A stretch of DNA of 25,182 nt from Actinomycetota bacterium (GTDB taxonomy: Bacteria; Actinomycetota; Thermoleophilia; UBA2241), in assembly GCA_012719015.1 (NCBI GenBank), contig JAAYBE010000275.1:1-25182 (forward strand). Direction: 5' to 3'. A program made the translations under genes and the position numbers. Positions 1-25,182 of this stretch are shown here, in pieces (position 1 is the first letter of the stretch; every line of letters begins with the position of its first letter). The notes beneath the pieces are model-generated. The model searched no databases. It had not been told where the DNA came from and was given only the letters and a program-made list of their open reading frames with translations.

Positions 1-1
1 A

Positions 2-349
2 TCGCTGCGCGCGGCGCCCGAACGGGTCCCCGTCGCCGCCCTCGCCTGCGTCCTCGCCTTCACGGTGGCCAACAAGGTGCTCTCGCCGCAGTTCCTCTGC
101 TGGACGTTCCCGCTGGTGGCGCTGGTGGTGGTCGGCCGCGGCGCGCTGCAGCGCATCACGGGGATCCTCACGCTCGGCGCCATCGCCCTCACCCAGGTCG
201 AGTTCCCGTATCTGTACTGGCGAATGGTGAGCCTGGAGCCCGGGCCGGTCGCCGTCGTCGCGGCGCGCAACGCCGTGCTCGTCGGCGCGGCCGCCCTGGC
301 GGCAGTCACCGTGTGGCGGCTGCCGCGAGATGCCGGCGCAGGCGGCTGA
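2..349 (+). CDS. Glycosyltransferase family 87 (DUF2029-like) membrane protein, C-terminal part; 5' end lies outside the window
   Basis: The frame is open from base 2 (SLRAAPERVPVAALACVLAFTVANKVLSPQFLCW...TQVEFPYLYW...RNAVL...VWRLP). It aligns by eye with the C-terminus of the GT87 at 1560-2855 (KVLSPQY, TQAEFP, RN, WRLP). Confidence 0.85.
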   Translation, partial: SLRAAPERVPVAALACVLAFTVANKVLSPQFLCWTFPLVALVVVGRGALQRITGILTLGAIALTQVEFPYLYWRMVSLEPGPVAVVAARNAVLVGAAALAAVTVWRLPRDAGAGG

Positions 350-406
350 GACGCCGATGCCGGCCGTCGCGGACGGCACGCGCCGCGCCGCCGCCCACTG
401 CCCGGA

Positions 407-796
407 TCAGGGCTCCTCCTCGCCCGCGCCGTCGCCGCTCGGGGTCGGATAGAAGACCGCGAAGAGCAGCGGACAGGCCAGGGAGAGCGGGACCAGCACC
501 CAGGCCCTGTCCGGGCCGCCGTGGCTGTGTGCGACGGCGTGCGCCGCGATCATCACCGTGGCCATCGCCGTGAACGCGATGATGACCTGCACGACCACCC
601 GGGACTCCCACGGGTCGCGCACGGCCCGGGCGGCGCCGAACGCGAGCGCCAGGATCGCCGCCGACAGGATGTGGCCCGACGTGGTACCCGAGAGATCCCC
701 CGTGCCGGGAAGCCCGAGCGCCAGCACCGCGGCGATGCCGACGCTGCTGGTCGCGTAGACGGCGAGCAGAATGCGGCACGCTCCGTTCTTCGTCAT
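407..796 (-). CDS. Small membrane protein of unknown function (129 aa, about 4 hydrophobic helices)
   Basis: ATG at 796 is preceded by a strong SD (GGGGAGGAG-cg-ATG). The product MTKNGACRILLAVY...FAVFYP has four hydrophobic stretches. The longer 1003 start in the track adds low-complexity sequence. Confidence 0.7.
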   Translation of the reverse strand: MTKNGACRILLAVYATSSVGIAAVLALGLPGTGDLSGTTSGHILSAAILALAFGAARAVRDPWESRVVVQVIIAFTAMATVMIAAHAVAHSHGGPDRAWVLVPLSLACPLLFAVFYPTPSGDGAGEEEP

Positions 797-829
797 CGCT
801 CCTCCCCGAAGAAGCATCCGGCACGGGAG

Positions 830-835
830 ATGGTA
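830..835 (-). promoter_or_regulatory. Candidate -10 element (TACCAT) for the 407-796 gene
   Basis: TAnnnT hexamer about 35 nt upstream of the ATG in GC-rich intergenic DNA; no clear -35. Confidence 0.3.
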
Positions 836-997
836 CTGCACGTCGACCCGCCGGCGGTCGTCCCCTTCCGCGTGCTCGCCGCGCGGCGCCGCGGCGGGGC
901 GCGGCGCCGCGCGCGACGACCGTGGGCCGAGCCCCGCGCAGGGGCCGTGGACGCGGACGCGCGGACGAGCCGGTTTCCGCGCCGGCGGGGCTTCGCA

Positions 998-1003
998 TAT
1001 CAT
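998..1003 (+). promoter_or_regulatory. Candidate -10 element (TATCAT) for the GtrA/GT87 unit
   Basis: AT-rich hexamer close to TATAAT in a very GC-rich divergent spacer, 75 nt upstream of GTG 1078. The same hexamer occurs upstream of the GT2 gene (13596-13601). Confidence 0.4.
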
Positions 1004-1077
1004 CGTCCCGGCCGCCGGCCGCGCGGCCGACGCTGCGGCGCCGCGCGGCCGTCCCTTCCCACCGCGCCGGGTGATCC

Positions 1078-1563
1078 GTGGAAGTCGCCCTCAAGAAGAG
1101 TCTCGGGCAGTTCGTCAGGTTCTGCTTCGTCGGCGCCAGCGGCGTCGTCGTCAACCTGGCGGTGTTCACCGCCGTGCTGCTCGTCTGGACGCTCGCCGCC
1201 GGCCGCATCCATTCGTTCGTCGACCTCGGCAACTCGATCGTCGACCTCGCCGTCCACAAGGACACGCGCGCCGTGCCGGCGACGGCCGCGTTCGTCGCCA
1301 ACGCGGCCGGATTCGTCGTCTCGGTGTTCACGAACTACGTCCTCAACCGGCGCTGGACGTTCCGCTCCTCGGGCGCGGTCCGCAGCGAGCTGCCCAAGTT
1401 CTTCACCGTCAGCGTCACCGCCTACCTGGTGCAGCTGGCCGCATTCTGGCTGCTGCACGGCCCGGCGCAGATGGCGCCGCTGCCCAGTCAGCTGGTCGCG
1501 ATCGCCTGTGTGATGCCGATCAACTTCGTCCTCAACAAGCTGTGGAGCTTCCGCGGGGCGTGA
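1078..1563 (+). CDS. GtrA family protein (putative polyprenyl-phosphate-sugar translocase)
   Basis: 161 aa with typical GtrA motifs QFVRFCFVGASGVVVNLAVF, NYVLNRRWTF and NFVLNKLWSF; four TM segments. Confidence 0.9.
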   Translation: MEVALKKSLGQFVRFCFVGASGVVVNLAVFTAVLLVWTLAAGRIHSFVDLGNSIVDLAVHKDTRAVPATAAFVANAAGFVVSVFTNYVLNRRWTFRSSGAVRSELPKFFTVSVTAYLVQLAAFWLLHGPAQMAPLPSQLVAIACVMPINFVLNKLWSFRGA

Positions 1564-2855
1564 GCGACGACCGCGGGATGCCTTCACCCGCGGCGCCGCA
1601 CCACTCGCCGAACGTGTGGCTCGCCGCGGGCGCCGCGTTCCTGCTCACCGTGCTCGTGATCGGCGGCCTCTTCCCCAATCTCTGGTACGGGATGCACGAC
1701 ATCACCGACCTGCCGGTCTACTGGGGCTACGCCTCGCGCATCGCCGCCGGGGAGGCGCCGTACACGCCGTCGTTCGAGGTCGAGTATCCCCCGCTCGCCG
1801 TGGCGCTCTTCCGCCTGCCGGGCCACACGGAGAGCGAGCGTCTGTACGGCATCTGGTTCAACGTCGTGATGGCGGCGATCACGGCGGCGACCGGCGCCGT
1901 GACGGCCTTCGTCGCCTGCCGATCGTGGCCCCGTGGAGGCCGTGCGTACGTGGCCGCGGTGTTGTTCCCGGTGGGCGTGGCGCTGATCGGGACGATCGTC
2001 ATCAACCGGTACGACGTGGCCGTGGCTCTGCTGGTCGCGGTGTTCATCCTCTGCCTCGCCGAGCGCGGGTACGCCGCGGCCGCGTTCGTGGTCGGCATGG
2101 GCTTCGCGCTCAAGATCACCCCGCTGGCGCTGCTGCCGCTGGTGCTGCTGCTGGTCGGGCCGCCGCGACGCTGGTCCTGGCCGCTGGTCGCCTTCGGCGC
2201 CGCAGCCGCCGCGCCCTTCCTGCCCTACGTGTTCAGATCCTGGCCCGGGGTGTGGCACACCTTCCAGTACCATCTCGAGCGGCCGCTGCAGATCGAGAGC
2301 GTGCTGGGGACCCCGCAGCTGCTCGGTCAGCTGCTGGGGGCCGGCTGGGCGTCGTGGACCTGGAGCCACGGATCGCACTCGCTGGTGGCGCCGGGCGCCG
2401 GGCTCGCGGCCGATGTGAGCGGCGGGCTGACGCTGCTCGCCGTGGCCGCCGTCTACCTCCTCGCCTGGCTGCGGCGCGAGCACCTGCGGCGCGCGCCGGC
2501 CGACCAGGCGATCGTCGTACTCGCCCTGCTGCTGGCGCTCATGACCTTCGGCAAGGTGCTCTCGCCGCAGTACTTCATCTGGATCCTGCCCGCCTGGGCG
2601 CTGGTCGCCTGCCGCGACGTCTGGGTCGGTACGCTCGGCGGCCTCACCCTGGCGCTGACGCAGGCGGAGTTCCCGGCCCAGTACTGGAACCTGCTCGAGA
2701 TGCAGCCGGCGCCGCTGGCCGTCGTGGTGGTCCGCAACACACTGCTGCTGGTGACGTTCGCGGTCACCCTGTGGCGCGTGTGGCGGCTGCCGGCAGGCCC
2801 GGTCGCGGCGGCGCGACCGGAGGCGACGACGCGGCCTCTTCACGCCTCCCGGTAG
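1560..2855 (+). CDS. Glycosyltransferase family 87 (GT-C fold, polyprenyl-phosphate-sugar dependent)
   Basis: GTG 1560 overlaps the GtrA stop (GTGA); ATG 1578 is an alternative start. Polytopic protein with DLPVY...GEAPY...EYPPLA, RYD, GFALKITP, HLERPLQIES and KVLSPQY motifs. Confidence 0.88.
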   Translation: MSDDRGMPSPAAPHHSPNVWLAAGAAFLLTVLVIGGLFPNLWYGMHDITDLPVYWGYASRIAAGEAPYTPSFEVEYPPLAVALFRLPGHTESERLYGIWFNVVMAAITAATGAVTAFVACRSWPRGGRAYVAAVLFPVGVALIGTIVINRYDVAVALLVAVFILCLAERGYAAAAFVVGMGFALKITPLALLPLVLLLVGPPRRWSWPLVAFGAAAAAPFLPYVFRSWPGVWHTFQYHLERPLQIESVLGTPQLLGQLLGAGWASWTWSHGSHSLVAPGAGLAADVSGGLTLLAVAAVYLLAWLRREHLRRAPADQAIVVLALLLALMTFGKVLSPQYFIWILPAWALVACRDVWVGTLGGLTLALTQAEFPAQYWNLLEMQPAPLAVVVVRNTLLLVTFAVTLWRVWRLPAGPVAAARPEATTRPLHASR

Positions 2856-2869
2856 GGGAAGGCTGGCCG

Positions 2870-3118
2870 GTGGCCGGCACTGAATCTGCGCCGGAGCTCA
2901 CCCTTCGCGGCGCCGCGCGGAGCCTTGGCGATGACGCAGGACGACTGCAGGTCACAGCCGTCGCCCAGGACCACGTTGACGGCGACGCGCCGCATCGGGT
3001 CGTCGTGTGGAGCAGGGACAGACGAGGCCATGCGGGAATCCGACAGAGTCGGGCGGTGAGGGTCGTCGGCGCGGCGGGACCTGGGGCGCCCTCAGGCGCG
3101 GATCCGGCAGCCCCCTGA
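2870..3118 (+). pseudogene. Possible small or decayed ORF resembling a bacterial Ig-like (DUF5011/HYR-type) module, 82 aa
   Basis: GTG preceded by GGGGAAGG. Translation VAGTESAPELTLRG...VTAVAQDHVDGDAPHRVVVWSRDRRGHAGIRQSRAVRVV echoes PxLTLxG, ATATDNVDGD and TVTxxDxAGN...RTVxVV. About 23 of 82 codons end in A/T, more than in flanking genes. Confidence 0.3.
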
Positions 3119-3131
3119 CCGCTCGCCCGCC

Positions 3132-4160
3132 TCAGACCCCGGGGCCGTGAGTCGCCGCGATGGTCTGCACGCCGCCGTGGTCGCGCAGTGACCGCTCGGC
3201 GGCCTCGAGGGAGGCGACGACCTGCAATCCGGCGCGGCCGTCGGTGATCGGCCGCCGGCCGGTCGTGACGCACTCGATGAAGTGGCTCGCCTCCGCGAAC
3301 AGCGGCTCGACCGTGTCGAGCCGGGGGGCGACGATGTCGCCGGTGCGGTAGGAGAGGTGGAACTCGCCGAAGCTCTCGGGCTCCTTGTAGTCGACGCCGT
3401 GGTCGAAGATCTTGACTTTCTCGACGCTCTCCGTGTCGTCGTAGAGAGCCATGCGCCGGCTCCCGACGACCACCGTGCGCCGTAGCTTGACCGGCGAGAG
3501 CCAGGCGATGTCGACGTTGGCGACCACCCCGGAGGGGAAGCGCAGGTTGACGAACGCCACGTCGGGGATCTCCGGGACGATGCAGCCGCGCCCCGTGACG
3601 TACACGCTGGAGGCCGACTCCCCGAGCCAGTAGTACAGGATCGAGAGGTCGTGCGTGGCGAGGTCCCAGACCACGCTCACGTCCTTCTGGTGCAGCCCCA
3701 GGTTCACGCGCGAGGATGTGATGAAGTGGATGTCGCCCAGGCTGCCGTCGTGGATGAGCTCCCCGAGCTTGCGGACCGGCGGGCTGAAGACGAAGGTGTG
3801 GCCGACCATCAGCGTGAGCCCCGTCTCGCCGGCGAGCCGCACGAGCTCCTCGGCGTCGGCTGTCGAGCTCGTCATGGGCTTCTCGACGAAGACGTGCTTG
3901 CCGGCCCGCAGCGCGGCCGCGGCGAGGTCGAAGTGCGTGGAGATCGGCGTGGCGATCACCACGGCGTCGACGGCGGGGTCCGCCAGCACCTCGTCGTAAC
4001 TCCCGCTGACCGCCTGCGCCGGGTACCGTCTACGCACCTTCTCGAGGGCCTCGGGGCGCCGGTCGCAGACCCACGCGACCGAGACGCCGGGGACCTCGAG
4101 GTAGTTGCGCAGGAGGTTCGGGCCCCAGTAGCCGTACCCCACGATCGCCACGTTCGTCAT
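3132..4160 (-). CDS. Gfo/Idh/MocA family NAD-dependent oxidoreductase (probable nucleotide-sugar dehydrogenase)
   Basis: 342 aa; N-terminal Rossmann VAIVGYGYWG, HVFVEKP, VGHTF and DLATHD motifs; SD GGAGGG before ATG. Confidence 0.93.
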   Translation of the reverse strand: MTNVAIVGYGYWGPNLLRNYLEVPGVSVAWVCDRRPEALEKVRRRYPAQAVSGSYDEVLADPAVDAVVIATPISTHFDLAAAALRAGKHVFVEKPMTSSTADAEELVRLAGETGLTLMVGHTFVFSPPVRKLGELIHDGSLGDIHFITSSRVNLGLHQKDVSVVWDLATHDLSILYYWLGESASSVYVTGRGCIVPEIPDVAFVNLRFPSGVVANVDIAWLSPVKLRRTVVVGSRRMALYDDTESVEKVKIFDHGVDYKEPESFGEFHLSYRTGDIVAPRLDTVEPLFAEASHFIECVTTGRRPITDGRAGLQVVASLEAAERSLRDHGGVQTIAATHGPGV

Positions 4161-4182
4161 GCCGCCCTCCGGCCGGTCGCGC

Positions 4183-5709
4183 TCATGCGGCTCCGTGGCC
4201 GAGCAGGGCGGCCGGCACCGTGCGCAGGCACAGCGAGGCGTCGACGAGGGTGTCGCGCGAGCAGTGGTACAGGATGTCCTGGAACACCATGTCGTCGAAG
4301 CCGACGCGGCTCCGCCCGTCCACCTGCCAGACGCCGGTGATGCCGGGCTTCACCTCCAGCCGGCGGTGGTGCCAGGGCTGATAGACGGCGACCTCGTAGG
4401 GCAGCGGCGGACGCGGCCCGACAAGGCTCATGTCGCCGACGAGGACGTTCCAGAGCTGCGGCAACTCGTCCAGCGAATACCGCCTGAGAAAGCGGCCGAC
4501 GGCGGTGACGCGCGGGTCGTCGACGAGCTTGAAGACCTCCTGCTCCTCGCCTTCGACGCGCTGCGTCCTGGTCTCGGCCTCGCCGTTGATGAGCGCCCGC
4601 ATGTACTCGCGGTGGGCGTCCGCGCCGACGCCGTGCCGCATGCTGCGGAACTTGTAGAGTTTGAAGGGACCGCCACCGAGGCCGATGCGCTCCTGCGCGT
4701 ACAGCACAGGCCCGCGTGAGGTGAGCTTCACGGCGAGCGCACAGACCAGAAGCAGCGGGGAGAGCGCGATCAGCGCCCCAGCCGAGACCACCACGTCCGT
4801 GGCCCGCTTGAGCGGCGCGCGACGACGCTCCCCCGGGGCACGTCGCACACGCACCACCGGAGCCTCGAAGAGGTCGATGAGCAGGCGGCGCCCGGCGAGC
4901 GGACGCAGACGGTTGGAGACCACGTACACCGTGACCCCGTGGCGCCGACCGACCGCGATCAGGTCGAGCGTCTCCGCGATCGTCACGCTGCGCGCATCGA
5001 CGAACAGGGAGCCGACCGCGAGCCGGCGGTCGCCGGACTGCCCGCTCAGATGCTGGTCCACGCGAGCGGCCACATGCTGTTCCCGGCCGCCGTCCACGAG
5101 ATCCACGCGGTCGAACCCGTTGAGCATGGTCAGCCGCTCGCGCAACGGTTCGGTCCGGTACGGCCAGCCCACCACCAGGGTCCGGCCCATGTCCTCGCGG
5201 AAGCGGCGGCCGAGGACGCGCGAGAGTACGAGCGTGCGCACCACGGCGGCAAATACGAAGAAGAACGCGAAAGCTCCGACGGCCGTGAGCCGCGATTCGA
5301 AGGCGACGGGGAGGTGCAGCAGGTACACGACGAGAGCGCTGATCGCCGCCGACCACAGCATCGCCTTGGCCAGGGTGAGCAGGTGCAGGGCGCGGTGCGC
5401 GAGAAGCTCACGCTCGTACAGGCCGAGCGCGTGGAAGACGACGAAGGTGATCAGCAGCGGCACGAGCATCGACCAGCTGGGGTCGAGCGGGAGCGCCTCT
5501 CCGACCGCGACCACCTCGGCGTGGAACGTGAGCGCGAGACCGTAAGCGACCAGGCCGAAGGAGAGGTCGGTGAACAGGAACCAGCGGGCGGGGTGCAGGC
5601 GCGGCCCCGTCGGCGCCGAGACCTTCGGATCCACGGCGACCAGATGCCGGGAGACGACGCTGCTCTCCATCGCCCGCTCCTCGACGCCGGTGACCCTCAT
5701 CGCCGCCAC
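4183..5709 (-). CDS. Priming polyprenyl-phosphate glycosylphosphotransferase (bacterial sugar transferase, WcaJ/CpsE-like)
   Basis: 508 aa; N-terminal TM helices and a C-terminal domain with [48 protein letters not shown] and [10 protein letters not shown]; SD GGGAGGAGGG before GTG 5709. Confidence 0.95.
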
Positions 5710-5733
5710 GCTGTCCCTCCTCCCTTCAGTCCG

Positions 5734-6888
5734 TCAGGCCGTGGCCTCGGCGAGCGCCGTCACCACGCGGGCGCGCTGCTCGCCCGTGATCTCCGGGAAC
5801 ATCGGCAGCGAGAGGATCCGCTCGGCCCGGCGCTCAGCCGCCGGGAAGTCGCCACGTCCGTAGCCCAGCTCCGCGTACGCGGGCTGCAGATGCAGCGGCA
5901 CGGGATAGTGGATCCCCGAATCGACCCCTCGCTCTCCCACCCGTTCCCGGACCTCGTCTCTCCCGTCCACCATCACCACGTACAGGTGGTGGACGCCCTC
6001 GGAGCCGTCACTGCGTTCCGTGACGGTCACCCCTTGCCTTCCCGCCAGGGCCGAATCGTAGTCCGCGGCGGCGGCGCGACGAGCCTCGTTCCAGGCGGTG
6101 AGCCTCGGCAGCTTCACGAGCAGGAACGCCGCCTGGAGGTTGTGCAGCCGGTCGCAGTAGCCGACCACGCGGTGGGTGTACTTGTCCTCCTGCCCGTGGT
6201 CACGGTAGAGGCGCACCGCCTCGGCCGCGGCGCGGTCGCGCGTGGTCACCGCCCCACCGTCGCCGAGAGCGCCCAGGTTCTTGCCCGGGTAGAAGCTGAA
6301 CGCGGCGGTGGCGCCCAGCGAGCCCGCCGGCCGACCCTTGTACCTCGCCCCGTGAGCCTGACAGGCGTCCTCGACGACGGCGAGACCGTGGCGGGACGCC
6401 GTCTCCGCGACCGCGTCCATATCGACTGTCTGCCCGTACAGGTGCACAGGCACGACCGCGGAGGTGCGCGGCGTGACCGCCGCTCCCACGGCGGCGGGGT
6501 CCATGAGTCCGCTGCCCTCGAGGCAATCGACGAACACGGGCGTGGCTCCGATGTGGCTCACGGCCTCCGCCGTGGCGATGAAGGTGTTGACCGGGACGAT
6601 GACATCGTCCCCCGGACGCACTCCGGCCGCGAGCAGCGCGAGCTTGAGCGCATCGGTGCCGGAGCTCACCCCGACGGCGTGGTCGCAGCCGCAGAAGGCG
6701 GCGAAGGACTCCTCGAACCGCGCCAGCTCCGGCCCCAGTGTGTAGGCGGCCCGCTCGACCACCGAGCGGAAGGCGGCGTCGAGTTCGACCCGCAGGTCCG
6801 CCGCCTGACGCTTGAGATCTACGAACGGAACGCGCGGGGCGGCGACATCGCCGCCTCGCGGCGCCCGGACACGGCCGGTGCTTCTCAC
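5734..6888 (-). CDS. DegT/DnrJ/EryC1/StrS family PLP-dependent sugar aminotransferase
   Basis: VPFVDL start, SSGTDAL, PVHLYGQ, VEDACQAHG, FSFYPGKNLGALGDGG (PLP lysine), HYPVPLHLQ and LSLPMFP. GTG 6888 has GGGAG upstream; the exact start is somewhat uncertain. Confidence 0.95.
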   Translation of the reverse strand: MRSTGRVRAPRGGDVAAPRVPFVDLKRQAADLRVELDAAFRSVVERAAYTLGPELARFEESFAAFCGCDHAVGVSSGTDALKLALLAAGVRPGDDVIVPVNTFIATAEAVSHIGATPVFVDCLEGSGLMDPAAVGAAVTPRTSAVVPVHLYGQTVDMDAVAETASRHGLAVVEDACQAHGARYKGRPAGSLGATAAFSFYPGKNLGALGDGGAVTTRDRAAAEAVRLYRDHGQEDKYTHRVVGYCDRLHNLQAAFLLVKLPRLTAWNEARRAAAADYDSALAGRQGVTVTERSDGSEGVHHLYVVMVDGRDEVRERVGERGVDSGIHYPVPLHLQPAYAELGYGRGDFPAAERRAERILSLPMFPEITGEQRARVVTALAEATA

Positions 6889-7072
6889 TGTGTCTGCTCC
6901 CGACGATCCTCGTGGCAGGCCCTAGACTACCCTGTCGGAGGGCGCCCCGCGCTGGGTTGTTCGTCTAGAGCCGACCGGCCCGGGCGCCCCAGGAGCCGGC
7001 GGGCGGCCCGGCACGCCCGGCGCCGTCCCCTGCCGTCCGCCGCACCCGACGATCGGCCACGGCAACAAGTGC

Positions 7073-7086
7073 TGTCAGGTCTGACA
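7073..7086. promoter_or_regulatory. Perfect inverted repeat TGTCAG-GT-CTGACA, candidate operator in the DegT/Wzc divergent spacer
   Basis: 6-bp perfect arms that are relatively AT-rich for this spacer; a one-mismatch copy lies at 8929-8942. Confidence 0.4.
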
Positions 7087-7183
7087 ACGGTGGAGCGAGG
7101 GGGCCTGTCCTCCCGCCGCCCCGATGACCGCGACACGAGAACGGCCGGAGACGCCTCCCAGGACGCCGCGGCGCCACGGCGGC

Positions 7184-7189
7184 TATAAT
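7184..7189 (+). promoter_or_regulatory. Consensus -10 box TATAAT for the wzc-like gene
   Basis: Perfect TATAAT in very GC-rich DNA, 36 nt before TTG 7226, which has SD GGGGAGGG; no convincing -35. Confidence 0.6.
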
Positions 7190-7225
7190 CCCCGGACGAC
7201 TGCTCGCGAGGGGAGGGCGAACGCG

Positions 7226-8839
7226 TTGACAGACCGGATCCAGCCCGCGGAGGGCCCGCGCCGCTACCTCGAAGTCCTGTGGCGGCGCAAGTGGTTCATC
7301 ATCGTGGCTCTGGTCGTCATCCCGGCGGCCGTCGTGACCGTCAGCCTCCGGCAGCCGACCCGTTACTCCGCGACCGCGCGGATGATGGCGCAGTCGCAGT
7401 CTCCGTCGATCAGCGTCGCGGTGGGCACGAATCTCGGCCTCTCACAGCCGAACGAGCGGGAGCTGCAGACGCTGGCGAGCTTCGCGGTGACGCGGGAGAT
7501 CGCGACCCGGGCGGCGAAGGACCTCGGCTGGGCCGACGCCCCGGCCGGACTGATGAAGAAGGTCACCGCCGAGGCCGACCCGAGCGCCGACGTCATCAAC
7601 GTGACCGCCGAATGGAGGACCCCGGAGGGGGCCGCCGACCTGGCCAACGCGTTCGCTCGCCAGTTCCTCCTCTGGCGCCAGGAGACCCTGCAGAAGTCGC
7701 TCGACGACGCCATCGTCCAGCTCGACGAGCGGATCTCCGCCACACGTGCGGGCAGCGCCGAGCGCACTGCTTTGGTAGAGCGTCGCGGCCAGCTCGAGGT
7801 GCTCAAGCCGCTGGTGAGCGGCGGCCTCACGATCGGCGAGGCCGCGCAACCGCCCACCACGCCCTCCTCCCCCAAGCCGTTGCGCGACACCGCCGTCGCG
7901 GTCGCCGCCGCCCTGGTGCTCGGCAGCGGGCTGGCGTTCCTGCGCGAAGCGCTCGACGTGCGGCTCCACAGCGCCCGCGAGATCGCCGAGCGGATAAGCC
8001 TTCCGGTCCTCGCGGAGGTCCCCGAGTTCCGCCGCCGCCGGCAGGGACCGGGCAGGCTCATCGTGCTCGACGACCCCCGCAGTCCGGGCGCCGAGTCATA
8101 TCGCTTCCTTCGCACCAACCTCGAGTTCGTCAACTTCAACCACGACGTCCGGACCATCGTCGTCACCAGCCCGCTGCCCAGCCAGGGCAAGTCGACCACC
8201 ATCGCCAACCTCGCGATCGCGCTCCTGGACGCAGGCAAGCGCGTCGCGGTCGTCGACGCGGACCTGAGGCGCCCGTCGCTGCACCGCACCTTCGAGGTCG
8301 GCAACACACGCGGCGTCAGCAGCGTCGTCTCCGGCGCCGTCCGTCTCCGCGAGGGCGTGCAACGGCTCTCCTTCAACAGCTCTGTCCCAGTGGGGACCCC
8401 CGCCCCCATCTCGGCGCGGCGGAGCGTGAAGGTCACCACGCTGGCGGAGGGTCCCGACGGCAGCGGCACGGAAGGGGGCGCTGACGCTCAGGAGCAGCAG
8501 ATGAGGCGGCGGGAGCTCGTGCTTCTCCCCTCGGGGCCACTCCCTCCGAACCCCGGGGAGATGGTCGGGTCGAGGCAGTTCGGCAAGGCGCTGCAGGATC
8601 TGGGCGCCGTGGCGGACTACGTCCTGGTCGATGCCCCACCCATGTTCGCCGTGGGCGATACGGCGGCGATGGCGCCCTGGGTCGACGGCCTGCTCGTGGT
8701 CCTCCGCCTGGAGGAGACGACCGCCGACACCATCAGACACGTGGAGGACTTCCTGGCGCGGACCCCCACCAGGGCGCTCGGCGTGGTCATCACCGGAGTC
8801 CGCCGCCCGAGCAGGGGCAAGTACTACTACGCCGACTGA
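7226..8839 (+). CDS. wzc: Polysaccharide co-polymerase / tyrosine autokinase (fused Wzc-type)
   Basis: TTG start with strong SD. YLEVLWRRKW plus TM1, RYSATA, SPKPLRD plus TM2, ESYRFLRTNL, Walker A QGKST, A' VDADLRRP, Walker B VLVDAPP and C-terminal GKYYYAD. Confidence 0.93.
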   Translation: MTDRIQPAEGPRRYLEVLWRRKWFIIVALVVIPAAVVTVSLRQPTRYSATARMMAQSQSPSISVAVGTNLGLSQPNERELQTLASFAVTREIATRAAKDLGWADAPAGLMKKVTAEADPSADVINVTAEWRTPEGAADLANAFARQFLLWRQETLQKSLDDAIVQLDERISATRAGSAERTALVERRGQLEVLKPLVSGGLTIGEAAQPPTTPSSPKPLRDTAVAVAAALVLGSGLAFLREALDVRLHSAREIAERISLPVLAEVPEFRRRRQGPGRLIVLDDPRSPGAESYRFLRTNLEFVNFNHDVRTIVVTSPLPSQGKSTTIANLAIALLDAGKRVAVVDADLRRPSLHRTFEVGNTRGVSSVVSGAVRLREGVQRLSFNSSVPVGTPAPISARRSVKVTTLAEGPDGSGTEGGADAQEQQMRRRELVLLPSGPLPPNPGEMVGSRQFGKALQDLGAVADYVLVDAPPMFAVGDTAAMAPWVDGLLVVLRLEETTADTIRHVEDFLARTPTRALGVVITGVRRPSRGKYYYAD

Positions 8840-8928
8840 CGCGGGGCCGACGGGATCCCCGTACGGACCCTCCGCCCCACCTCCTGCGCACACCGCCGGA
8901 CGGCCTGCGACGACGCGGCCACCCGTGT

Positions 8929-8942
8929 TGTCATCGCTGACG
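8929..8942. promoter_or_regulatory. Imperfect copy TGTCA-TCGC-TGACG of the 7073 palindrome, upstream of the beta-helix gene
   Basis: Same TGTCA-N4-TGAC spacing as 7073-7086 with one mismatch; lies 22 nt upstream of a weak -10-like AACAAT (8965-8970). Confidence 0.3.
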
Positions 8943-8973
8943 ACAGATAAGCGTCCAGGTCCTCAACAATCGT

Positions 8974-9127
8974 CTCTGCGCGCCGATTCCACCCTCTGGA
9001 GAGCAGCGCGAGCTGCTCGTTCCACCGCCATGGAGTCTCCGGCGGGTCGCGTCGCTGCGGCAGAGGCCTCGCGCGGTCGTCGTCAGCCTGACTGTGACCC
9101 TCCGCTCCCTGCTCCGGAGGGATCACG
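8974..9127 (+). promoter_or_regulatory. Candidate structured 5' leader (cis-regulatory RNA) with GNRA-capped hairpin and SD-sequestering hairpin
   Basis: GAGCAGC-GCGA-GCTGCTC (9001-9018) is nested in TGGA/TCCA and ATTCCA/TGGAGT stems. GTGACCCTCCG (9094-9104) pairs with CGGAGGGATCAC (9115-9126), which contains the SD. Confidence 0.4.
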
Positions 9128-11218
9128 GTGCACAAGAAAGCCGCGGCGTCAGGCGTACTCGTCGTACTGCTGCTGGCGGCACTCCTTGGCGCCTCATCCC
9201 TGGCCTCCGCGAAGCCCAGGGCCCTGCGCTACCGGATCGTCAGGCACACGCGCAGCTTCGATGTGGTCAAAGGGCACGGCAAACGGCTGGTGGTGCGGCG
9301 TCACGTCAGATACGTGCGCGTCCACGGAGTGCGCCGCTACAGGGTGGTGCGCAGACACCGGCGGTCGATGCTGCTGCGGCGGCTTCCCCGCACCGCGAGG
9401 TCCACATCAGGCGACACTCCGATCACGTCCGGGAGTGCGGAACCGGCGGGCCTGCCGGCGACGGCGAGCAGCGCACAGGAAGCATGCCCGGCCTCCAACG
9501 GCAACGACGGAGTGGAGGCTACCCGCTGGGAGGCCGGTTCGCCGGACTACCCCCAATGGTGGGCCCTCGATCTCGGCTCCGTGAAGACGGTGACCGGCGT
9601 GCGGACGTCCTGGCACTCCGCCGTCCCGGACGGCCGCTACCAGTACCGGATCGAGACCAGCGTCGACGGCGCGTCGTTCACCACTGCCGTCGACCGCAGC
9701 GCGAACCGTACGCAGGGACTCACGACCGACGCCCTGCGCGTGGCCGCACGGTATGTGCGGATCCTGATCGTCGGCGCGAGCGCCGGCGCCCTGCCGGCGT
9801 CGGTGAACGAAGTCATCGTCTTCTCGACCGACGCCCCTCCGGCGCCGCCGGCCGACCGCTACGTGGCCAGGTGCGGCAGCGACGCGACCGGGGACGGCTC
9901 CGCCTCGCGCCCCTGGCGTACCATCCAGAAAGCCGCTGAGAGCGTGACGGCCGGCGCCGTGGTCGCCGTCGGCCCGGGCGTCTACGACGAGCGCGTCGTC
10001 ATCCCCTCCCGCGCGGGCGGCGACGCCGGCGCCCCCACCCGCTTCGTCGCCGACGGAAAGGTGGTCGTCGCGCAGGGCTTCGTCGTCAACTCCCATCACA
10101 CTGTCCTCGACGGATTCGAGATCACGCCCGGCTCGTCGTGTATCACTGACGGCCAGAGGACGGTCGGCCAGGTCCAGGTGACAGGCAGCCACGCCACCCT
10201 CAGGGGTCTGTACATCCACGACCTCGCCCGCGGCACCGGCATCACCATCGCGCCCGGCGCGACGCACACCACCATAGAGGACTGCACCATCAGCAGGCCC
10301 CGCCAGGGAGGCATCGGCTCGACGAACGACAAGCGCGGGCCCTCTTATACGACGGTGAGGAACTGCACCATCACGAAGTGGGCCGGTGAGGTCGGCATCG
10401 ACACGGTGGGAGACCACTGGACCGTGGAGGGCTGTACGCTGCGCGGCGTCACGGCCTCCGACTACCAGAACGCGGCCACCCAGAACGGCGACGGCATCTG
10501 GACGAACCACAGCACCGGCAACGTGATCCGCGGGTGTCGCATCTACGACATCTGGTCCCACGAGGGCTTCGCCCGCCAGCACGCCGACTGCATCCAGTTC
10601 TGGACCAGCTGTCGCGGCCTGGTGGTCGAGGGCTGCACGCTGGGCTCCTGGAAGCCGGGAGGGGCCGAGAACACGCCCGGCCCGACGCAGTGCATCATGC
10701 TGGGCACGATCTCGGACGGCTCCTCCTGCGACATCACCGTCAGGAACAGCCTCCTCCTCTGCGGAGTGGCCAGGAACACCCACCCCACCGCCAGCGGATG
10801 CACCGACGGCACGCTGGACGTGACCCTGATCAACAACACGTTCTTCTCCAACTACCCGGAACTGGCCCACGTGACGAGGCTCACCGCGCGCAACAACGTC
10901 TTCTACAGCCACCGGGGCTTCGGCGGCGTCGTCGACGCGGACCACAACGCCTTCCTCTGGAACGCCTGGGAGGGCGGCGGCAGCACGATGTCGGCCAAAG
11001 AGGGGCCGAACTCACTCGGCACGAGCTACGCCACGAGACTGGACGCCGCCGAGGTCTTCGTCGACCCCTCGGTGGACGCCGCCCACGACTACGGTCTCGG
11101 CGCCGACTTCCGCCCGAGAGGCGTCCTGGCGGACGCCGGCGACCCCGCGCGGGCCCCGTCGTGCGACCTCGCGGGAGTGAGTCGAGGCTGCCCGCCGGGC
11201 ATCGGCGCCTTCAGGTGA
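9128..11218 (+). CDS. Secreted protein: signal peptide, Arg-rich segment, F5/8 type C (CBM32/discoidin) domain and right-handed parallel beta-helix domain (putative polysaccharide-acting enzyme)
   Basis: 696 aa; signal peptide ending ASA. CBM32 motifs DG..ATRW, PQWWALDLG, YRIETSVDG and ARYVRI. DUF1565-like YV..GSD..GDGS..PWRTIQKAA...VGPGVY, then beta-helix repeats with HADCIQ. SD GGAGGG. Confidence 0.88.
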   Translation: MHKKAAASGVLVVLLLAALLGASSLASAKPRALRYRIVRHTRSFDVVKGHGKRLVVRRHVRYVRVHGVRRYRVVRRHRRSMLLRRLPRTARSTSGDTPITSGSAEPAGLPATASSAQEACPASNGNDGVEATRWEAGSPDYPQWWALDLGSVKTVTGVRTSWHSAVPDGRYQYRIETSVDGASFTTAVDRSANRTQGLTTDALRVAARYVRILIVGASAGALPASVNEVIVFSTDAPPAPPADRYVARCGSDATGDGSASRPWRTIQKAAESVTAGAVVAVGPGVYDERVVIPSRAGGDAGAPTRFVADGKVVVAQGFVVNSHHTVLDGFEITPGSSCITDGQRTVGQVQVTGSHATLRGLYIHDLARGTGITIAPGATHTTIEDCTISRPRQGGIGSTNDKRGPSYTTVRNCTITKWAGEVGIDTVGDHWTVEGCTLRGVTASDYQNAATQNGDGIWTNHSTGNVIRGCRIYDIWSHEGFARQHADCIQFWTSCRGLVVEGCTLGSWKPGGAENTPGPTQCIMLGTISDGSSCDITVRNSLLLCGVARNTHPTASGCTDGTLDVTLINNTFFSNYPELAHVTRLTARNNVFYSHRGFGGVVDADHNAFLWNAWEGGGSTMSAKEGPNSLGTSYATRLDAAEVFVDPSVDAAHDYGLGADFRPRGVLADAGDPARAPSCDLAGVSRGCPPGIGAFR

Positions 11219-11223
11219 GCGCC

Positions 11224-11244
11224 GCGGCCGGCAGGCGCGGCCGC
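11224..11244. terminator. GC-rich hairpin between convergent genes (possible terminator, no U-tract)
   Basis: GCGGCCG-N7-CGGCCGC starts 5 nt after the beta-helix stop. Chance occurrence is plausible at this GC content. Confidence 0.25.
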
Positions 11245-11303
11245 ACCGACGCAGCGGACCCGGGCCCGGCGCCCGGCGTGCAGGACGCGCCCGCCGCGCG
11301 GCG

Positions 11304-11852
11304 TCAGAGCTCGTCTGACGCCGCCCCGGCTCCGTCGATCGGCCTGGCCGGATTCCCTGCGTAGCGGCCGCCGGACGCCAGGTCGCGGGTGACGACGCTG
11401 CCCGCGCCCACCACGCAGCGGTCGCCGATGGTCACCCCGGGCAGGACGATTGAGAAGGCGCCGATCCAGCACTCCCGGCCCACGACGATGGGCCGCCCCG
11501 TCGGCGGCGTCCCCACTTCGTGATGGGACGTGATGAAGCGGACGCCCATGCCGACGAGGCACCCGGGGCCGATCGCGATGGAGCCCTTGTTGTCGAAGAA
11601 GCAGTCCCAGTTGACGAACGTGCCGGCGCCGATCTCGACCTGCACCCCGCCGAAGAAGCAGCGGGGGCTGATCACCACGCGCCGCCCCAGACGCAGACCC
11701 GCCCTCCTGAGCACCCTCGTGCGCAGCGCGTCCGACACCAGCGGCGAGGCGACCGGGCCGTTGAGCAGGAGGTCCCTGCGGAAGTGGTCGCCCACGCCGA
11801 TCTGCCTGAGCGCCTTCGATCCGAGCACCTTCAGCGGGAGCCGTTCGGCCAT
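11304..11852 (-). CDS. Hexapeptide-repeat acyltransferase (maltose O-acetyltransferase-like, probable polysaccharide O-acetyltransferase)
   Basis: 182 aa; left-handed beta-helix repeats VEIGAGTFVN, IAIGPGCLVG, GRPIVVGRECWIG and VLPGVTIGDRCVVGAGSVVTRD, ending in YAGNPARPI. Confidence 0.93.
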   Translation of the reverse strand: MAERLPLKVLGSKALRQIGVGDHFRRDLLLNGPVASPLVSDALRTRVLRRAGLRLGRRVVISPRCFFGGVQVEIGAGTFVNWDCFFDNKGSIAIGPGCLVGMGVRFITSHHEVGTPPTGRPIVVGRECWIGAFSIVLPGVTIGDRCVVGAGSVVTRDLASGGRYAGNPARPIDGAGAASDEL

Positions 11853-11858
11853 GGATGC

Positions 11859-11864
11859 ATCCTA
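11859..11864 (-). promoter_or_regulatory. Candidate -10 (TAGGAT) placed for a leaderless transcript of the acyltransferase
   Basis: TAGGAT, 6 nt, then ATG 11852; no SD upstream. It overlaps the palindrome GGATGCATCC (11853-11862). Confidence 0.45.
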
Positions 11865-11947
11865 CAACCGCGGGGCTGCCGGAGCCGGATCCGCATCACG
11901 TCACGAGCGTCGGCCTCCGAGTCTCCGCCGGCCCGCCTCGCGGCGCC

Positions 11948-13498
11948 TCACGGCGCCGCATCCCGACGCGAGCCCCTGCCCGCCAGGCCGTCGAGCAGCC
12001 GTACGATCCTCGCCACGACGCCGCTCCCCTGGCCTCCATGGCCGGCCGCGTCGAGCCGCCCGCGGATCTCCCGCCAGACGAGTCCTCCGCGTGCTCTGGT
12101 GACGGTCCAGAGCAGGTACGCCGCGGCCGCCGTCATCTGCACGGCGAGTATCGGCGGCGCACCCAGGCCGAGCCGACCCAGGCCGACGTGCAGACCGTAG
12201 AGCCCCGCCCCGGTGACGACCCCGGCGACGACACCCACGCCGTGGGCGCGCGCGATGTCGACGACGCCGAGGCTGAGCAGTCGCCGCATCACCGGCACGT
12301 AGGCCAGGTTCGTGAGCAGCTCGGAGACGGCGAACGCCCCCGCGATGCCCACGATGCCGAACCGGGCCAGCGCGACGAGGAGCAGCGCCAGCCAGCCGAG
12401 ACGGCAGACCGAGATCAGGATCTTGACGTTCAGGGTCGCCGTCGCCTCACAGAGCATGGCCCCGAAGTGCGTCAGCAGGGAGAGCGGCGCCGCCAGCGAG
12501 AGCAGGGCGAGAGCCGGGACGGCCGCGCTCCACTGCGGCCCCAGCACCGTGGCGATGACCTCGTGCGCGGCCCCGGCGACGCCCCAGGCGACGGGGACGA
12601 TGACGGCGGCCACCACCGTGAGGGTCGCCAGATAAAGCGAGCGCAACCGCTCGCGCTCGAACTGGATGCGGCTGTACCCGGGCAGCAACACCCGGGAGAG
12701 GCTCGTCACCATGAGCTGCAGGGGGACGGTGGCCAGACTGGTCGCGCGCGTGTACAGACCGGTCGCCCGCGGTCCCAGGTAATGACCCGCCCACAACGTG
12801 TCGAGGTTGGTGCCGGCGAACTCGGCGATGCCGATGAGAGAGACCCGAGCACCGAACGAGTAGATCGCCTTGAACGACCGCGCACTCAACCCGAGCCCGA
12901 CGTCCGCCCGGCACAGGAGCAGGTAGGCGGTGGCCAGGAGGGTGGCCTGCCCCAGGGACGCCGTCACGAGGCTCCAGACGCCGAACCCCGCGTAGGCCAG
13001 TCCGAGCCCGAGTGCCGCGTAGCCGAGCAGATACGAGCCGATCTCCGTGAGCGCGATCGGACGGAAGGCGAAGCGGCGCCGCAGCAGGCCGTGCGTGGTG
13101 GCCGTGAAACCGCCGATCACCAGCGTGAGCGACATCACGCGCGTCACGGGCACGATGCCGGGCGTATGCGGGAAGAGCGCCCCCGCCAGGGGTGCGAGGA
13201 CGACGAAGAGAACGCAGAGGCCCACGCCGATGAGCGCGGCGGAGGTGAACGCGGTGCGCACGTCACGCGCGTCCAGCTCCGGCTTCTGGACCACCGCTTG
13301 TCCGGCGCCGGCCTGGGCGAAGTACTGTGCGAAGCGCAGCAGCACCAGGGCCATCGCGACCACCCCGAACTCGCTCGGAGTGAGCACCCGGGCGAGGATC
13401 GCGGTGACGGAGAGCTGCAACGCGAAGACGACCACCGTGGAGAGATAGCTCCACTTGAGGCCGTGGATGGTCTCGGCCGTGAGGTTACTGCTTCGCAT
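11948..13498 (-). CDS. wzx: Wzx-type polysaccharide repeat-unit flippase (PST/MOP family, WzxC-like)
   Basis: 516 aa polytopic protein; GLKWS...ILARVLTPSEFG...G...AVVQ, LLRRRFAFRPIA, GFGVWSLV and GLYTRA motifs. Confidence 0.93.
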   Translation of the reverse strand: MRSSNLTAETIHGLKWSYLSTVVVFALQLSVTAILARVLTPSEFGVVAMALVLLRFAQYFAQAGAGQAVVQKPELDARDVRTAFTSAALIGVGLCVLFVVLAPLAGALFPHTPGIVPVTRVMSLTLVIGGFTATTHGLLRRRFAFRPIALTEIGSYLLGYAALGLGLAYAGFGVWSLVTASLGQATLLATAYLLLCRADVGLGLSARSFKAIYSFGARVSLIGIAEFAGTNLDTLWAGHYLGPRATGLYTRATSLATVPLQLMVTSLSRVLLPGYSRIQFERERLRSLYLATLTVVAAVIVPVAWGVAGAAHEVIATVLGPQWSAAVPALALLSLAAPLSLLTHFGAMLCEATATLNVKILISVCRLGWLALLLVALARFGIVGIAGAFAVSELLTNLAYVPVMRRLLSLGVVDIARAHGVGVVAGVVTGAGLYGLHVGLGRLGLGAPPILAVQMTAAAAYLLWTVTRARGGLVWREIRGRLDAAGHGGQGSGVVARIVRLLDGLAGRGSRRDAAP

Positions 13499-13595
13499 CG
13501 CGACGCCGTGTCCGGGTCGGGCCGCCGATCAGCACCTCGTGACGTCGTCTCACGACGACGCGGCCCCACCACGGCCCGGCATATGGCGACCCGTA

Positions 13596-13601
13596 TATCA
13601 T
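13596..13601 (+). promoter_or_regulatory. Candidate -10 element (TATCAT) for the GT2/Wzy unit
   Basis: Lies in the only AT-rich patch (GTATATCATG) of the wzx/GT2 divergent spacer. Confidence 0.35.
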
Positions 13602-13732
13602 GTCCGGGTGAACCCTAGCGGACTTCACGCCCCGACGCCCGCCCCCGTGGCGGTGCACGGGACTGCGGACGACGGCGATCGAGGCTGGGGCCGCGGCGAC
13701 GGAGCCGCTCACGCGCGAGGAGGCAGGGGATC

Positions 13733-14614
13733 GTGGGTGTCTGGACGGTGATCGCTCACTACGGCGACGTGTACGCCACACGTGAGGCGGTCAACGCCGT
13801 CCTCGCCGGCTCTGAGCGCCCGGAGACCGTCCTGCTGGTCGACAATCAGGGCGACCTGCCCGCGTTCGACGATGAGGCCGTGCAGGTGGAGCGCCCGGGC
13901 GACAACATCGGCTTCGCCGGCGCCTGCGTGCTGGGCATGCGCCGGGCGCTGGCCGCCGGCGCCGACTGGGTGTGGTTCGTCAACAACGACGCAGAGCCCG
14001 GCCCGGAGTGTCTGGAGCGCCTTCTGGACGCCGGGGCGGCCGCGCCCCGCGCCGGGCTCCTGAGCCCCGCGATCGAGCACCGCGACAGGGCGGGCTTCTG
14101 GTACGCGGGCGGCGACCTCGACCGGCGGCGCCTCCAGGTCGAGCATCGCGCGCGGCCGGAGCGGGACACGCCGCACGACGTGCCCTTCGTCACCGGATGC
14201 GCGTGGCTGGCGCGGCGCGCCTTCATCGAGCAGTGCGGCCCCCTGGACGCGGGCCTCTTCATGTACTTCGAGGACGTCGACTGGAGCCTCCGTGCGCAGG
14301 CGGCCGGCTGGCGCACGATGCTCGTGCCCGCGGCGCGCGTCGCCCACGACGCGGCGTACGCACACGGCCGACGCGTCTTCACGCCGACGGCCATCTACTA
14401 CATGACGCGCAACCGCCTGCTCCTGGCGCGGCGCTGGGGCTCCCCCGGGGCCGTGTTCGCGGCCGCTGTGACATGGGGCGGTCGCCAACTCGTCAAGTGC
14501 CGCTCCGCCGCGGCGGCCGCGAAGGTCGTCCTGGCGCTCTCGGCCGGTGTCCGGGACGGCGTGGCCGGCCGCCGAGGTCCGGCGCGCCCCGGGCTCGCCC
14601 GCAAGCTGCGATGA
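13733..14614 (+). CDS. Glycosyltransferase family 2
   Basis: 293 aa; LVDN, NIGFAGA, WVWFVNNDA, VTGCAWL, FMYFEDVDWS and YYMTRNRLL motifs of WbbL/RfbF-like GT2 proteins. Confidence 0.93.
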   Translation: MGVWTVIAHYGDVYATREAVNAVLAGSERPETVLLVDNQGDLPAFDDEAVQVERPGDNIGFAGACVLGMRRALAAGADWVWFVNNDAEPGPECLERLLDAGAAAPRAGLLSPAIEHRDRAGFWYAGGDLDRRRLQVEHRARPERDTPHDVPFVTGCAWLARRAFIEQCGPLDAGLFMYFEDVDWSLRAQAAGWRTMLVPAARVAHDAAYAHGRRVFTPTAIYYMTRNRLLLARRWGSPGAVFAAAVTWGGRQLVKCRSAAAAAKVVLALSAGVRDGVAGRRGPARPGLARKLR

Positions 14615-16044
14615 GGAGCGATGCCGCACCCCGGTACCCGGACCGCTGGTTCTGGGTCGGCATCGTCCTGGCTTACGCGGCGATCGTGGCGGCGGCCCTC
14701 TGGACGCCGGTGCTCGGCGCCGTGCTCGCCGCCCTGGTCGGAGTCGGCGCCCTCCTCGCGACCATCGTGGGCACGCGCCGCGGGACGCTGTTCCTCGGCG
14801 CCCTGCTCATCGCGGTCGACCTCGTGCTGCCGTCCGACGTGGCCCTGCGGCTCCGCATCCCCGTCGGGGGCGGCGGGATCTACATCCAGGACCTGATCCT
14901 CGGCGTGCTCCTGGTCAGCGTCGTCCTGGGAGCGACCTCCGGGAGACGCCCCGGCGCCGTGACGTCCCCCGTGCGGCTCCCCATCCTCCTCTTCCTGTGC
15001 TGGACGGCCGTGGCCGCCTTCATCGGCTCTCAGAACGGCAACCAGGTCAAGTTCATCCTTCAGGACGCCCGCTCGCTCGTCTATTACGCCGTCTTCTTCT
15101 TCGCCGTCACGTTCCTCACTGACCGCCGTGAGCTCCTCGGGTTCCTGCGCCTCCTGGCCGTCTGTACGGTCGTGGCGTTCGCGCTCGGCGCCGTGTACGC
15201 GGCACTGGGCCGGGGAGGAGCCGTCGAGTTCGTGGAGGCCGGCGTGAGCCGGTTCCCGGCCGCCGACTTCATCTTCCTCATGGCGGCCATGATGCTCGCG
15301 GCGTTCGTCGTGGTCTGGCCCGCCGGGCGCCGCCGGCCGGCCTGGCTGTGGCTCCTGCTCCTTGTGGCGCTCCTCGGACTGGTGCTCTCGTTCGTGCGCG
15401 GCAACTGGGTCGCGTTCGCGGCCGGGCTCGCCTACCTGATGGTGGTCCTCCACGTGCGGGAGCGCATGCGGCTGGTCGTCGGCGGACTGGCGGTCGCGCT
15501 GATCCTCGGCGTCGGCCTGGCCGCCGTGAGCCCGGCCGTGTTCTCCTCGGTGGTCTCGAGAGCACTCGCGGTCAGGGCGATGGACGACCCCAACGTCCAG
15601 TACCGCCTCATAGAGAACCAGGAGGTCGGCCGGCAGATCGCGGAGAAGCCGGTCCTCGGCAACGGCCTGGGCGCCGAGTTCCTCTTCGACTGGTCGCGCT
15701 ACGGCGTGGCTCCCTTCCTCAAGACGTACATCCACAACAACTACTACTGGTTCCTGCAGCGGCTGGGGATCATCGGGCTGGGTCTGTTCGTCTGGATGAC
15801 GATCGCCTTCCTGGTTCCCTGGATGAGCGTCCGGAGCACGCTGCCCCGCGACGACCCCTGGCTCTCGGGACTGGTCTTCGGGGGGCGTGCGTTGTTCGTC
15901 GCTTTGCTGGTCAATTCGATCACCTCGCCGCGCTTCAACACCATGGACAGCGTGGCGGTGCTCGCCCTCCTGATGGGGATGTCCGAGGCGGCCCTGGCCC
16001 TCCTGCGCGACCGCGTCGCGCGCGGGCCGGGGGCGCCCGCCTGA
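14611..16044 (+). CDS. O-antigen ligase / Wzy polymerase family membrane protein
   Basis: ATG 14611 overlaps the GT2 stop (ATGA). 477 aa polytopic protein with LSFVRGNW, YRLIE, KPVLGNGLG and HNNY...GIIGL motifs of Wzy_C. Confidence 0.88.
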   Translation: MRSDAAPRYPDRWFWVGIVLAYAAIVAAALWTPVLGAVLAALVGVGALLATIVGTRRGTLFLGALLIAVDLVLPSDVALRLRIPVGGGGIYIQDLILGVLLVSVVLGATSGRRPGAVTSPVRLPILLFLCWTAVAAFIGSQNGNQVKFILQDARSLVYYAVFFFAVTFLTDRRELLGFLRLLAVCTVVAFALGAVYAALGRGGAVEFVEAGVSRFPAADFIFLMAAMMLAAFVVVWPAGRRRPAWLWLLLLVALLGLVLSFVRGNWVAFAAGLAYLMVVLHVRERMRLVVGGLAVALILGVGLAAVSPAVFSSVVSRALAVRAMDDPNVQYRLIENQEVGRQIAEKPVLGNGLGAEFLFDWSRYGVAPFLKTYIHNNYYWFLQRLGIIGLGLFVWMTIAFLVPWMSVRSTLPRDDPWLSGLVFGGRALFVALLVNSITSPRFNTMDSVAVLALLMGMSEAALALLRDRVARGPGAPA

Positions 16045-16052
16045 GCACCGCG

Positions 16053-17105
16053 TCAGCGCCCCGGCCGGCCGGCGTCCCGGAAGGCGGACTCGACCATGGC
16101 CGCCAGGGCGCCGGCCCTCTCCTCCCAGTCGGCGCGGCGGATGCCCCGCAGCTCGCCGATCTCGCGCTCGTACGCGGCGTGACCGGCGACCATCCTCCGC
16201 ACGCCGGCGAGGATCCCCTCGGCCGTGCCGTCCACGAACACCGCGCCCTGGGAGAAGTAACCCCTCAGGGTAGGCCAGTCGGAGGTGATGACGGGCCGGC
16301 CGAGGGAGAGCGCTTCGTTGGCGCCGCACTGGAACGTGTGGTCCCGGGTGGTCAGCGCCATCACCGCATGACTCGACTTGAGCAGGCCGTAGTACCGGCG
16401 CTCAGGCAGGAAGCCCGTGAACACGACGTTGGCGGGCGCCCCCTCCACGAGGCCGGCCGGGGCCCGCGCGGGATCGCCGGTCACATGGAAGCGCACGGAG
16501 GGCTCATGGACGGCCGCGGCGAGGACCTCCTCAACGGGCTCGTCGGCCGCGAACCGGTTCACGACGGCGACGTTGAAGCCCTCGGGCAACGGGTGATCCT
16601 CCCACTCGTAGCTGCCGATGGGGTCCTTCAGCACCAGGACCCGACCCCCGCGTCCTTCGACCAGACGCTGGAAGTGCTCGTCGTGGACCAGCGTCACCAG
16701 CGCGTCCCGGGTGGCCGGCCGGTGCAGCCATGAAGGCTCGAGCCAGACCCGGCGCTGCATGGCGTCGCTGTGCGCGTCGACGATGTAGCGACCTCCGGCG
16801 ATCCGGCAGCACCAGCGCACCAGGAGGACGCTGTGGCTGGGCGGGCTCTGCACGAAGACGACCTCCGGTCGTGTGCGCCACAGCAGGCCGAGGGTCCAGC
16901 CCGCCTGCAGCAGGTAGCGCAAGGGGGCGCTCCGGCTCGTCGAGCCCCACGGCGCCCCCAGGTGCCGCACCTGGGCGATGCCGAGCGCCCGCGCCAGCTG
17001 GCGGGTGCGGCTGCTGCCGTGGCTCGCGGGAGTCCACGTCAGGAACAGCGTCCTCCGGCGCCGGAAGACGGTCACGTCCGCCGCCCCGTGGTCTGCCCCG
17101 GTCAC
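16053..17105 (-). CDS. GT-B fold glycosyltransferase (family 4-like)
   Basis: 350 aa; FLTW...RTRQLA, RPEVVFVQSPP, DAHS, NVVFTGFLP, CGANEALSLGRPVITSD and GAVFVD. GTG start approximate. Confidence 0.85.
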   Translation of the reverse strand: MTGADHGAADVTVFRRRRTLFLTWTPASHGSSRTRQLARALGIAQVRHLGAPWGSTSRSAPLRYLLQAGWTLGLLWRTRPEVVFVQSPPSHSVLLVRWCCRIAGGRYIVDAHSDAMQRRVWLEPSWLHRPATRDALVTLVHDEHFQRLVEGRGGRVLVLKDPIGSYEWEDHPLPEGFNVAVVNRFAADEPVEEVLAAAVHEPSVRFHVTGDPARAPAGLVEGAPANVVFTGFLPERRYYGLLKSSHAVMALTTRDHTFQCGANEALSLGRPVITSDWPTLRGYFSQGAVFVDGTAEGILAGVRRMVAGHAAYEREIGELRGIRRADWEERAGALAAMVESAFRDAGRPGR

Positions 17106-17152
17106 AGCATCCTCTCCTCCGCCTCACGAGCCCCGGTGCGCACCGCGCAGTG

Positions 17153-17158
17153 TACTAT
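17153..17158 (+). promoter_or_regulatory. Candidate -10 TACTAT (+), overlapping a minus-strand TACACT (17154-17149): back-to-back promoters
   Basis: Two overlapping TAnnnT hexamers in the 88-bp divergent spacer between GT (17105) and GNAT (17194). Confidence 0.4.
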
Positions 17159-17193
17159 CGTACCCGCAGCGGCCAAGCCGCGGAGCCGCCCGT

Positions 17194-18213
17194 ATGGAAG
17201 TCCTCGAGTCGCCGATAGACGACCCTCGCTGGCGGGAGCTGGCGGACACGCACCCGGACGCGGGCCCCTTCCACCTGCCCGCCTGGGCCTCGCTGATCGC
17301 CGACTGCTACCGCTTCCGGGCGTTCGCGCTGATTGTCCGGGAGGGCGACGAGGTGCTCGCCGGACTGCCGGTGGTGGAGGTGGGCGCGCGGCGCGCCCGG
17401 CGATGGGTGTCCCTGCCGTTCACGGATTCGTGCGCGCCGCTCATCCGCGCCGGCGTCGCGGCCGACGAGGTGTTCGCCGCCATCGACGCGCACGTGCTGG
17501 CCGCTCCGGTGCGCGGGTTGGAGGTACGCGCCGCGCTCCCCGCCGGCGCCGCCCGCCATCCCGTGGCGGCCGGCTACATCCACACGCTCGCCCTGCCCGA
17601 AGACCCCTCGCAGCTCCGCCCCAACAAGGGACACCGCAACTACCGCAACCAGGCGGTGCGCAAAGGCGTCCGGGTGGTGCGCGGCCGCAGCCCGGCGGAG
17701 CTCGCCACCTTCTACCGGCTGCACACGCTCACCCGACGACGTCACGGAGTGCCGGTGCAGCCGCGCCGCTTCTTCGACCTGCTGCAGCAGCGGCTGATCG
17801 CGCCGGGACAGGGCTTCGTGGCGACGGCGTCGGCCGACGGCGAGACGCTGGCGGCGGGCGTCTACCTGGTGCACAACAGGGTGCTGGTGGCCAAGTACCT
17901 GGGCTCAGACCCGAGCCTGCCGGACAAGCGGGCCGGCTACCTCATCGACTGGGACTCCATGGTCAACGGATGCGCCGAGGGCTATCACACGCTCGACCTC
18001 GGACGCAGCGACCCCGACGCCGACGGACTGCGCCTCTACAAATCCTCGTGGGGCGCGGCGGAGGCTCCGCTGACGTACACGCACATCTCGCGCACGCGGC
18101 CGCCGGCCGACCGCGGGTCCGGGGGCGGCGGCATCGCCGCCGCGGTCATCCGTCGGGCGCCCGTCTGGGTCTGCCGCGCGCTGGGCGAGCTGTTCTATCG
18201 CCGGGCCGCCTGA
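17194..18213 (+). CDS. GNAT superfamily protein, FemAB-related (Acetyltransf_6-like)
   Basis: ATG 17194, 339 aa; GPFHLPAW, WVSLPFTD, RNQAVRKGV, HGVPVQPRRFF, LDLGRS and GLRLYKSSWGA, typical of duplicated-GNAT FemAB-like proteins in polysaccharide loci. Confidence 0.85.
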   Translation: MEVLESPIDDPRWRELADTHPDAGPFHLPAWASLIADCYRFRAFALIVREGDEVLAGLPVVEVGARRARRWVSLPFTDSCAPLIRAGVAADEVFAAIDAHVLAAPVRGLEVRAALPAGAARHPVAAGYIHTLALPEDPSQLRPNKGHRNYRNQAVRKGVRVVRGRSPAELATFYRLHTLTRRRHGVPVQPRRFFDLLQQRLIAPGQGFVATASADGETLAAGVYLVHNRVLVAKYLGSDPSLPDKRAGYLIDWDSMVNGCAEGYHTLDLGRSDPDADGLRLYKSSWGAAEAPLTYTHISRTRPPADRGSGGGGIAAAVIRRAPVWVCRALGELFYRRAA

Positions 18214-19382
18214 GAGCCCGCGGCGCGGGAAGCGGGCCGCGGCGCGGCGTCCCGTGGCGGACCGGCCGCCGGAGGACCCTCCCACCGCTCGCGCACCCAG
18301 CCGGCGACCTCGCGCGGCAGGGCGTGCCAGGACTGCGGGAGGCGCACCAGCTCGTCGAGGAACTCCTCGTACAGCGCCGTCCTGCCGCGGCACAGGTAGT
18401 CCGGATGCGTGTTCACGAGGGCCATGCCGCGGTGGGCGGTGAGGAAGTCGAGCTTCTCGAGCCAGATCCGCGGACCCGTCTCGCCCAGCGTCTCGATGAG
18501 CGTGTGGTCCTGGGGCAGCGTGTACGGCAGCTCGACGAACCGCCCCATCACGTAGGGCCACACGGTCATGACCCCGCCGGGCATCGGCTCGAAGGGGTCG
18601 GTGTCGAAGAACGAGGAGTCCCACTCGACCGCGAGATCCTGCATCCAGGACGGCTCGCGGTGGGTCATCGGCGACCGGAACCCGACCGATCCCCACTCCC
18701 GCAGGCGCGCGTTCATCGCCGGCAACCGGCGGTGGAAGCGGGCGCGCGACTCGAAGAGCCGTCCGTCGTGGCGCCACCCGTGCAGCGCGACCTCGAACCC
18801 CGCGGCACGGAGCTCATGCAGGAGCGAGTCCGGCACGCGGTACGTGCCGCCCACGAAGGAGACCGACGAGCTCAGGCCACGGGTCTGCTCCAGGGCGAGC
18901 AGGTCGAGCAGACGGGAGAGGCCGAAAGGCCCTTCGACGTCGTGGGTGAGCACCACGGCGCAGGCACGGTCGTCCGGCCACCACGGCGCGGCGCGCTCCG
19001 TCCCGGACGCCTCGAGTGCGGCGCGCACCTGCTCGGCGAAGACGACGAACCTCTCCTCCACCGGCCAGCGCAACGGCCCGGCCGCGGCCTCGCGGCTGAC
19101 CACACGGCGGCGCAGCAGCGCCCTGGCCCCGGCGGGGAGCAACGGCCGCAGGCGGTAGTACAGCCGCCGTGCCGGCGGGAGGACGAAGTGGTCCGGTCCG
19201 AACTGCCCCTCGAGCAGCAGCGCCTCCCCGAGTCCGCCCAGGCCCTCCCCGGCCAACGCCCGCCGGGCCGCCTCCGGCAGCACGTCGGCCGCCGCACGAA
19301 CCGCGTCCTCGACGGCGTCGCGCGGGAACGTCCGCAGCCCCAGCAGCCGCACGATCGCGTCGTCGGCCAGCACCCCGCGCAT
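18195..19382 (-). CDS. Polysaccharide deacetylase-like protein (NodB/CE4-type) with N-terminal extension
   Basis: LYYRLRPLLP, RWPVE, WWPDDRACAVVLTHDVE, FEVALHGWRHDG, GFRSP, WDSS, ELPYTLPQDH and VNTHPDY. ATG 19382 has SD GGGGTGAGG; the start is approximate. The 3' end overlaps the GNAT gene by 19 nt. Confidence 0.8.
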   Translation of the reverse strand: MRGVLADDAIVRLLGLRTFPRDAVEDAVRAAADVLPEAARRALAGEGLGGLGEALLLEGQFGPDHFVLPPARRLYYRLRPLLPAGARALLRRRVVSREAAAGPLRWPVEERFVVFAEQVRAALEASGTERAAPWWPDDRACAVVLTHDVEGPFGLSRLLDLLALEQTRGLSSSVSFVGGTYRVPDSLLHELRAAGFEVALHGWRHDGRLFESRARFHRRLPAMNARLREWGSVGFRSPMTHREPSWMQDLAVEWDSSFFDTDPFEPMPGGVMTVWPYVMGRFVELPYTLPQDHTLIETLGETGPRIWLEKLDFLTAHRGMALVNTHPDYLCRGRTALYEEFLDELVRLPQSWHALPREVAGWVRERWEGPPAAGPPRDAAPRPASRAAGSQAARR

Positions 19383-19483
19383 CCCGAGCCTCACCCCCGA
19401 TCCCGTGGTCGTCGCCGGACCGGGCCGCGCCGTCACCGCGCCCGGTCGTGCGGACGAGCGTACCAGCACGACGACGATACGGG

Positions 19484-19489
19484 TAACAT
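19484..19489 (+). promoter_or_regulatory. Candidate -10 TAACAT for the GT4/FemX/DUF362 unit; a minus-strand TATCGT lies at 19479-19474
   Basis: TAnnnT hexamers on both strands in the divergent spacer 19383-19545. Confidence 0.3.
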
Positions 19490-19545
19490 GGAGGTTCCCG
19501 TCCACGACTCTGAGGCGGGGACGACGGACGACGGAAGGGGGCGGG

Positions 19546-20856
19546 ATGCGGTTCCTGGCGAGCAGGCGCGAGAGGACGGACCGACGCGCCGCGGCGCGTC
19601 CCCGGGCGCTGATCCTCGTCGAGAACGCCCCCGTGCCCGGCGACCGGCGCGTGACGGCCGAGGCCCTGTCGTTGCGGGCCAACGGCTACGACGTCAGCGT
19701 GATCTGCCCGGTCGCCGGGGACCAGCCGCTGCGCGAGGAGATGGACGGCGTGCTGGTGGCACGCTACCACCCCCACCAGCCGCCCTGCGTCTCGGGCGGC
19801 GCCCGCGAGCAGGTGACCGAGTACCTCGTGGCGCTGGCGAAGACCCTGCGCCTGATGGTGAGCCTGGCGCGGAGGCCCGGCTTCGACGTCATCCAGGCCT
19901 GCAACCCGCCCGACCTCTTCTTCCTGGTCAGCTGGCCGTTCAAGCTGGCCGGCAAGCGCTTCATCTTCGACCAGCACGACCTCTCCCCCGAGCTCTACGC
20001 GACGATCTTCGGCCGCGACTCGGGGCCGATCATGCGGGCGCTGCGCTGGACGGAGGCCCTCTCCTACCGGCTCGCCGACGCCGTGATCGCGACGAACGAG
20101 TCGTACCGCCGGATCGCCGAGACGCGCGGGAGGGTGGCGCCCGACCGTGCGTTCGTGGTGCGCAACGGGCCGCGCGAGGGCTGGCCGCTCCCGGTCGCGC
20201 CCGACCCGTCGCTCAAGCGCGGCCGTCCCCTGCTCGTGGTCTACATGGGAGTGATGGGGCACCAGGACGGTGTCGACCGGCTGCTCGACGCGGCGCACAT
20301 CCTGATCCGGGAGAGGGGCTTCCGCGACGCCACCTTCGCGCTCGTCGGAGAGGGCAGCGCGGAGCGGGACCTGTGGCGCCAGGCGCGCGAGCTGGGCATC
20401 GAGGACCACGTCCACTTCACCGGCTGGGTCGACGACGAGGACCTGCTCTCGCGCTATCTCGTGACGGCCGACGCCTGCGTCTGCCCGGAGCCGTCCAGTC
20501 CACTGAACGACCATTCGACCTTCATCAAGGTCATGGAGTACATGGCCTCGGGCACGCCGGTCGTCGCGTTCGACCTTCCGGAGACGCGGTTCTCCGCCGG
20601 CGACGCCGCGGTCTACGCCGCGCCGGGCGACATCGAGGGCTTCGCCGCGCGGCTCGAGGAGGTGCTCACCGACGGCGGGCTGCGCGCGGCCATGCAGGCC
20701 GAGGCCGCGCAGCGGATGCCCGGACTGCGCTGGGAGAGCCAGGTCCCGGCCCTGCTGGCGGCCTATCGCCGGGCGCTCGCGGGCCACCCCGCCGGACCCG
20801 CCCGCTCCGGGGAGTCCGGCGGGTCCGAGCCTCCCCGAGAGGAGGCTCCGCCGTGA
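19546..20856 (+). CDS. Glycosyltransferase family 4 (WbuB-like)
   Basis: ATG 19546, 436 aa; ILVEN.PVP.DRRV..EA, DVIQACNPPD, FDQHDLSPELY, YMGVMGHQDGVD and KVMEYMASGTPVVAFDL. Confidence 0.92.
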   Translation: MRFLASRRERTDRRAAARPRALILVENAPVPGDRRVTAEALSLRANGYDVSVICPVAGDQPLREEMDGVLVARYHPHQPPCVSGGAREQVTEYLVALAKTLRLMVSLARRPGFDVIQACNPPDLFFLVSWPFKLAGKRFIFDQHDLSPELYATIFGRDSGPIMRALRWTEALSYRLADAVIATNESYRRIAETRGRVAPDRAFVVRNGPREGWPLPVAPDPSLKRGRPLLVVYMGVMGHQDGVDRLLDAAHILIRERGFRDATFALVGEGSAERDLWRQARELGIEDHVHFTGWVDDEDLLSRYLVTADACVCPEPSSPLNDHSTFIKVMEYMASGTPVVAFDLPETRFSAGDAAVYAAPGDIEGFAARLEEVLTDGGLRAAMQAEAAQRMPGLRWESQVPALLAAYRRALAGHPAGPARSGESGGSEPPREEAPP

Positions 20857-21965
20857 GGGTCCGCGAGCTGGACGTCTCCCGCGCCGCGGACTGGAACGAC
20901 CTCGTCGCCGCCGAAGGGTCGTTCGCCCTGACCCAGGCGCGTGAATGGGGCGCGTTCAAGGCGCGCCTCGGCTGGCGCGTCCGCCGGATCGGCGTCGAGG
21001 ACGGAGACGGCCGGCTCGTCGCCGGCGCGCAGCTCCTCATCAAGCCGCTGCCCCTGGGTCTCACGCTCGCCTACGTGCCGCGAGGCCCGGTGGGCCGCTG
21101 GCACGAGCCGGAGGTGGCCACCCTCCTACTGGCGCGACTCGAGCGCTGCGCGCAGGCGGAGGGCGCCGTGTTCCTCAAGCTCGAACCGGCGGTCGCCGTC
21201 GGAGCACCGGTGCTCGACCTGCTCGCCAGACACGGCTTCCGCGAGAGCCGGGTCACCAACCAGCCCCGGACGACCATGCTGCTGGATGTCTCCGGCGCGC
21301 CGGAGGACGTCCTGGGGCGGATGCGCAAGAAGACCCGTCAGTACGTCCGTCGCGCCGAGCGCGAGGGCATCACGACCCGGCTCGGCGCGACGGACGACCT
21401 GCCCGCCTTCCACGACCTGATGCGGAAGACGGCGCGGCGAGAGGGCTTCGCCCCGCGGAGCCTCGCCTACCACCAGGCCGAGTGGGACGTCTTCTCCGCC
21501 GGCGGCCTGTGCGCCCTGCTCCTCGCCCACCACGAGGGACGGCTGATCGCCGTCCGGACGGTCCACCGCTTCGGCCGGCACGCCGCCGAGTTCCACGGCG
21601 GGTCGGTCACGACGCCCGGTCTCCATCCCAACCACCTGCTCGTATGGCGGGCCGTCGAGTGGGCCAGGGAGCACGGCTGCTCCACCTACGACCTCTGGGG
21701 GATCCCCGACGAGGTGGAGCCCGCCGCGGACGGCGGGCGGCCGGAGGCGCCGGAGCGGCGCGACGGCCTCTGGGGGGTCTACCGGTTCAAGCGAGGGTTC
21801 GGCGCCGACGTCGTCAGATACGCCGGCGCCTACGACCTCGTGCTCAAGCCGCGGGCGTACTCCGTGCTCACCGCGGCCATGATCGACAGATCGCTCTGGG
21901 AGCGAGCGGCCGCCCGGCTCGACCGGGTCGCGAGCTCCACCATCTTCAAAGGGGCTGCACCATGA
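20853..21965 (+). CDS. FemABX-family aminoacyl-tRNA-dependent transferase (lipid II:glycine glycyltransferase FemX-like)
   Basis: GTG overlaps the GT4 stop (GTGA), 370 aa. TQAREWGAFK, LAYVPRGP, VFLKLEP, QPRTTMLLD, KKTRQYVRRAE, PNHLLVWRA, YDLWGIP and GVYRFKRGFG. Confidence 0.9.
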   Translation: MRVRELDVSRAADWNDLVAAEGSFALTQAREWGAFKARLGWRVRRIGVEDGDGRLVAGAQLLIKPLPLGLTLAYVPRGPVGRWHEPEVATLLLARLERCAQAEGAVFLKLEPAVAVGAPVLDLLARHGFRESRVTNQPRTTMLLDVSGAPEDVLGRMRKKTRQYVRRAEREGITTRLGATDDLPAFHDLMRKTARREGFAPRSLAYHQAEWDVFSAGGLCALLLAHHEGRLIAVRTVHRFGRHAAEFHGGSVTTPGLHPNHLLVWRAVEWAREHGCSTYDLWGIPDEVEPAADGGRPEAPERRDGLWGVYRFKRGFGADVVRYAGAYDLVLKPRAYSVLTAAMIDRSLWERAAARLDRVASSTIFKGAAP

Positions 21966-24715
21966 TCTCGATCGTCATCGACCCGGACCTGCGCTACCCG
22001 GACCCGGCGGACCACTTCTCCCCCGACGAACGCTTCCCGGAATACCGTCTCGGGCACATCTCCGCGCGTCCCAACCCCGTTTACCGGGCGGTGCGGAACC
22101 TGTTCGTGCAGGCCGGGCTGGACGCCGCTCACCTGGGCACGGCCGACTGGAACCCGCTGGGCGAGTACGTCAGGCCGGGCAGCCGCGTCTTCCTCCTCTG
22201 CAACTTCATGCAGGAGCGTCGGGCGGACGAGTCCCGGGAGGACTTCTTCTCGCGCTGCTCGCACGGGTCGGTGATCCGGGCGCTGGCCGACTACGTGCTG
22301 ATCGCCGCCGGCGACACGGGGCACGTGAGCATCGGTAACGCACCGATACAGTTCTGCGACTGGGAGGCCGTGCTGCGCGACACGGAGGCCCGCGAGGTGC
22401 TGGACTTCTACGCCTCGGCCGGCGCGCCCGTCGCGGCCCGCGACCTGCGTCTCAAGGTGACGGCGGCCACGCGCCTCGGGGCGATCCGCAGCGTCGAGCG
22501 GCGCGACGAGACGGAGGGCGTGCACGTGCGCCTGGACGGCGACAGCCTGTTCGCCGGGCAGGACGCCCAGCGTCCGCGCTACCGCGTGATGAACTACGAC
22601 CCGCGACGGACGCAGCGGTTCCACGAGGGCGGACGCCACGAGTACGTGATCCACCGCGAGATCCTCGAGTCGGACGTGATCGTCAGCGCCGTGAAGCTCA
22701 AGACGCACGAGAAGGTGGGCATCACCTGCGGCATCAAGGGCATGGTGGGCACCGTGGCCCACAAGGACTCGCTGCCGCACCACCGCTACGGCCCCCCCGA
22801 CCGCGGCGGCGACGAATACCCGTCGGAGGACGCGGCGTTCGCACGGCTGGCGACCGGCGTGCACGAACTGGTGCAGCGCACCACACCCGACAGCCGCACC
22901 GGCAGCGCCCTGCGCGTGGGGTACAAGGTCCTGCGTCGCGCCGTCCGCAGCCGCACTCCGGTCGTCGAGGGCGCGTGGCACGGCAACGACACCACCTGGC
23001 GCATGGCCACGGACGTGGCCCGCATCGCCGTCCACGCCGACGCAGAGGGCGTCATGCACGAGACCCCGCAGCGCCGCGTCGTCGTGCTCACCGACGGGGT
23101 GATCGGCGGAGAGGGCGACGGGCCGTACATGTCCACTGCGGTCCACAGCGGGATCCTCGCCCTCGCCGACGACCTCGCCGCCGCCGACCACGCGAACGCT
23201 CTCCTGATGGGCTTCGACCCGGATCGCATCCCCCTCGTGCGCGAAGCGCCGCGCCTCGAGACGTATCCGCTCACGGACGGCGACCCGCGCCGGGCCGAGG
23301 TGACGCTGAACGGACGGGCCATGCCGATGACCGAGTTCGGGCGACTCGAGCGCACGCCCTACGAGCCTGAGACCAACTGGCGCGCCGTGCTCGGCCGGGA
23401 CGCCGTGCCGATGCCTGACGGGCCGGACGCGCCGGCCCACGGGCCGCGGGCCGCGAGCGAGTCGCGTCGGCCGGCTCAGCCCGCGCCGGCCGTGGTCGTC
23501 CCGGCCGACCGGCCCGCCGCGCTCGGCATCGCACGCTCGCTCGGCTCGCGCGGCGTCACCGTCTACGGCGTCGACTCCGACCTCCTCGCCCCGGCCATGG
23601 CGTCGCGCCACGTGACCCCGGTCCGGCTGCCCCGCGGCGACGCCTCCGACGAGACGCGTCTCCGCGCGCTGCTCGACCTCGGGCGAAGGATCGGCCGCCG
23701 CGCCGTCCTCTTCCCCGTCAGCGACTCGGCCGCGCTGCTCTGCTCGCGCCACCGGGACACGCTGCGCGAGCACTACGACTTCGTCATGCCGGAGGCCGAT
23801 GCGCTCGACCGCCTGCTCAGCAAGGACGGGCTGCATGAGCTCGCCGAAGAGCACGGCATCCCGGCGCCGCGCATGTTCCCGGTGGCGAACCGTGAGGAGG
23901 CCGAGACCATCGCCGACCGACTCCCCTACCCGGTGATCATCAAGCCGGTGTTCAGCCCGTCCTGGCAGAACCCGGAGGTCAGAGCCCTGCTGCGCACCAC
24001 CGCCCTGGGCGGCGGACCCAAGGTCGTGCTCTGCGGGAACGCGGCCGAGCTGCTCGCCGCCCACGGGAAGATCGCCGCCCACGACCCGCGCATGATCTTC
24101 GAGGAGGTCATCCCCGGGGAGGATCCCAGCCTCCTCTACCACTGCTTCTACCTGGACCGGGACTCACGCCCCCTGGCCACGTTCGCCGGACGCAAGCTGC
24201 GCCTGCTGCCGGTGGGCTTCGGATCGGCCTCCTTCGTACAGAGCGTCCACGATCCCGAGCTGGAGCGACTCAGTCTCGACCTGCTCGCAAAGATCCGCTA
24301 CCAAGGCCTGGGCGGAGTGGAGTTCAAGCGTGACGCGCGCGACGGACGCCTGAAGCTGATCGAGTTCAACGCGCGTTACGGCATGTGGGACTCGCTCGGC
24401 GTGCGCTGCGGCGTCGACATCCCGTGGGCCGCCTACCGGGACGCGTTGGGCGAGCCCGTCGAGCCCCGGCACCACTACCGCACCGGCGTCAAATGGGTCG
24501 ACCTGCAGCGCGACGCGCGCGCCTTCCTCCAGTACCGCTCCGCAGGCCGGCTCGGCCCCGCCGGATGGCTCCGCTCGCTGCTGGGCGAGAAGGACTGGGC
24601 CTACTTCGACCGCCGCGACTGGCGCCCGGCGGTGCTGGCGGCGGCGGAGCAGGCGCGGGCGTTGAGGAGACTGGCGAAGGACGGGGGAAGGAAGGTCGGG
24701 CGCAGTCAGTCGTGA
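21962..24715 (+). CDS. Two-domain protein: N-terminal DUF362-like domain fused to a D-aspartate-ligase-like ATP-grasp domain (917 aa)
   Basis: ATG overlaps the FemX-like stop (ATGA). DUF362-type WNPLG, SDVIVSAVKLKTHEKVGITCGIKGMVG and D.A..D..NALLMGFDP.RIP. ATP-grasp ALGIARSLG, LFPVSD, YPVIIKP, EEVIPG, GRKLR and GVEFKRD...LIEFNAR. Confidence 0.8.
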   Translation: MISIVIDPDLRYPDPADHFSPDERFPEYRLGHISARPNPVYRAVRNLFVQAGLDAAHLGTADWNPLGEYVRPGSRVFLLCNFMQERRADESREDFFSRCSHGSVIRALADYVLIAAGDTGHVSIGNAPIQFCDWEAVLRDTEAREVLDFYASAGAPVAARDLRLKVTAATRLGAIRSVERRDETEGVHVRLDGDSLFAGQDAQRPRYRVMNYDPRRTQRFHEGGRHEYVIHREILESDVIVSAVKLKTHEKVGITCGIKGMVGTVAHKDSLPHHRYGPPDRGGDEYPSEDAAFARLATGVHELVQRTTPDSRTGSALRVGYKVLRRAVRSRTPVVEGAWHGNDTTWRMATDVARIAVHADAEGVMHETPQRRVVVLTDGVIGGEGDGPYMSTAVHSGILALADDLAAADHANALLMGFDPDRIPLVREAPRLETYPLTDGDPRRAEVTLNGRAMPMTEFGRLERTPYEPETNWRAVLGRDAVPMPDGPDAPAHGPRAASESRRPAQPAPAVVVPADRPAALGIARSLGSRGVTVYGVDSDLLAPAMASRHVTPVRLPRGDASDETRLRALLDLGRRIGRRAVLFPVSDSAALLCSRHRDTLREHYDFVMPEADALDRLLSKDGLHELAEEHGIPAPRMFPVANREEAETIADRLPYPVIIKPVFSPSWQNPEVRALLRTTALGGGPKVVLCGNAAELLAAHGKIAAHDPRMIFEEVIPGEDPSLLYHCFYLDRDSRPLATFAGRKLRLLPVGFGSASFVQSVHDPELERLSLDLLAKIRYQGLGGVEFKRDARDGRLKLIEFNARYGMWDSLGVRCGVDIPWAAYRDALGEPVEPRHHYRTGVKWVDLQRDARAFLQYRSAGRLGPAGWLRSLLGEKDWAYFDRRDWRPAVLAAAEQARALRRLAKDGGRKVGRSQS

Positions 24716-24872
24716 GATGACCGTGACCGTCGCGAGAGAACCACTCGGCGGTATCCGGATGCACGCCAGGTGTGGCATCATCCCCTGCCATGGCCATTCG
24801 TGCGGACGCCTGGACGCGGGGCACGACGTGTCCCGGCAGACCACTGTCACAAGCTCACTCGGGAGGCATTCC

Positions 24873-25181
24873 ATGAGCTGTCAGATTCGAAGGCGGCGCT
24901 CCGTCGACGCGATCGTCACAGGCTTGACCACAGCCCTTTTTGTCGTCGCCGCCCTGATCAGCACCCTCGTGGGAGCGACTCCCGCAGCCGCGGCCGTCGA
25001 CCCGTCGCCGCCGGTCTCCCCCACCAAACTCATCTTCATCCACCACTCCACCGGCGAGCTCTGGCTGGCCGACGACCACGGCGGCCTCGGGCTCGAGCTG
25101 CGCAGGAACGACTACTTCGTCAGCGACACCAACTACGGCTGGGGCCGTTCGCTGCCTCCCAGCCGCGGCGAGGACATCGGC
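24873..25181 (+). CDS. Secreted protein of unknown function, N-terminal part only (runs off the window; absent from the ORF track)
   Basis: SD GGGAGG then ATG 24873. MSCQIRRRRSVDAIVTGLTTALFVVAALISTLVGATPAAAA is a signal peptide, followed by KLIFIHHSTGELWL...GGLG...YFVSDTNYGWG. No stop before the window end; high GC3. Confidence 0.8.
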   Translation, partial: MSCQIRRRRSVDAIVTGLTTALFVVAALISTLVGATPAAAAVDPSPPVSPTKLIFIHHSTGELWLADDHGGLGLELRRNDYFVSDTNYGWGRSLPPSRGEDIG

Positions 25182-25182
25182 A

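What the first reader, a model, noticed from the sequence alone, without database searches (positions are those of the whole stretch)
17194..24715. Amide-bond-forming module inside a Wzx/Wzy polysaccharide locus: candidate aminoacyl decoration system
Seen: three potential amide- or acyl-transferring proteins (FemAB-related GNAT, FemX-like transferase, D-Asp-ligase-like ATP-grasp) plus a deacetylase-like protein are interleaved with two GT-B glycosyltransferases. GT4, FemX-like and the DUF362/ATP-grasp gene are chained by GTGA and ATGA overlaps, implying coupled translation. Established: FemABX enzymes transfer amino acids from aa-tRNA to amino groups on lipid-linked acceptors; Asl-type ATP-grasp enzymes ligate a carboxylate to an amine; CE4 deacetylases expose free amines on N-acetyl sugars; FemAB-related and deacetylase genes also co-occur in proteobacterial PEP-CTERM EPS loci. 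Inference: the lipid-linked repeat unit or polymer is de-N-acetylated and then given an amino acid or short peptide by both tRNA-dependent and ATP-dependent chemistry, yielding a peptidylated surface glycan or a glycan-to-peptidoglycan link.
Basis: partly seen in the sequence, partly recalled or inferred. Interest (0 to 1): 0.78.

Follow-up and report, generated by a model that had tools for sequence, protein, structure and literature searches.

The report
Amino-acid-adding cassette in polysaccharide locus
A Thermoleophilia bacterium carries, inside a surface-polysaccharide gene cluster, a conserved but unstudied enzyme set (sugar deacetylase, two FemX/VimA-type transferases, and a D-aspartate-ligase-like enzyme fused to a lactate-racemase-like domain) that most likely hangs amino acids or a short peptide on sugar amines, not on the cell-wall peptidoglycan.

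Summary
Window 17194-24715 encodes a FemAB-related GNAT (g15), a divergent CE4-fold deacetylase (g16), a GT4 (g17), a FemX-type transferase (g18) and a 917-aa DUF362 + ATP-grasp fusion (g19). g17/g18/g19 are chained by GTGA and ATGA overlaps. The block lies in a Wzx/Wzy/PGT/BY-kinase locus that is syntenic in a same-genus genome. The peptidoglycan-bridge rival is weak. Mur genes lie about 890 kb away. None of 43 related loci carries a Mur ligase, while 30 have the CE4 partner, 28 a FemAB/GNAT and 24 a GT4. g18 falls in a 100/99-supported clade of cassette-linked FemABs from three phyla, apart from standalone actinobacterial FemX. The ATP-grasp's nearest Swiss-Prot structural neighbour is E. 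faecium D-aspartate ligase, and the DUF362 half has a LarA fold. Two precedents exist: the Wbp/Vim pathway (CE4 VimE plus TIGR03019-type VimA make seryl/glycyl sugars) and the C. difficile type B flagellin locus (FemAB plus ATP-grasp make a peptidylamido sugar). This is therefore a new, uncharacterised variant of a known kind. The chemistry, acceptor, amino acids and DUF362 role remain inferred. First readers and follow-up agents of this scan noted similar cassettes on other DNA.

The parts
17194..18213 (+). g15: FemAB-related GNAT (Acetyltransf_6), VimA/TIGR03019-like, 339 aa
   Evidence: PF13480 at 61.6 bits; TIGR03019 at 104.6 bits over 12-334 of 339 aa, below the 260 cut-off. No TM segment. 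Orthologue at 72% identity plus a second paralogue at 52% in G355.
18195..19394 (-). g16: divergent CE4/NodB-fold deacetylase with a ~130-aa N-terminal helical domain, cytoplasmic
   Evidence: Pfam is weak (E 0.003). AF2 pLDDT 84. Foldseek finds CE4 structures: 3rxz E 5e-9, ArnD 8t0j, WbmS 3hft, NDST1. Invariant or near-invariant T-H151-D152-V-E154, H205-G-x-x-H209, R240-S-P242 and H330-P-D332. A CE4 partner is found in 30 of 43 related loci, usually right after the ATP-grasp.
19546..20856 (+). g17: GT4 glycosyltransferase, first gene of the coupled g17-g18-g19 unit
   Evidence: Glyco_trans_1_4 at 90.5 bits and Glyco_trans_4_4 at 59.8 bits. Its stop overlaps the g18 start as GTGA. A GT4 is present in 24 of 43 related loci.
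20853..21965 (+). g18: FemX-type (FemABX family) transferase, 370 aa
   Evidence: PF02388 at 145.6 bits. PDB 6snr E 4.8e-28 and Weissella FemX E 3e-18. F312-K313 aligns to the FK of S. aureus FemX. It sits in a 100/99-supported clade of cassette-linked FemABs. It is the only PF02388 gene in G000.
21962..23386 (+). g19 N-terminal half (aa 1-475): DUF362 domain with a LarA-like fold
   Evidence: PF04015 at 57.7 bits. VIA-align: LarA 5huq Z 17.2, 9eia 16.9, malate racemase 7s91 16.7, T. maritima 4nar 16.4 over model residues 6-478. Invariant H226, K245, K247, T248, H249, K251, H273. The subfamily has 725 representatives at E<=1e-30.
23387..23473 (+). g19 linker (aa 476-504), Pro/Ala-rich and predicted disordered
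   Evidence: pLDDT below 50 for residues 476-504. In G355 this position carries a single in-frame TGA that splits the two halves.
23474..24715 (+). g19 C-terminal half (aa 505-917): ATP-grasp carboxylate-amine ligase, D-aspartate-ligase-like
   Evidence: 2pn1 Z 28.2, PylC 4ffl Z 24.6, L-amino-acid ligases. Top Swiss-Prot model is D-aspartate ligase H8L902, E 5e-23, against about 1e-14 for the rest. More than 250 standalone relatives at 48-80% identity.
16053..17105 (-). g14: GT1-like glycosyltransferase next to the module
   Evidence: Glyco_trans_1_4 at 32.4 bits. 66% orthologue in the same position in G355.
3132..4160 (-). g05: GFO/IDH/MocA oxidoreductase, UDP-GlcNAc 3-dehydrogenase-like (WbpB/GnnA-type step)
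   Evidence: PF01408 at 107.5 bits. NF040723 UDP-GlcNAc 3-dehydrogenase at 176.9 bits, below cut-off.
5734..6888 (-). g07: DegT-family sugar aminotransferase (makes an amino sugar, a possible acceptor amine)
   Evidence: PF01041 at 387.8 bits.
4183..5709 (-). g06: priming polyprenyl-phosphate glycosyl-phosphotransferase
   Evidence: Bac_transf at 195 bits. TIGR03025 at 303.7 bits, above cut-off.
7124..8839 (+). g08: Wzz-type chain-length determinant fused to a tyrosine autokinase
   Evidence: Wzz and P-loop ATPase hits. TIGR01007 at 121 bits, above cut-off.
11948..13498 (-). g11: Wzx flippase
   Evidence: Polysacc_synt_3 at 232.7 bits.
14611..16044 (+). g13: Wzy-type polymerase
   Evidence: Wzy_C at 50.9 bits; 11 TM-like segments.

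Best explanation
g15-g19 form a cytoplasmic glycan-tailoring cassette that replaces or extends N-acyl groups on an amino sugar of the Wzx/Wzy repeat unit with amino acids. The proposed order is inferred. The GT4 (g17) installs an N-acetyl-hexosamine or 2,3-diamino sugar made by the GFO/DegT enzymes. The CE4-fold enzyme (g16) removes an N-acetyl group and exposes a free amine. The ATP-grasp half of g19 activates the carboxylate of an amino or hydroxy acid as an acyl phosphate and ligates it to a sugar amine, as Asl does on the lysine of peptidoglycan precursors. The FemX-type g18 and the VimA-like g15 add further residue(s), probably from aminoacyl-tRNA, giving an aminoacyl or short peptidyl side chain before Wzx flips the unit. 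The LarA-fold DUF362 half of g19 probably prepares or presents the ligase's acid substrate, for example by stereo-inversion, as the racemase RacD does for AslA. What is shown: gene content, folds, fusions, the conserved cassette, and its separation from peptidoglycan genes. What is inferred: substrates, order of steps, tRNA dependence, and the DUF362 role.
For: Domains and folds. All module proteins lack TM segments, and aa-tRNA and ATP are cytoplasmic. Translational coupling GT4-FemX-ligase. Locus synteny in G355, bounded by YmdB and nuo genes, not mur genes. Census of 43 ATP-grasp loci from at least 8 phyla: CE4 partner 30, FemAB or GNAT 28, GT4 24, DUF362 10, Mur ligase 0. Pfam-labelled contexts are all rich in glycosyltransferases. 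g18 is in a cassette-specific clade with 100/99 support. FemAB was not found in 29 of 30 other genomes of the class, so it is accessory. The DUF362 subfamily is repeatedly fused to GT4, to TupA-like ATP-grasp, or to this ATP-grasp. Precedents: VimE (CE4) plus VimA (TIGR03019-type) make 2-N-seryl or 2-N-glycyl sugars (PMC7468200). The C. difficile FemAB-like 0244 and ATP-grasp 0245 lie in the locus for a Fuc3N capped with taurine, Ala and Gly, and the 0245 mutant lacks the cap (PMC5207246 and PMC5207245). AslA is paired with a racemase in one operon (PMC4155827).
Against: No member of the cassette has been assayed, and no polysaccharide structure exists for any carrier. g15 and g16 score well below the equivalog cut-offs of TIGR03019 and TIGR03006, so they are not orthologues of the PEP-CTERM or Vim proteins. 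The ATP-grasp is only 21% identical to Asl, so its substrates cannot be transferred by homology. It could instead amidate a uronate, as Cj1438C does. FemAB-fold GNATs may use acyl-CoA and not aa-tRNA. No tRNA gene lies nearby. No function is known for DUF362. BLAST detected Wzx/Wzy in only 7 of 43 related loci.
Confidence: 0.6

Rival explanations
1. Uronate-amidation variant. The ATP-grasp half of g19 activates the C6 carboxylate of a uronic acid already in the glycan and amidates it with an amine or amino acid, as Cj1438C does in Campylobacter capsule. The FemAB-type enzymes act separately on sugar amines. The glycan is still amino-acid decorated, but the direction of the ATP-dependent step is reversed.
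For: Cj1438C is an ATP-dependent amidoligase acting on GlcA within the growing capsule chain, and it is fused to a GT2 domain (PMC11800397). P0008 has the same GT2 plus ATP-grasp layout, with an ATP-grasp 45% identical to g19's. UDP-sugar 6-dehydrogenases exist in G000 and G355. The DUF362 subfamily is also fused to the TupA-like ATP-grasp family, whose name refers to teichuronopeptide (own knowledge).
Against: The tightest partner of this ATP-grasp clade is a deacetylase (30 of 43 loci, usually the adjacent gene). That predicts an amine acceptor, not a carboxylate acceptor. No uronate dehydrogenase lies in the locus. The nearest characterised structural relative is Asl, which activates a free amino acid. 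No sequence comparison with Cj1438 could be made here.
Confidence: 0.17
2. Ordinary peptidoglycan interpeptide-bridge synthesis. g18 is the FemX and g19 the D-Asp/D-Glu ligase of an A4-type peptidoglycan, and they merely sit beside a polysaccharide locus.
For: g18 is homologous to lipid II and UDP-MurNAc-pentapeptide FemX enzymes, and it is the only PF02388 gene in G000 and G355. The ATP-grasp is nearest to Asl. In some actinobacterial genomes with low-identity homologues (L089-L091, 23-28%), a FemAB-like gene and an ATP-grasp gene are adjacent without other cassette genes.
Against: Mur ligases are about 890 kb away in G355 and on other contigs in G000. None of 43 related loci has a Mur ligase. 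g18 is translationally coupled to a GT4. Its clade contains only cassette-linked genes from Chloroflexota, Kiritimatiellota and Actinomycetota and excludes the near-universal standalone actinobacterial FemX. FemAB was not found in 29 of 30 other genomes of the same class, which does not fit a core wall function. ATP-grasp relatives occur in diderm phyla where such bridges are not known (own knowledge).
Confidence: 0.05
3. Small-molecule pathway. GT4, deacetylase, ligase and GNAT build a soluble aminoacyl-glycoside (with mycothiol/bacillithiol-like logic: MshA, MshB, MshC, MshD) or a peptidyl-sugar natural product, not a polymer decoration.
For: The enzyme order GT4, deacetylase, ATP-dependent ligase, double-GNAT acyltransferase parallels mycothiol synthesis (own knowledge). 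g17 gives weak hits to MshA (46 bits) and BshA (29 bits). Many related loci lack a detectable Wzx or Wzy within 10 kb.
Against: In this genus the module sits between Wzy/GT genes and the locus end and is conserved with them. Related contexts hold 3-6 glycosyltransferases, PGT, Wzy/Wzx and epimerases. The MshA and BshA scores are far below their cut-offs. DUF362-GT4 fusions point to glycan assembly.
Confidence: 0.07

Closest known systems
Wbp/Vim pathway of Porphyromonas gingivalis and Tannerella forsythia (PMC7468200)
   Same: An amino-sugar pathway of the WbpB/WbpE type is combined with a CE4 deacetylase (VimE) and a FemAB-related GNAT matching TIGR03019 (VimA), giving an N-aminoacyl sugar in a surface glycan. 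The window has a GFO 3-dehydrogenase-like gene, a DegT gene, a CE4-fold g16 and a TIGR03019-like g15.
   Different: There is no WbpA-type dehydrogenase or WbpS amidotransferase in the locus. g15 and g16 score far under the equivalog cut-offs. The host is a monoderm-lineage actinobacterium with a Wzx/Wzy locus and no T9SS context. The window adds a true FemX-type enzyme, an Asl-like ATP-grasp and a LarA-fold DUF362, none of which belongs to Wbp/Vim.
C. difficile type B flagellin glycan locus, CDR20291_0243-0247 (PMC5207246, PMC5207245)
   Same: A FemAB-superfamily gene lies next to an ATP-grasp gene, a GT and a sugar aminotransferase. The product is an amino sugar (Fuc3N) carrying an amide-linked peptide-like cap (Ala, Gly, taurine). 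The ATP-grasp mutant lacks the cap.
   Different: That system is a protein O-glycan, not a Wzx/Wzy polymer. It has an ornithine-cyclodeaminase-like gene and no CE4 or DUF362. Its enzymology is also unresolved. Sequence relatedness to g18 and g19 was not tested here.
Peptidoglycan cross-bridge enzymes: FemX (Weissella, S. aureus) and D-aspartate ligase Aslfm/AslA with racemase RacD (PMC4155827)
   Same: g18 is a clear FemX homologue (E 4.8e-28 to 6snr). The g19 C-half is closest in structure to Asl (E 5e-23). A tRNA-dependent enzyme is paired with an ATP-dependent amide former, and a stereo-inverting partner may be present (LarA-fold DUF362 versus RacD).
   Different: The genomic context is glycan assembly, not mur. 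g18 belongs to a separate cassette clade. Identity to Asl is only 21%. DUF362 is unrelated to aspartate racemase.
Cj1438 C-terminal amidoligase of Campylobacter jejuni capsule (PMC11800397)
   Same: It forms an amide bond on a polysaccharide intermediate using ATP, and the ligase is fused to another glycan-biosynthesis domain.
   Different: Cj1438C activates the sugar's own carboxylate and adds serinol phosphate or ethanolamine phosphate. Here the conserved deacetylase partner suggests a sugar amine is the nucleophile. No sequence comparison was possible.
XrtA/PEP-CTERM exopolysaccharide loci (TIGR03019 FemAB, TIGR03006 deacetylase)
   Same: A FemAB-related GNAT and a polysaccharide deacetylase sit together with GT4 genes and a tyrosine autokinase. 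g15, g16 and g17 give their best or only NCBIfam hits to the PEP-CTERM-associated models.
   Different: All scores are below the cut-offs. No exosortase was found in G000 or G355. The host is an actinobacterium.
LarA (lactate racemase) superfamily, DUF2088
   Same: The g19 N-half superposes on LarA, malate racemase and other LarA homologues at Z 15-17. DUF362 and DUF2088 share Pfam clan CL0471 (PMC11770544). LarC is present in both genomes.
   Different: It matches PF04015, not Lar_N. The nickel-pincer-binding and catalytic residues could not be mapped. No DUF362 protein has a known activity.

Membership tests
FemABX aminoacyl-tRNA-dependent transferases (PF02388) | Sequence match to the family model above the curated threshold | tested here: met
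   g18: PF02388 at 145.6 bits against a cut-off of 24. g15: only 22.9 bits, below the cut-off.
FemABX aminoacyl-tRNA-dependent transferases (PF02388) | Homology to structurally solved FemX enzymes over both GNAT-like domains | tested here: met
   g18 against 6snr: E 4.8e-28, aligned at 24-225 and 225-339. Against Weissella FemX: E 3e-18.
FemABX aminoacyl-tRNA-dependent transferases (PF02388) | Conserved C-terminal Phe-Lys pair (the role in binding the tRNA acceptor end is from own knowledge of FemX_Wv F304/K305) | tested here: met
   g18 F312-K313 ('RFKRGFG') aligns to 'AFKKVWG' of S. aureus FemX. The Weissella alignment did not reach this region.
FemABX aminoacyl-tRNA-dependent transferases (PF02388) | Uses aminoacyl-tRNA as donor | not testable with these tools
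   This needs an enzyme assay. No dedicated tRNA gene is in the window.
FemABX aminoacyl-tRNA-dependent transferases (PF02388) | Acceptor is a peptidoglycan precursor (genomic or phyletic link to the wall pathway) | tested here: not met
   0 of 43 loci have a Mur ligase. The mur cluster is about 890 kb away. g18 is in a separate clade. FemAB was not found in 29 of 30 genomes of the same class.
Asl-type D-aspartate ligase (ATP-grasp) | ATP-grasp fold with intact conserved core | tested here: met
   Z 28.2 to 2pn1 and Z 20-27 to PurK, PylC and L-amino-acid ligases. 63 invariant positions in the C-half across 31 sequences.
Asl-type D-aspartate ligase (ATP-grasp) | Closest characterised relative is Asl | tested here: met
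   afdb_swissprot top hit is H8L902 D-aspartate ligase: E 5e-23, TM by hit 0.71, 21% identity. The next hits are about 1e-14. JGI names many relatives 'D-aspartate ligase'.
Asl-type D-aspartate ligase (ATP-grasp) | Acts on UDP-MurNAc-pentapeptide; co-located with aspartate racemase or wall genes | tested here: not met
   The neighbours are GT4, FemAB, CE4 and DUF362, with no Mur genes. An aspartate racemase was not searched for specifically.
Wbp/Vim pathway | VimA-type transferase (TIGR03019-like) | tested here: inconclusive
   g15 matches TIGR03019 end to end at 104.6 bits, under the 260 cut-off. The G355 paralogue scores 119.2 bits. No VimA sequence was available for direct comparison.
Wbp/Vim pathway | VimE-type CE4 deacetylase | tested here: inconclusive
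   g16 has a CE4 fold and CE4 motifs, but it is a divergent subfamily: PF01522 at 18 bits and TIGR03006 at 15 bits.
Wbp/Vim pathway | WbpA/B/E/D enzymes making UDP-GlcNAc(3NAc)A | tested here: inconclusive
   A WbpB-like 3-dehydrogenase (176.9 bits to NF040723, under cut-off) and a DegT aminotransferase are present. The hexapeptide transferase looks more like a WcaF-type O-acetyltransferase. No 6-dehydrogenase is in the locus.
XrtA/PEP-CTERM EPS system | Exosortase present; equivalog-level matches to TIGR03019 and TIGR03006 | tested here: not met
   PF09721 was not found in G000 (91% complete) or G355 (98% complete). The scores are below the cut-offs.
LarA superfamily (nickel-pincer racemases/epimerases) | LarA fold | tested here: met
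   Z 15.3-17.2 to five LarA-family structures over model residues 6-478.
LarA superfamily (nickel-pincer racemases/epimerases) | Lar_N sequence signature, catalytic His pair, and Lys/His that hold the cofactor | tested here: inconclusive
   g19 matches PF04015, not PF09861. The relative P0140 just reaches Lar_N at 23.8 bits. An invariant His/Lys cluster exists but could not be superposed on LarA residues.
LarA superfamily (nickel-pincer racemases/epimerases) | Cofactor biosynthesis genes present | tested here: inconclusive
   LarC (PF01969) is present in G000 and G355. LarB and LarE were not tested.

The most novel reading that the evidence does not exclude
The DUF362 half of g19 is an active LarA-like stereo-inverting enzyme, possibly dependent on the nickel-pincer cofactor, that makes a D-configured amino or 2-hydroxy acid and hands it directly to the fused Asl-like ligase. 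This would be a racemase-ligase fusion that writes a non-ribosomal residue onto a sugar amine, which FemX-type enzymes then extend from aa-tRNA. It would give DUF362 (thousands of proteins, no known function) its first activity. It would also define a widespread 'glycan stem-peptide' pathway whose free amino terminus might serve as an anchor for transpeptidases, as the seryl sugar does for type IX secretion cargo.
Probability: 0.15. Interest if true: 0.85.

Novelty: new variant of a known kind. Interest (0 to 1): 0.6.

Why it matters
Amide-linked amino acids on bacterial surface glycans change charge, antigenicity and anchoring. Yet the enzymes are known in only a few cases (Wbp/Vim, the C. 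difficile flagellin cap, Cj1438), and none of those is fully worked out in vitro together. This cassette combines a deacetylase, tRNA-type transferases and an ATP-dependent ligase, and it is conserved from Thermoleophilia to Anaerolineae, Acidobacteriota and Planctomycetota. It therefore probably accounts for a common but unrecognised class of peptidyl-decorated exopolysaccharides in sludge, soil and sediment bacteria. It also gives the first concrete functional context for a large DUF362 subfamily: fusions to GT4 and to two ATP-grasp families. And it shows that automatic 'D-aspartate ligase' and 'FemX' labels in such genomes should not be read as evidence about peptidoglycan type.

Tried and rejected
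1. My quick GC3 gene caller failed on G355, so I replaced it with tblastn synteny.
2. Sequence search of the DUF362 half against the PDB found nothing. Only fold comparison found LarA.
3. Foldseek on the whole 917-aa model returned only ATP-grasp hits. The N-domain needed VIA-align's per-range output.
4. Literature searches for ATP-grasp plus capsule plus glucuronate, and for FemX plus polysaccharide, found little.
5. A relaxed BLAST for Wzx, Wzy, PGT and BY-kinase in the 43 loci found them in only 7. I therefore do not claim a general Wzx/Wzy association.
6. I considered that g20 (24717-25181) might be the ~152-aa CapK partner seen in L010, L028 and L064. It is unrelated, with no hit in any locus, and looks like a secreted protein.
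7. No tRNA genes, sigma-70-like promoters or intrinsic terminators were found in or near the module.
8. I rejected the idea that the fusion is an assembly artefact. P0001 (98% identity) and P0002 (67%, two independent assemblies) are also fused.
9. No complex-prediction job was run, because no binding claim is made.
10. L093 comes from an unpublished genome (G001) and is not used for any claim.

Full report
**Source and gene map.** The window is a whole 25.2-kb contig (C187) of a 2.37-Mb assembly in 461 contigs, 91% complete and 72% GC. A same-genus genome, G355, is titled 'MAG: Thermoleophilia bacterium isolate AnMBR.bin210', so the organism is an actinobacterium of the class Thermoleophilia.

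A GC3 frame plot and Pfam/NCBIfam scans give a typical Wzx/Wzy-dependent polysaccharide locus:
- GtrA
- a GFO/IDH/MocA oxidoreductase whose best match is UDP-GlcNAc 3-dehydrogenase
- a priming phosphoglycosyl transferase (TIGR03025, above cut-off)
- a DegT aminotransferase
- a Wzz-tyrosine kinase
- a secreted F5/8C plus beta-helix protein
- a hexapeptide acetyltransferase
- Wzx, a GT2, Wzy and a GT1-like gene
- then the block named in the finding.

**Observation.**
- **g15** (17194-18213, +) is an Acetyltransf_6 GNAT. It matches TIGR03019 (FemAB family, PEP-CTERM-associated) end to end at 104.6 bits, under the 260 cut-off.
- **g16** (18195-19394, -) gives only a sub-threshold Polysacc_deac_1 hit. 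Its AlphaFold model (pLDDT 84) is nevertheless a CE4 fold: 3rxz at E 5e-9, also ArnD, WbmS and NDST1. An alignment of 17 family members keeps NodB-like motifs: T-H-D-V-E, H-G-x-x-H, R-S-P and H-P-D.
- **g17** (19546-20856, +) is a GT4.
- **g18** (20853-21965, +) is a bona fide FemABX protein. It scores 145.6 bits on PF02388 and E 4.8e-28 to S. aureus FemX 6snr, and it keeps an aligned Phe-Lys pair.
- **g19** (21962-24715, +) is a 917-aa fusion.

The GTGA and ATGA overlaps are real, and each is preceded by a Shine-Dalgarno-like motif. The one correction is that only one GT-B gene lies inside the given range. The other (g14) sits just upstream.

**The fusion protein.** The AF2 model (pLDDT 86) shows two domains joined by a disordered Pro/Ala-rich linker at residues 476-504.
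- The C-terminal half is a canonical ATP-grasp: Z 28 to 2pn1, and Z 20-27 to PurK, PylC and L-amino-acid ligases.
- Among Swiss-Prot models its top neighbour is E. faecium D-aspartate ligase at E 5e-23. The next hits are about 1e-14.
- The N-terminal half has no sequence match in the PDB. It superposes on lactate racemase LarA, malate racemase and other LarA homologues at Z 15-17. This fits DUF362 and DUF2088 sharing Pfam clan CL0471 (PMC11770544).
- It carries an invariant His/Lys cluster: H226, K245, K247, T248, H249, K251 and H273.

The fusion is rare but real. P0001 (98% identity) and P0002 (67%, from two independent assemblies) are also fused. In G355 the halves are in one frame, separated by a single TGA. 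In Chloroflexota relatives they are separate adjacent genes.

**Is it peptidoglycan bridge synthesis?** This was the main rival, because FemX plus Asl is exactly the enzyme pair for A4-type cross-bridges. Several lines argue against it.
1. In G355 (1.84 Mb main contig) the whole locus is syntenic at 48-87% identity. It ends with a second g15 paralogue facing YmdB and complex I genes. The mur cluster is about 890 kb away. In G000 the mur genes are on other contigs.
2. A scan of species-representative genomes with an ATP-grasp alignment gave 43 loci. Most are in Anaerolineae, with others in Acidobacteriota, Nitrospiraceae, Planctomycetota, Kiritimatiellota, Myxococcota, Aminicenantes and Coriobacteriia. 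In a tblastn census, 30 of 43 carry a CE4-type partner, usually the next gene. 28 carry a FemAB or Acetyltransf_6 gene, 24 a GT4, 10 a DUF362, and none a Mur ligase.
3. Pfam-labelled metagenomic contexts show the same cassette among 3-6 glycosyltransferases, epimerases and methyltransferases, sometimes with Wzy/Wzx or CapK-like genes.
4. In a maximum-likelihood tree, g18 sits in a 100/99-supported clade made only of cassette-linked FemABs from three phyla. The standalone FemX genes that are near-universal in some actinobacterial families (20/21, 22/31, 10/10) fall outside that clade.
5. FemAB homologues were not found in 29 of 30 other genomes of the same class. The gene is therefore accessory, probably acquired with the cassette, and not a core wall function.
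6. The second ATP-grasp paralogue of G000 (C58) lies beside a TuaE-like polymerase, which is again a glycopolymer context.

**What is known that works like this.** Two published systems use the same logic.
- **Wbp/Vim pathway of P. gingivalis and T. forsythia.** WbpA/B/E/D make UDP-GlcNAc(3NAc)A. The CE4 enzyme VimE is proposed to remove the 2-N-acetyl group. VimA, which matches TIGR03019, determines whether serine or glycine is added. The resulting free amine is the point where type IX secretion cargo is attached (PMC7468200). I checked it by reading the paper and by scoring g05, g07, g10, g15 and g16 against NCBIfam.
- **C. difficile type B flagellin locus.** A FemAB-superfamily gene (0244) and an ATP-grasp gene (0245) lie beside a GT and an FdtB-type aminotransferase. 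The glycan ends in Fuc3N capped with taurine, alanine and glycine, and the 0245 mutant lacks this cap (PMC5207246, PMC5207245).
- **Cj1438C of C. jejuni.** This shows that an ATP-dependent ligase can act on a sugar already built into a growing chain, there on the GlcA carboxylate (PMC11800397).
- **AslA.** It uses beta-aspartyl phosphate and is co-transcribed with its racemase (PMC4155827).

**Most likely mechanism (inferred).** All module proteins lack TM segments, and their co-substrates are cytoplasmic. The tailoring therefore happens on a nucleotide- or undecaprenyl-linked intermediate before Wzx export.

The tight deacetylase-ligase pairing suggests three steps. g16 exposes a sugar amine. 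The ATP-grasp acylates that amine with a free acid. The FemX-type g18 and VimA-like g15 (plus a second g15 paralogue in G355) add further residues. The C3 amine generated by the GFO/DegT pair is a second possible acceptor.

The DUF362 domain may be a stereo-inverting or substrate-presenting partner. Its subfamily is large: 725 representatives at E<=1e-30. It is repeatedly fused to glycan enzymes, namely GT4 (P0222, P0231, P0007), TupA-like ATP-grasp (P0141, P0232) and TOD1/MUCI70 (P0248). These fusions tie it to glycan assembly independently of gene neighbourhood.

LarC is present in both genomes, whereas no canonical LarA N-domain was found in G355. This is compatible with a nickel-pincer-dependent role, but it is far from proof.

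**Limits.**
- No enzyme of the cassette has been assayed, and no glycan structure is known for any carrier.
- The identity of the amino acids, the acceptor, tRNA versus CoA donors for g15, and the direction of the ATP-grasp reaction are all open.
- The 'glycan-to-peptidoglycan link' has no support.
- The cassette's association is with glycosyltransferase-rich loci in general. BLAST detected Wzx, Wzy, PGT or BY-kinase within 10 kb in only 7 of 43 loci, partly because these proteins diverge fast.
- No exosortase is present, so this is not a PEP-CTERM system.
- One context (L093) comes from an unpublished genome (G001) and is not used for any claim.

**Verdict.** This is a new, uncharacterised variant of a known kind of system. 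It combines Wbp/Vim-type and FemX/Asl-type chemistry, with a novel LarA-fold DUF362 partner fused to the ligase. First readers and follow-up agents of this scan noted closely similar cassettes on other DNA.

Noticed in passing
L030:9899-10060 (G355:C1, junction of the DUF362 and ATP-grasp genes): In the same-genus genome the two halves of the fusion lie in one reading frame, separated by a single in-frame TGA. Fusion and split state differ by one codon. This could be a real split, a sequencing error or read-through.
   Followed up: partly
G355:C1:62776-63942 (LarC); G355:C1:589641-590252 and 688305-688862 (DUF362): G355 (98% complete) has a LarC nickel-insertion gene and two DUF362 genes, but no detectable LarA N-domain (PF09861). 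An 'orphan' LarC hints at a different user of the nickel-pincer cofactor. G000 does have Lar_N-like hits.
   Followed up: partly
window 9128-11218 (+): A secreted F5/8 type C plus right-handed beta-helix protein, with weak similarity to pectate lyase PelN. Homologues at 25-41% identity recur on the opposite strand near the cassette in 11 of 43 related loci. It may be a dedicated glycan lyase or hydrolase for the decorated polymer.
   Followed up: partly
window 24717-25181 (+), runs off the contig end: g20 starts 1 nt after the g19 stop. It has an Arg-rich stretch followed by a hydrophobic segment (aa 62-95), like a signal peptide, so the true start may be an internal Met. It has no homologue in any related locus, including G355.
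   Followed up: partly
L028:1-3734 and L064:3-3720; L010:3530-5364; L034:4085-6000: Pairs of a CapK_C (adenylate-forming, CapK-like) gene and a ~152-155-aa protein, sometimes in tandem, sit next to the cassette in several relatives. This may be a further amide- or ester-forming step. They are absent from the window as far as the contig reaches.
   Followed up: no
G000:C58:562-1689 (-) and 3967-5277 (-) (L026): A second, standalone ATP-grasp paralogue (35% identical to the g19 C-half) lies on a short contig beside a TuaE-like (teichuronic-acid polymerase-like) gene. The genome may therefore decorate a second glycopolymer.
   Followed up: partly
P0141, P0232, P0222, P0231, P0248 (metagenomic proteins): The cassette-type DUF362 domain is also fused to the TupA-like ATP-grasp (PF14305), to GT4 and to TOD1/MUCI70 glycosyltransferase-like domains. 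P0140 (909 aa) just reaches the Lar_N threshold.
   Followed up: partly
window 1078-3118 (+): A GtrA-family membrane protein is followed by a 500-aa protein with no Pfam or NCBIfam hit. This left edge of the contig (g01-g04) is not syntenic with the G355 stretch examined.
   Followed up: no
L074 (G202:C511:7314-10900): An actinobacterial genome of another family has a compact CE4-like, FemAB, ATP-grasp trio on one strand (43%, 35% and 30% identity) without DUF362. It is a more distant version of the cassette.
   Followed up: no

Follow-up and report, generated by a model that had tools for sequence, protein, structure and literature searches.

A Wzx/Wzy polysaccharide locus was found in the window, by which is meant the whole stretch of 25,182 nucleotides that was analyzed. 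Most of the locus lies at 1078-20856. Pfam scans, with gene phases taken from the GC pattern, identified GtrA, GT87, a GFO/IDH/MocA oxidoreductase, an initiating sugar transferase, a DegT aminotransferase, a Wzz/BY-kinase, a secreted beta-helix protein, a hexapeptide acyltransferase, a Wzx flippase, GT2, Wzy, GT1, a FemAB-like GNAT, a deacetylase-like ORF and GT4. A gene of the FemAB family (aminoacyl-transferase-like; 20880-21965, start approximate, forward strand; Pfam FemAB, E 2.3e-42) follows, and is translationally coupled to the next gene, whose ATG at 21962 overlaps its stop codon in an ATGA. This next gene (21962-24715, forward strand) is a single fusion gene of 917 codons. It encodes a long DUF362 domain with a predicted LarA-superfamily fold (aa 1-477, 21962-23392), a Pro/Ala-rich linker (aa about 478-507, 23393-23482) and an ATP-grasp carboxylate-amine ligase (aa about 508-917, 23483-24715 including the stop codon), all on the forward strand.

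The earlier note had described 21962-24715 as one 917-aa frame joining a DUF362-like half to an ATP-grasp half, and this description held. Translation gave 917 aa with no internal stop (the product is referred to as P0001), and the N-terminus, MISIVIDPDL, agrees with the N-termini of homologues. Third-position GC was 0.90-0.98 in one phase throughout 21950-24650, with no phase shift at 23300-23570. The KLKTH motif at 22694-22708 corresponds to residues 245-249, and the linker was seen at about the length of 30 aa given for it; the ends of the two domain models that fall in it are of low confidence. At 23411, an in-frame ATG encodes Met484 within the linker. As this ATG lies in a ATGCCTGA context, it had been cautioned that an indel near 23390-23410, from sequencing or assembly, might have merged two coupled genes. 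Independent assemblies speak against this for the present DNA. Of the 31-mers sampled from 22800-24000, 97-100% were found in 20 public runs, and four runs, each from a different study (a 2016 bioreactor, 2023 and 2024 sludge and a 2025 digester), gave Logan contigs that span the junction with 0 differences and 0 gaps. One of these runs is possibly the source sample, and rare variants are masked in contigs.

Other single-chain proteins of this architecture were also found. One fused homologue (P0002, 24 members) has 98% identity to P0001, and another (P0003, 901 aa, from another sample, in JGI and Logan contigs) has 67% identity and a shorter linker of different sequence with no Met at the junction. 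A copy from the same genus (G022) reads through the junction in one frame over aa 188-554. The caution did apply to a relative, in another form. In the genome G041 of the same genus, which has a syntenic locus from GT2 through the ATP-grasp gene, the halves are separate genes with 68% (DUF362) and 66% (ATP-grasp) identity to the fusion halves. The stretch homologous to the linker there holds an in-frame TGA, then GGAGG and then a GTG start, with both halves in the same frame, so that no indel lies between the split and the fused states. 21962-24715 is a genuine single-gene fusion, and a merging artefact is extremely improbable.

Proteins that are fused in one lineage but encoded separately in another are classically partners. 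The two halves are fused here and are adjacent orthologous genes in the same genus, and they were therefore read as functional partners. In a Leptolinea MAG of the Chloroflexota (L037), FemAB, DUF362 and ATP-grasp are likewise neighbouring separate genes. A FemAB-family gene precedes the separate genes of G041 and of the Leptolinea MAG, as it does the fusion gene in L001 (67% identity). Across lineages, then, the two halves occur as one gene or as neighbouring genes, with a FemAB-family gene before them. It is very probable that they are functional partners in glycan decoration.

The N half was assigned to DUF362 by Pfam (PF04015, aa 208-411; 57.7 bits on P0001, the cut-off being 24), and all of aa 1-477 is covered by stand-alone homologues of 470-500 aa, here called the long DUF362 family (about 480 aa). 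All 95 aligned relatives of the N half are DUF362 proteins. With a single peptide pattern, relatives were found in at least 596 species genomes; phylum-wide, long DUF362 was present in 3 of 401 genomes. In a full-text literature search the string "DUF362" occurred in 14 papers, in several of them only within a longer name (DUF3627, for example); one of these papers gives no function for DUF362 and uses it only as an outgroup for LarA. Ferredoxin domains of the 4Fe-4S kind are present in many short DUF362 proteins, a hint of other chemistry in the wider family.

The relationship to LarA that the earlier note had suggested is borne out, as DUF362 and LarA belong to a common Pfam clan, CL0471 (PMC11770544), and the structure model of the N half (pLDDT 96.1, pTM 0.95) matched the LarA superfamily strongly and no other. 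Comparison with 12 LarA-family entries gave Z scores of 15.1-16.6 over about 230 residues (VIA-align), with the next fold at Z 6.3, and the top 19 Foldseek matches were all of the LarA family. The N half is accordingly modelled with the LarA fold, which it would have in common, as it has the clan, with LarA of L. plantarum (PDB 5HUQ) and the malate racemase Mar2. At the level of profiles, Lar_N (PF09861) had no match in P0001 at E <= 0.01 but was matched by one relative (P0022, E 2.9e-5), and the NCBIfam model for nickel-dependent malate racemase, NPN_racem_MAR, gave weak matches in 3 of the 95 relatives. Identity to LarA is only 9-15%, and the N half is longer by about 190 residues, owing to an extension at its N-terminus and a helical insert (aa 285-345).

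The core KLKTH(249)...K(259)...H(273)H at 22694-22780 (forward strand) holds candidate equivalents of the catalytic His174, the cofactor-tethering Lys184 and the nickel ligand His200 of LarA. Across 95 family members, K245, K247, H249, K259 and H273 do not vary. The hhalign alignment to LarA, which is weak (P 0.008) and confident over about 57 residues only, pairs H249 with H174 and K259 with K184; H273/H274 fall at N199/H200 solely in its low-confidence extension. No conserved counterpart of LarA Arg75 or His108 was found, the aligned positions being hydrophobic and variable in a low-confidence part of the alignment. The DUF362 half appears to have one of the two catalytic histidines only, in which it would resemble the top Foldseek match, the single-histidine LarA homologues solved recently (9Q3J and 9Q3K). 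Long DUF362 also has many invariant residues beyond those of LarA, and D161, R163, S195, Y228, W339, N342, D351 and D378 are absent from LarA. LarC is present in the genome of the fusion gene, in G022, G041 and G358, and in 44 of 50 long-DUF362 genomes, compared with base rates of 88/121, 46/60 and 39/60 in three phyla; the six genomes in which it was not found are possibly incomplete. LarC lies within 10 kb of long DUF362 in only 1 of 80 loci, and the nickel-pincer genes are therefore not linked to it. A LarA-type isomerase is a tentative assignment for the DUF362 half, and less probable than not.

A doubtful alternative is that DUF362 has kept the LarA fold for another role in the service of the ligase, such as binding of a lipid- or nucleotide-linked substrate, acyl transfer on the acceptor side, or hydrolase or lyase action through its many invariant polar residues. 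The eight invariant residues foreign to LarA, the missing counterparts of R75 and H108 and the unlinked Lar genes would all suit such a role, while the candidate equivalents of the three cofactor-holding and catalytic residues of LarA are themselves among the invariant positions and argue against it.

The C half was recognized by the Pfam ATP-grasp models CPSase_L_D2 and ATPgrasp_Ter at aa 762-843 and by profile searches that matched CPSase, biotin carboxylase and Ddl. The NCBIfam matches of P0001 were limited to generic ATP-grasp models and lay well below the cut-offs. The model of the C half (pLDDT 92.9) was closest to biotin carboxylases in Foldseek (E 4e-18, TM about 0.6), the nearest solved folds being generic. 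Among 33 homologues of the C half, K621, K661, E801, N803 and R805 do not vary. The C half is an intact ATP-grasp ligase, of the 'carboxylate-amine ligase' or COG3919-like type, with the three-domain fold and with the Lys and Glu-x-Asn-x-Arg positions for nucleotide, metal and acyl phosphate retained. TupA-like PF14305 had no match in P0001 or in the 33 C-half relatives.

The idea that the fusion gives a functional clue for DUF362 is supported beyond G041 and the Chloroflexota MAG, where the same two families are adjacent, by other ligases in most loci. A ligase adjoins long DUF362 on the same strand in 44 of 80 loci from many phyla, 34 being CapK/PaaK-like, 9 TupA-like and 1 of the type found in the fusion gene. 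In at least 12 further loci an AMP-binding-like or RimK-like ligase is encoded nearby, so that at least 56 of the 80 loci have a carboxylate-activating ligase, of one class or another, beside or near long DUF362; about 24 had no ligase neighbour with the queries used. In other lineages, long DUF362 is independently fused to an N-terminal TupA-like ATP-grasp domain (P0023, P0139), and also to GT4 and TOD1-like glycosyltransferases. Long DUF362 has Wzx/Wzy or glycosyltransferase surroundings in L003, L004 and G358, and in the last of these a TupA-like ATP-grasp gene located between Wzy and Wzx immediately precedes the DUF362 gene. Long DUF362 is found in polysaccharide loci beside ligases and not, as LarA is, beside lar genes. 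No published description of the DUF362-ligase pairing was found. A constant DUF362 with a changing ligase class (CapK-like, TupA-like, RimK-like or that of the fusion gene) is the pattern expected of a common acceptor-side or substrate-presenting component, and so favours the role other than isomerase; characterized ATP-grasp and CapK-like glycan ligases, however, work without such a helper.

FemAB-family transferases and the ATP-grasp D-aspartate ligase are known makers of peptidoglycan side chains, and in Enterococcus faecium an ATP-grasp D-aspartate ligase acts with a substrate-supplying isomerase, alongside Fem-type transferases, in cell-envelope synthesis. Compared by description and not by sequence, that system likewise has an ATP-grasp ligase with an isomerase-like partner and Fem-type genes, but its racemase has the Asp/Glu racemase fold, whereas the partner here has a predicted LarA fold and stands in a Wzx/Wzy locus. 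By analogy, FemAB, DUF362 and ATP-grasp could form a module for an interpeptide bridge, with the racemase-like partner suited to D-amino acid supply and the polysaccharide neighbours coincidental. This is very unlikely, since the module is set among GT4, GT1, Wzy, GT2 and Wzx genes both here and in G041, long DUF362 has similar surroundings in the three further loci named above, and presence in 3 of 401 genomes of the phylum is unlike a core cell-wall function.

Closer parallels are found among the polysaccharide enzymes. The C-terminal domain of Cj1438 from Campylobacter jejuni is a TupA-like ATP-grasp amidoligase of the HS:2 capsule, which amidates the C6 carboxylate of a glucuronic acid while the glycan is growing (PMC11800379). 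Like the fusion protein, Cj1438 has an ATP-grasp ligase within a multidomain polysaccharide enzyme, and the family of this domain, PF14305, is the one fused or adjacent to long DUF362 in other lineages; its ligase is nevertheless of another ATP-grasp family than the C half, and it is fused to GT2 with no DUF362 partner. In Vibrio cholerae, the CapK/PaaK-like VpsH works with VpsJ in VPS biosynthesis and carries out ATP-dependent attachment of an amino acid to a uronic acid on the lipid-linked VPS repeat unit, and a proposed sugar-acid epimerization precedes this step (PMC13463779). Ligases of the VpsH type are the commonest neighbours of long DUF362, although VpsH is an adenylating enzyme and the ligase half here is ATP-grasp. 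The fold of VpsJ matches alpha/alpha-barrel 2-epimerases and not LarA/DUF362 (PMC13463779), and the VpsJ/VpsH parallel is therefore a functional analogy only.

These enzymes also bear on the question of the substrate. On the lines of the racemase-plus-ligase idea of the earlier note, the DUF362 half could racemize a small 2-hydroxy or amino acid in the cytoplasm, after which the ATP-grasp half would attach the rare isomer to an amino sugar made by the DegT aminotransferase of the locus, with further residues added by FemAB-type enzymes. Free 2-hydroxy acids are substrates of LarA relatives (PMC11770544), the locus has the DegT gene and two FemAB-like genes, racemase-plus-ligase logic suits a fusion, and the LarA-like His249, Lys259 and candidate His273 are retained. 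Nevertheless, this use of a free acid was considered unlikely. The fusions of long DUF362 to GT4 and TOD1-like glycosyltransferases better suit action on a glycan intermediate, the characterized partner types, the Cj1438 C-terminal domain and VpsH, activate the sugar's own carboxylate, and the counterpart of His108, which was not found in the low-confidence alignment, is normally required for two-way racemization.

The best explanation is that the fusion protein is probably one bifunctional tailoring enzyme, an amide ligase with a putative LarA-like isomerase, of the Wzx/Wzy exopolysaccharide pathway. The ATP-grasp half would convert a carboxylate to an acyl phosphate and then link it to an amine, either of the lipid-linked repeat unit itself or of one of its substituents, as the Cj1438 C-terminal domain and VpsH do with uronic acids. 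The DUF362 half would act on the same substrate in the step immediately before or after ligation. Its likeliest chemistry would be LarA-style epimerization or racemization at a carbinol carbon through transient removal of a hydride, and its substrate may be an acidic sugar or the acid to be attached. The fusion itself would merely tether two partners that act elsewhere as separate proteins. A wider proposal, which we regard as rather unlikely, is that long DUF362 forms a widespread new branch of nickel-pincer (or similar tethered-cofactor) hydride-transfer enzymes that epimerize a sugar or sugar acid on a lipid-linked glycan and pass it to an amide ligase.

The DUF362 family is very large. In the fusion gene, a pairing known from surface-polysaccharide loci of many phyla occurs naturally as a single chain, so that the function of DUF362 becomes a bench question on a single polypeptide. 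In wastewater bacteria, amide-decorated exopolysaccharides matter for biofilm and floc properties. If the nickel-pincer proposal is true, LarA-type chemistry would be new to polysaccharide biosynthesis and DUF362 would gain its first function, and LarA-like chemistry in this protein would extend nickel-pincer enzymology beyond small hydroxy acids to glycan assembly.

The forward-strand gene at 21962-24715 of the window, whose G+C content is 72%, has a stop-free translation of 917 residues. Its start at 21962 was judged sound because the ATG overlaps the stop of the upstream gene (ATGA) and the N-terminus MISIVIDPDL is common to the product and its homologues. Third-position G+C was 0.90-0.98 in a single phase over 21950-24650 and remained constant across 23300-23570. 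Pfam searches of the product gave DUF362 at residues 208-411 (57.7 bits, cut-off 24) and ATP-grasp models at residues 762-843. The KLKTH motif described in the earlier note was found at 22694-22708 (residues 245-249), and the internal in-frame ATG at 23411 corresponds to Met484.

Assembly support was checked around 23380-23420, where the earlier note had feared that an indel conceals two coupled genes. Contigs assembled from public runs (Logan), from four runs of four studies, span at least 21702-24780 with 0 differences and 0 gaps, and thus no indel; one of the runs may be the source sample, and rare variants are hidden in such contigs. Of the 31-mers sampled from 22800-24000, 97-100% were present in 20 public runs of bioreactor, sludge and digester metagenomes (2016-2025). 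Run X13, labelled metatranscriptomic and flagged as probably DNA, also covers the gene. The homologue P0003 (901 aa, seen in one JGI and one Logan contig) is likewise fused, with 67% identity over its whole length and a linker that is 12 residues shorter, unrelated in sequence and without a Met at the junction. A copy in a genome of the same genus (G022) is in one frame across the junction from residue 188 to 554. Given the gap-free contigs of four studies, the different linker of P0003 and the single frame in G022, the DUF362/ATP-grasp fusion is a genuine single gene, and the in-frame fusion proposed earlier is borne out by the 917-residue frame, its uniform phase and the fused P0003. The G022 copy as a whole (L014, G022:C1:132000-143808, at about 9094-11808; 75-82% identity) lies in three frames, with breaks near residues 187/188 and 554-613, and runs off the end of its contig. 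Either gene decay or indel errors of a long-read assembly account for these breaks.

A split pair of orthologues was found in G041, a 98% complete genome of the same genus in two contigs, in which the gene order from GT2 to FemAB is the same as in the window. The separate DUF362 and ATP-grasp proteins are 68% and 66% identical to the halves of the fusion. At the junction a TGA closes the DUF362 gene, with GGAGG a few bases behind it, and a GTG ten codons past the stop starts the ATP-grasp gene. As the two G041 genes share one reading frame, fused and split forms differ by a linker stop and start signals and not by an indel. In an uncultured Leptolinea MAG (Chloroflexota, L037), FemAB, DUF362 (55% identity) and the same type of ATP-grasp are encoded by adjacent genes in different frames. 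The same FemAB gene overlaps the fusion gene in the contig of P0003 (L001).

Searching 1.84 billion representatives exhaustively (E <= 0.001) gave 12183 matches. Those to residues 1-477 were mostly stand-alone proteins of 470-500 aa and those to residues ~505-900 stand-alone ATP-grasp proteins of 400-430 aa; the N and C halves are independent families. No protein matching both halves was present among the best 150 of the 12183 representatives. The search for other single chains of DUF362 and ATP-grasp, as suggested earlier, returned P0002 and P0003, the only fused homologues of the same domain pairing found, together with P0023 and P0139, in which a TupA-like ATP-grasp domain is located at the N-terminus of long DUF362. 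In 21 of 24 genomes of the genus the C half has free-standing ATP-grasp paralogues (30-39% identity), often as tandem pairs (G007:C3:87081-89437, G003:C1:262391-264792), and the window's own genome carries one on contig C58 (L006).

The halves were folded separately; a full-length MAFFT alignment (A2) was discarded, as half-length rows were smeared over the whole query. The C half was predicted to be a complete ATP-grasp domain (pLDDT 92.9). Its best solved fold matches were biotin carboxylases (E 4e-18, TM ~0.6), which tell the fold and not the substrate. K621, K661, E801, N803 and R805 were invariant in 33 relatives, and E801-x-N803-x-R805 can be read as the customary Glu-x-Asn-x-Arg motif of ATP-grasp enzymes for metal and acyl-phosphate. 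The family is labelled "carboxylate-amine ligase" in Atlas clusters, where it is elsewhere fused to polysaccharide deacetylase or methyltransferase domains. The TupA-like model PF14305 matched neither the 917-residue product nor the C-half relatives.

The N-half model, built from a 95-sequence family alignment (A1), had a pLDDT of 96.1 and a pTM of 0.95. Searching the PDB by sequence, with the N half alone or with its profile, gave nothing meaningful, and the relation of this half to LarA, the nickel-dependent lactate racemase (PDB 5HUQ), was visible only by fold comparison. All of the 19 best Foldseek matches from the PDB belonged to the LarA superfamily; in VIA-align, Z was 15.1-16.6 for 12 LarA-family entries, over ~230 residues, and 6.3 for the next fold. 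Together with the common Pfam clan CL0471, which holds both DUF362 and DUF2088 (LarA) (PMC11770544), this supports the kinship proposed in the earlier note. DUF362 serves only as an outgroup in that LarA study (PMC11770544).

Alignment A1 was compared with 14 LarA homologues by hhalign in local mode, the global mode giving nonsense; LarA numbering was anchored by aligning a LarA homologue to chain 8EZF_B (R98A/R100A variant, numbered as 5HUQ). The local alignment was weak (P 0.008) and was trusted only around H249-K259. Here His249 aligned with the catalytic His174 of LarA and Lys259 with the cofactor-tethering Lys184, at an equal spacing of ten residues; Gly253 aligned with Gly178 and Thr255 with Ser180. 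His273/His274 fell on Asn199/His200, the latter a nickel ligand, only in a low-confidence extension. His249, Lys259 and His273 were invariant in all 95 sequences. No conserved counterparts of LarA Arg75 and His108 were seen in long DUF362 in this weak local alignment. The long DUF362 family has many further invariant residues of its own: D161, R163, S195, Y228, W339, N342, D351 and D378.

The window corresponds to a Wzx/Wzy polysaccharide locus whose genes encode, in order, GtrA, GT87, a GFO/IDH/MocA oxidoreductase, an initiating sugar transferase, a DegT aminotransferase, Wzz/BY-kinase, a secreted F5/8-beta-helix protein, a hexapeptide acyltransferase, Wzx, GT2, Wzy, GT1, a FemAB-like GNAT, a deacetylase-like ORF, GT4 and FemAB, followed by the fusion gene. 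The secreted-looking protein in mid-locus (9128-11218, forward strand) combines an F5/8 type C (galactose-binding) domain with a right-handed beta-helix and may act on the polymer as a depolymerase or a modifying enzyme. The deacetylase-like ORF (18195-19682, reverse strand, 495 aa) has good codon bias and a faint polysaccharide-deacetylase match (E 0.004); a deacetylase-like gene is similarly placed in the syntenic G041 locus (L035:12114-13286). A partial forward-strand ORF (24717-25182) with a hydrophobic segment and weaker codon bias begins two bases past the fusion stop; it had no Pfam match and resembled neither the downstream genes in the P0003 contig nor those in G041. The contig ends at 25182, ~470 bases past the fusion gene, and public contigs also stop near here.

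Relatives of long DUF362 were found, by a single peptide pattern and with one genome per species, in at least 596 genomes. The 80 loci returned came from Acidobacteriota, Verrucomicrobiota, Planctomycetota, Bacillota, Bacteroidota, Chloroflexota, Myxococcota and others. By tblastn, 44 of the 80 had a same-strand ligase within 450 nt of DUF362 (34 CapK/PaaK-like, 9 TupA-like and 1 of the fusion C-half type); in the remaining loci, an AMP-binding-like gene was close by in 7 and a RimK-like ATP-grasp in 5. Between Wzy and Wzx of G358 the DUF362 gene is immediately preceded by a TupA-like ATP-grasp gene, and in loci L003 and L004 DUF362 is followed by a CapK-like ligase. The 438-aa gene of L003, behind a stand-alone DUF362, had been considered as an ATP-grasp and was rejected as such in favour of the CapK-like assignment. 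Across loci the DUF362 partner is constant and the ligase class varies. With the split neighbours in G041 and the Leptolinea MAG and the adjacency in 44 of 80 loci, the coupling holds, and the fusion stands as the functional clue for DUF362 it was taken to be. A full-text literature search for DUF362 found no published description of the pairing. Long DUF362 was also fused to a GT4 glycosyltransferase (P0123, P0146, P0008) and to a TOD1-like domain (P0150). A 1176-aa ORF of a Verrucomicrobiota MAG (L049:7913-11443) carries it C-terminally, and the ~700 residues before it, with only a weak DUF7411 match, may be a further fusion partner. Long DUF362 was present in 3 of 401 genomes of the window's phylum, a rarity consistent with its being transferred along with glycan loci.

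LarC, a gene for synthesis of the nickel-pincer cofactor, was found with LarA homologues in the window's own genome; LarC is also present in the three further genomes of the phylum that carry DUF362. In the window's genome, contigs C117, C275, C386, C426 and C364 encode LarA-family proteins (two truncated at contig ends, one a weak candidate of 480 aa) and include two LarC loci, so cofactor synthesis is probably available in this organism, as judged from these homologues. Among long DUF362 carriers of other phyla 44 of 50 had LarC, which says little because 65-77% of the genomes sampled in three phyla carry it (88/121, including the four unpublished genomes G127, G165, G083 and G194, used for this count only; 46/60; 39/60). 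LarC was within 10 kb of DUF362 in 1 of 80 loci. The LarC counts neither support nor refute cofactor use by the DUF362 half. The single such locus (L111, Alphaproteobacteria MAG) has a LarC homologue ~2.6 kb upstream of DUF362, beside a TupA-like-ligase/DUF362 pair.

Characterised members exist for two of the ligase classes that partner long DUF362. In C. jejuni, the C-terminal, TupA-like domain of Cj1438 amidates the C6 carboxylate of capsule glucuronic acid (PMC11800379), and the CapK-like VpsH attaches glycine to the amino-uronic acid in the lipid-linked disaccharide of VPS (PMC13463779). By analogy with these activities, the ligase half would be an amide-forming tailoring enzyme of the polysaccharide and the DUF362 half its obligate neighbour step. 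A transient hydride removal as in LarA could epimerise the sugar carbinol next to the carboxylate-bearing carbon; alternatively, its target could be a hydroxy acid that is racemised for attachment. VpsJ of V. cholerae, the proposed epimerase preceding VpsH, was considered as a DUF362 protein and rejected, as its reported fold matches are to alpha/alpha-barrel epimerase-like proteins and never to LarA (PMC13463779); NCBIfam and name searches gave no link either. Since VpsJ is not DUF362 by these fold matches, its parallel to the DUF362 half is one of analogy only. The interpretation in the earlier note is partly supported: the fusion, the kinship with LarA and the functional coupling hold, while racemase activity and D-aspartate-ligase identity stay conjectural. 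The gene is assigned to the glycan amide-decoration systems, with an uncharacterised LarA-fold component. What the window adds is a direct in-frame fusion of long DUF362 with a third ligase family, the occurrence of fused and split orthologues inside one genus, and a conserved FemAB partner.
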